In this document: positions 1 through 44,346 of the stretch, one piece after another
Position numbering within the stretch: the first letter of the stretch is position 1
Layout: every line of letters starts with the position of its first letter
NCBI GenBank assembly: GCA_964507585.1
Contig: CAZDRS010000001.1
Span: 1-44,346 of the forward strand
DNA length: 44,346 bases
Source: an uncultured Dechloromonas sp.
GTDB taxonomy: Bacteria; Pseudomonadota; Gammaproteobacteria; Burkholderiales; Rhodocyclaceae
Reading direction: 5' to 3'
Made by a program: the position numbers and the translations under genes
The notes under the pieces: model-generated
Seen by the model: the letters and a program-made list of their open reading frames with translations, nothing else
The model's database searches: none
Told to the model about the DNA's origin: nothing

Positions 1-11
1 TGCCTTTCGGC

Positions 12-87
12 TGGTTGCGGGGGCAGGACTTGAACCTGCGACCTTCGGGTTATGAGCCCGACGAGCTGCCAACTGCTCCACCCCGCG
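12..87 (-). tRNA. tRNA-fMet (initiator, anticodon CAT)
   Basis: Reverse complement reads CGCGGGGTGGAGCAGTTGGCAGCTCGTCGGGCTCATAACCCGAAGGTCGCAGGTTCAAGTCCTGCCCCCGCAACCA. It has the C1:A72 mismatch, GGG/CCC anticodon stem, CAT anticodon, TTCAA T-loop and encoded CCA. Confidence 0.97.
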
Positions 88-154
88 TCCGTCAGAGGGG
101 CGCATTATCCAGACTCACCCCGGGGCCGTCAAGAACAATTTGGCTTTAAGGCGA

Positions 155-775
155 TTATTTTTTCTCGACCCAATTCACCAGCGATGACCATTGCTCCATA
201 TCGCGGCGATGCCTGGCCTTTGGCGGGTCAAATACAGTTGCCCCGGCCGCTGCCACGTTTACGTAGTTTTGAGTGTTGCGGAGGTAGGCGACGATGGGAA
301 TATCGAAATGCTTGAGAAACTCTTCAAGCATGCTTGCCGCCTTGGTACGCGGATCTACGCGCATGGCTACGATACCCACCTTGGCACGCACGCCCCGAAC
401 CTCACCACGAACGGCATTCAGGAAGTCTTCCGTAGCTGCCATATCAAATACAGAGGGCACGAGGGGAACAAGTACTTTATCTACAGTACGCAGATAGTCC
501 GACAATTTGTATCCTTGCAGGCCAGCCGGTGCATCGACAACGACCCAATCGGCCTCGCGAGGAAGGCTGAGGGAGATCTGGTTACCTCCGTAATAGCCGG
601 TAATAGCTGGCAAGGCCGGATCGCGAAAGGCCATCCAGCGCAAAGAGGATTGCTGGCGATCCAGATCGCACAGCGTCGTCTTCTTGCCCTGATTGGCAAA
701 ATAGCCAGACAAATTTGTCGCCAGCGTTGTTTTGCCAGCCCCGCCCTTAGGATTTGCAACCAGAACCGCCCGCAT
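155..775 (-). CDS. ParA/MinD-family ATPase (no parB nearby)
   Basis: 206 aa with deviant Walker A NPKGGAGKTT, DLDRQ and VVVDAP motifs. Confidence 0.9.
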   Translation of the reverse strand: MRAVLVANPKGGAGKTTLATNLSGYFANQGKKTTLCDLDRQQSSLRWMAFRDPALPAITGYYGGNQISLSLPREADWVVVDAPAGLQGYKLSDYLRTVDKVLVPLVPSVFDMAATEDFLNAVRGEVRGVRAKVGIVAMRVDPRTKAASMLEEFLKHFDIPIVAYLRNTQNYVNVAAAGATVFDPPKARHRRDMEQWSSLVNWVEKK

Positions 776-869
776 AAAGCCTCCCCGTGTATTTAACCGA
801 TGATTATATTCGTCGCCTCAAGCACGTCATAGATGCATAAAATGGAGCTTTCATTTTCATTAGCTAATC

Positions 870-1673
870 ATGGTCACGAAAGTTGCTAGCGACCGCCAAG
901 GGATTCAGTCTGTCGAGGTTGGTTTTCGGCTACTGAAGGTATTGGCCGCCACCAATCGCCCGATGATGTTGCGCGACATCGCCAAGGGTGCAGGAATGCC
1001 GGCAGCGAAAGCTCACCGCTATATGGTCAGCTTTTTGCGAATTGGCATCGTTGAACAAGACTCCAGTAGCGGCCGTTACGACTTGGGTGCCTATGCGCTT
1101 GAACTGGGGCTTTCCGGTTTAGGCAGACTGGATCCGGTGCGCTTATCTGGCCCGATTCTGGAATCCCTGTGCGAGGAGATTCACGAAACGGTCGCTCTCG
1201 CCGTGTGGGGAACGCATGGTGCAACGATTGTGCGCATTGCGGATGCGGGGGGGCCGATCACCATTACATTGCGACCGGGCACCACGCTCCCGCTCTGCAA
1301 CTCGGCCACGGGGCGAGCCTTTGCCACTTTTTATCGCTCACCCTATCTTAAAAAAATGCTGGACGACGAACTTAGGGAAATTTCGGAATCCACCAAGGTA
1401 GCCATTACTACAGTGCGTCGGCAACTTGAGAAGAATCTGTCGGAAATCCGCGAACACGGTATAGCCCGTGCAACCGGAAGCCTGACCCCGGGCATCAACG
1501 GCTTTAGTGCGCCGGTTTACGACCATAGCGGCAATATGGTTGCGGCAATTACATCGCTGGGCGCAATCGGCGAATTTAATGTGGAATGGGACAACCCAAC
1601 AGCGAAGGCAATGATTGCCGCTGCCAACGCACTGTCGCACCGATTGGGATTCGGCGGAATAGCAGCGGAGTGA
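870..1673 (+). CDS. IclR-family transcriptional regulator
   Basis: N-terminal QSVEVGFRLL HTH region and C-terminal NSATGRAF...GFSAPVYD effector domain. Confidence 0.93.
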   Translation: MVTKVASDRQGIQSVEVGFRLLKVLAATNRPMMLRDIAKGAGMPAAKAHRYMVSFLRIGIVEQDSSSGRYDLGAYALELGLSGLGRLDPVRLSGPILESLCEEIHETVALAVWGTHGATIVRIADAGGPITITLRPGTTLPLCNSATGRAFATFYRSPYLKKMLDDELREISESTKVAITTVRRQLEKNLSEIREHGIARATGSLTPGINGFSAPVYDHSGNMVAAITSLGAIGEFNVEWDNPTAKAMIAAANALSHRLGFGGIAAE

Positions 1674-1680
1674 AGCTGCT

Positions 1681-1706
1681 GCCCCCAAGCGGCCGGGGGC
1701 TTTTTT
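1681..1706 (+). terminator. Rho-independent terminator after iclR
   Basis: GCCCCC...GGGGGC hairpin followed by TTTTTT just after the stop codon. Confidence 0.8.
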
Positions 1707-2036
1707 GTGGGATTCAGAGGCTCCGGGTTTGGCAGTATGTGCGACACCGACCGGAAAGCGCCCCCATCAGGCTTTATCCGTCCACGACAGGACTGTCACT
1801 GACTTCCAGTCGCGGACGTTGAAAGGGCCGCTTGAGTCCGAAACCTGCCGGATTCTCTATTCGTGTTCTTCGGACAAAGCCGTCGGTCATACGACAACAG
1901 TCGTCTGGCCAATCTCCGTTATTAACCGGACGTTAAGTAGCAATCGCTTGGCGTAGGACTTTCCGCCTGACAAGGAGAGGCTGCAAGCTCCTTATATATA
2001 TGTGCATTCGCTTTTGCCAGACATCCCGAGACGAAC

Positions 2037-3218
2037 TTAGCGCAGGAGCAAGCCGTCGAGGGCGGTGATCATCTGGTCGATTTCCGTCACGCTGACGTTC
2101 AGGGCTGGCATGAAGCGTAGCAGATTGGGGCGCGGCGCATTGAGCAGCAGGCCGACCGGGGCCAAGGCCAGGGCTCTTTGTACGATGTCCGGGCCGCGCT
2201 CGTCATCGAGCACCAGGGCGCGTAGCAGGCCGGAACCGCGCTCCCCCTGCAAGCCGTGCTTGGCCGACAGTTCGAGCAGGCGCTTGGATAGGTAAGCACC
2301 CCGGGCCTCGACTTCGGCCAGGAAACCCGGCGCCAACATGCGCTTGATCACCGCGACGCCAACGGCAGTCATCAACGGGTTGCCGTTGTAGGTGCCGCCC
2401 TGGTCGCCCGGCACGAAGCAGCAGATCGCCTCACGGGCCAGCAATGCCGCCAGCGGCACGCCGCCGCCGATGCCCTTGCCCAGCGTCATAATGTCCGGCG
2501 TGATACCGGCGTGCTCGTAGGCGAACAGTTTGCCGGTGCGGCCGACGCCGGTCTGCACTTCGTCAACGATCAACAGGATGCCGTGCTGCTCGGTCAAGGC
2601 GCGCAACGCCTTGAGGAAGTCGAGATCGGCCGGGATGACCCCGCCCTCGCCCTGCACCGGTTCGAGCATGACGGCCACCGTCTTCGGCCCGATCAGCGCC
2701 TCGACCGAGGCGATGTCGTTATAGACGGCCTTCGGGAAACCGGAAACCTGCGGGGCGAAGATCGTTTCCCAGCCAGCCTTGCCGGAAGCCGACATGGTGG
2801 CCAGCGTGCGGCCGTGGAAGGCATGGCCGAAGGTGATGATCTCGAAGGCACCATCTCGATTCAGCTGCCCCCACTTGCGGGCGAGCTTAATTGCGCCTTC
2901 GTTGGCCTCGGCGCCGGTATTGGCGAAGAAGACGCGGTCGAAGCAGGAGTTGGCAGTCAGCAGGCCGGCCAGTTCGACCATCGGGCCGTTGTAGAAAGCC
3001 GGGCTGGGGTTGAGCAGCTTGCCGGCTTGCGCAGTGAGCGCGGCAGTGATTTCCGGTGGGCAATGGCCGAGGCAGTTAACCGCCCAGCCCTGGATGAAAT
3101 CCAGATAGCGCTTGCCCTGATGATCGATCAGCCAGGAGCCCTCGCCACGCTCGAAGACGAGATCGGGCCGGTTGGTGATGGTCATCAGGGAATCGGTGGA
3201 ATACGCGCCGTATTGCAT
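2037..3218 (-). CDS. argD: Class III PLP aminotransferase, acetylornithine transaminase-like
   Basis: [34 protein letters not shown] and TLGKGIGGG (PLP lysine). Start placed at MQYGAY (3218). Confidence 0.85.
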
Positions 3219-3275
3219 GGAAGGCTCCGGGAAAACGGGGGAAAAGGGAAGTATAGGTGCGGGTACTGCCCGCAA

Positions 3276-3728
3276 TTATTTCACTTGGCGTTGCGCCAGC
3301 CAGGCTGCCAGCGCTGCCTCGCAAAACTGCACATCCTGCGCCTCGGTACCGCCGGAAATACCAATGGCTCCGACACGCTGGTCATCGACAAGAATCGGCA
3401 CGCCGCCGCCGAATCCGACAAAGCGCTCACGATGCATCAGGCCATGGCGGAGCATTTCGCTGCCTTCGGCCAGTCGTTGATTCCATTTACTGGTCGCCCT
3501 GCCAAAACTGACCGCCGTATAGGCCTTATCGAGGGCGATCTCGATGGCGTGGAATGGCGCCCCGGGCTGACGCTTGAAAACCAGCGCATGACCGGCACGA
3601 TCGACCAGCGCGACGCAGATATCGACGCCGGCTGCTTGCGAAGCGGCCAATGCCTGGTTGGCAATCTCATCGGCTGCGGACAGGCCGAGCGAGGCAATCA
3701 TTTCAACGTCCACGAGATACTCCTTCAT
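3276..3728 (-). CDS. GlcG/HbpS-family heme-binding protein (DUF336)
   Basis: VALVDRAG, IALDKAYTA and GGGVPI...GAIGISGG...D motifs. Confidence 0.88.
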   Translation of the reverse strand: MKEYLVDVEMIASLGLSAADEIANQALAASQAAGVDICVALVDRAGHALVFKRQPGAPFHAIEIALDKAYTAVSFGRATSKWNQRLAEGSEMLRHGLMHRERFVGFGGGVPILVDDQRVGAIGISGGTEAQDVQFCEAALAAWLAQRQVK

Positions 3729-4971
3729 GCGCGGCCGTCACCTGCGCCACCAGGCGCTGGCGCCGCGAAAACAGAAAAACGACGAAGCACAGCAACACGC
3801 CCCCTTCGACCAGCAAGGTGCGCCCTGCCCCGAAGCCGGCGGCGACGAACCCGGCCAGCAAGCCGCCCAGCGCGTCGAAGCCGAAACGGGCCGAGGTGAA
3901 GAAGGAGACGATGCGACCGCGCAGGGTTTCCGGTGCGCAGCTCTGCAGGATCATGTTGATGCCGACGTTGCACACCGAGATACCGAAGCCGAGGCCAACC
4001 ATGCCGGCCAGCGCGAGCGGCAGCCAGGTGGTGAGCCCGAACACCAGCATCGACACGGCGCTGATCAGCACGCCGGCCACGACGGCCGACACCACGGCCG
4101 GCGTCGTCTTGCGGGTGGCGAGGAAGACGGTCGACAGGAACGCGCCGCAGCCGGCCGCCCCCCATAGCCAGCCGAGCGTCGTCGCATCGCCGGCGAAGAC
4201 GTCGCGGGCGAAGACCGGCAGCAGCACGGCGTAGGTCGAGGCCGTCAGGTTCAGCGCGATCAGGGTCAGGATCAGGGTGCGCACGCTCCACGTCTGCCAG
4301 GCGTAGATCAGGCCTTCCCTGAACACCTCGCCCATCGAGCCCTTGGCGCGGGGCGGCGGCGTGCCGCGCACGAGCAGGATGCCGGCGATCAGCGCCAGGA
4401 AGGAAAAACCGTTGATGGCGAAGCAGAAGGCTTCCGAAGTCAGGCCGAGCAGCAGGCCGGCGATGGGCGGGCCGATGAAGCGGCCGGCGTTGAACAGCAT
4501 GGCGTTGAGCGCCAGCGCGTTGGGCAGGTCGTCGCGACTGCCGACGAAGCTGCCGATCAGCGACTGGCGCAGTGGTGCATCGAAGGCGCTCAGGGTGCCG
4601 AGCAGCAGGGCCATGATCACGATGAAGCTGGTGCCGATCCAGCCGCCCCAGGTCAGCCCGGCCAGCACGAAGGCCTGCACGGCCATCAGCGACTGCACGC
4701 TGATCAGCCATTTGCGCTTGTCCTGCTTGTCGATCCAGGCGCCGGCCAGCGGCCCGACGACCAGCTGCGGGATCAGGCCGCAAAAGGCGGTGATGCCGAG
4801 CAGCGCCGCCGAGCCGGTCAGCCGGTAAACCAGCCAGGCCAGCGCCACCTGCTGTATCCACGAACCGAGGATGGAAACCGCCTGGCCGGCGAAATACAGG
4901 CGGAAATTGCGGTGCGCCAGGGCGCGCATGCCGGCGGGCAGGCGGCTGGCGGAAGAAGACGCTGCGCTCAT
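3703..4971 (-). CDS. MFS transporter (MFS_3/DUF894 type)
   Basis: ALAHRNFRLYFAGQAVS...GSWIQ start, about 12 hydrophobic segments, and a LRGRIVS motif. Confidence 0.88.
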   Translation of the reverse strand: MSAASSSASRLPAGMRALAHRNFRLYFAGQAVSILGSWIQQVALAWLVYRLTGSAALLGITAFCGLIPQLVVGPLAGAWIDKQDKRKWLISVQSLMAVQAFVLAGLTWGGWIGTSFIVIMALLLGTLSAFDAPLRQSLIGSFVGSRDDLPNALALNAMLFNAGRFIGPPIAGLLLGLTSEAFCFAINGFSFLALIAGILLVRGTPPPRAKGSMGEVFREGLIYAWQTWSVRTLILTLIALNLTASTYAVLLPVFARDVFAGDATTLGWLWGAAGCGAFLSTVFLATRKTTPAVVSAVVAGVLISAVSMLVFGLTTWLPLALAGMVGLGFGISVCNVGINMILQSCAPETLRGRIVSFFTSARFGFDALGGLLAGFVAAGFGAGRTLLVEGGVLLCFVVFLFSRRQRLVAQVTAAHEGVSRGR

Positions 4972-4993
4972 GCCGCGATTCTACCGGCTCCGC

Positions 4994-6193
4994 TCAGCCC
5001 GACATCCGGCGAAACAGCAGGTAGCCGAGCAGCGAAAGCGTGGCCGCGACGAGGATCACCCAGGCCATCGGCCGGCCGCTGCCGTCGTGCAGGTAGCTGA
5101 CCGCCGCGCTGGCCCACATGCCGAAGCCGAACTGGCTCGACCCGAACAGGGCGGCGGCGGCACCGGAATTCTGCGGGTAGCGCGCCATCAGCAGGCCGAC
5201 GCAATTGGCGCCGAGCAGGCCGGTCATCGAAACCACCACGAACAGGCCGCCGATCACCGCCGGCTGGGCGGCCTCGCCGGCCGACATGGCGAAGGCCAGC
5301 AGCAAGGCACCGGCGAAGCCGCAGAAGGTGCCGATGCCGGCCATCGCCGCAGGGCCGCGCGCCTTGACCTGACGACTGTTGAGGTAGTTGGCGGCAAAGA
5401 TGCCCAAGGCGTTGGTGGCGAACAGCAGGCCGTAAGCCGTCGGCGAGAAATGCTGCAGTTCGATGAAGTAGAACGGGCTGGCCGTGATGTAGGCGAACAT
5501 CGCGGCGAAGGACATGCCGCCGGCCAGCAGCAGGCCAAGCGCCACCGGGTCGACGGCGAGGTGGAAATAGGCGGCGAAGGCCGAGACCAGCGACATCTGG
5601 CCGCGGCGCTCGGCCGGCAGGGTTTCCGGCAGCATGCGCCAGACCACGACCAGGCTGAGTACGCCCCAGAGCAGCAGGGAGGCGAAGGTGCCGCGCCAGC
5701 CAAAGCCGACCAGCAGGCCGCTGCCGATCAGGGGCGCGACCAGCGGCGCAATGGCTGTCACCATCGCCATCAGCGACAGCTTGCGGATGGCCTCGGTTTG
5801 GAAATAAACGTCGCGAACGACAGCGCGCGCCAGTACCGAGGCTGCCCCGCCGCCCAGCGCTTGGGCGAAACGGGCGGCGATCAATTGCTCGACTGCCGAG
5901 GCGAACAGGCAGGCCAGACTGGCCACGCAGAACAGCGTGATACCGCTCAGCATCACGGCACGTCTCCCATAGCGGTCGGAAATCGGCCCATAGAACAGCA
6001 TGCCGATGGCGAAGCCGGCCAGGAAGACGGTGATCGAGGTCTGCACCGCCTCCGGTGTCGCCGATAAACCAGCCGCGATGGCTGGCAAGGCTGGCAGGTA
6101 GAGGTCGATGGAAAGAGGCCCGAAGGCGACCAGCGCGCCGAGCAGCAAAATGAAACGGCCCTCGCGGGCCGGTTCGATGAGAGGAGTCGTCAT
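4994..6193 (-). CDS. Bcr/CflA-family multidrug efflux MFS transporter
   Basis: GPLSIDLYLPALP and GPISDRYGRR motifs. Confidence 0.9.
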   Translation of the reverse strand: MTTPLIEPAREGRFILLLGALVAFGPLSIDLYLPALPAIAAGLSATPEAVQTSITVFLAGFAIGMLFYGPISDRYGRRAVMLSGITLFCVASLACLFASAVEQLIAARFAQALGGGAASVLARAVVRDVYFQTEAIRKLSLMAMVTAIAPLVAPLIGSGLLVGFGWRGTFASLLLWGVLSLVVVWRMLPETLPAERRGQMSLVSAFAAYFHLAVDPVALGLLLAGGMSFAAMFAYITASPFYFIELQHFSPTAYGLLFATNALGIFAANYLNSRQVKARGPAAMAGIGTFCGFAGALLLAFAMSAGEAAQPAVIGGLFVVVSMTGLLGANCVGLLMARYPQNSGAAAALFGSSQFGFGMWASAAVSYLHDGSGRPMAWVILVAATLSLLGYLLFRRMSG

Positions 6194-6212
6194 CGGAAGA
6201 TATTAATGTAAG

Positions 6213-6318
6213 CCGTCATTCCGCCTAGGCGCCCGAAGGAAGCGCAAAGCCGGGAATCCAGAAGCGCGCCAAACACTTTCGGAACATCTCTGGATTCCCG
6301 CTTTCGCGGGAATGACGG
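6213..6318. repeat. dRS3/REP-like inverted hairpin doublet, copy 1 (left unit expanded)
   Basis: CCGTCATTCC...GGGAATCCAG on the left and CTGGATTCCCGCTTTCGCGGGAATGACGG on the right. Confidence 0.8.
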
Positions 6319-6331
6319 TAGGGGGGTATCG

Positions 6332-7786
6332 TTACAGGCCGCCGAGCGCCAGGTACTTGGTTTCCATGTACTCGTCGAGGCCGTGGCTGGAACCTTCGCG
6401 GCCGATACCGGACAGCTTGACGCCGCCGAACGGGGCGACTTCGGTCGAGATCAGGCCGGTATTGACGCCGACCATGCCGTATTCGAGCTGTTTCGAGACG
6501 CGCCAGACGCGGCCGTGATCCTTCGAGAAGAAGTAGGCGGCCAGGCCGAATTCGGTGTCGTTGGCCATCCGGACGGCTTCTTCCTCGGTCTTGAAGCGGA
6601 ACAGCGGCGCCACCGGCCCGAAGATTTCCTCCTTGGCGACGGCCATGCCGGTCGTCACGTCGGCCAGGATGGTCGGCTCGAACCAGGTGCGGCCCAGCGC
6701 GTGGCGCTTGCCGCCGGCCACCACGCGGGCGCCCTTGTCGACCGCATCCTTGACCAGTTCCTCGACCTTGTTGATCGCTGCATCGTCGATCAGCGGGCCT
6801 TGCATCACGCCGTCTTCCATGCCGTTGCCGACCTTCAGGCCGGCGACAGCGGCGGCCAGCTTTGCGGCGAAGGTTTCGTAAATGCCGTCCTGGATCAGGA
6901 AGCGGTTGGAGCAGACGCAGGTCTGGCCGGCGTTGCGGTACTTGGAGGCCAGGGCACCGGCCACCGCGGCATCGACATCGGCGTCGTCGAACACGATGAA
7001 CGGCGCATTGCCGCCCAGTTCCAGCGACATCTTCTTGACCGTGCCGGCGCACTGCTGCATCAGCAACTGGCCGATCGGCGTCGATCCGGTGAAGGTCAGC
7101 TTGCGGACGATGGGGCTGGCCGTCATCACGCCGCCGATGGCCGACGCCTTGCCGGTCACCACGCTGAACACGCCGGCCGGCACGCCGGCGCGCTCGGCCA
7201 GTTCGGCCAGGGCCAGCGCGGAAAGCGGGGTCTGCTCGGCCGGCTTGAGGATGATGGTGCAGCCGGCGGCCAAGGCCGGGGCGACCTTGCGGGTGATCAT
7301 CGCCGACGGGAAATTCCACGGCGTGATGGCGGCGCAGACGCCGACCGGCTCCTTGGTGACGACGATCTGGCGATCCTTGAACGGCGACGGGATGACCTCG
7401 CCGTAGGCGCGCTTGGCTTCCTCGGCGAACCACTCGACGTAGGCGGCGGCATAGGCGATCTCGCCCTTGGCCTCGGCCAGCGGCTTGCCCTGCTCGGCGG
7501 TCATCAGCCGGCCGAGATCGTCCTGGTGCGCCATCAGCAGGTCGAACCAGCGGCGCAGGATGCGGCTGCGCTCGGCGGCCGTCGTTTCGCGCCAGGTCTT
7601 CAGTGCCTTGTCGGCGGCGACGATGGCGCGCTCGGTTTCGGCAGCGCCGCAGCGCGGCACGGTGGCGATGGTCTCGTCGGTCGCCGGGTTGGTCACCGCG
7701 ATGGTTTCGCCGCTGTCGGCGCCAACCCAGGCGCCGTCGATGTAGCAGGCCTGACGCAGCAGGTTGGAATCCTTCAATGCCAGCAT
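6332..7786 (-). CDS. gabD: NAD(P)-dependent succinate-semialdehyde dehydrogenase
   Basis: ITPWNFP, FTGST, LELGGNAP, RNAGQTCVC (catalytic Cys) and EEIFGP. It lies directly after hpaI, whose product includes succinate semialdehyde. Confidence 0.92.
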   Translation of the reverse strand: MLALKDSNLLRQACYIDGAWVGADSGETIAVTNPATDETIATVPRCGAAETERAIVAADKALKTWRETTAAERSRILRRWFDLLMAHQDDLGRLMTAEQGKPLAEAKGEIAYAAAYVEWFAEEAKRAYGEVIPSPFKDRQIVVTKEPVGVCAAITPWNFPSAMITRKVAPALAAGCTIILKPAEQTPLSALALAELAERAGVPAGVFSVVTGKASAIGGVMTASPIVRKLTFTGSTPIGQLLMQQCAGTVKKMSLELGGNAPFIVFDDADVDAAVAGALASKYRNAGQTCVCSNRFLIQDGIYETFAAKLAAAVAGLKVGNGMEDGVMQGPLIDDAAINKVEELVKDAVDKGARVVAGGKRHALGRTWFEPTILADVTTGMAVAKEEIFGPVAPLFRFKTEEEAVRMANDTEFGLAAYFFSKDHGRVWRVSKQLEYGMVGVNTGLISTEVAPFGGVKLSGIGREGSSHGLDEYMETKYLALGGL

Positions 7787-7807
7787 GGACTGTTCTCCTT
7801 GAATGTT

Positions 7808-8605
7808 TTAGTAAGCCGCGCCGCCCTGGGCGGAACCGGCCTGCTTGAATTTGTCGGCCAAGGCGACGGAGGCATTGCGCAGCAGCAAGGCATCGACGCC
7901 GACCAGCAGGAAGCTGGCGCCCATCTCGCGGTAGGCCGCCGCAATGCTCGGGTCGGCCGAGAACACCCCGGCCGCCTTGCCGGCCAGCGCGATCTGGCGA
8001 ATGGCGCCTTCGACGGCCGTCTTGACGTCTGGATGCCCCGGGTTGCCGAGGTGGCCCATCGAAGCGGCCAGGTCGGACGGCCCGATGAACACGGCGTCCA
8101 CGCCCTCGACCTTGAGGATGTCGGCCAGCCCGGCCAGCCCGGCGGTCGATTCGATCTGCACGATCAGGCACATTTCCTGGTCGGCCTTGGCGAAATAACC
8201 GTCCACCCCGTTCCAGCGGGCGGCGCGGGCCAATGCCGTGCCGACGCCGCGGATGCCGTGCGGCGGATAGCGCATGGCGCGAACCAGCGATTCGGCCTCG
8301 GCGGCGGTTTCGACCATCGGCACCATCAGCGTCTGGGCGCCGCCATCGAGCAGTTGCTTGATGCGGGCGACGTCGTGGTCGACGGTACGCACCACCGGCC
8401 GCACCGGGTACTGGCCGAGCACCTGCAGTTGTTCGATGATCGAGCGCAGGTCGTTGGGGCCGTGCTCGCCGTCGATCAGCAGCCAGTCGAAACAGGCCGT
8501 GGCGACCACTTCGGCGGCATAGGCGTTGGCCAGGCCGAGAAAGAGGCCGACCTGGGTTTCACCGGCGGCCAGGGCGCGCTTGAATTGGTTGAGGGGCATT
8601 TCCAC
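7808..8605 (-). CDS. hpaI: 4-hydroxy-2-oxoheptanedioate aldolase
   Basis: DWLLIDGEH, GIRGVG, VQIES and FIGPSDL (HpcH/HpaI family), in hpa context. Confidence 0.92.
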   Translation of the reverse strand: MEMPLNQFKRALAAGETQVGLFLGLANAYAAEVVATACFDWLLIDGEHGPNDLRSIIEQLQVLGQYPVRPVVRTVDHDVARIKQLLDGGAQTLMVPMVETAAEAESLVRAMRYPPHGIRGVGTALARAARWNGVDGYFAKADQEMCLIVQIESTAGLAGLADILKVEGVDAVFIGPSDLAASMGHLGNPGHPDVKTAVEGAIRQIALAGKAAGVFSADPSIAAAYREMGASFLLVGVDALLLRNASVALADKFKQAGSAQGGAAY

Positions 8606-8640
8606 GACGGACTCACTTTTTCAGTAAAAACTACAAATTT

Positions 8641-8709
8641 CGTCACTCCCGCGCAGGCGGGAGTCCAGAAAAACCAACAATCTGGATTCCCGCCTGCGCG
8701 GGAATGACG
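8641..8709. repeat. dRS3/REP-like doublet, copy 2
   Basis: GTCACTCCCGCGCAGGCGGGAGTCCAG...CTGGATTCCCGCCTGCGCGGGAATGAC. Confidence 0.9.
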
Positions 8710-8721
8710 GCATGGCCGATC

Positions 8722-9525
8722 TCATACGAAGCGGGCGCTGATGTTGCCGAGCGGGCCGTAATCGACATGGATGGTGTCGCCTGCAACAACCTTGACCGGG
8801 CGGGTGAAGGAACCGGCCAGGATGATCTGCCCCGGCTCCAGCGCCACGCCGTGCGGCGCGAATTTCTTGGCCAGCCACGAGATGCCGTTGGCCGGGTGGT
8901 TCAGCACGCCGGCGGCGACGCCGGTTTCCTCGATGATGCCGTTCTTGTAGAGCAGCGCGGCGGCCCAGCGCAGGTCGATGTCCAGCGGCTTGATCGGGCG
9001 GCCGCCGAGGATGATGCCGACGTTGGCGGCGTTGTCCGAGATGGTGTCCATGACCTTGCGCGGCCGCTTGGTTTCCGGATCGACGCGGTGGCAGCGGGCA
9101 TCGATGATCTCGACGGCCGGCGTCACGTAGTCGGTGGCCGACAGCACGTCGAAGATGGTGACGTTCTCGCCCTCCAGTCGATCCTTCAGGATGAAGGCCA
9201 GCTCGACCTCGACCATCGGGTCGATGAAGCGTTCGACCGGGATCTCGGCGGCGTCCTTGTAGACCATCTCGTCGAGCAGCGTGCCGAAGTCCGGCTCGTT
9301 GATCTGCGACGACATCTGCATGGCGCGCGAGGTCAGGCCGATCTTGTGGCCGACGATCTTCTGGCCCTCGGCCAGCTTCATCTGCACCCAGGCCTTCTGG
9401 ATGGCGTAGGCGTCGGGGATGGTGATTTCCGGGTGGTCGAGCGAAATCTGGCGCACCGGCTGGCGGGCCTTCTCGGCCTCGTGCAGGCGGCGGGCGGCGG
9501 CCTGGATGATGTCTTGGTTGAGCAT
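8722..9525 (-). CDS. hpaH: 2-oxo-hept-3-ene-1,7-dioate hydratase
   Basis: [34 protein letters not shown] and ILAGSFTRP. Confidence 0.94.
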
Positions 9526-9540
9526 GGTGAATCTCCTCTG

Positions 9541-9936
9541 TCAGTTCTTCTTGTAGCGGGGATGGATGTTGTTCTTCTTCCAGGTGCCGGCTTCGCTGAA
9601 TTCGGCGATCTCCATCGACAGCGCCAGGCCGTGGCGTTCGAAGAAGGCGGCGAAATGCGCGCTCAGCATGGCGAACAGTTCGTCGCCGGTTTTCTTCTTC
9701 GCTTCCTCCGAACGGCCGGCGCCGATCTTCAGCGTGGCATGCACGAAGGCGTCGGTCGGCTGGCTGCCGTCCGCCACGCAGTAGTCCTTGAGCCAGACGA
9801 CGCGGGAGCGGATGCCCCCGGTCGGGAATACCCCACCCTGGTCGATCAGCACCTGGTTGGACTTCTTCAACAGGCCCTGGATATCGGCTTCCGCCGTATC
9901 GAGGTTGTCGGTGATTTCGTAAGTCAGATGGGGCAT
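9541..9936 (-). CDS. hpaF: 5-carboxymethyl-2-hydroxymuconate isomerase
   Basis: Catalytic Pro1 (MPH), GGIRSR, KIGAGRS and KKNNIH. Confidence 0.92.
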   Translation of the reverse strand: MPHLTYEITDNLDTAEADIQGLLKKSNQVLIDQGGVFPTGGIRSRVVWLKDYCVADGSQPTDAFVHATLKIGAGRSEEAKKKTGDELFAMLSAHFAAFFERHGLALSMEIAEFSEAGTWKKNNIHPRYKKN

Positions 9937-9963
9937 TCCTAGCTCCTTGGCGTTATTGTTGTT

Positions 9964-10860
9964 TCAGGAAACCGGCATGCCGGCGCCGATGCCGCGCGCC
10001 GCTGGCGGGATGCCGGCAACCGGCAGATTGACGACGACCTGGCCGGTGCCCGAGCTTTCGAAGTACGGGCAGACGATTTCGGCCTTGCCTTCGTACTTGT
10101 CCCAGCCGATGGCGCCGAACAGCATGGCGGTGTCGTGCATCTTGCCTTCGCCGGTGCAGTACTGGGCGTACTCGGGCAGCATGCGCAGGAAGGTGGCCCA
10201 CTCGCCGCCCTCCCACAGTTGCAGGGCGCGCAGGTCGACCTGCTTGTTGAATTCGCGGCTGATGGTGTTGAAGCCCTGCTCGACCAGGCGGTTTTCCCAG
10301 ATCTGGTGCGACATCGAGCCGCTGGCGACGATGGCTACCTTGCAGTTGCTGCGGGCGACGGCCTTGGCCAGCGCCTCGCCGAGGATGCGCGACTCTTCCA
10401 GCGAACCGAAGGTGCTCCAGCCGGCAATCGACACGACCCGGATCTTGCCTTCCGGGTTCATGTAGCGCATGGGCAGGATGGTGCCGTATTCGAGGTCGAG
10501 CGACGGCACCCGGTGGGCGCGCGTCTTGACGCCCATGGCCGTGGCTTCCTCGGCGATCAGGTCGCCCAGTTCCGGGTTGCCCGGGAATTCGTAGGGCAAA
10601 TCCTGGATGAAGTGCGGGAACTCGTGGCTGGTGTAGTTGCCCTTGTGCACCGCGTTGTTGTTGATGTGGTAGCCGGCGTTGACCAGCCAGTGCGTGTCGA
10701 ACACGATGAAGGTGTCGACGCCCAGTTCGACGGCCCGACGGCCGAGTTCGCGCTCGGCGTCGATGGCGGCCTGGCGGCAGCCGTGGGCCGGGCCCGGCTG
10801 TTCGGAAATAAGCATCGACGGCACGTGCGTGCACTTGATGGCCATGACGATTTCACCCAT
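9964..10860 (-). CDS. hpaD: 3,4-dihydroxyphenylacetate 2,3-dioxygenase, second divergent paralog
   Basis: THVPSM, FDTHWLVN, LEYGT, SGSMSH, GEGKMHDT and SSGTGQ. Start at MGEIVM with an AGGAG RBS; the longer ORF-track start runs through a repeat. Confidence 0.88.
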   Translation of the reverse strand: MGEIVMAIKCTHVPSMLISEQPGPAHGCRQAAIDAERELGRRAVELGVDTFIVFDTHWLVNAGYHINNNAVHKGNYTSHEFPHFIQDLPYEFPGNPELGDLIAEEATAMGVKTRAHRVPSLDLEYGTILPMRYMNPEGKIRVVSIAGWSTFGSLEESRILGEALAKAVARSNCKVAIVASGSMSHQIWENRLVEQGFNTISREFNKQVDLRALQLWEGGEWATFLRMLPEYAQYCTGEGKMHDTAMLFGAIGWDKYEGKAEIVCPYFESSGTGQVVVNLPVAGIPPAARGIGAGMPVS

Positions 10861-10943
10861 GAATCTGTCTCCTGTAGATTGTTTTGAAGGTTTCTCTGTC
10901 AAGGTGACGTAACGGCTTTCCTGAAAGCCCCGCCACCCCCCAC

Positions 10944-11027
10944 CGTCATTCCCGCGCAAGCGGGAATCCAGGGCAGCGGGCACGGCCCTTGGTGCATCTC
11001 TGGATTCCCGCTTTCGCGGGAATGACG
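10944..11027. repeat. dRS3/REP-like doublet, copy 3
   Basis: GTCATTCCCGCGCAAGCGGGAATCCAG...CTGGATTCCCGCTTTCGCGGGAATGAC, between the two hpaD genes. Confidence 0.9.
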
Positions 11028-11060
11028 AAGGGAAGCCTGGGGCATCTTTCTCAAGCTCTT

Positions 11061-11909
11061 TTAAACGGGAAAAACGACGTTGATCTGGCCGGTGCCGGAC
11101 GAACCGAAATACGGCGTGACCACCTCCGCCTTGCCCTGGTAGTCCTCGGCGCCGAGCACGCCGAGCAGCATCGCCGTGTCGTGCATCATCCCTTCGCCAT
11201 GGCACTTCACCGCGTACTCGGGCAGCATGCCGCAGAAGGTCTTCCAGTCGCCCTTCTGCCACAGGTCGACGACGTGGTGATCGACGGTTTCCAGGAACGG
11301 GTCCCAGACCTTGTGCAGGAACTGGTCGGACACGCCGTTCTGCGCGAAGCGGTGCGACAGCGAGCCGGACGCCAGCACGGCGACGGTGCCGTCGAACTTT
11401 TCCTCGATGGCCTTGCGCACGGCGCGGCCCAGCGCGATGGAATCGGCCAGGTTATGCACGGTGCACAGCGCGGAGACAGAAACGACCTTGAAGCGCTTGT
11501 CCTCGTTCATGTAGCGCATCGGCACCAGCGTGCCGTACTCCAGCGCCAGGCTGGTCGCGTCGTGGGCACGGGTATGCACGCCGGCGGCGGTCGCCGTTTC
11601 GGCGATGGCATGGCCGAGGGCCGGGCTGCCTTCGTAGGCGAAAGGCATGTTCTTGATGAAGTGCGGCAGCTCGTTGGAGGTGTAGATGCCCTCCCACGAC
11701 GGCGCGCAATTGATGTGGTAGCCGGAATTGACCAGCCAGTGCGTGTCGAAGACGACGATGGTGTCGACGTTCAACTCACGCATGCGGCGGGCGATTTCCT
11801 TGTGGCCGTCGATGGCGGCCTGACGGCAGCCCTTGTGCGGCCCGTCCTGCTCCGACAGGTACATCGACGGAACGTGGGTGATCTTGGCGGCGAGTGCGAG
11901 TTTGCCCAT
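11061..11909 (-). CDS. hpaD: 3,4-dihydroxyphenylacetate 2,3-dioxygenase (canonical type)
   Basis: MGKLALAAKITHVPSMYLSE start as in enterobacterial HpaD, plus DTHW, SGSLSH and GEGMMHDT. AGGAG RBS. Confidence 0.94.
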   Translation of the reverse strand: MGKLALAAKITHVPSMYLSEQDGPHKGCRQAAIDGHKEIARRMRELNVDTIVVFDTHWLVNSGYHINCAPSWEGIYTSNELPHFIKNMPFAYEGSPALGHAIAETATAAGVHTRAHDATSLALEYGTLVPMRYMNEDKRFKVVSVSALCTVHNLADSIALGRAVRKAIEEKFDGTVAVLASGSLSHRFAQNGVSDQFLHKVWDPFLETVDHHVVDLWQKGDWKTFCGMLPEYAVKCHGEGMMHDTAMLLGVLGAEDYQGKAEVVTPYFGSSGTGQINVVFPV

Positions 11910-11940
11910 TGATGTCTCCTTCAATTCTTCTAAATCGTTG

Positions 11941-12050
11941 ACGCGGATGCTGCGGATTTCACTGATGGACGCGGATCAAAACCTAAGACGCACCGGCTGC
12001 TTGCATTACCCTTATCCGCGCTCATCCGCGTCATCCAAAAATCCGCGTTT
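11941..12050. repeat. Inverted array of degenerate ~9-bp repeats (CGCGGAT / ATCCGCG)
   Basis: ACGCGGATG-CTGCGGATT-TCACTGATG-GACGCGGATC on the left; ATCCGCG-CTC-ATCCGCG-TCATCCAAAA-ATCCGCGTT on the right. Confidence 0.7.
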
Positions 12051-12070
12051 ACGCTTTTCCATCCGCCCAA

Positions 12071-13525
12071 TCAAACGCCCCAGCGCGGAATATGGTGGCT
12101 GCCGTACGACACGGCGATGTTCTTGGCTTCGCAGAACACCTCGTAGCTGTAGTGGTTGCCTTCGCGGCCGGTGCCGGAAGCCTTGCTGCCGCCGAAGGGT
12201 TGGCGCAGGTCGCGGACGTTCTGGCTGTTGACGAAGGTCATGCCCGACTCGATGGCCTTGGCCAGGCGGATGGCTCGGCCGGTGTTGTTGGTCCACAGGT
12301 AGGACGACAGGCCGTAGATGGTGTCGTTGGCGATGGCGATGGCTTCCTCTTCGGTCTTGAAGCGGATGATGCACGGCACCGGGCCGAAGATTTCTTCCTG
12401 GGCGATGCGCATCTTGTTGTCGACATTGGCGAAGACGGTCGGCTGCACCCAGAAGCCGTTTTTGAATTTGGCCGGAATTTCCGGTTGACCGCCGCCAAAG
12501 ACGACTTCGGCGCCTTCCTGCTTGCCGAGTTCGATGTAGTAATTGACCTTGTCCTGATGGCCCTTGGAGATCATCGGGCCGATGATGGTGCTCGGGTCCA
12601 TCGGGTCGCCGACCTTGATCTTGGCGGCACGGGCGGCGAAATCGGCGACGAACTTGTCGTAGATGCCGGCCTGCACGATGATCCGCGAGCCGGCAGTGCA
12701 GCGCTCGCCGTTGTTCGAGAAGATCATGAAGATGGCGGCGTCGAGGGCGCGTTCGTAGTCGGCGTCGTCGAAGATGATGAACGGCGACTTGCCGCCCAGT
12801 TCCATCGAGAATTTCTTCAGGCCCGCCGACTTGACGATGCGGTTGCCGGTCGCCGTCGAGCCGGTGAAGGAGATGGAGCGGACATCCGGATGCGAGACGA
12901 GCGGCTCGCCGGCCTTGTCGCCAAAGCCCTGCACGACGTTGAAGACGCCTGGCGGAATGCCGGCTTCGAGGGCCAGTTCGCCGAGGCGGTTGGCGGTCAG
13001 CGGCGACAGCTCGGACATCTTCATCACGGCCGTGTTGCCGAAGGCCAGGCAGGGCGCGGTCTTCCAGGTGGCGGTCATGAACGGCACGTTCCACGGCGAG
13101 ATCAGCGCGCAGACGCCGACCGGCTGCCACAGCGTGTAGTTCAGGTGGCCGGTGTCGGAATCGTAGGTTTCGCCGTGCATGTGCTGGATCAGCTCGGCGA
13201 AGTAGTTGAAGTTGTCGGAGGCGCGCGGCACCAGCACCTTCTTGGTCTGGTAGGTGACCTGGCCGGTATCGGCGGTCTCCATGTCGGCGATCGGCTCGAC
13301 GTTGGCGGCGATCAGCTCGCCCAAGCGGCGCACCAGGCGGGCGCGTTCCTTGACTGGCGTCGCCGCCCAGCCCGGGAAGGCAGCCTTGGCGGCGGCGACG
13401 GCGGCGTTCACCTCCTCCGCACCGCCGCTGGCGACTTCGGCGATCACTTCGCCGGTGGCCGGGTTGATGGTCTGGAAGGTTTCCCTGCTGTCGACCTTCT
13501 GGCCGTTGATGATGTGCTTGATCAT
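12071..13525 (-). CDS. hpaE: 5-carboxymethyl-2-hydroxymuconate semialdehyde dehydrogenase
   Basis: SPWNVPFMTATWK, KKFSMELGGKSP, NGERCTAGSR, NSQNVRDLRQPFGG and HHIPRWG. Confidence 0.95.
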   Translation of the reverse strand: MIKHIINGQKVDSRETFQTINPATGEVIAEVASGGAEEVNAAVAAAKAAFPGWAATPVKERARLVRRLGELIAANVEPIADMETADTGQVTYQTKKVLVPRASDNFNYFAELIQHMHGETYDSDTGHLNYTLWQPVGVCALISPWNVPFMTATWKTAPCLAFGNTAVMKMSELSPLTANRLGELALEAGIPPGVFNVVQGFGDKAGEPLVSHPDVRSISFTGSTATGNRIVKSAGLKKFSMELGGKSPFIIFDDADYERALDAAIFMIFSNNGERCTAGSRIIVQAGIYDKFVADFAARAAKIKVGDPMDPSTIIGPMISKGHQDKVNYYIELGKQEGAEVVFGGGQPEIPAKFKNGFWVQPTVFANVDNKMRIAQEEIFGPVPCIIRFKTEEEAIAIANDTIYGLSSYLWTNNTGRAIRLAKAIESGMTFVNSQNVRDLRQPFGGSKASGTGREGNHYSYEVFCEAKNIAVSYGSHHIPRWGV

Positions 13526-13580
13526 GCTGTCCTCGCTTTTAGTCTTTGGTGGGCGAAACTAAGAAAGTGCTGAATGGTTC

Positions 13581-13647
13581 GTCATCCCCGCGGAGGCGGG
13601 GATCCAGTTGCTTGCCTTCGCTGGATTCCCGCCTCCGCGGGAATGAC
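13581..13647. repeat. dRS3/REP-like doublet, copy 4
   Basis: GTCATCCCCGCGGAGGCGGGGATCCAG...CTGGATTCCCGCCTCCGCGGGAATGAC. Confidence 0.9.
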
Positions 13648-13671
13648 AATTCCGAATGGATCAGCGCCTCC

Positions 13672-14433
13672 TTAATTGGCGAAGTAAGTCTGGTCGTCGA
13701 CGATGGTGTTGACCAGGCAACACACGCCTTCGACCTCGGTTTCGACGACATCGCCCGGCTTCACGTCAGCCAGGCCTTCCGGCGTACCGGTCAGGATCAC
13801 GTCGCCCGGGTTCAGGGTCATAAAGGACGACAGGTATTCGATCAGGGTCGGGATGTCGAAGATCATGTCGGCCGTGGTGCCTTCCTGCGTCGTCTTGCCG
13901 TTGACCCGCGTTGTCAGCTTCAGCGCCATCGGGTTCGGCACGTCGGCGGCATCGACCAGCCAGGGGCCGAGCGGCGTGCAGGCGTCGCGGTTCTTGACGC
14001 GCAGGTTGGGGCGGTAATAGTTCTCGAGGTAGTCGCGGATGGCGTAGTCGTTGGCCACCGTGTAGCCGGCGACGATGTCCATGGCGTCGGCCTTCTTGAC
14101 GTTCTTGCCGGTCTTGCCGATGACGACGGCCAGCTCGCACTCGTAGTGCATGTAGGTGGCGTCAGCCGGACGGCGCGTATCGGCCTTGTGACCGGTGATG
14201 GCGTTCGGCCCCTTGAGGAAGACGAGCGGCACTTCCGGCGCCTTGAAGGCCAGTTCCTTGGCGTGGTCGGCGTAGTTCAGGCCGAGCGCGAAGACGGTGC
14301 CGACCTCGACCGGCGGCAGCCACTGGAAATCGCCTTCGTTCACGCGGCGGCCATCGGCCAGCTGGACGCGACCGTCGGCGGCTTGCGTCACCTGATGGAC
14401 GGCGCCGTTGTAACTGATACGACCGTGCTTCAT
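13672..14433 (-). CDS. hpaG: HpaG C-terminal-type subunit (FAH-family decarboxylase/isomerase)
   Basis: FALGLNYADH, MHYECEL, NDYAIRDYLENYYRPNLRVK and LTGTPEG. Its ATG overlaps the upstream TGA (ATGA). Confidence 0.92.
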   Translation of the reverse strand: MKHGRISYNGAVHQVTQAADGRVQLADGRRVNEGDFQWLPPVEVGTVFALGLNYADHAKELAFKAPEVPLVFLKGPNAITGHKADTRRPADATYMHYECELAVVIGKTGKNVKKADAMDIVAGYTVANDYAIRDYLENYYRPNLRVKNRDACTPLGPWLVDAADVPNPMALKLTTRVNGKTTQEGTTADMIFDIPTLIEYLSSFMTLNPGDVILTGTPEGLADVKPGDVVETEVEGVCCLVNTIVDDQTYFAN

Positions 14434-15074
14434 GCGGCGACTCCTTGGGCGATGGTGAAAGTCAGGCTGCCGAGGCCTTCGGCGCTGATGCGGACGGAAC
14501 TGCCGGCCTTGGCCTGCGGCGCCATGTAGCGCACGCCGACGAGCAGCACATCGCCCTGGCTGAGCGTCATCCACTCGGTGACGTCGGCGAGCAGCCTGGC
14601 CGGGGAACGGATCAGGTCGTTCAGCGAACGGGTGTCGACTACCTGGCCGTCGATTTCCGTCGTCAGCGCCAGCCTGGACAGATCGGCCAGCGGCTTGACC
14701 GACGAAATCGGCAGCGCACCGTCGAAGCACTTCTCGCGGATGGCCGGACGGTAATAGCTGGTGTGCGGCAGGCTCAGGTCGGCGGCCAGCACGACGCCGG
14801 CGACCGATTCCAGCGCATTGTCGGCAGCCAGGCGGCCGGCGGCGCGGCCCATGACCAGGCCGATGGTGGCGGCGACTTCGACGCTGTCCGCACCGGCCGG
14901 CAGGCTGACGACCGAGCCGCAACCGACGCGGGTGTTGGCCGGCTTGAGATAGAGCACCGGGGCCTTCGGCGCGCCCTTGTACGGCGCCTCCTCCAGCGAA
15001 CCGATTTTCTGGACGGAGACGGTGTCATTGAGGATGACGCCGTACACCGTGCCGCACACTTGCTGTTTGATCAT
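14430..15074 (-). CDS. hpaG: HpaG N-terminal-type subunit (FAH family)
   Basis: GTVYGVILN, PYKGAPKAPVLYLKPANT and YYRPAIREKCFDG. Confidence 0.88.
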   Translation of the reverse strand: MIKQQVCGTVYGVILNDTVSVQKIGSLEEAPYKGAPKAPVLYLKPANTRVGCGSVVSLPAGADSVEVAATIGLVMGRAAGRLAADNALESVAGVVLAADLSLPHTSYYRPAIREKCFDGALPISSVKPLADLSRLALTTEIDGQVVDTRSLNDLIRSPARLLADVTEWMTLSQGDVLLVGVRYMAPQAKAGSSVRISAEGLGSLTFTIAQGVAA

Positions 15075-15089
15075 GCTTCTAGACTCCGC

Positions 15090-16418
15090 TCAACCGAGGT
15101 AATGCACCAGGCCGAGACACAGGACAGGGAAGAAAACGAGGGCGACGATGCGGATGAAGTCCGAGGCCAGGAAAGGCATCACACCCCAGGCGGTATCCTT
15201 CATCGGCACATCCTTGGCGATCTTGTTGATGACGTACAGGTTCATGCCGACCGGCGGATGAACCAGGCCGATTTCGACGACCATCAGGGCCAGGATGCCG
15301 AACCAGATCGACTTGTCTTCGACGGCCATGCCGAAGAAATCCAAGCCCATGACCATCGGATAGAAAATGGGAATGGTCAAGAGGATCATGGCCAGCGAAT
15401 CCATCACGCAGCCGAGCAGGATGTAGATGACCAGGATGGAGAACAGCACGACCAGCGCCGGCAGGCCGCTGTTCTGCACCCACAGGGCCAGCTCGGTCGG
15501 CATTTGCGACAGGGCCAGGCTGGAGTTCAGCAGGTCGGCGCCGATCAGCACCATGAAGATCATGCCCGTGGCGTGGGCCGTGCCATAGACGCTCTGCAGG
15601 AAGTCCTTGGTGCGCATGCCGCCGGACACTGCGGCGATGATGCCGCAGGCCGCCGCGCCGATCGAAGCGGCTTCGGTCGGGTTGGCCCAGCCGTCATAGA
15701 TGCCAACGATGACCACCATGAACACGAGCAGCACCGGGATGATGTTGATCTGCGCCTTGATCATGTCGCCGAACGGCACCTTGGCGCCGGCCGGACCGGC
15801 CTTCGGGTCGCGGCGAACCTGGATGGCGATGACGATCAGGTAGCCCAGCGCGGCGATGATGCCGGGAACGACGGCGGCGACGAACAGCTTGCCGATCGAT
15901 TCCTGGGTCAGCACGGCGTAGATGACCAGCGGCACGGACGGCGGGATCAGGATGCCCAGCGTGCCGGACGCGGCCAGCGTGGCGGTGGACAGCTTGCCGG
16001 AATAGCCGTTGGCCTTGAGTTCCGGCAGCGCGACCTGCCCCATCGTCGCGGCGGTGGCCAGCGACGAGCCGCAGATGGCGCCGAACGCCGCGCAGGCCGC
16101 CGTTGCGGCCATCGCCAGGCCGCCGCGCCAGTGGCCGATCAGCGAGCCGGCTGCCTTGAACAGCGCCTTGGACAGGCCGCCATGCGTGGCGAACTGCCCC
16201 ATCAGGATGAACAGCGGAATGACCGCCAGGTCGTAGTTGGAAACCCGGGCGTAGACCAGGTTGTTCAGGGTGTACAGCAGGCCGGACGTCTCGCCGGCAT
16301 TCATGACCAGGTAGATGCCGGCGCCGGTGATGAACATGGCCATCGTGATATGCACGCGAACGGCCAGCATCGCCAGCAGGCAGCCGAAACCGATCAAGCC
16401 TATGGAGGTACCGCTCAT
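15090..16418 (-). CDS. dctM: TRAP transporter large permease
   Basis: IPLFILMG, GAICGSSLATAATM, GTLGILIPPS and PPVGMNLYV. Confidence 0.93.
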   Translation of the reverse strand: MSGTSIGLIGFGCLLAMLAVRVHITMAMFITGAGIYLVMNAGETSGLLYTLNNLVYARVSNYDLAVIPLFILMGQFATHGGLSKALFKAAGSLIGHWRGGLAMAATAACAAFGAICGSSLATAATMGQVALPELKANGYSGKLSTATLAASGTLGILIPPSVPLVIYAVLTQESIGKLFVAAVVPGIIAALGYLIVIAIQVRRDPKAGPAGAKVPFGDMIKAQINIIPVLLVFMVVIVGIYDGWANPTEAASIGAAACGIIAAVSGGMRTKDFLQSVYGTAHATGMIFMVLIGADLLNSSLALSQMPTELALWVQNSGLPALVVLFSILVIYILLGCVMDSLAMILLTIPIFYPMVMGLDFFGMAVEDKSIWFGILALMVVEIGLVHPPVGMNLYVINKIAKDVPMKDTAWGVMPFLASDFIRIVALVFFPVLCLGLVHYLG

Positions 16419-16958
16419 TTACTTGCTCCCCGGAATATTCTTGGTCGGATGAAAATGGGCATAGGCCCGGTACATCGCGCAAATCATCATCAGGAACAGC
16501 CCGGGCACGAGCAGGGCCGTCGGAATCCACAGCGGCAGCGAGACCAGCGTCGTCACTTCCTGCGATTCATGGGTGGCGATCGCCGACAGGATGGTGCGCC
16601 ACACCAGCAGCGCAGACACCACGGCGAACAGGACTTCGGCGATGCCGTCGATCGGGCGCTTCAGCGAATCACGCATGTTCTCGGTGAAGAAATCCACCTT
16701 GATGTGCTCGCCGAGCAGGGTGCAGTACGGCAGGAAGGCCGTCGCCGCGACGGCCGTGCCGGCCTGCATCAGTTCGATGTCGCCGTTCACCGAGCCGAAG
16801 CCCAGCTTGCGGCCGACGATAGATACCAGCGACATGACGATCAGGGCGATGAACAGCACGCCGCCGGAAATCGCCATCGTCTTGCCGGCCATGATCAGGT
16901 AGTGCTCGACCTTGTCGTGCTCCACCAGATCATGGGGCATACCCATCGGATCTTGCAT
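16419..16958 (-). CDS. dctQ: TRAP transporter small permease
   Basis: Four hydrophobic segments and HIKVDFF; lies between dctP and dctM. Confidence 0.88.
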   Translation of the reverse strand: MQDPMGMPHDLVEHDKVEHYLIMAGKTMAISGGVLFIALIVMSLVSIVGRKLGFGSVNGDIELMQAGTAVAATAFLPYCTLLGEHIKVDFFTENMRDSLKRPIDGIAEVLFAVVSALLVWRTILSAIATHESQEVTTLVSLPLWIPTALLVPGLFLMMICAMYRAYAHFHPTKNIPGSK

Positions 16959-16980
16959 GCTGTTCTCCTCGATCCTTGTT

Positions 16981-18000
16981 TTACTTGTTGGTGCCGGTCA
17001 GTTCGCGGGCGGCGGCAATCAGCTTCTTGCCGTCCAGGCCCTTCTCGCCGACCTGCTTGGCCCATTCTTCCTCGACGCTGGCGGTGGCCTGCTTCATGGC
17101 CGTCACCTGGGTGGCGCTCAGCGTGGTGATCTTGTTGCCCTGGGCGGCGATGCGCTTCTTGGTATCGGCAGCGACCTCGTCGAACATGGCGCCGAACTTG
17201 CCGACCATCACTTCGCCGGTGGTCTTGTCGACGATGGCCTTCAGGTCGGCCGGCAAGCCGTCGTACTTCTGCTTGTTCATCAGCACGGTCAGCACGGTGG
17301 CGGTCGGATAGGCCACGCCGTTATCCGGCTGCAGGTGGAACTTGGTGACTTCGGACAGCTTGGTCGGATAGACCAGCTCCCAGGCACCGAGCGAACCATC
17401 GACGACGCCCTTGGAAATGGCCTCGGTGACCTGCGCCGGCGGCATGGCGACGGGCTGGCCGCCCAGCGCCGCCAGGGTCTTGGCGCCGACACGGGTCGAG
17501 GTGCGCAGCTTGAGGCCGGAAAAACCGGTCAGGCCGGCGATCTGCTTGCCGGCGGTGTGCACGGCCTGGCCGCCATCGGTGTGGAAAGCCAGCACCTTGT
17601 AGGCGGCGAATTCCTGCAGGGCGTTCTGTTGGTAATACTTCCACAGCGCCTTGGAGCTGGAGGTCGCGTCCTTGACCATGAACGGCAGTTCGAAGGCCTC
17701 GATGGCCGGGAAGCGGCCGGCCGAGTAGCCGGGGCCGGTCCACACCACGTCGGCGACGCCGTTCTTGACCTGATCGGCCAACTGGGCCGGCGTGCCGCCC
17801 AGCTGCATGGCCGGGTAGAACTGGCACTTGATGCGGCCGTTCGACAGCTTGCCCATCTCGTCGCACCACGGCTGCAGCACCTTCTGCTGGGTCGGCGCGG
17901 CCGACGGCAGGAAATGGGCGATCTTGAAGGTAACTTCTTGAGCCAGAGCCGGAACGGAAGCAGCCATGGCGCCAAGCAAGACAAAGTGACGATAGTTCAT
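16981..18000 (-). CDS. dctP: TRAP substrate-binding protein
   Basis: Signal peptide, YPAMQLGG, GRFP...ELPF and GLKLR. Start MNYRH with a GAGGAG RBS. Confidence 0.92.
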   Translation of the reverse strand: MNYRHFVLLGAMAASVPALAQEVTFKIAHFLPSAAPTQQKVLQPWCDEMGKLSNGRIKCQFYPAMQLGGTPAQLADQVKNGVADVVWTGPGYSAGRFPAIEAFELPFMVKDATSSSKALWKYYQQNALQEFAAYKVLAFHTDGGQAVHTAGKQIAGLTGFSGLKLRTSTRVGAKTLAALGGQPVAMPPAQVTEAISKGVVDGSLGAWELVYPTKLSEVTKFHLQPDNGVAYPTATVLTVLMNKQKYDGLPADLKAIVDKTTGEVMVGKFGAMFDEVAADTKKRIAAQGNKITTLSATQVTAMKQATASVEEEWAKQVGEKGLDGKKLIAAARELTGTNK

Positions 18001-18038
18001 TCGACATCTCCTCGAAGAGTGTGGATTCAATCCACATT

Positions 18039-18088
18039 TATTAACATATTAGTGATCAAATTAAATCACTACTATATTAGTGAGTCAA
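18039..18088 (-). promoter_or_regulatory. Sigma70 promoter of the dctP-hpa operon with two HpaR-like palindromes
   Basis: Minus strand reads TTGACT-17 bp-TTTAAT. Boxes are TATTAACATATTAGTG (18039-18054) and CACTACTATATTAGTG (18067-18082). Confidence 0.75.
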
Positions 18089-18105
18089 CAACTCTTCGAA
18101 ATTTT

Positions 18106-18636
18106 TTACGCTTTTTTTCGTGTGCCCGGATGGCGGTAAATCTGGAAGCGGCCGCCGCGGAAATCGACCTCGTTTTCCAGCCTGGCGCCCACGGCCAGCG
18201 CGACGCGGATCGAGGCCGCGTTGTCGCGGTGGATGAAACTGATCGGCGGCTGGCCGGGATAGACGCGGGACGCCATGTCCTGCACCGCCCGCGCCGCCTC
18301 GCTGGCATAGCCCTGCCCCTGGCATGCCGGCAGCACGGCCCACTTGATCTCGCGCTCGGGAAAATCGGCGGGAAACCACAGGCCGGCGGCACCGACCAGC
18401 GCGCCGCTCGCCTTTTCCTCCAGCGCATACGGCCCGTAGCCGCGCAACAGCCAGTGCCCGGCCAGGGTAGCCGTCAGGCGCCAGCTTTCGCCTTCGCCCA
18501 GCACCCGCCCGAGCGTGTAACGCGTGCAACCGGGGTCGCTGTAATGGGCATGCATGCCGCGCCAATCCTCCTCGCGAAACTGGCGCAGGATCAGTCGCGC
18601 GGATTCGATCCGGGTCGGTATCTCAAATTCGTTCAT
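18106..18636 (-). CDS. GNAT N-acetyltransferase (RimJ/RimL type)
   Basis: ESARLILRQF, QGQGYASEAA acetyl-CoA motif and NAASIRVA...G. Start MNEFEI. Confidence 0.85.
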   Translation of the reverse strand: MNEFEIPTRIESARLILRQFREEDWRGMHAHYSDPGCTRYTLGRVLGEGESWRLTATLAGHWLLRGYGPYALEEKASGALVGAAGLWFPADFPEREIKWAVLPACQGQGYASEAARAVQDMASRVYPGQPPISFIHRDNAASIRVALAVGARLENEVDFRGGRFQIYRHPGTRKKA

Positions 18637-18648
18637 GGCTCGGGCACC

Positions 18649-18676
18649 AAAAAAACCGGCCGCCCACGGCGACCGG
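18649..18676 (-). terminator. Rho-independent terminator after the aldehyde dehydrogenase
   Basis: CCGG-TCGCC/GGCGG-CCGG hairpin followed by T7 on the minus strand. Confidence 0.7.
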
Positions 18677-18719
18677 AAACTCCGCAGAGGAGAGATGACG
18701 ACAGAAATCGGGCGACGAA

Positions 18720-20150
18720 TCAAGCCTTCATGATTTTGAGGGTCTGCATCGACGTGTATTCGGCCAGGCCATGCTGGCCGAACTCGACGCCGATGCCGGA
18801 TTGCTTGACGCCGCCGAACGGCGCATCGGGCTGGATGGCGCCATGCTCGTTGACCCAGGCCGTGCCGCACTCCAGGCGCATGGCCAGCGCGGCGGCCTTG
18901 GCCGGATCGCTCGACCACACCGAGCCGCCCAGGCCATTCGGGCTGTTGTTGGCGCGGGCAATGACCTCGTCGATGTCGCTGTAGCGGATCACCGGCAGGA
19001 TGGGGCCGAACGGCTCCTCATCGACCAGGCGCACGCCGTCGGCGATGTCGGCGACGATGGTCGGCTCGTAGAAGTAGCCGGGGCCGGCCTTGCGCTTGCC
19101 GCCGCACAGGAAGCGAGCGCCGTGGGCGCGGGCATCCTCGGCCAGTTCCTCGACCTTGGCCAGTTGCATGGCGTTCTGGATCGGGCCGAGCTGGGTGTCC
19201 GGATTCATGCCGTCGCCGACCACGGCATTGCGGGCCAGGTTGACCAGTTCCGCGCACAGCTCGTCGTAGATGCTGTCATGGACGTACAGGCGCTTCAGAC
19301 AGGCGCAGGTCTGGCCGTTGTTGTGGAAAGTAACGCCGAACAGCTTGGGCGCGATGGCCTTGACGTCGACATCGGGCAGCACGATACCGGCGTCGTTGCC
19401 GCCCAGCTCCAGCGTCAGGCGCTTCAGGTTGCCCGAGGCATTGGCCATGATGCGCCGGCCGGTCGCCGTCGAGCCGGTGAACACGATCTTGGCGATGCCC
19501 GGGTGGCTGGTCATGGCCGGGCCGACATCGGAACCGGCGGCGCCGGTCACGAAGTTGAGCACGCCCGGCGGCAGGATGGCATTGGCCAGTTCGGCAAAGC
19601 GGGCGGTGGCCACCGGCGTCATTTCCGACGGCTTGAGCACCACGGTATTACCGGCGCGCAAGGCCGGAATAACGTGCCAGATGGCAATCATCAGCGGCCA
19701 GTTCCACGGCGTGATTGAGCCGACCACGCCGAGCGGCTTGCGATGCACCTCGACACGCGCCTCGGCGTTGTCCTGAATGACTTCGACCGGCAATTCCAGA
19801 TCGGCGGTGACGTGCGTCCAGGCGATCGAACCGCCGACTTCCATGCCCGCCCCGACACCGTTCAGGCCGCCCTGCGGCTTGCCGGTTTCCAGCGTGACCA
19901 GGCGCATCAGTTCCGGCATGTTGGCTTCGAGCGCCGCCCCCAGCGCGTGCATCAGCGCTTTGCGCTCGGCATCCGGCTTGCGGCTCCAGGCCGAGAAAGC
20001 GGCCTGTGCAGCCTTGACCGCCGCATCGACGTGGCTGGCATTGCCAGCCTGAGCCTGGGCAAACGCCTCGCCGGTAGCCGGGTTGATGACGGGGAAAGTG
20101 GTGGCCGCCTGGACGGCCTGGCCGTCGATCAGCATGGAAAGAGTTTGCAT
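18720..20150 (-). CDS. Aldehyde dehydrogenase, probably for (hydroxy)phenylacetaldehyde
   Basis: ITPWNWP, FTGST, LELGGND, NNGQTC and EEPFGP. Substrate is inferred from context only. Confidence 0.88.
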   Translation of the reverse strand: MQTLSMLIDGQAVQAATTFPVINPATGEAFAQAQAGNASHVDAAVKAAQAAFSAWSRKPDAERKALMHALGAALEANMPELMRLVTLETGKPQGGLNGVGAGMEVGGSIAWTHVTADLELPVEVIQDNAEARVEVHRKPLGVVGSITPWNWPLMIAIWHVIPALRAGNTVVLKPSEMTPVATARFAELANAILPPGVLNFVTGAAGSDVGPAMTSHPGIAKIVFTGSTATGRRIMANASGNLKRLTLELGGNDAGIVLPDVDVKAIAPKLFGVTFHNNGQTCACLKRLYVHDSIYDELCAELVNLARNAVVGDGMNPDTQLGPIQNAMQLAKVEELAEDARAHGARFLCGGKRKAGPGYFYEPTIVADIADGVRLVDEEPFGPILPVIRYSDIDEVIARANNSPNGLGGSVWSSDPAKAAALAMRLECGTAWVNEHGAIQPDAPFGGVKQSGIGVEFGQHGLAEYTSMQTLKIMKA

Positions 20151-20184
20151 GTCGTCTCCTGTTTGATTGTTCGTGTTGCCTGGT

Positions 20185-21174
20185 TTACAAGCCCTGCCCG
20201 TCGGTGATCACGCCGTGCCGCGAGAAGCGGACCAGGCCCTGCCCGGCCCACAGCGCGGCGGTCAGCGACAGGCGGTCGTCGCGCTGCTTCCAGGTGAAGC
20301 TGGCGCCACCGTCGGTGCTGTCGAGCAGCACGCCGTCCAGGCTGGTCCCGAAAACATGGCCGCCGCCCTCGACCAGATCGGTCACCGAGCTCTTGCTGCC
20401 GCTGACCACCGGCTGCCAGCTATGGCCGTCGTCCTTGCTGCGATAGATCGTGCCGCGCAGACCGCCGACCAGCAGCGTGCCGTCCTTGAGCGCGACACCG
20501 GTCCACAGCGAGCCCTTGTAGCCGGTATTCAGGTATTGCCAGCTTTGCCCATGGTCGGTGCTGCGCAAGACCATGCCGCGCTCGGCGGCGACAAACAGCT
20601 CGCCCTTGGCCGAAGCGAAGATCCGGAACAGGTTGCGGTCGGCCTTGCCGCCCTCCGGCGGGGCCGGCAGGTCGACCGGCGTCCACGTCTTGCCGCCGTC
20701 CTGCGTGCGCAGCACCAGCGACCACAGGCCGACGGCCAGACCTTCCCGGGCATTGCTGAAATGCACCGAGAACAGCGGCCGGTCTTCCTGGGTTTCCAGG
20801 CGCTGGATGCTCCAGTTCTCGCCACCGTCGGCGGTGTGCAGGATGGCGCCCCACTGCCCGACCGCCCAGCCGTGCTTGTCGTCGGCGAAATGGACGGCGG
20901 TCAGCGTCGAGGAGACCGGGACGGATGAAGCCTGGCGGAAGGTCTTGCCGGCGTCGTCGGAAAGCAGGATGGTGCCGTAGTCGCCGACGGTGACCAGGCG
21001 CTGGCCGGCATGGGCGGCGCCCTGGATCGGGGCCAGCGTCGCGGCGGCGCTCTGCTTGGCGGGCTGAGCCTGCAGCGGTGCCGGGGCGGCCGGTGCCTGG
21101 GCCAGGGCGGTGCCGCCGAGCAGCAGGAACGAAGCCAGGGCGGCGGTGCGGCGGGTCATCGTATTCAGTTGCAT
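20185..21174 (-). CDS. YCF48/BNR-repeat beta-propeller protein
   Basis: Signal peptide and repeated S/T-x-D-x-G-x-T/S-W/F Asp-boxes (SDDAGKTF, TADGGENW, TQDGGKTW, STDHGQSW). Confidence 0.88.
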   Translation of the reverse strand: MQLNTMTRRTAALASFLLLGGTALAQAPAAPAPLQAQPAKQSAAATLAPIQGAAHAGQRLVTVGDYGTILLSDDAGKTFRQASSVPVSSTLTAVHFADDKHGWAVGQWGAILHTADGGENWSIQRLETQEDRPLFSVHFSNAREGLAVGLWSLVLRTQDGGKTWTPVDLPAPPEGGKADRNLFRIFASAKGELFVAAERGMVLRSTDHGQSWQYLNTGYKGSLWTGVALKDGTLLVGGLRGTIYRSKDDGHSWQPVVSGSKSSVTDLVEGGGHVFGTSLDGVLLDSTDGGASFTWKQRDDRLSLTAALWAGQGLVRFSRHGVITDGQGL

Positions 21175-21188
21175 GATCGTGTCTCCGC

Positions 21189-23582
21189 TCAGTGATTGAG
21201 GATGCCCGGCGCGCGAACCGGCGTCTTGCGCGGGAAGAGTTTTTCCAGCCAGACCGCGAAGGCCGGCAGCGCGGTCATGGCCATCACCATGTTGACCATG
21301 AACATGAAGGCGAGCAACTTGCCCATGTCGGCCTGGAACTTGAGATCGGAGAAGGCCCAGGTGGCGACGCCGATGGCCAGCGTGATGGCGGTGAAGATGG
21401 TCGCCGTGCCGACTTCGAGGATCGAATGCTCGAGCGCCTTGACGATGTTCTCGCCCTGCGACAGGTGCAGCTGCAGGCGGTTGTAGATGTAGAAGGCGTA
21501 ATCGACGCCGATGCCGACGGCGAGCACCATGACCGGCAGCGTGGCGACGGTGAGGCCGATCTCCAGTTCCTTCATGAACCAGTAGCCGATGAAGGTGCCG
21601 ACGGTCAACGGCAAACAACAGGCCAAAACCGCGCGGAAGTCGCGATAGACCATGGCGACCAGGAAGACGATGGCGGCATAGACGTACATCATCATCGGCA
21701 TTTCGCTCTTCTCGACCTCGTCGTTGACCGCGGCCAGCACGCCGGCGTTGCCGGAAGCCAGGCGGATGGTGACGCCGTCGAGCTTGTTCTCGGCGCGGAA
21801 GGCCTTGACCTTGTCGATGACGCGGTTGATGGTCGTCGCCTTGTGGTCGTTGAGGAAGAGGTGCACCGCCGTCATGCTGCAATCCTTGCGCATGTAGCCG
21901 CGCATCCGGCCGATCTCGGTGGCGAGCGCCGCGTAGTTGCCCGGATCGATGGGAATGGCGTTCATCTTCGGGTTGCCTTCGTTGTAGCCCTCGTTATAGG
22001 TGCGCAACTGGCCGGAGAAGGAGATGGCCGACAGCACGCCCTCGGTGTTCTGCATGTGCCAGACGAACTGATCCTGGTAAAGGCCGATGGCGACGTTCTC
22101 GCAGGACTCCGGCGCCGTCTCGAAGACCACGGTCAGCCAGTCGAGGCCAGTGTCGTAGGCTTCGGCAATCGCCACCGCATCGCGGTTGAAGCGCGCTTCG
22201 GGACGCAGTTCCGGCGCACCGGGCTGCAAGGTGCCGATGACGCGGTCGCTGCTCTGCCACACAGAAACCGCGAAGACGGCAGTGGTCAGGGCAATCACGA
22301 CGAGCGCATTGCGCGGCTCGGCGACCCGCGCCAGGGCGCGCAGCCAGCGAGCCCGCTTGTCGCGCTTCATCATCGCCTTGTCGGCGTATTCCTTGGTGAA
22401 GGTGAAGTACGAGGCGGCAATCGGCAGCATCGCCAGATTGGTCGTGATCTTGAAGAAGACGCCGAGCGAGGCGGTGATGGCCAGTTCGCGCACCATCGGG
22501 ATGGGGATCAGGATCAGCGTGATGAAGGAGACGAAGGCGGTAACCAGCGCCAGCACGCCCGGAATGAGCAGGCCGGAGAAGCTGGCGCGGGCGGCCTGTT
22601 CGGTGGTCTTGCCGTGCGCCAGTTCGCGCACGATGAAATTGATCTGCTGCACGCCGTGCGAGACGCCGATGGCGAAGACCAGGAAAGGCACCAGCACGGC
22701 CAGCGGGTCGAGGCCGAAGCCGAGCAGGCGCAGCGCGCCGAACTGCCAGACCAGCGAGGTAAAGGAGCAGACGATGGGCAGGATGGTGAAGCGCAGCGAA
22801 TGGCAGTACCAATACACGGCGGCAGCGGTGAGGAGCAGCGCCACGGCGCAAAATTCGAGGACAGAGGAAGCGCCGTCGGCAATGTCGCCGATCTGCTTGG
22901 CGAAACCGATGATCTGGATCTCGAAATCGGCGTCCTCGAACTGTTTGCGCAGGCCTTCCAGCTTGTCGTTGTAGGCCACGTAGTCGATCTTGTTGCCGTC
23001 CTTGTCCACCTCGGCCAGTTCGGCGACGATCATCGCGCTGGTCTGATCGCGCGAGACCAGCGTGCCGACGAAGCCGCCCTGGCTGGCCGAGCGCTGGATG
23101 CCGGCGATGATCTCGGAATTCAGTTGTTCCGGCGTGACGGTGCCGGAAATCAGCGGGTCGGCCCGGAAGCCTTCCTCGGTGATTTCATTGACGAAGCTGT
23201 TCGGCGTCCACAGCGATTGCACGCCCAGACGGTCAACGCCGGGCAGGTAGATCACCGCCTGCGTCACGTCGTACAGGCGCTTCAGGCCAGCCTGCGTCCA
23301 GATGGTGTCTTTCTTCGCCTTGACCACGACGTTCAGGCGGTTGGCGCCGAGCACGTCGTTGCGGTACTGGTGGAAGGTTTCGATGTATTCGTGGCCGGTC
23401 GGCATCTGCTTTTCGAAACCGGCTTCCATGCGCAACTGCAGCGCGAAGTAGCCCATCACAGCGGTAAAGATGGCCAGCCAGATCAGGAAGGGCGTGCGGT
23501 ATTTGAAGCAGAAATTTTCCAGACCGGTTAAAGCACGGGTCAGGTATTTGTCGACATCGTCGACGCTGAAAAGGTTGAGCAT
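21189..23582 (-). CDS. RND/MMPL-family membrane transporter
   Basis: Two repeated TM bundles with AIGVSHGVQ and GIGVDYA motifs. Start at MLNLFS, because the ORF-track start lies inside a repeat. Confidence 0.88.
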   Translation of the reverse strand: MLNLFSVDDVDKYLTRALTGLENFCFKYRTPFLIWLAIFTAVMGYFALQLRMEAGFEKQMPTGHEYIETFHQYRNDVLGANRLNVVVKAKKDTIWTQAGLKRLYDVTQAVIYLPGVDRLGVQSLWTPNSFVNEITEEGFRADPLISGTVTPEQLNSEIIAGIQRSASQGGFVGTLVSRDQTSAMIVAELAEVDKDGNKIDYVAYNDKLEGLRKQFEDADFEIQIIGFAKQIGDIADGASSVLEFCAVALLLTAAAVYWYCHSLRFTILPIVCSFTSLVWQFGALRLLGFGLDPLAVLVPFLVFAIGVSHGVQQINFIVRELAHGKTTEQAARASFSGLLIPGVLALVTAFVSFITLILIPIPMVRELAITASLGVFFKITTNLAMLPIAASYFTFTKEYADKAMMKRDKRARWLRALARVAEPRNALVVIALTTAVFAVSVWQSSDRVIGTLQPGAPELRPEARFNRDAVAIAEAYDTGLDWLTVVFETAPESCENVAIGLYQDQFVWHMQNTEGVLSAISFSGQLRTYNEGYNEGNPKMNAIPIDPGNYAALATEIGRMRGYMRKDCSMTAVHLFLNDHKATTINRVIDKVKAFRAENKLDGVTIRLASGNAGVLAAVNDEVEKSEMPMMMYVYAAIVFLVAMVYRDFRAVLACCLPLTVGTFIGYWFMKELEIGLTVATLPVMVLAVGIGVDYAFYIYNRLQLHLSQGENIVKALEHSILEVGTATIFTAITLAIGVATWAFSDLKFQADMGKLLAFMFMVNMVMAMTALPAFAVWLEKLFPRKTPVRAPGILNH

Positions 23583-23628
23583 GATGGGCTGTCCTGCGGG
23601 AGAGAATTTGTTCTTATGGTTTATGGTT

Positions 23629-23712
23629 GTCATTCCCGCGCAGGCGGGAATCCAGAAGTGCTCCTTGCACGCTTGCAGTGCATCTCTGGATTCCCGCTTT
23701 CGCGGGAATGAC
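23629..23712. repeat. dRS3/REP-like doublet, copy 5
   Basis: GTCATTCCCGCGCAGGCGGGAATCCAG...CTGGATTCCCGCTTTCGCGGGAATGAC. Confidence 0.9.
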
Positions 23713-23724
23713 GGTTAGACGGGC

Positions 23725-25362
23725 TTAGAAATTACGCGACACGTAGACACCGAAGAAATCGCGATCCTTGTACGGCTGGTCATAGACGCGCGAGCCGCCC
23801 CAGAACTTGGCGTAGTTCACGCCGGCCTGCCACTTGGCCGGGTTCTGCGTGAAGCTGACGATGAAGTTGGCCGACTTCGCCCCCTCCATGAACAGCGCCG
23901 ACGAGTTCGGTGTGCGGCCGCTGACCGCCTGGAAGTAGTAGATCTCCGGCGTGACCTGCCAACCCGGAATCAGGTTGCCGTCGTAGGTCCAGCTGAAGTC
24001 CAGGTTGTAGCCCCAGGACAGCTTGTCGCCCACGGCTTCCGCGCTGTTGCTGGTATTGAACTCCTGGCCCCAGGCCCAGACGCCAGCGCCAACCGGATCG
24101 TTGCCGTAGAACTTCTTCAGCTTCGGATAGTAGGTAGCCACGCCTTCGATCATCAGGGTTGCCGTCGAGGCATTGCCCAGCGCCTTCAGGATGCCGCCGT
24201 AGTCACCCGGCGTCATGCTCAGCAAGCCGGTGACGTGCCACTGGTACTTCTGCTCGTCCACCCAGCACTTGCCGCCATTCGATGCGCAGCCCAGCGCGGG
24301 ATTCAGGGAAACTGCGTCCTTCGGCCGGTAGGACAACTCCGTACCAATCGCCCAGTCGCCCACTGGCATGTTGGCCGAAATGCCGTACATGCGGCGATCC
24401 TCGGCGTATTGCCACTGCAGGTTGCCGGCAATGTTCGGGTCGATGAACAACTGCGGCGCCTTGTCGTGGTAGGCCATGGCGTAGAAACCGAGGTTCAGCT
24501 GGGTGCCCGAGGGCTGCCAGCGCAGGGCCGCGCCGTACTGGCCGGAATCCTTGGCCTTGACACGATTCATGCCGTAGGTGCTGTCGCCGACGCCCAGACC
24601 GTTCACCTGCGACCAGTAGCTGCCGGTCGGCGGGAAGTAGTTGGCGTTCCAGGCGGCCTGGTAGTAGGCCTCCAGATTCACCCCGTGGCCCAGGCCGGTG
24701 GCGAAGCTGACGATGGGCGCCGGCAGGAAGACTTCCTTCAACTGTGTACCCGGCTGCGACAGACGCATGATGTCCATGGCGTTGGTCTGGTTGATGCCGC
24801 CCGGCAGGAAGAGGCTTTCGCCCCAGCTGATCACCTGGTTACCAGCCCGGACACGGGCGCGTTGCTCGCCGATCGAGAATTCCTTACTCACCCACAAATC
24901 GAGCAGGCGGGTCTTGAATTCCAGATCATCCTTGGCGTCGTCGGACAGCGAGGCGGCGTAGCCGTTCGGGCCGGTCGCCGCGCTGACGTAGCCGGTCGTT
25001 TTGGTGGCCGTGAAGTCACGCAGCCAGCTGAAGCGGCCCATGAACTTCCAGTCGTCCGGCATGCTCAGCAGCAACTCGTGCGTCCCCTTCAGATAGGTCG
25101 TGAAAGCGTCGCCTTTCTTGTAGTTGATGTTGCCCTGGTCGCCGACGCCCTGGTAGGTCGTGTTGCCGGTCGGCGCGCCGTTGCCGCTGGCACCGGCAAC
25201 GACCAGATCGCTGGACGGCCCCTGGGTACGGATACCCGTGCCCAGCGAAATGGTCGAGTCGAAACTGCCGGAAATGCTGCCCGTCTCAAAGGTGAAGGCG
25301 GAGGCCGCCCCCACGTAGCCGATCAGTGCGCCCAGAACGGTTTTCTTGAATACCTTGTGCAT
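23725..25362 (-). CDS. DUF1302-family outer membrane beta-barrel protein
   Basis: Signal peptide, DQGNINY, GNQVISWGESLF, PGTQLKE and C-terminal DRDF...NF. Confidence 0.85.
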   Translation of the reverse strand: MHKVFKKTVLGALIGYVGAASAFTFETGSISGSFDSTISLGTGIRTQGPSSDLVVAGASGNGAPTGNTTYQGVGDQGNINYKKGDAFTTYLKGTHELLLSMPDDWKFMGRFSWLRDFTATKTTGYVSAATGPNGYAASLSDDAKDDLEFKTRLLDLWVSKEFSIGEQRARVRAGNQVISWGESLFLPGGINQTNAMDIMRLSQPGTQLKEVFLPAPIVSFATGLGHGVNLEAYYQAAWNANYFPPTGSYWSQVNGLGVGDSTYGMNRVKAKDSGQYGAALRWQPSGTQLNLGFYAMAYHDKAPQLFIDPNIAGNLQWQYAEDRRMYGISANMPVGDWAIGTELSYRPKDAVSLNPALGCASNGGKCWVDEQKYQWHVTGLLSMTPGDYGGILKALGNASTATLMIEGVATYYPKLKKFYGNDPVGAGVWAWGQEFNTSNSAEAVGDKLSWGYNLDFSWTYDGNLIPGWQVTPEIYYFQAVSGRTPNSSALFMEGAKSANFIVSFTQNPAKWQAGVNYAKFWGGSRVYDQPYKDRDFFGVYVSRNF

Positions 25363-25394
25363 GGTGTTTTACCCTCCGTGTCCGTTCCGACCGA

Positions 25395-26783
25395 TCAGCG
25401 CTCGCTGATGGCGCGCAGGTTGTCCGACGTGTAGAAGCCTTCCTTCAGCTTCGGTTCGTTGGCTTCGACAAACCACTTCATGTCCTTGCCGCCGCCCAGC
25501 GAGCTCTGGTCGACCAGGTAGCGGTTGTCGATCAGGTTGTACTGGACGAAGGCCGGGTTGTCGCAGCTGCCCGTTTCATAGACCGGGATCACGAAGCCTT
25601 CGCGCAGCTTCCACAGCTTGCCCTGGGCGTCGTAGTCCTCGGCGACGACGATGGCCCAGCTGTCCTCGTCGATGTAGAAGGTGCGCTTCGGCGCCACGTG
25701 GCGGACGCCCGACTTGACGGTGGCCTCGACCACCCAGACCCGATGCAACTCGTAACGGCGGTGGGCGCTATCGACGGCGTTTTCCTTGGTCACGTCGCTG
25801 AACTTGACGTTCGGGTCGTACATGCCGAAGGCGTTGTAGCCGACGATCAGCTCCTTCTTGCCGACCAGCTTCCAGTCGAAACGCTCGATGGTGCCGTTGA
25901 ACATGCGCGGCTCGTCCATCGTGTACTGGTTCTCGAAGCCGATCTGCGGTGCGTCATAGGCGTAGGTCGGCATGCGGCGGACACGGCGCTGGCCCGGGAA
26001 GTAGTAGAAGACCTCGTTGGTCTTGTCGGTGAACACGGTAATCGCCAGCGCCTGCCCAGCCAGCGCGGTCGGCGACTTATAGGCGAAGTAGGTGTAGTAC
26101 TCGACCGGCGACATGCTGGAGAACTGGGCCGAACCCTTCTTGCCCCACGGGAAGAAGTAGGTCTGCGTCGAGGTGGCAGCGATCCACTCGCTGGAACCGG
26201 GGCGCGGCGACAGCGCGGTGTACAGGGTCGGGAACTCGAAACCGACGCCGGCGTACTTCATCTTGACGTTCCACATCGCCTCGGTACCGCTCTTCGGCAG
26301 CGGGAACGGAATGCCCGGCACGTTGGCTTCCTTCAAACTCCAGCCGTCGGCGCCCAGCTTGGCGGTGGTGGCGTTCTTCTTGGTGTTCTCGACCACGAAA
26401 TCCGGATTGGCGCAGGTGCGGCGGGATGGATACACATCCATCTTGTAGCCCTTGTTCTGCTTGATCATCTGAACCTGGCCCGGCGAGAGTTGCGCGGCGT
26501 ACTTGTCTACGTTGCTCGCATCGATGGAATACAGCGGCTTGTCGCCCTTGTGCTTCCACGCATCGGCGCGGCTCTTGCCATAACTCCAGCCGGAAGCCTG
26601 CGGCTCATTGCCGGCCCAGGCGGGAATCGAACCATCCTTGTTGGCGCCCTTCTCGGCGCCGACCGGCGTCAGCTCCTTGCCGAGCTTGGCGGCATCGGCT
26701 TCCGTCGCAGCCTGGACAGAGAACGAAGCGGAAAATGCGGTAGCGAGGATCGCTGCGGCCCCGACCTTCTTGAATTTCATCAT
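25395..26783 (-). CDS. DUF1329-family periplasmic (LolA-like) protein
   Basis: LTPVGAEKGANKDGSIPAW, PGQRRVRR, RRYELHRVWVVEAT and YIDEDSW. Start MMKFKK with an AAGGAGG RBS. Confidence 0.88.
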   Translation of the reverse strand: MMKFKKVGAAAILATAFSASFSVQAATEADAAKLGKELTPVGAEKGANKDGSIPAWAGNEPQASGWSYGKSRADAWKHKGDKPLYSIDASNVDKYAAQLSPGQVQMIKQNKGYKMDVYPSRRTCANPDFVVENTKKNATTAKLGADGWSLKEANVPGIPFPLPKSGTEAMWNVKMKYAGVGFEFPTLYTALSPRPGSSEWIAATSTQTYFFPWGKKGSAQFSSMSPVEYYTYFAYKSPTALAGQALAITVFTDKTNEVFYYFPGQRRVRRMPTYAYDAPQIGFENQYTMDEPRMFNGTIERFDWKLVGKKELIVGYNAFGMYDPNVKFSDVTKENAVDSAHRRYELHRVWVVEATVKSGVRHVAPKRTFYIDEDSWAIVVAEDYDAQGKLWKLREGFVIPVYETGSCDNPAFVQYNLIDNRYLVDQSSLGGGKDMKWFVEANEPKLKEGFYTSDNLRAISER

Positions 26784-26853
26784 TTCAACCTCCTTGTGGT
26801 GAACAGAGACCAAGCCCTCCGGCCGGCCGCAACCAATTTCACTGGTTGGGGGC

Positions 26854-26897
26854 AGTGTAGAAATTGCCCCTCTTGGCTCGTTATCAAAAATCGGCAA
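26854..26897 (-). promoter_or_regulatory. Putative activator box and -10 element for the DUF1329...aldehyde dehydrogenase operon
   Basis: Minus strand TTGCCGATTTTTGATA, then 22 nt, then TACACT. The same layout occurs at 40372-40415. Confidence 0.6.
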
Positions 26898-26952
26898 CTT
26901 TTCTTGATCCAGATCAGATTGCCCGGCAGCACCGGGTCGATCCGGTGCTGAT

Positions 26953-27405
26953 TTACATCGGCCCCATCGAGTACATGTCGGCCCGGATGCGCCAGCCCTC
27001 CTTGCCTTTGGTCCACACGAACAGCGAACGAACCTCGAACGGCTTGTCCTCGGCCTTGGGGGTGACATGCCAGGTCACCCAGGTCAGGACGGCATCCGGC
27101 CCGAGGCGGCGAATCGTGTGCACATCGAGCTTGACCTTGCGGGTATCCGCCAGCAGGTGCTCGATGGTGCCCTGGATGCCCTCCGGTGTATTGACCACCG
27201 CCTTCTGGCCTTCGCCATGGATGACGGCATCGCTGCCCCAGACTTGGGTGGTAATAGCTTTGGCATCGCCCTTCTCCCAGGCTTTCTCGAGAACAACCAG
27301 GCGCTCGCCGATCACCTTGGCGAGCCCGGCGTCTCCGGCCTGCGCGCTGACGGCGGCCAGCCCGAGCAGTACCGCGAGAACCATTTTTTTAAACATTGCG
27401 ACCAT
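26953..27405 (-). CDS. Secreted NTF2/SnoaL-like (DUF4440-type) protein
   Basis: Sec signal peptide, AWEKGDAKAI helix and C-terminal FVWTK...WRI strand. Confidence 0.75.
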   Translation of the reverse strand: MVAMFKKMVLAVLLGLAAVSAQAGDAGLAKVIGERLVVLEKAWEKGDAKAITTQVWGSDAVIHGEGQKAVVNTPEGIQGTIEHLLADTRKVKLDVHTIRRLGPDAVLTWVTWHVTPKAEDKPFEVRSLFVWTKGKEGWRIRADMYSMGPM

Positions 27406-27423
27406 GGAATTACTCCTTGAAAA

Positions 27424-27792
27424 TCACTTCAGGGTTTGCAGGAAACAGATCAGGTTTTGCCGCTCGACGGCCGACTTGAGGCCCTGGAAAGGCATGGCGG
27501 TACCGGGTACGGCGGTATTCGGCGCAGTCAGGAAGGCGTCGAGCCGGGCTTCGTCCCAGGCGCCCTGCTTCGCGGCCAGGGCTTCGGAATAGCTGAAGCC
27601 TTCGGCCTTGCCCGGCTCCCGGCCATAGACCCCATGCAGATTGGGGCCGACCGTATGCGCCGCGCCAGCCGCCGCGACATGGCAGATGCCGCACTTGTTG
27701 GCGAAGGTCTTCTGCCCCTTGTCGAGGTTGCACTCGGCAGCGCCGGCGGCGGTTGCCAGCAGGGCGATGAGCGGGAAAATCAGCTTCTTCAT
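27424..27792 (-). CDS. Class I (c2-like) monoheme cytochrome c
   Basis: Signal peptide, CGICH, GPNLHG and PGTAMPF (Met ligand). ATGA overlap with the amine oxidoreductase stop. Confidence 0.92.
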   Translation of the reverse strand: MKKLIFPLIALLATAAGAAECNLDKGQKTFANKCGICHVAAAGAAHTVGPNLHGVYGREPGKAEGFSYSEALAAKQGAWDEARLDAFLTAPNTAVPGTAMPFQGLKSAVERQNLICFLQTLK

Positions 27793-29234
27793 GCCCGGCC
27801 CTTCAGGTACGCCCGCACGTCGCGTGCTGCCGTGACGCCCGACTCCAGCGCGCCATCGACGAAACCCCGCCAGCCTTCGGCCTGGTCTGAGCCGGCCATG
27901 AACACCCCGCTTTCGGCCCGGCGCAATTCCGGCAGGCCGCCGGTCAGCTGTCCGGGGCGATACCAGCACCAGGTGCCGTGCGAATACGGATCGACATCCC
28001 ACTGGTAGCCGGTCACGCCCAGCACTTCGGCCTTCGGCAACAGGGTGCGCAGCGCTGCTTGCACCGCCTCTTCGTCGGTGATGTCGAGCAATCCCGGCGG
28101 CCCGAAGCAGACCAGCAAGGTGCCGTCGTCGCGCTGCTGCTCGGTCCACGTCAGCGTGATCGGGCTGGGGTAAGGCGCCATGCCCATCCAGTTGCCGACC
28201 TTCTGCTTGATGTGGATGTAGCACTTGGTGCCGCGCCCGGTGTGGCCGGCCTCGGCCATCTTCTGCTTGCCGGCGCTCAGTTCCGGCGTCATCCGAATGC
28301 TCTTCAGCACATTCAGCGGCACGGCCATGACGACGACACGGGCACGATAGGTAGCGCCCTTGGCGGTGGTCACCTGATGCTCTTCTTCACGCCGGGTCAC
28401 CGCGGCCACCGGCTCGGACAGCGCCACGTCGCAACCGCAATCGGCCAGCATCCGGGCTGCCAGTTCGCCCATGCCTTCGCGTATCTTGTAGCGGCCCAGC
28501 TTGTCGAACATGCGGCCCATGTCGAAATCGCCGAGCGACCACCAGCGCAGCATGTCGGCAAACCCGGCCAGCCCCAGTTCGTTATGGCAGTTGATGCTGA
28601 GCTGCGGACTGAGCAGATCGCGCGTTTCGCGATTCAGGTGCAGCGCATCGAGCCGTTCCTGCAGGGACAGCGCATCCCAGCGCGCCAGGGCTTCCTTGCG
28701 GAACAACGGGTCGTGCGCCAGCGGCAGCACGTCGCGCCCGCCCTGCCCGTCCACGTTGCAGAAGCGCTCCATCGCCCTGGCGATCTTTTCCCACACCGGC
28801 CCGGCCTTGCCGTGGTGCAGCTTGCCGCCGCTGATCCACGACACCGTCTCGGCCGCCGCCCCCGGGCTTTCCTCGATACCCAGGCCGTAGCGCGTGATTT
28901 CGTTCCACACGTAGGGCTGGCTCCAGTGGATCCAGGTGCCGCCCAGCTCGATCTTCTTGCCCTGGTAGGCCGACGTGAATGTCCGCCCGCCGATGCGGTT
29001 GCGCGCTTCGAGCAACAAGACCGACAGACCGCTTTTCGCCAGATCGCGGCTCGCCGCCAAACCGGCAAACCCGGCGCCGATGACGATCACGTCATAAGCA
29101 TCGCGCCCCGGTTTTCGAACCACCGGCTCGCTCGCCGCACCGGCCACCCCGGGCACGCCGGCCAGACCGACGCTGCCGGCCAAGCCGCCGAGAAAGCGGC
29201 GCCTGCCTTGGCCTTTGGCTTCCATTCCGTCCAT
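27789..29234 (-). CDS. Tat-exported flavin amine oxidoreductase (MAO/NicA2/Pnao family)
   Basis: GRRRFLGG Tat motif, VIGAGFAG, LEARNRIGGR, ELGGTW and GFVDGALESG. Start MDGME with a GAGGAG RBS. Confidence 0.92.
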   Translation of the reverse strand: MDGMEAKGQGRRRFLGGLAGSVGLAGVPGVAGAASEPVVRKPGRDAYDVIVIGAGFAGLAASRDLAKSGLSVLLLEARNRIGGRTFTSAYQGKKIELGGTWIHWSQPYVWNEITRYGLGIEESPGAAAETVSWISGGKLHHGKAGPVWEKIARAMERFCNVDGQGGRDVLPLAHDPLFRKEALARWDALSLQERLDALHLNRETRDLLSPQLSINCHNELGLAGFADMLRWWSLGDFDMGRMFDKLGRYKIREGMGELAARMLADCGCDVALSEPVAAVTRREEEHQVTTAKGATYRARVVVMAVPLNVLKSIRMTPELSAGKQKMAEAGHTGRGTKCYIHIKQKVGNWMGMAPYPSPITLTWTEQQRDDGTLLVCFGPPGLLDITDEEAVQAALRTLLPKAEVLGVTGYQWDVDPYSHGTWCWYRPGQLTGGLPELRRAESGVFMAGSDQAEGWRGFVDGALESGVTAARDVRAYLKGRA

Positions 29235-29284
29235 ACCACTCTCCTCTGCCAAATCGAATTTCACCAATATGAAATCGATTGAAT

Positions 29285-29330
29285 AACTAACCTGTTAACG
29301 AATACTAGGTCGCACGACCTATTTCGTCAA
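29285..29330 (-). promoter_or_regulatory. Sigma70 promoter of the amine oxidoreductase with a TetR-type palindrome and an HpaR-like box
   Basis: Minus strand TTGACG-17 bp-TAGTAT. Perfect inverted repeat TAGGTCG-CA-CGACCTA at 29306-29321. AACTAACCTGTTAACG at 29285-29300. Confidence 0.75.
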
Positions 29331-29378
29331 CGGGGTTTAGTGAGAAAATTTGTCTATCGACCTATTTTTTATATCGCC

Positions 29379-30005
29379 ATGAAAAACGCGCCGCCACGCA
29401 CCACTGTCCGCACCGAAGCCAAAACCGCCAAGGGACGGGCCAAGGTTCAGGAAATTCTCGATGTCGCGCGACGCCTGTTCATCGAAGGCGGCTACGCTGA
29501 AATGACCATGCGGCAGGTAGCCGAGCAGACGGGAATTTCGCTGTCCAACGTCCAGCACTATTTCCCGACGCGCGAAAGCCTGTTGCAGGCCCTGCTCGAA
29601 TCGGTGATGGAAAGCTACGAACCGACTTATCGGCATATCGAGACGCTGGACATTGCACCGCGCGACAAGCTGGAAGCAGCCATCCGCTATCTGCTGGCCG
29701 ATACGAAGAAAGCGGAATCGGAAAAGCTGTTCGTCGAAATCTGGTCGCTTGCCACCCGCGATCCGATCGGCCGCGAGATATTCGACCGGATGTACAGCCG
29801 CCACCGCGCCAACCTGGCCCGGCTGATCGCCGCCGCCAACCCGGAGCTGGCCGAGCGGGAGGTTCAGCTACGGGCCGCACTGATCGCGATGCAGATCGAA
29901 GGCCTGATGCTGCTCATCTCCGAAAACAAGCCCCGGCATGCTGAGCTGGAAGGCATTGAGGACGCCTGTGTGCAAGCCGCGCTAACCCTCGCACTAGCCA
30001 CCTGA
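29379..30005 (+). CDS. TetR/AcrR-family regulator
   Basis: ILDVARRLF...GYAEMTMRQVA...SNVQHYFPTRESL HTH; divergent from the amine oxidoreductase. Confidence 0.92.
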   Translation: MKNAPPRTTVRTEAKTAKGRAKVQEILDVARRLFIEGGYAEMTMRQVAEQTGISLSNVQHYFPTRESLLQALLESVMESYEPTYRHIETLDIAPRDKLEAAIRYLLADTKKAESEKLFVEIWSLATRDPIGREIFDRMYSRHRANLARLIAAANPELAEREVQLRAALIAMQIEGLMLLISENKPRHAELEGIEDACVQAALTLALAT

Positions 30006-30063
30006 CACGATTCGGCCGGCGCTTCCGCCGCCGAGCTTCACGGCACGCTGCACCACACTCGAG

Positions 30064-30102
30064 AACAAACGCGAATGCGATAGTTTCTCATTTGCGTTTG
30101 TT
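30064..30102 (+). promoter_or_regulatory. Fur-box-like inverted repeat upstream of the TonB receptor
   Basis: AATGCGATAGTTTCTCATT core (30074-30092) inside a longer AACAAACGC...GCGTTTGTT inverted repeat. Confidence 0.65.
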
Positions 30103-30194
30103 TGAGATAAAATGAGCAGCTACTTTCCTCATCGCTAGCCAGCCAATTACGACGGTAACCAGCCAGCCAAGCTCTATTTCCCGGAGTAATCGCA

Positions 30195-32390
30195 GTGACA
30201 AGCTTGGTTGGTGAAATGCCGCGCCCCCGCGTGACGGCCATCGCGGCAGCGCTTATGGTGTTGCCTTCTTTCGGCGCTTCGGCCCAATCCCAGGAAACGA
30301 CGCTTTCGGCCGTCACCGTCAGTGCCAGCGCCGACGCCTCGGCCGGCGGCTTGATGCAGCCCTATGCCGGCGGCCAGGTGGCGCGCGGCGGGCGGGTCGG
30401 CATCCTGGGCAACAAGGACATCATGGATACGCCGTTTTCGTCCAACGCCTACACCAGCGAGCTGATCCAGGGCAGCCAGGCGAAAAGCGTCGGCGATGTC
30501 TTGCAGAACGATCCGTCGGTGCGGGTGGCACGCGGTTTCGGCAATTTCCAGGAGTCGTATTTCATCCGCGGCTACATCCTGAATTCGGACAGCGTCGCCT
30601 ACAACGGCCTCTACGGCCTGCTGCCCCGCCAGTACATCGCGGCCGAGCTGTTCGAGCGCGTCGAGGTGCTGCGCGGCGCCTCCGCCTTCCTGAACGGAGC
30701 CAGCCCGAACGGCGACGGGATCGGCGGCACCATTTCGCTGCTGCCGAAACGCGCCCCCAACGAAGCGCTGAACCGCGTCACGGCCGGCTGGAGCAGCGGC
30801 GACCAGGCACTGCTGGCGGCCGACTTCGCCCGCCGCTTCGGGCCGGACGACAGCACCGGCATACGCATCAACGCCGCCCGCCGCGAGGGCGGCACCGGCA
30901 TCGACCGCGAACATGCCGAACTCGGCCTGTTCTCGCTGGGCCTTGACTGGCGCGGCGAAAAAGCCCGCCTGTCGGCCGACATCGCCTACCAGGACAACAA
31001 GCTGCGCGAAACGCGCACCAACGTCACGCTGAACAGCGCCCTGCGCTCCGTGCCGACCGCCCCTAGGAGCGACAGCAACTGGGCCCAGCCGTGGACCTAC
31101 TCCAACGAGCGCGACGTCTTCGGCACCCTGCGCGGGGAATACGATTTCACCGACAGCGTCACCGGCTGGTTTGCCGGCGGCTTCCGGGAAAGCGCCGAAG
31201 GCAATTCGCTGGCCAACCTGACGGTGAACAATGCCGCCACCGGTGCCGGCACCGTCTATCGCTTCGACAACACCCGCGAGGATTCGGTCAGGACGGGCGA
31301 AGTCGGCCTGCGCGGCAAGTTCGCCACCGGCCCGGTCGGCCACGAATGGGTGGCGACGGCCAGCTATTTCGACCTGGCCAAGAAGAACGCCTACGCCATG
31401 GATTTCAGTCATACCCTGGCGACCAACCTGTACAACCCGGTTGCCTGGAGCGCCCCCGACATCGCCCTGGCGGCATTCAAGGGCAACAACCTGTCCGACC
31501 CGGGCCTGACCGGCACGACCCGGCTGACCAGCCAGGCAATCGGCGACACCCTGTCCTTCCTCGACCAGCGCCTCCAGCTCACGCTCGGCGCTCGCCACCA
31601 GAAGCTCGATGTCGTCAGCCTGGCCTACAACACCGGGGCGGTAAGCAGCGCCTACAACCAGAGCCGAACCAGCCCGGTGGTCGGCCTGGTGGCCAAGCCG
31701 CTCAAGGAAGTCGCCGTCTACGCCAACTATATCGAGGGCCTGGCCCAGGGCGGCACGGCGCCGAGCACCGCGGCCAACCGTGGCGAGATGCTGGCCCCCT
31801 ACGTCTCGAAGCAGAAGGAAACCGGGGTCAAGTTCGACTTCGGCAACCTCGGCCTGACGACGGCCTACTTCACGACGGAAATGCCGCGCGGCGTGACCAA
31901 TACGGCGAACGTCTATACCGCCGAGGGCAGCGAAGAACGCCAGGGCATCGAACTGATGGCCTATGGCATGCCGCTCAAGGGCCTGCGCCTCCTCGGCGGC
32001 GCCACCTTCCTCGATGCCATCCAGCGCAACACCGGCAACGCAGAAACCGAAGGCAAGCGCACCATCGGCGTGCCCGCCAAGCAGGCCAACATCGGCGTCG
32101 AATGGTCGATCCCCGGCCTCAACGGACTGTCCGTCGACGCCCGAGTCGTCGCCACCGGCTCGGTCTACGCCAACGCGGCCAATACGCTGAAGGTGCCGGG
32201 CTGGACTCGCCTCGATGTCGGCGCCCGCTACCTGGTCGATATCGGCGGCCGGCTGGTCACCTTGCGCGGCCGCATCGACAACGTCGCCAACCGCGCCTAC
32301 TGGGCGTCCAGCGGCGGTTATCCGGACAACGGCTACCTCGTGCTCGGCGCCCCGCGCACCGTCACGCTCAGCGCCTCGGTCGACCTGTGA
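30195..32390 (+). CDS. TonB-dependent siderophore receptor (FcuA-like)
   Basis: Signal peptide, TonB-box-like AVTVSA, plug DTPFS...ERVEVLRG and C-terminal NVANRAYW...GAPRT. Exact start uncertain. Confidence 0.92.
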   Translation: MTSLVGEMPRPRVTAIAAALMVLPSFGASAQSQETTLSAVTVSASADASAGGLMQPYAGGQVARGGRVGILGNKDIMDTPFSSNAYTSELIQGSQAKSVGDVLQNDPSVRVARGFGNFQESYFIRGYILNSDSVAYNGLYGLLPRQYIAAELFERVEVLRGASAFLNGASPNGDGIGGTISLLPKRAPNEALNRVTAGWSSGDQALLAADFARRFGPDDSTGIRINAARREGGTGIDREHAELGLFSLGLDWRGEKARLSADIAYQDNKLRETRTNVTLNSALRSVPTAPRSDSNWAQPWTYSNERDVFGTLRGEYDFTDSVTGWFAGGFRESAEGNSLANLTVNNAATGAGTVYRFDNTREDSVRTGEVGLRGKFATGPVGHEWVATASYFDLAKKNAYAMDFSHTLATNLYNPVAWSAPDIALAAFKGNNLSDPGLTGTTRLTSQAIGDTLSFLDQRLQLTLGARHQKLDVVSLAYNTGAVSSAYNQSRTSPVVGLVAKPLKEVAVYANYIEGLAQGGTAPSTAANRGEMLAPYVSKQKETGVKFDFGNLGLTTAYFTTEMPRGVTNTANVYTAEGSEERQGIELMAYGMPLKGLRLLGGATFLDAIQRNTGNAETEGKRTIGVPAKQANIGVEWSIPGLNGLSVDARVVATGSVYANAANTLKVPGWTRLDVGARYLVDIGGRLVTLRGRIDNVANRAYWASSGGYPDNGYLVLGAPRTVTLSASVDL

Positions 32391-33694
32391 GCCTCTCGCC
32401 CGCCCGTCGCCCCGGCTTCTGGCGCCGCGCCTGGCTGGTATTCCACCGCTGGGCCGGCCTGATCGCTGCCCCCTTCCTGCTCCTCACCGGGCTGACCGGG
32501 GCAGTGATTTCCTGGGATCACGAGCTGGACGAACTGCTCAATCCGCATCTGACGCAGGTTTCCAGCCGGGGCGAAGCGCTGCCCAGCCTCGAACTGGCCG
32601 GCCGGATCGAAGCCCGCCACCCGGACATCCGCGTCACCTTCATTCCCCTCCACGCCGAGGCCGGGGAGTCGCTGGCCTTCGGCGTCCAGCCGCGCGTCAA
32701 TGCGCAGACCGGCAAGCTGTACGAGCCCGGCTTCAACCAGGTCTTCGTCGACCCGGTCAGCGGCGAGGAACTGGGCAAGCGCGAATGGGGCGCCGTCTGG
32801 CCGATCACCACGGAAAACGTCGTTTCCTTCCTGTACAAGCTGCATTTCAGCCTGCACCTGCCGGAAATGGGCGGCACCGACCGCTGGGGCATCTGGCTGC
32901 TCGGCATCGTCGCCATGCTGTGGACGGTGGACTGCTTCGTTTCCGCGCTGCTTACCCTGCCTGCCCCGAAGCGTGGCACGAACGACCAAGCGGCCGCCGC
33001 CCCCAAAGGCTTCATGCAACGCTGGGCGCCCGCCTGGCGCATCCGCCGCCAGGCCGGCACCTACAAGCTCAACTACGACCTGCACCGCGCTTTCGGGCTG
33101 TGGACCTGGCTGTTGCTGCTGATCATCGCCTTCACCGCTTTTTCGCTGAACCTGCGGCGCGAAGTGTTCATGCCGGCGCTGCAGACCTTCTCGCAAGTGA
33201 CGCCGACACCGTTCGACACGCGCCGCCCGCAGCCGAAACACCAGCCGGTGGCGCCCGGCGTCGACTTCCCCGAGATCATCGCCAAGGCGACGGCCGAGGC
33301 AAAGCGGCGCGGATGGACGGAGCCGGTCGGCAGCGTGTTCTACGCCCAGCATTTTGGCATCTACGGCGTGCAGTTCTTCGTGCCGGAAGCCGATCATGGC
33401 GCAGGCGGCGCCGGCCATCGGCGACTGTTCCTGGACGGCACGGATGGCCGCCTGCTCGGCGAAAAGCAGCCGTGGCAAGGGTCGGCGGCCGACATCTTCG
33501 TCCAGGCCCAGTTTCCGCTGCACTCCGGGCGAATCCTCGGCCTGCCCGGCCGCATCCTGATTTCGCTGATGGGCCTGGTCGTTGCCATGCTGTCGGCAAC
33601 CGGCATTTATCTCTGGTGGAAAAAACGCCCCGGCCGGGCTCGCTCGCGGGTTCGGCAAGGCGACGCGCAGGATCTGCACGCCGAAACCAGCTGA
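32387..33694 (+). CDS. PepSY-associated TM helix protein (iron-regulated membrane protein)
   Basis: HRWAGL, LHFSL, DLHRAFG and PLHSG histidine motifs. GTG start overlaps the receptor stop. Confidence 0.88.
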   Translation: MSLSPARRPGFWRRAWLVFHRWAGLIAAPFLLLTGLTGAVISWDHELDELLNPHLTQVSSRGEALPSLELAGRIEARHPDIRVTFIPLHAEAGESLAFGVQPRVNAQTGKLYEPGFNQVFVDPVSGEELGKREWGAVWPITTENVVSFLYKLHFSLHLPEMGGTDRWGIWLLGIVAMLWTVDCFVSALLTLPAPKRGTNDQAAAAPKGFMQRWAPAWRIRRQAGTYKLNYDLHRAFGLWTWLLLLIIAFTAFSLNLRREVFMPALQTFSQVTPTPFDTRRPQPKHQPVAPGVDFPEIIAKATAEAKRRGWTEPVGSVFYAQHFGIYGVQFFVPEADHGAGGAGHRRLFLDGTDGRLLGEKQPWQGSAADIFVQAQFPLHSGRILGLPGRILISLMGLVVAMLSATGIYLWWKKRPGRARSRVRQGDAQDLHAETS

Positions 33695-33710
33695 GCGCAA
33701 TAGAAGACCG

Positions 33711-35330
33711 CTACGCCAGGCGATAGCAATCGACAATTTGCTGCGTCTGCCGCGCCAGTTGTTCCAATTGCACGGCAGATGCCGAGGCGGCCTCCGCCAC
33801 GCGATCGTTTTCCTGCGACATGAGGGCGATTTGCTCGATCCGCACGGCGATGGCCGCGCTCGACCGTCCCTGCTCCTGCAGCGCGGCGTCGATGTCGGCA
33901 ACCATCCCGGTGATCTGCGCATTGCCGTGGCCGATGCGCTCGATCGCAAGGTTGGCGTTCCCGGCCCGCTCCACACCCGCCTCGACCTGGCGCACCGCGC
34001 TTTGCATCGCATCTGCCGTCGCCCGCGTATTGCCGGCCATCACATCGATGGTCGCGTTGATATCCCGGGTCGATAGCGCCGTGCGCTCGGCCAGTTTCCT
34101 GACCTCGTCGGCCACCACCGCGAAACCCCGCCCCTGCTCGCCGGCACGCGCCGCCTCGATGGCCGCATTGAGCGCCAGCAGGTTGGTCTGCTCGGCAACG
34201 TCCTTGATCACGCCAACGACCAGGGAAATTTCGTGGCTCTGTCGTTCGAGTTGGTCGATCATCCCGGCGGCATTGCGCACGGTACTTGCAATGTTCCGGA
34301 TGTCCTGCACCGTCTCCGCGATCGCCAGGCGGCCGGCGCCGGCCACCGAACAGGATTCCTGCGACAACTGCCTGGCCTGACCGAGCTGACCGGCGACCTG
34401 GCCGATGCTCTCGGCCATCTGCTGAATATTGGCGGCGATATCGGAAGCTGCATCGCTTTGCTTGGCCGATGCGTCGGCCAGCTGCCCGGCATGCCTGGAC
34501 AGGTCATCCGCAGCATCGACCACTTCCCCGGCCTGGGAAGCAATCGTCTTCAGGCTGTGCTGAGTCCTGCCAGTCAGCGTATTCAGATCGCCGGCCAGCC
34601 GGCTGAGTTCATCCTTGCCCGACAGCGCGATACGCGTGGTGAAATCGAGGTCGTTGGTGATCCGTGTCGTGGCCGAGTGAAAAGCGTGCAGACTGGCATT
34701 GATCTTCCGGATCAGCGGCAACACGACGAGCAGCAAAATAAACAGCGCGCCAAAGGTTGCCACGCCCGCCCCGCGGATCGCCTGCCCGGCGTTGCCCAGC
34801 GCCTCTTCGCCATACTCGGCCGACAGGCGGTAATTGAGCTGCAGGTGCTCGCCTATGACCTGCCTTGCCGCATCGCTGCTGGCAGCGCCCTGGCTGGCAA
34901 AACGGGCGCGTGCGGCCGGCTTGTCCTGGCGGGAGAGCGTGAAAATCTCCCGCGCCGCGGCATGCAGTTCAGCCATCGCTTTACGGTCGGCCAGCCAGTG
35001 CTGGCGATCCGTATCCGAAGCCGGATCAAGGTAGTTCTCGTACTGCGAGAGGGCCGCCTCGACCTTCCGGTTCGCCTGCTCGGCGAGCGCTTCCAGCTGC
35101 TCCTGCTTGGCCGGATCGGACTCGACGATATGCTGCAACAGCGCGATGTGGATGGTGGCCAACGCCTGCTGGCTGTCGGTCAGCAGGCGAATGCTCGGCA
35201 CGGCAAGGTTGATGATCGACCCCAGCTTATCCCCCAGCTCGCGCGCCGCGAGATAGCCGCCCCCGCCGACGACAAGCAGGGAAAGGACGGAAAGCGCCGT
35301 GATCGTCCACAGACGGAATTTGACAGTCAT
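33711..35330 (-). CDS. Methyl-accepting chemotaxis protein
   Basis: Two TMs around a periplasmic helical sensor, a HAMP domain, and [34 protein letters not shown]. Confidence 0.95.
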
Positions 35331-36433
35331 GCCTGCGCTGCCTCCTCGGTCGCTCCCGCCACGCCATCATGCGCACCTCGCGATGCCAGCGGCCAGAACT
35401 GGAAATAGCTGCCGACCACCACCATCAGCGGAAAGCTCACGGCGAGCATGGCCGAGGCCAGCCACAGTTCCAGCGGATAGACCGGCCCGCCTGAAGCGAG
35501 CGCAAAGCGGCTCAAGGCCATCGCTTCGTACAGCTTCAGCATGGCAACTGCCAGGCCGACGGCCGCACCGTTGAGAACCAGGCCGCGCCACGGTTGCGGC
35601 AGCTTGAGCGCCGGCACGCCTTCGAACATGACGAGCAGGATGAAATAGCCGAAATTGACGCTGACGCAGATGCGCACCATGAACAGCACCTGATCCATCC
35701 CCTGCCCGACGAACAGCATCCACAACCCGCCGGCCACTGCGACGATCAAGGCCAAGGCGAGCATGCCAAATAGCGGCTGCTTGCCCAGCGCCTGCACCTT
35801 GCCGGCCAGCACACTCACCGGCCAGAAATCGAACAGGATCAGCCCAAGCACCGGCACCAGCATGGCGATGGCGAAGACCAGCGGCACCCAGGCCATAAAC
35901 AGGCCGTGCGGATCGAGTTCGGGGCGGTAGAACGGGGCTTCGGCCAGGAAACCGAAGTCGAACAGGCAGCGGAACAGGCCGTAGGCCAGCGCATAGGCAG
36001 CCACGAGCAGTGCCGCGCCCATCAGGCCGGGATGGCGGATCGCCTGTGCAAACGGCCAGCATTGCAGCGGCACGACGAGAACCAGCGTCACCGCCACGGA
36101 GAAGATCAGGAACATGATCAGGAATGGCGTCGGTAAAGCCGTGCCGCCGCCGACCGTCTGCCAGGCCAGATAGGCGACAGCCACGCCAACTAGTACGTTG
36201 AGGGCCGTAAAGGCGATGCCGCGCAACGGTTGCGACAGATCGGCCAGCCGCTTCGGGTAGCTGGCCTGCCAGACCAGGCTGATGACGATCTGCGCCGGCA
36301 CCATGGCAACCAGGATGACCGTGCCCCAGCCGGTCAGCCATTCCGGACTGACCTGCAGGCAAAGGAAAAGCGAGGCGAAGACCGCCCCCGCCGTGGCGAT
36401 CACGCCACGGCGCAAGGATTGCAAAGCGTTCAT
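35327..36433 (-). CDS. Polytopic membrane protein of unknown function (possible amine transporter)
   Basis: About 10 hydrophobic segments with recurring WP and QPxxG motifs. Its stop overlaps the MCP start (ATGA). Confidence 0.8.
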
Positions 36434-36461
36434 GGGAATTCCGGTTGGGGGTTTATTTACT

Positions 36462-36525
36462 GTCGTTCCCGCGCAGGCGGGAACCCAGGAAAAAAGCGGT
36501 GGATTCCCGCCTGCGCGGGAATGAC
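36462..36525. repeat. dRS3/REP-like doublet, copy 6
   Basis: GTCGTTCCCGCGCAGGCGGGAACCCAG...TGGATTCCCGCCTGCGCGGGAATGAC. Confidence 0.9.
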
Positions 36526-36531
36526 GGTTAG

Positions 36532-36978
36532 CTAGCGGGCCGCGCCGAGCTGGATGGTTTCGAGCTGCTTGACCAGCCGTACCCGCATGCCGGGGATGTC
36601 CTGCGGCACACTCGCCCGGTAGGCCCGAACATCGTCGGCGGTGTAGGGCTTGAAATCGGCTGGAACGCTGCTCCGGCCGATATTCGCCATCACCCAGTTG
36701 AGCAGTTCGGCCGTTTCGCCATCGCCGAGCGGCGTATTGAGCGTGCCCGGCACCTGCGACAGGTAGGCCCGGCCATCCGGCACGCGCAGGAAATGCCCGA
36801 CCTCGTCGCGCATGCTGGGGATGCCGTTCTCGGGCGACCCGGTGCCATCCATCTGGTGGCAGCCCATGCAGTACAGGCGATAGTTCTTCTTGGCGGCATC
36901 CGCCGCAGCCTCGCCGGCCAACAGGGCCGACAGCCCAACCAGCAGCAGGCCGTAGCGAATCTTGGAGGACAGCACCAT
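36532..36978 (-). CDS. Monoheme cytochrome c lacking the usual distal-Met loop
   Basis: Signal peptide, CMGCH and GRAYLSQVPG. Start MVLSSK. Confidence 0.85.
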   Translation of the reverse strand: MVLSSKIRYGLLLVGLSALLAGEAAADAAKKNYRLYCMGCHQMDGTGSPENGIPSMRDEVGHFLRVPDGRAYLSQVPGTLNTPLGDGETAELLNWVMANIGRSSVPADFKPYTADDVRAYRASVPQDIPGMRVRLVKQLETIQLGAAR

Positions 36979-36989
36979 GGCAAACTCCC

Positions 36990-37436
36990 TTATTGCGATG
37001 CGGCGCGCCAGGCGCGCAGTTCCTTGGCGGTCGGCTTCTTGGCGCGGAAGGCGGCCAGGGCGTCGGCCTCGATCGGCTGGTGCCCGGCCGGCAGGTCGGC
37101 GCCGTTGAAGGTGGTCAGCACGTGGTTGAGCACGGCGGCCAGTTCGGCATCCGACAACTGCTGCCAGGCCGGCATGATGCCCTCGTAGACGACGCCCTTC
37201 GATTCCAGCTTGCCGGCCAGGCCGGCGATGACGATGCCGGCCAGGTACTGCCGGCCTTCCGGCACCGCCATCCGCTTGCCCAACGTACCGGCCAGCGGCG
37301 GCGCCAGGCCGAGCGCGCCAGCGCCGTCCGGTTGGTGGCAGGCGGCGCAGTTGGCGTCGTAGACCGCCTTGCCGTCCTGGGCGCCGGCGACACCGGCGGC
37401 CAGCGCCAGGATCAGGCTGCAAATCAAACGCTTCAC
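36990..37436 (-). CDS. Monoheme cytochrome c (His/Met)
   Basis: Signal peptide, CAACHQ, PPLAG and YEGIMPAW. GTG start overlaps the aauA stop. Confidence 0.88.
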   Translation of the reverse strand: MKRLICSLILALAAGVAGAQDGKAVYDANCAACHQPDGAGALGLAPPLAGTLGKRMAVPEGRQYLAGIVIAGLAGKLESKGVVYEGIMPAWQQLSDAELAAVLNHVLTTFNGADLPAGHQPIEADALAAFRAKKPTAKELRAWRAASQ

Positions 37437-37981
37437 GACTGCCCCTCTTCCAGGCCGACGATGACCGACACCGTGCAGTGGTAGTGGCTGCTCTGGTTGG
37501 CCATGCACCAGTTGATGTCGTTGTGCACGCCCATCCGGTAGCCCGGCCGTTCGCGGGTGTTGGTGTTGCAGAAGCAGCGGCCGCAGGCGGTCTTGCCGCA
37601 GCAGTCGTTGTAGCTGACCAGATAGTCGCGCCCGTCGGCCGGATTGCGGCAGGTGCCGACCCAGGACACGGCGGACGGCGTGCTGCCCGGCGGGCAGGTC
37701 GTCATGGTGCCGCCGCAGCAGGAGCACAGGAAGCCATCGACACTGCAATAGCGCCAGTAATCGCAATCGGTCTCGGTCGGTTCGCGTTTTTTCGGCGCGC
37801 TGCCGTGGCCGCCGGCGGCGTGGGCATGGTTGGTGCGGTCGAAGGGCAGTACCGGCAGGGCGAAGGCACCGGCCACCAGCAGCTTGCTGACGCCGACCAG
37901 GAAGCCGCGCCGCCCGGTGTTGCTGGCCACCGCCCGCGTGCGGCGCTCGGTGAAGCGGTCGAGTAATTTGAGGAAGTCCAT
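37433..37981 (-). CDS. aauA: TTQ amine dehydrogenase small subunit, aromatic amine dehydrogenase type (MauA family)
   Basis: Tat motif GRRGFL, CDYWRYC and both TTQ tryptophans (SWVG, NDINWC). FLCSCCGG, DCCGKTACGRC and RERPGY match the Alcaligenes AADH pattern as recalled, rather than MADH. Confidence 0.92.
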   Translation of the reverse strand: MDFLKLLDRFTERRTRAVASNTGRRGFLVGVSKLLVAGAFALPVLPFDRTNHAHAAGGHGSAPKKREPTETDCDYWRYCSVDGFLCSCCGGTMTTCPPGSTPSAVSWVGTCRNPADGRDYLVSYNDCCGKTACGRCFCNTNTRERPGYRMGVHNDINWCMANQSSHYHCTVSVIVGLEEGQS

Positions 37982-37984
37982 GGC

Positions 37985-38605
37985 TCAGACCTTTTCCGGA
38001 TGGGCTTCGGCCGCCAGCAGCTGACGGTCGATATGCTCCTGCACCGACGCGATGCCGCTTTCGTAGGCCGTCATCAGGCTTTCGACCTGCTCGCGGGAAT
38101 TGACCAGGCCCTTGGCGCGGACGAAGCCCTTGGCATCGAGCAGCACGCAGTAGGGTAGCTTGGAGATCTTGTAGGCCATGCCCAGCGGCTGCGACAGCAC
38201 GTAGGGGAAGTCGGCCAGCTGGTGCTTTTCGCGGAAAGTGGCATGCTCCGGGCGGTCGCCGTCGGAGGCCAGCACCACGTTGAGCCAACGGTTTTCACGT
38301 TGCTGGACGGAACGGATGATGGGCAGCAGCTTCTTGCATACCGGGCAGGTCGGCGACACGAAGAAGAGCAGCGTGCTCTTGGCGGTGGCCGTGCCGATGG
38401 TCAGGCCCTGGCCTTCCCAGGTGGTGACCTCAACCGGCGGCGCCAGTTCGCCGACCTTGGGGCCGTGATCCATCATCAGCGCCCCCATCGGCGCGACACG
38501 TTCGTAGAGGATGCCGATCTGGCGGGACAGCGCCAGGACACAGATGCCGAGGGCGACGACGACGACCCACAGGGCGATTACAGACAGGGCGAGCGGTTCC
38601 ATCAT
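37985..38605 (-). CDS. aauD: MauD/AauD thioredoxin-like maturation protein
   Basis: RQIGILYERVAPMGAL, SPTCPVCKKLLP and KGLVNSREQVESL. Confidence 0.92.
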   Translation of the reverse strand: MMEPLALSVIALWVVVVALGICVLALSRQIGILYERVAPMGALMMDHGPKVGELAPPVEVTTWEGQGLTIGTATAKSTLLFFVSPTCPVCKKLLPIIRSVQQRENRWLNVVLASDGDRPEHATFREKHQLADFPYVLSQPLGMAYKISKLPYCVLLDAKGFVRAKGLVNSREQVESLMTAYESGIASVQEHIDRQLLAAEAHPEKV

Positions 38606-39147
38606 GGTTGCAACTCCTTCAAAAGCGGTTGATTGGCGAGCAGTTGGTTGGCGCTGGCATAGACGACCAGCAAGGCCAGGATGGCGCCCGCCACACTGAA
38701 ATAATCGAGTGCGCCGAGGCTGCGCGGCAGCTCGTCGGCAGCGGCCAGCAGCAGCGCAGCACAGAGGAACAGGTTGCGCCCGACCAGGCCCCACGAGATG
38801 CGCTGGCCGCCGGTGCCGCAACCGCATTCGATGCGCCCCATGCCGCGCAGCAGGTTGATCGCCACGCCGCCGGTGGCCACGGCCATGACGCCCAGGCCAA
38901 GCAGCACGCCGAGCGGCCGCGTGGCATCGAGGATCAGGGCCAGGCCGGCGAGCAGTTCGACCACCGGGAAGACCTTGGCGAACAGCACGGCGGCAGCGCC
39001 GTTGAGCAGCCCGTAGTTGTCCACTGCGTAGCGGAACAGTTCCAGGTCGCGCAGTTTGCCCAGCGCGCCGGTGATCAGGATGATGCCCATGGCCGCCGCA
39101 GCGGCATGGACGACCACCGGATCGAACAGGAAAGTCGTCGCGCCCAT
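38602..39147 (-). CDS. aauE: MauE/AauE membrane maturation protein
   Basis: GKLRD...F...NY and INLLRG...IECGC...RN motifs; lies between aauB and aauD. Confidence 0.9.
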   Translation of the reverse strand: MGATTFLFDPVVVHAAAAAMGIILITGALGKLRDLELFRYAVDNYGLLNGAAAVLFAKVFPVVELLAGLALILDATRPLGVLLGLGVMAVATGGVAINLLRGMGRIECGCGTGGQRISWGLVGRNLFLCAALLLAAADELPRSLGALDYFSVAGAILALLVVYASANQLLANQPLLKELQP

Positions 39148-39148
39148 G

Positions 39149-40333
39149 TCAGCGCACCTCCATGAACAGCGAGGTTTCGCCGACGCCGGCCATCGTCCTG
39201 GCGACCGGGTAGCCCTTCTGGATCTTGCGGGCCACGATCTCGCCCTTTTCAACATTCAGCGCGTAGAGCAAGGGCTCGCTGCCCTGGCTGGCGACCAGCG
39301 AAATCGCCTCGTTGGACGGAATGCGCGCAACGCGCTTCTGGCTGGCGACATCGAAGGCCCAGATTTCCTTGGACGGATTCTTGTGCGATCCCTCGGCGCC
39401 GTTGTCGTGCATGTTCACGTAGAAGGTGCCGCTGGCCCGGTGCATGGCCGTCACCTGCATGCCGCCCGGCCGCCAGTTGGCCTTGCGGTCGCGGGCGTCG
39501 AGCAGTGACCACGGGGCGGCGAAGGCCGGTTTGTCGCCGGCCAGGGTCACCTTGTAGACGTTGCCGTAGTAGGAAACGAAGTAGCGGTCGCCGCCGAGCA
39601 TTTCCGGATGGACGTAGATCGGATCCTTATCGGGATCGAAGAAGCGCTGGCTACGCTCGCGGCCGGCCGGCTGGCCGGCGTCGTCGAGGCTCACGGTGAG
39701 CAGCGTGCCGTCGCCGCAGATGGTCGAGAAGCGGTTGCCCTTTTCGTTATCTTCACCCTTCTCCCAGGCCTGGATCGACCAGCAGCCGGGGGTCGGGATT
39801 TCGGCGACGAACTTTTTTGCCTGCAGGTCGACCACGCTGACCGACGTCGCCGGCGTGGCGTTCTGCACGTACAGGAAACGGCCGTCGGCGCTCGGCACCA
39901 GCATGCTGCGGTACGAGGCGGCCTGCGCCCGCTTGGCCGGAATATCGATCTCGGCCTTCAGTTCCAGCGTTTCGGCATCGTGGATTTCGACCACGTCGCT
40001 GCGCTGGCCGCGATACAGACGGGGATAGTAGGTGGTCGCCACGTAGATGGACTTGCCATCCGCCGACACCGTGGTCAGCGCGCCGTAGCCGGCCATGACG
40101 ACGCCGAGGTAGCGCGCCGCCTTGCCGTCCACCACGTGCACGCGGCCGTCGACCATGTGGTTGAAGACGAAATCGGTGACGTACAGGCGGTTGCCATCGG
40201 GCGGCGCCGCCCGTTCGACGCGGATTTCCTCCTCCGCCAAGGGAGGCGGCCGATCCTTGCCGGCCTGCGCCGTGGCCGCCGCCAGGCAGAGCGGCAACGC
40301 AATCAGCGCCAGCCGCGATGAAATTTTTTGCAT
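39149..40333 (-). CDS. aauB: TTQ amine dehydrogenase large subunit (MauB family beta-propeller)
   Basis: Signal peptide, YVATTYY, QNATPATSVSVVD, PGCW, ICGDG, WRPGG and GSHKNP...EIW. Confidence 0.92.
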   Translation of the reverse strand: MQKISSRLALIALPLCLAAATAQAGKDRPPPLAEEEIRVERAAPPDGNRLYVTDFVFNHMVDGRVHVVDGKAARYLGVVMAGYGALTTVSADGKSIYVATTYYPRLYRGQRSDVVEIHDAETLELKAEIDIPAKRAQAASYRSMLVPSADGRFLYVQNATPATSVSVVDLQAKKFVAEIPTPGCWSIQAWEKGEDNEKGNRFSTICGDGTLLTVSLDDAGQPAGRERSQRFFDPDKDPIYVHPEMLGGDRYFVSYYGNVYKVTLAGDKPAFAAPWSLLDARDRKANWRPGGMQVTAMHRASGTFYVNMHDNGAEGSHKNPSKEIWAFDVASQKRVARIPSNEAISLVASQGSEPLLYALNVEKGEIVARKIQKGYPVARTMAGVGETSLFMEVR

Positions 40334-40371
40334 TTTGTGACCTCGTTCGACTCGTTAGGGAGCGTGAGATC

Positions 40372-40415
40372 AGTATCCGGCGGGATCGTTGGCGGGCTGT
40401 ATCAAGAATTGGAAA
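40372..40415 (-). promoter_or_regulatory. Putative activator box and -10 element for the aau operon
   Basis: Minus strand TTTCCAATTCTTGATA, then 22 nt, then GATACT. The 17-mer is 13/17 identical to the 26881-26897 box. Confidence 0.6.
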
Positions 40416-40497
40416 AAGTGGGGCGGCAGGATGCCGAAACGATGGAAGCTTGACGCTACGGAGCACGAGAAGCGGAACCCGCCCTCGCCCCCACCCC

Positions 40498-40579
40498 GTC
40501 ATTCCCGCGTAGGCGGGAATCCAGGAGTGGACTGCAGGCCTCCGGTTCATCTCTGGATTCCCGCCTGCGCGGGAATGAC
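40498..40579. repeat. dRS3/REP-like doublet, copy 7
   Basis: GTCATTCCCGCGTAGGCGGGAATCCAG...CTGGATTCCCGCCTGCGCGGGAATGAC. Confidence 0.9.
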
Positions 40580-40595
40580 AGGCTACCCTCTCAGC

Positions 40596-41594
40596 TTACG
40601 AAACGTGCACGCAAGGCGTCTGCGACGGCAGTTCGCCGAACAGCTTGCGGTAGTCCTGCGCCAGCTGCGACAGGTGCCAGAAGCCCCAGCGCGCCGCCAC
40701 GTCGCCAATCGACTCGCACTGCGGCTCGCGTACCTTCAGGGCGCGGCGGAAAGCGTTGAGGCGGATGGCCTTCAGGTAGTGCTGCGGCGAAATGCCGAAC
40801 ACTTCCTGCGTGGCATTCTGCAGGGTGCGGCGGGTGACGCCGATTTCGTCGCAGATGTCAGAAATGCTCAGGGCCGACTCCGGCGAAGCATCGAGCAGCG
40901 TGCGGAAGCGACGCACGATGCGCTCACGGTTGGGGCAGACCGCATGAACCTCCGGCCCGCGCGAAATGCGCAGGACGTCGATCAGGATGCTGTAGAACTC
41001 CTCTTCCAATTGACGCAGGTTGCTCGGAATCATCAGGTGATCGGCTGCCTGTTGTCCGCATTCGTAGACCCGGCACAGAAAATCGGTCAGTTGGCGGGTA
41101 TTGGAGGGGCCGATGGTCTTGCAGGAACGATGCAGCTCGGCTTCCAGTTCGCGATAGTCGAAGCCCGGATCGTCGAGATTGACCGCCAGGTCGCGCGGAG
41201 AAAAGACGGCGGCGATCAAATCAAAGCACTCCGGCGTGCGAATCTCGAATTCCGTTCCCGGCTCGAGAATGGCGGCAGTATGGGTGGCCATCAATTCACC
41301 GCAATGGAAACCGCTATCGCCCGTCGTCATCAGGGTGCCGATGGCAAACACGCCCTTCGGCGTACAACCCTTCTGCAGCAGAACCCGATTGCTCGTTTCG
41401 CGGATCAGCGTAAAGGACGGGAAACCCATTTCCTGCAGCGAACCGCTGAAACGGCCTCCGGACAACTGGTCGTAGCGCTGATCCCAATTCTGGTAGATCA
41501 ATGCACCGGCCTGCGCGTCCACATCGGCATTTTCCAGGGATCGGGAAACGATTCGGCCATAGCCTGCGGCGGTTTCGAAAAGCGGGTTCATCAC
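40596..41594 (-). CDS. AraC-family regulator, EutR-like
   Basis: N-terminal WDQRYDQLSGGRFSG and C-terminal GVTRRTLQ...SPQHYLKAIRLN...WGFWHLSQLAQDYRKLFGELPS. Confidence 0.92.
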   Translation of the reverse strand: MMNPLFETAAGYGRIVSRSLENADVDAQAGALIYQNWDQRYDQLSGGRFSGSLQEMGFPSFTLIRETSNRVLLQKGCTPKGVFAIGTLMTTGDSGFHCGELMATHTAAILEPGTEFEIRTPECFDLIAAVFSPRDLAVNLDDPGFDYRELEAELHRSCKTIGPSNTRQLTDFLCRVYECGQQAADHLMIPSNLRQLEEEFYSILIDVLRISRGPEVHAVCPNRERIVRRFRTLLDASPESALSISDICDEIGVTRRTLQNATQEVFGISPQHYLKAIRLNAFRRALKVREPQCESIGDVAARWGFWHLSQLAQDYRKLFGELPSQTPCVHVS

Positions 41595-41629
41595 GTTTCT
41601 CCGGTGGGGCCATCGACTGATGGTTATTT

Positions 41630-41664
41630 CGCTAATATATTAGCGTAAAATCTAAAATGGTCAA
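41630..41664 (-). promoter_or_regulatory. Promoter of the AraC gene with a perfect HpaR-like palindrome
   Basis: CGCTAATATATTAGCG (41630-41645) overlaps the -10 of minus-strand TTGACC-16 bp-TAATAT. Confidence 0.7.
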
Positions 41665-41945
41665 TTCGTTTACTAAAACGTAATTTCCTGACCATCGTCT
41701 GACCACGGTTCACGCAAAGCCTGTGCCGGCTATGCACCGCCCCCATCCCTGCGCCGAGACAAGCAAGCAACCAATTGATTTAGATAAACTATCCTGGCAA
41801 TCCGTTGCTCCCGAGGAAAACAAGACTGCCCTCCTTCGCGCACCGAAACCGGGCGCCTCCCGATATCCAGGCCCGCCTTCGGGCATGCGCTGAAGCAAAG
41901 AAAACCCAACACGGCGATCAGTGGCACCAGCGGCAAACCCTCAAC

Positions 41946-41972
41946 AAAAAAAGGCCGCGATCAACGCGGCCT
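41946..41972 (-). terminator. Rho-independent terminator after dmpP
   Basis: AGGCCGCG/CGCGGCCT hairpin followed by a T-tract on the minus strand. Confidence 0.8.
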
Positions 41973-42001
41973 CAAGGTGGGTTGTGGTGCAGAGGAAAGT
42001 T

Positions 42002-43057
42002 TTACACCCGCTTGAACAGCGGGCTGCGCACCTGCTGGGCGTCGGCCGCCGAGAAGAATTTCTCGGTGTAGATGTCGCGCTCGAACAGGCGGCCCTGCAT
42101 CAGGGTCGTGATACAGGCTTCGATCATCACCGGCGGGCCGCACAGGTAGGCCTTGTTGCCGCGGAAATCGTTGTCGAAATGGGCCTTGGCCGCTTCATGG
42201 ACGAAGCCGCGGAAGCCGGTCCAGCCGCTGTCGGCCGGTTCGTCGTTGAGCGCCGGCACGTAGGTGAAGTTCGGATATTTGGCGGCCAGTTCGACGAATT
42301 CCTGGTGGTAATACAGCTCGCCCTGGTTGCGCGCGCCGTAGACCAGCGTGATCGGCAGCGTGGATCCCTGTTCCAGCAGGTCGAGAATCATCGAGCGCGG
42401 GCTGGACAGGCCTGAACCGCCGGCCATGAACAGCGACGGCACATCGGCCGACTTGTGCACGAAGAAGCGGCCGTAGGGGCCGGAAACCGTCACCGCGTCG
42501 CCGACCTTGAGTTCGTTGTGGATCCAAGTCGTGCCGACGCCGCCGGGAACGATGCGGATGTTCAGCTCGATCTCGTCGCCGGTCGATGGCGAATTGGCCA
42601 GCGAAAAGGCGCGGTGGCCCATGTCGTTGGGCAGGTTGAAATTGACGTACTGGCCGGCCTGAAAGTCGAGCGCCTCGTCGAGCTTGAGCCAGATGCCCTT
42701 GATGGTGGGCGTCAGGTTCTCGATGCGGCTGACCGCGCCCGGAAAGTCCTTGACCGGGATGTCGCGGGCGTCCTCGTCGATTTCCATCTCGACTTCGATG
42801 ACGGTGTCGGCTTCGAGCGTCGCGCAGCAGGCCAGCGCCTTGCCTTCCTCGCGCTCGTAATCCATCAGCGCGAAGCTGGAGGCGTTCTGGTGATCGACCT
42901 CGCCGTCGGTGATGCACACCTTGCAGGTGGCGCAATAGCCCTGCCCGCAGGCATGCGGCAGGTAGATGCCGGCACGCAGTGCGGCGTCGAGGATGGTCTG
43001 GCCGTCTTCGACTTCGATGCTGCGGCCGAGCGGCTCGATGGTCAGTTCGTAGCTCAT
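42002..43057 (-). CDS. dmpP: Phenol hydroxylase reductase (P5; 2Fe-2S/FAD/NADH)
   Basis: CGQGYCATC...ACC ferredoxin domain, RAFSLAN, GGSGLS, YLCGPP and C-terminal RSPLFKRV. Confidence 0.94.
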   Translation of the reverse strand: MSYELTIEPLGRSIEVEDGQTILDAALRAGIYLPHACGQGYCATCKVCITDGEVDHQNASSFALMDYEREEGKALACCATLEADTVIEVEMEIDEDARDIPVKDFPGAVSRIENLTPTIKGIWLKLDEALDFQAGQYVNFNLPNDMGHRAFSLANSPSTGDEIELNIRIVPGGVGTTWIHNELKVGDAVTVSGPYGRFFVHKSADVPSLFMAGGSGLSSPRSMILDLLEQGSTLPITLVYGARNQGELYYHQEFVELAAKYPNFTYVPALNDEPADSGWTGFRGFVHEAAKAHFDNDFRGNKAYLCGPPVMIEACITTLMQGRLFERDIYTEKFFSAADAQQVRSPLFKRV

Positions 43058-43063
43058 TTTTTT

Positions 43064-43224
43064 TAGGATCCAGGAGTTAGGATCGAGGATCGAGTAAAAC
43101 CGTTGGGGCTGAACCCGTCATTCCCGCGCAGGCGGGAATCCAGTTCCTTGCCTTTCCTGGACTCCCGCTTTCGCGGGAGTGACGAATTCAAACTCGATCC
43201 TGAATCCTAATATCTAACAGCTAA
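43064..43224. repeat. Inverted heptamer arrays (AGGATCG-like) enclosing dRS3/REP-like doublet copy 8 (43116-43184)
   Basis: Left: AGGATCC-AGGAGTT-AGGATCG-AGGATCG-AG. Right, reverse-complemented: AGCTGTT-AGATATT-AGGATTC-AGGATCG-AG. Confidence 0.8.
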
Positions 43225-43584
43225 TCAATACCCCGTACCGGCGATGCCATCCAGCCCCGGCGTCCGGAAACGGATCAGATCCTTGTGGCCGATGCCGTTT
43301 TCCTTGAGGCTCTTGGCACGATCCGGCGTGAAGGGCGTGTTGCCGTTCTGCCAGATGGCCTTGTCCCAGTCGATGTGCTGCCAGTCCGGGTGGTAGCTGA
43401 AGCAGGCGGCCATTTCTTCGAGCACAGCCGAGAACGGCGTATCCGGCGTCATGGCCAGCACGAAGGGGCGCGAGAACATGCGGTGGCGCTCCCAGTTCAC
43501 GTACAGCAGCTGGCGGCCCTTGTAGTTCTCGACCGCGTCGCGCGACTTGAACTCGTACGGGGCAAGGGTTTTCAACATCGTCAT
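43225..43584 (-). CDS. dmpO: Phenol hydroxylase gamma subunit (P4)
   Basis: HPDW..IDW, FTPD..KSL.ENGIGHKDLIRFRTPGLDG. Confidence 0.9.
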   Translation of the reverse strand: MTMLKTLAPYEFKSRDAVENYKGRQLLYVNWERHRMFSRPFVLAMTPDTPFSAVLEEMAACFSYHPDWQHIDWDKAIWQNGNTPFTPDRAKSLKENGIGHKDLIRFRTPGLDGIAGTGY

Positions 43585-43596
43585 GGCTGTCTCCTT

Positions 43597-44346
43597 TTAG
43601 TTTTTCGTGGCCTGCTCGCGCCAGGCTGCGAAGTTCTTCTGGTCCTCGGAGCCGTTGAAGTCGCCGAGGGCGCGCTTGTCGAGCTTCCAGTAGTCGAGCA
43701 TGTGGCGGCCCGGCTCGAAGCCCGGCGCATTGACATCGACGCCATCCGGCTCGCAGTTGCCCTGCAGCACCTGGTGCGAGGAGATGAAGGTCTGGCTGTA
43801 CTTTTCCGGCTCGTTGTCGAAGATTTCCTTGCAGTGGTCGGAACAGGTATGGAACTTCTCGCCCTGGTAGATCGACTCGCGGAAGCACATTTCCATCGGG
43901 TCGCCCGGCTCGTTGAACTTCATGGTGCTGACGCAGACCTGGCAGTTCATCGGCGCCGTCTTGTTGTCGAAGCGGTTGCCGGCCTTTTCCTGGGCGTCGA
44001 AGAATTCCAGCACCGGACGGTAGTACTTGTCGAAGGTGTTGGGGTACTTCTCGGACAGCCAGTCCATTTCGTCCGGGGTCGGAATCCAGGTGTGGAACGG
44101 CGTGGCCTGCGGCTTCATGTAGAAACCGATCCACGACTGGTGCGAGACGTGTTCCTTTTCCTCGATGGTCTGGCTGAAGCACTTCGGGATGGTGATGCCG
44201 TAGCGGGCGAGATCCTTGAACAGCGCGCCGCCGTTTTCCTCGACGTACATTTCCCAGGCTTCCTTGAAGCTCATAATCCGTTTCGGCAGCATGTAGTCCA
44301 TCATCATGCCGACCGAGGCCAGCTTGCGGGTGCCGCGCCAGGTCCA
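43597..44346 (-). CDS. dmpN: Phenol hydroxylase diiron alpha subunit (P3), 5'-truncated by the window edge
   Basis: Open from 44346 (WTWRG...). MMMDYMLP, WLSEKYPNTFDKYYRP, CQVC, YHS-type CSDHCK.IF..EPEKY and QGNC. Confidence 0.93.
   Translation of the reverse strand, partial: WTWRGTRKLASVGMMMDYMLPKRIMSFKEAWEMYVEENGGALFKDLARYGITIPKCFSQTIEEKEHVSHQSWIGFYMKPQATPFHTWIPTPDEMDWLSEKYPNTFDKYYRPVLEFFDAQEKAGNRFDNKTAPMNCQVCVSTMKFNEPGDPMEMCFRESIYQGEKFHTCSDHCKEIFDNEPEKYSQTFISSHQVLQGNCEPDGVDVNAPGFEPGRHMLDYWKLDKRALGDFNGSEDQKNFAAWREQATKN

Follow-up and report, generated by a model that had tools for sequence, protein, structure and literature searches.

A diiron multicomponent hydroxylase of the phenol hydroxylase family as the probable replacement of HpaBC in the homoprotocatechuate pathway of Dechloromonas

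The window analyzed here, the whole stretch of 44,346 nucleotides, is the entire contig C1 of a 3.45-Mb Dechloromonas assembly (735 contigs, 81% complete). All genes discussed in it lie on the minus strand, and its right end carries three real genes of a multicomponent phenol hydroxylase: the 3' half of a dmpN-like alpha-subunit gene (43597-44346; residues 266-514 of the full-length form) that is open at the contig end, a dmpO-like gamma subunit (43225-43584; PF04663, E 8e-22) and a dmpP-like 2Fe-2S/FAD/NAD reductase (42002-43057; PF00111, PF00970 and PF00175). A terminator-like hairpin on the same strand (41951-41973) closes the operon; six such hairpins were found against 4.2 expected by chance, and the one at 41973-41951 directly adjoins the dmpP stop. 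In agreement with the original prediction, neither a ferredoxin nor a catechol dioxygenase gene follows this terminator, and the next gene is an AraC-family regulator (40596-41594; EutR-like, under the cut-off), likely that of an amine module, with an HpaR-like palindrome upstream (41632-41643; E. coli operator core TTAACATATTAA for comparison).

The remainder of the window encodes feeder functions and a complete lower pathway. A TTQ amine dehydrogenase module (37433-40333; large subunit, MauE, MauD and small subunit) probably channels arylamines into the pathway in aldehyde form; this module and a flavin amine oxidase (27789-29267; PF01593) are both optional among relatives. An aldehyde dehydrogenase (18720-20150) likely oxidizes arylacetaldehyde to the acid, and a TRAP transporter, dctPQM (15090-18030), whose genes directly follow dmpP in the minimal clusters of relatives, likely imports that acid. 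The dctP-hpaG operon is preceded by an HpaR-like box (18041-18052) and continues into hpaG1, hpaG2 and hpaE (12071-15074; HpaE and HpaG C-terminal models above cut-off, HpaG N-terminal model just below it). These are followed by tandem homoprotocatechuate 2,3-dioxygenase genes (9964-11909), hpaD1 at 11061-11909 and hpaD2 at 9964-10860, both above the TIGR02298 cut-off and 54% identical to each other, and by hpaF, hpaH, hpaI and a succinate-semialdehyde dehydrogenase gene (6332-9936). The full homoprotocatechuate pathway is thereby encoded in the window, and the hpaD-type genes are its sole ring-cleavage genes, as first proposed, in two copies.

The dmpKLM genes and the diiron ligands had been placed outside the window. 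We located the former on a second contig of the assembly, C226 (locus L003), where a family search found the beta subunit together with the first part of the alpha subunit and where the gene order is hpaR on the minus strand, then hpaA, dmpK, dmpL, dmpM and the start of dmpN (hpaR<-hpaA->dmpKLM-dmpN'). The encoded regulators score 312 bits (HpaA; NCBIfam cut-off 274.65) and 136.7 bits (HpaR; cut-off 121.2), and across the two contigs each of the six components, accessory, beta, coupling, alpha, gamma and reductase, has a Pfam match. C226 supplies the first 66 residues of the window's alpha subunit, and the intervening dmpN stretch of ~600 bases (~200 codons), into which the iron ligands fall, is unassembled. 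Such a split could mean that the operon is broken in this genome or that C226 and C1 are unrelated, to which we attach next to no credence: nine of 36 same-genus genomes encode an alpha subunit 90-99% identical over the window's dmpN part, and all nine hold hpaR, hpaA and dmpKLMNOP in one unbroken piece, dmpP being clipped by a contig end in one of them. Moreover, when contigs from the read run that holds the window's DNA are placed on a relative's locus, they tile the dmpN gap at a depth of 23-27, equal to that of both flanks; this run may be the source sample of the assembly. RNA runs contained just small portions of this DNA.

By family, the enzyme is a group 2 SDIMO (multicomponent phenol hydroxylase) and not a member of the flavin 4-hydroxyphenylacetate (4-HPA) hydroxylase families. 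The alpha subunit matches the phenol hydroxylase PHH of Pseudomonas sp. OX1 (PDB 2INN, 2INP, 3U52) with an E value of 2e-205, its clade shares 58-74% identity with ordinary members, above the 35% family criterion, and the predicted fold of a relative's subunit (pLDDT 75.5) aligns with PHH at a TM score of 0.88 and 59% identity over the structural alignment: a diiron fold, and not the acyl-CoA dehydrogenase fold of the two-component flavin monooxygenase. With a relative's full-length alpha subunit as query we kept 80 genome loci, which, among the matches listed, separate into 27 clade loci at least 82% identical to the query and 53 other loci at most 72% identical. Carriers of the clade belong to Dechloromonas, Zoogloea, Propionivibrio, Leeia, alphaproteobacterial MAGs and one Steroidobacteraceae MAG. 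The clade is rare, since none of 400 other genomes drawn class-wide carries it. Named records 96-100% identical to the alpha subunit of the relative include Dechloromonas, and the cultured carriers among such named records include Leeia oryzae DSM 17879, Dechloromonas hankyongensis XY25 and Zoogloea dura G-4-1-14.

In a 51-row IQ-TREE phylogeny, whose tips include no characterized enzyme and from which three mosaic-like proteins (P0008, P0010 and P0011) were excluded, the 15 clade rows group together (support 100/100) on a long stem nested within the ordinary betaproteobacterial phenol hydroxylases, with two proteins without gene context, P0009 and P0012, at its base. FastTree was also run, and its beta-subunit and reductase trees likewise set the clade apart (support 99); locus L151, the dmpN of which is frameshifted near its 3' end, was left out of trees and residue counts. 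Nesting among ordinary phenol hydroxylases had been named as a result that would speak against a 4-HPA role; the protein does nest there, but as a separate, long-stemmed clade of its own, so that the position is no refutation of such a role.

Residues E109, E139, H142, E200, E234, H237, T204 and N205 are present in 33/33 clade sequences, and the first six of them we take to be the diiron ligands (Glu, ExxH, Glu, ExxH), with T204 and N205 as the Thr/Asn pair. Against 183 ordinary sequences, 40 alignment positions are clade-specific, including Thr105, Tyr140, Asp175-Gly176 and Lys273. The replacements comprise Asp-Gly for Val-Pro, Lys for PHH Leu272 and Thr at the I100/V106 gate, Thr105 being aligned with the ToMO gate residue Ile100. 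The three motif differences named in the original prediction hold against the solved PHH (WFWRGFRLL, LPQLCQVCQIP and QAWLPVHQIYQG), except that the T of 'WRGT' is not restricted to the clade, as 24/183 ordinary enzymes also have it; the K of 'RKL', by contrast, is found in 33/33 clade sequences and 0/183 ordinary ones. That Lys273 might pair with the substrate carboxylate is a guess, and the openly readable literature yielded no statement on PHH Leu272 as a cavity residue.

The genomic surroundings of the two groups also differ. Among the matches listed, hpaA adjoins 24/27 clade loci and 0/53 ordinary ones, whereas the partners of Dmp-type operons show the inverse distribution: DmpR at 0/27 clade versus 35/53 ordinary loci (two weak sigma-54 matches of <45% identity being omitted from the clade count), catechol 2,3-dioxygenase at 0/27 versus 46/53 and DmpQ at 0/27 versus 42/53. 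Together with the nine of nine same-genus carriers, these counts bear out the expectation that the alpha-subunit clade tracks hpa neighborhoods. Of the three clade loci without an adjacent hpaA, two end before it could be reached, and in the third, from Leeia, hpaA sits with the hpa genes at another place on the contig. At least three genomes have the operon separated from hpaA, and of 11 distant hpaA genes checked, nine score above cut-off and two fall short by <3 bits. In 80 metagenome loci, a set that overlaps the genome loci, hpaA was found at 15/26 clade loci, or 14/16 where upstream room exists, versus 0/54 ordinary ones, and a DmpR-type activator, DmpQ ferredoxin or catechol dioxygenase at 0/26 clade loci.

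In the E. coli record NZ_CP012376, hpaA directly precedes hpaB, and we searched our genome, ungapped and on both strands, with the 34 bases that start 123 upstream of E. coli hpaB, a stretch that presumably is the HpaA binding site. The best match in the entire genome lies just upstream of dmpK (26/34; next best 23). Its core motif is present upstream of dmpK at 25/25 and 16/17 clade loci and at 0/40 and 0/37 ordinary loci in the two locus sets; this short pattern was partly derived from clade promoters, of which the E. coli 34-mer match is independent. It is followed by an HpaR-like box, which had been predicted upstream of dmpK, at 21/25 and 14/17 clade loci. The candidate boxes at the dmpK promoter read GAAAAGTAC and TAAYATNTTA, and the HpaR-like pattern occurs at five places in our genome, four of which are dmpK, hpaR/hpaA, araC and dctP. 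In the available text of PMC7180172, HpaA is described as the activator of hpaBC and HpaR as the repressor of the lower pathway in E. coli, with HpaR sites of the form TTAA-N4-TTAA reported in Yersinia and E. coli.

At the level of whole genomes, hpaD accompanies the clade in 32/32 genomes (31 above cut-off, one clipped by a contig end) and, with three further genomes, in 35/35, compared with 1/27 same-genus genomes without the clade, in which the cluster runs off a contig; because the genomes are kin and not independent, such counts are patterns and not p-values. The hpaBC genes, in turn, had been reported absent from the window, and no HpaB-family gene was found in the entire assembly, at 81% completeness and with the window included. 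Among the 35 clade genomes six have such genes, five of which share 21-22% and one of which shares 52% identity with E. coli HpaB; the HpaB equivalog cut-off is reached in 0/35, as is that of the C2-type model, to which distant C2-like flavin monooxygenases in 16/35 show weak matches. At the thresholds used, 17/35, some rated 99-100% complete, have neither family. As a check independent of the hydroxylase we screened 251 genomes of the order for HpaA and recovered it from eight. Our genome, G184, G178 and G281 combine it with the clade and lack HpaB, G131 is a repeat of a clade genome already counted, and the clade is missing from the other three, which carry hpaBC (G171) or C1/C2 (G189 and G264); each of the eight shows a single solution, the clade, HpaBC or C1/C2.

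The alternative that the enzyme is still a phenol or cresol hydroxylase that merely landed by hpa regulators, with 4-HPA hydroxylated by an unrecognized flavin enzyme elsewhere, draws on the nesting among phenol hydroxylases, on the 59% identity to PHH and on the other group D flavin monooxygenases in some clade genomes. We nonetheless hold it to be highly improbable. A catechol dioxygenase beyond the window was looked for and not found in our genome (81% complete), and intradiol dioxygenase and catechol 2,3-dioxygenase were detected in 0/5 clade genomes tested, ours included, so that these five would have no apparent route for catechol formed from phenol. Where relatives do possess a catechol pathway, they carry an additional, separate operon of the ordinary type with C23O, often also with DmpR. 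The promoter motif stays on dmpK even where hpaA lies elsewhere, 40 alignment positions are specific to the clade, and the PF01494 and top PF08028 matches checked in G017 proved to be ubiquinone hydroxylases, a halogenase/QhpG-like protein and acyl-CoA dehydrogenases.

An hpa-pathway role with a different substrate, be it tyramine, tyrosol or 4-hydroxyphenylacetaldehyde, 3-hydroxyphenylacetate alone, a phenolic acid of greater length or phenylacetate that undergoes two hydroxylations, is a less remote option that we still consider unlikely. Amine dehydrogenase genes follow dmpP in the window and, among the matches listed, in 8/27 clade loci, the existence of two hpaD copies may point to a second catechol, and engineered toluene monooxygenases doubly hydroxylate 2-phenylethanol according to the available portion of PMC3962191. 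For phenylacetate, 19/35 clade genomes show no phenylacetyl-CoA epoxidase while 16/35 encode it, and with it the CoA route, and its presence does not separate the substrate options. The upstream modules, however, vary, with a PQQ alcohol dehydrogenase instead of amine genes in two distant clusters (L101 and L103), and several minimal clusters of the order hpaA-dmpKLMNOP-dctPQM-hpa have no amine genes; G008, G023, L081, L082, L088, L089 and L092 keep the hydroxylase, TRAP and hpa genes with no amine or alcohol module beside them. A constant hydroxylase amid variable feeder modules indicates the acid as substrate, and the acid is much the likeliest one, as several clusters that retain hydroxylase, transporter and hpa genes lack those for amine oxidation. 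Of the substrates originally suggested to feed HpaD, 4-HPA is therefore favored by the context tests, and we judge tyramine and tyrosol unlikely as direct substrates, since no module for either lies next to the minimal clusters.

We propose, with a probability of about 0.82, that the six-gene diiron hydroxylase ortho-hydroxylates 4-HPA, and probably also the 3-isomer, to homoprotocatechuate in replacement of HpaBC. This reading is strongly supported, at the level of sequence and genomic context, by the gene order, the regulators, the promoter likeness, the clade, the iron ligands of relatives, the co-occurrence with hpaD and the lack of a recognizable flavin hydroxylase. The TRAP system would bring the acid in, and the amine or alcohol modules, where present, would supply it from tyramine or tyrosol upstream. 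Acid-bound HpaA would activate, and HpaR repress, dmpK-P; the reductase would hand electrons from NADH to the diiron site, and the Thr gate, the Asp-Gly pair and the Lys in place of PHH Leu272 could make room for the carboxymethyl arm and possibly pair with it. The diiron enzyme would then likely work as the flavin 4-HPA hydroxylases do, with the ring opened by HpaD and HpaEFGHI completing the breakdown. In the simplest history, a phenol-hydroxylase operon would have taken the place of hpaBC behind the hpaBC promoter and then specialized.

More broadly, we think it likely that an SDIMO subfamily with a carboxylate-accepting pocket has taken over the HpaA/HpaR regulon and the old hpaBC promoter and constitutes a third, flavin-free hydroxyphenylacetate 3-hydroxylase in several proteobacterial families, which may also hydroxylate phenylacetate twice or take phenolic acids cleaved by the second HpaD. 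The literature searched, with most subscription papers outside it, gave no description of a diiron hydroxyphenylacetate hydroxylase. The available text of the 2024 4HPA3H review (PMC10816480) treats 4-HPA 3-hydroxylation as the work of two-component flavin enzymes and contains neither the word 'diiron' nor 'multicomponent'. That of the 2025 SDIMO review (PMC11825192) names phenol, cresols, haloaromatics, toluene, THF, benzene and xylene as phenol monooxygenase substrates, and an anionic substrate would be new for the SDIMO fold, as no 'hydroxyphenyl' substrate is listed in its Table S2.

If correct, the proposal describes a clean non-homologous gene replacement with retained regulatory wiring and a natural model of a diiron fold that accepts a charged side chain. 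It would also close a gap in the pathway of wastewater and groundwater betaproteobacteria in which hpaD occurs without hpaB, and some 'phenol hydroxylase' marker matches would then reflect tyrosine or tyramine breakdown instead of pollutant degradation. The enzyme might furthermore be of use as a catalyst for catechols like hydroxytyrosol, and the existence of cultured carriers makes a direct test feasible.

Among known systems, the Dmp-type group 2 SDIMOs, PHH included, share the order accessory, beta, coupling, alpha, gamma and reductase, as given in the available text of PMC11825192, and PHH shares the fold, the iron ligands and the Thr/Asn pair. The clade differs from them in that HpaA/HpaR with an hpaBC-like promoter stand where DmpR would be, in its linkage to homoprotocatechuate cleavage with no adjacent DmpQ or catechol dioxygenase, and in the 40 specific residues, several of which fall at or near the pocket by alignment. 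Engineered T4MO (I100A/S/G) and TOM (V106A/S/E) are likewise diiron enzymes; once their gate residue is replaced, at the position of the clade's Thr, they act on tyrosol or 2-phenylethanol as hydroxylases, with a 34- to 36-fold gain in tyrosol hydroxylation when the T4MO gate becomes Ala, Ser or Gly; unlike the clade, they are, as far as the available portion of PMC3962191 goes, laboratory variants acting on neutral alcohols, with no physiological role and no carboxylate substrate. The Acinetobacter-type C1/C2 system (PDB 2JBR) is another unrelated solution to 4-HPA hydroxylation, present in two HpaA-bearing genomes of the same order without the clade, but it is flavin-dependent and its cut-off is reached by none of the 35 clade genomes. 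The closest parallel in layout is the E. coli hpa cluster, with hpaA directly upstream of the hydroxylase, a promoter region matching at 26/34 positions, the same lower pathway and regulators to which ours are 40% (HpaA) and 39% (HpaR) identical. It differs in using hpaX in place of a TRAP transporter, and the dmpK promoter additionally bears an HpaR-like box; and whereas HpaBC is a two-component flavin enzyme of the acyl-CoA dehydrogenase fold, according to the available text of PMC10816480, the corresponding position here is occupied by an unrelated diiron enzyme.

The window carries two tandem hpaD paralogues (9964-11909) that share 54% identity and both score above the TIGR02298 cut-off for homoprotocatechuate 2,3-dioxygenase, and the duplicate is retained, as two copies, in most genomes of the clade defined by distinct diiron alpha subunits. 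The second enzyme may have another catechol as its substrate, or it may be part of a mixed oligomer.

Other hydroxylase-type genes occur in clade and same-genus genomes. The clade genome represented by L190 encodes an HpaB-like protein (8134-9696; 52% to E. coli HpaB), whose gene has a dioxygenase of the glyoxalase type and an ABC transporter as neighbours. In several same-genus genomes there is an ordinary phenol-hydroxylase operon, or a pair of them (as at L062, 4484-13648, among further such loci), in some genomes together with the HpaA-linked operon. Among the alpha subunits themselves, P0009 and P0012, proteins known without gene context, are deeper relatives (74-77% identical) whose pocket residues partly differ, and are possibly further specialised hydroxylases. 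P0008, P0010 and P0011 appear to be mosaics generated via recombination or assembly: the N-terminal half is of the clade type and the C-terminal motifs are ordinary, or, in part, the arrangement is mirrored. The frameshift close to the 3′ end of dmpN in the clade MAG locus L151 (10001-11544) is possibly a sequencing error.

The apparent tRNA 3′ end at the start of L003 (1-55), the contig of the same assembly that carries the 5′ half of the operon, together with the tRNA-Pro or tRNA-Thr immediately preceding hpaR in relatives, suggests that the cluster shifts among tRNA sites. REP-like palindromic repeats occupy intergenic spaces at eight sites in the window (6243-43190; e.g. 43117-43190) and at about 2260-2290 of L003, and are contained in both the dmpO-dmpP and hpaA-dmpK spacers.

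Adjoining the amine dehydrogenase genes, a 368-residue membrane protein (35327-36433) had no match in a Pfam search and is conserved in relatives (70-89%). The cluster also includes DUF1329, DUF1302, RND and BNR genes (20185-27068), and within the genus a comparable block also borders operons encoding other aromatic hydroxylases.
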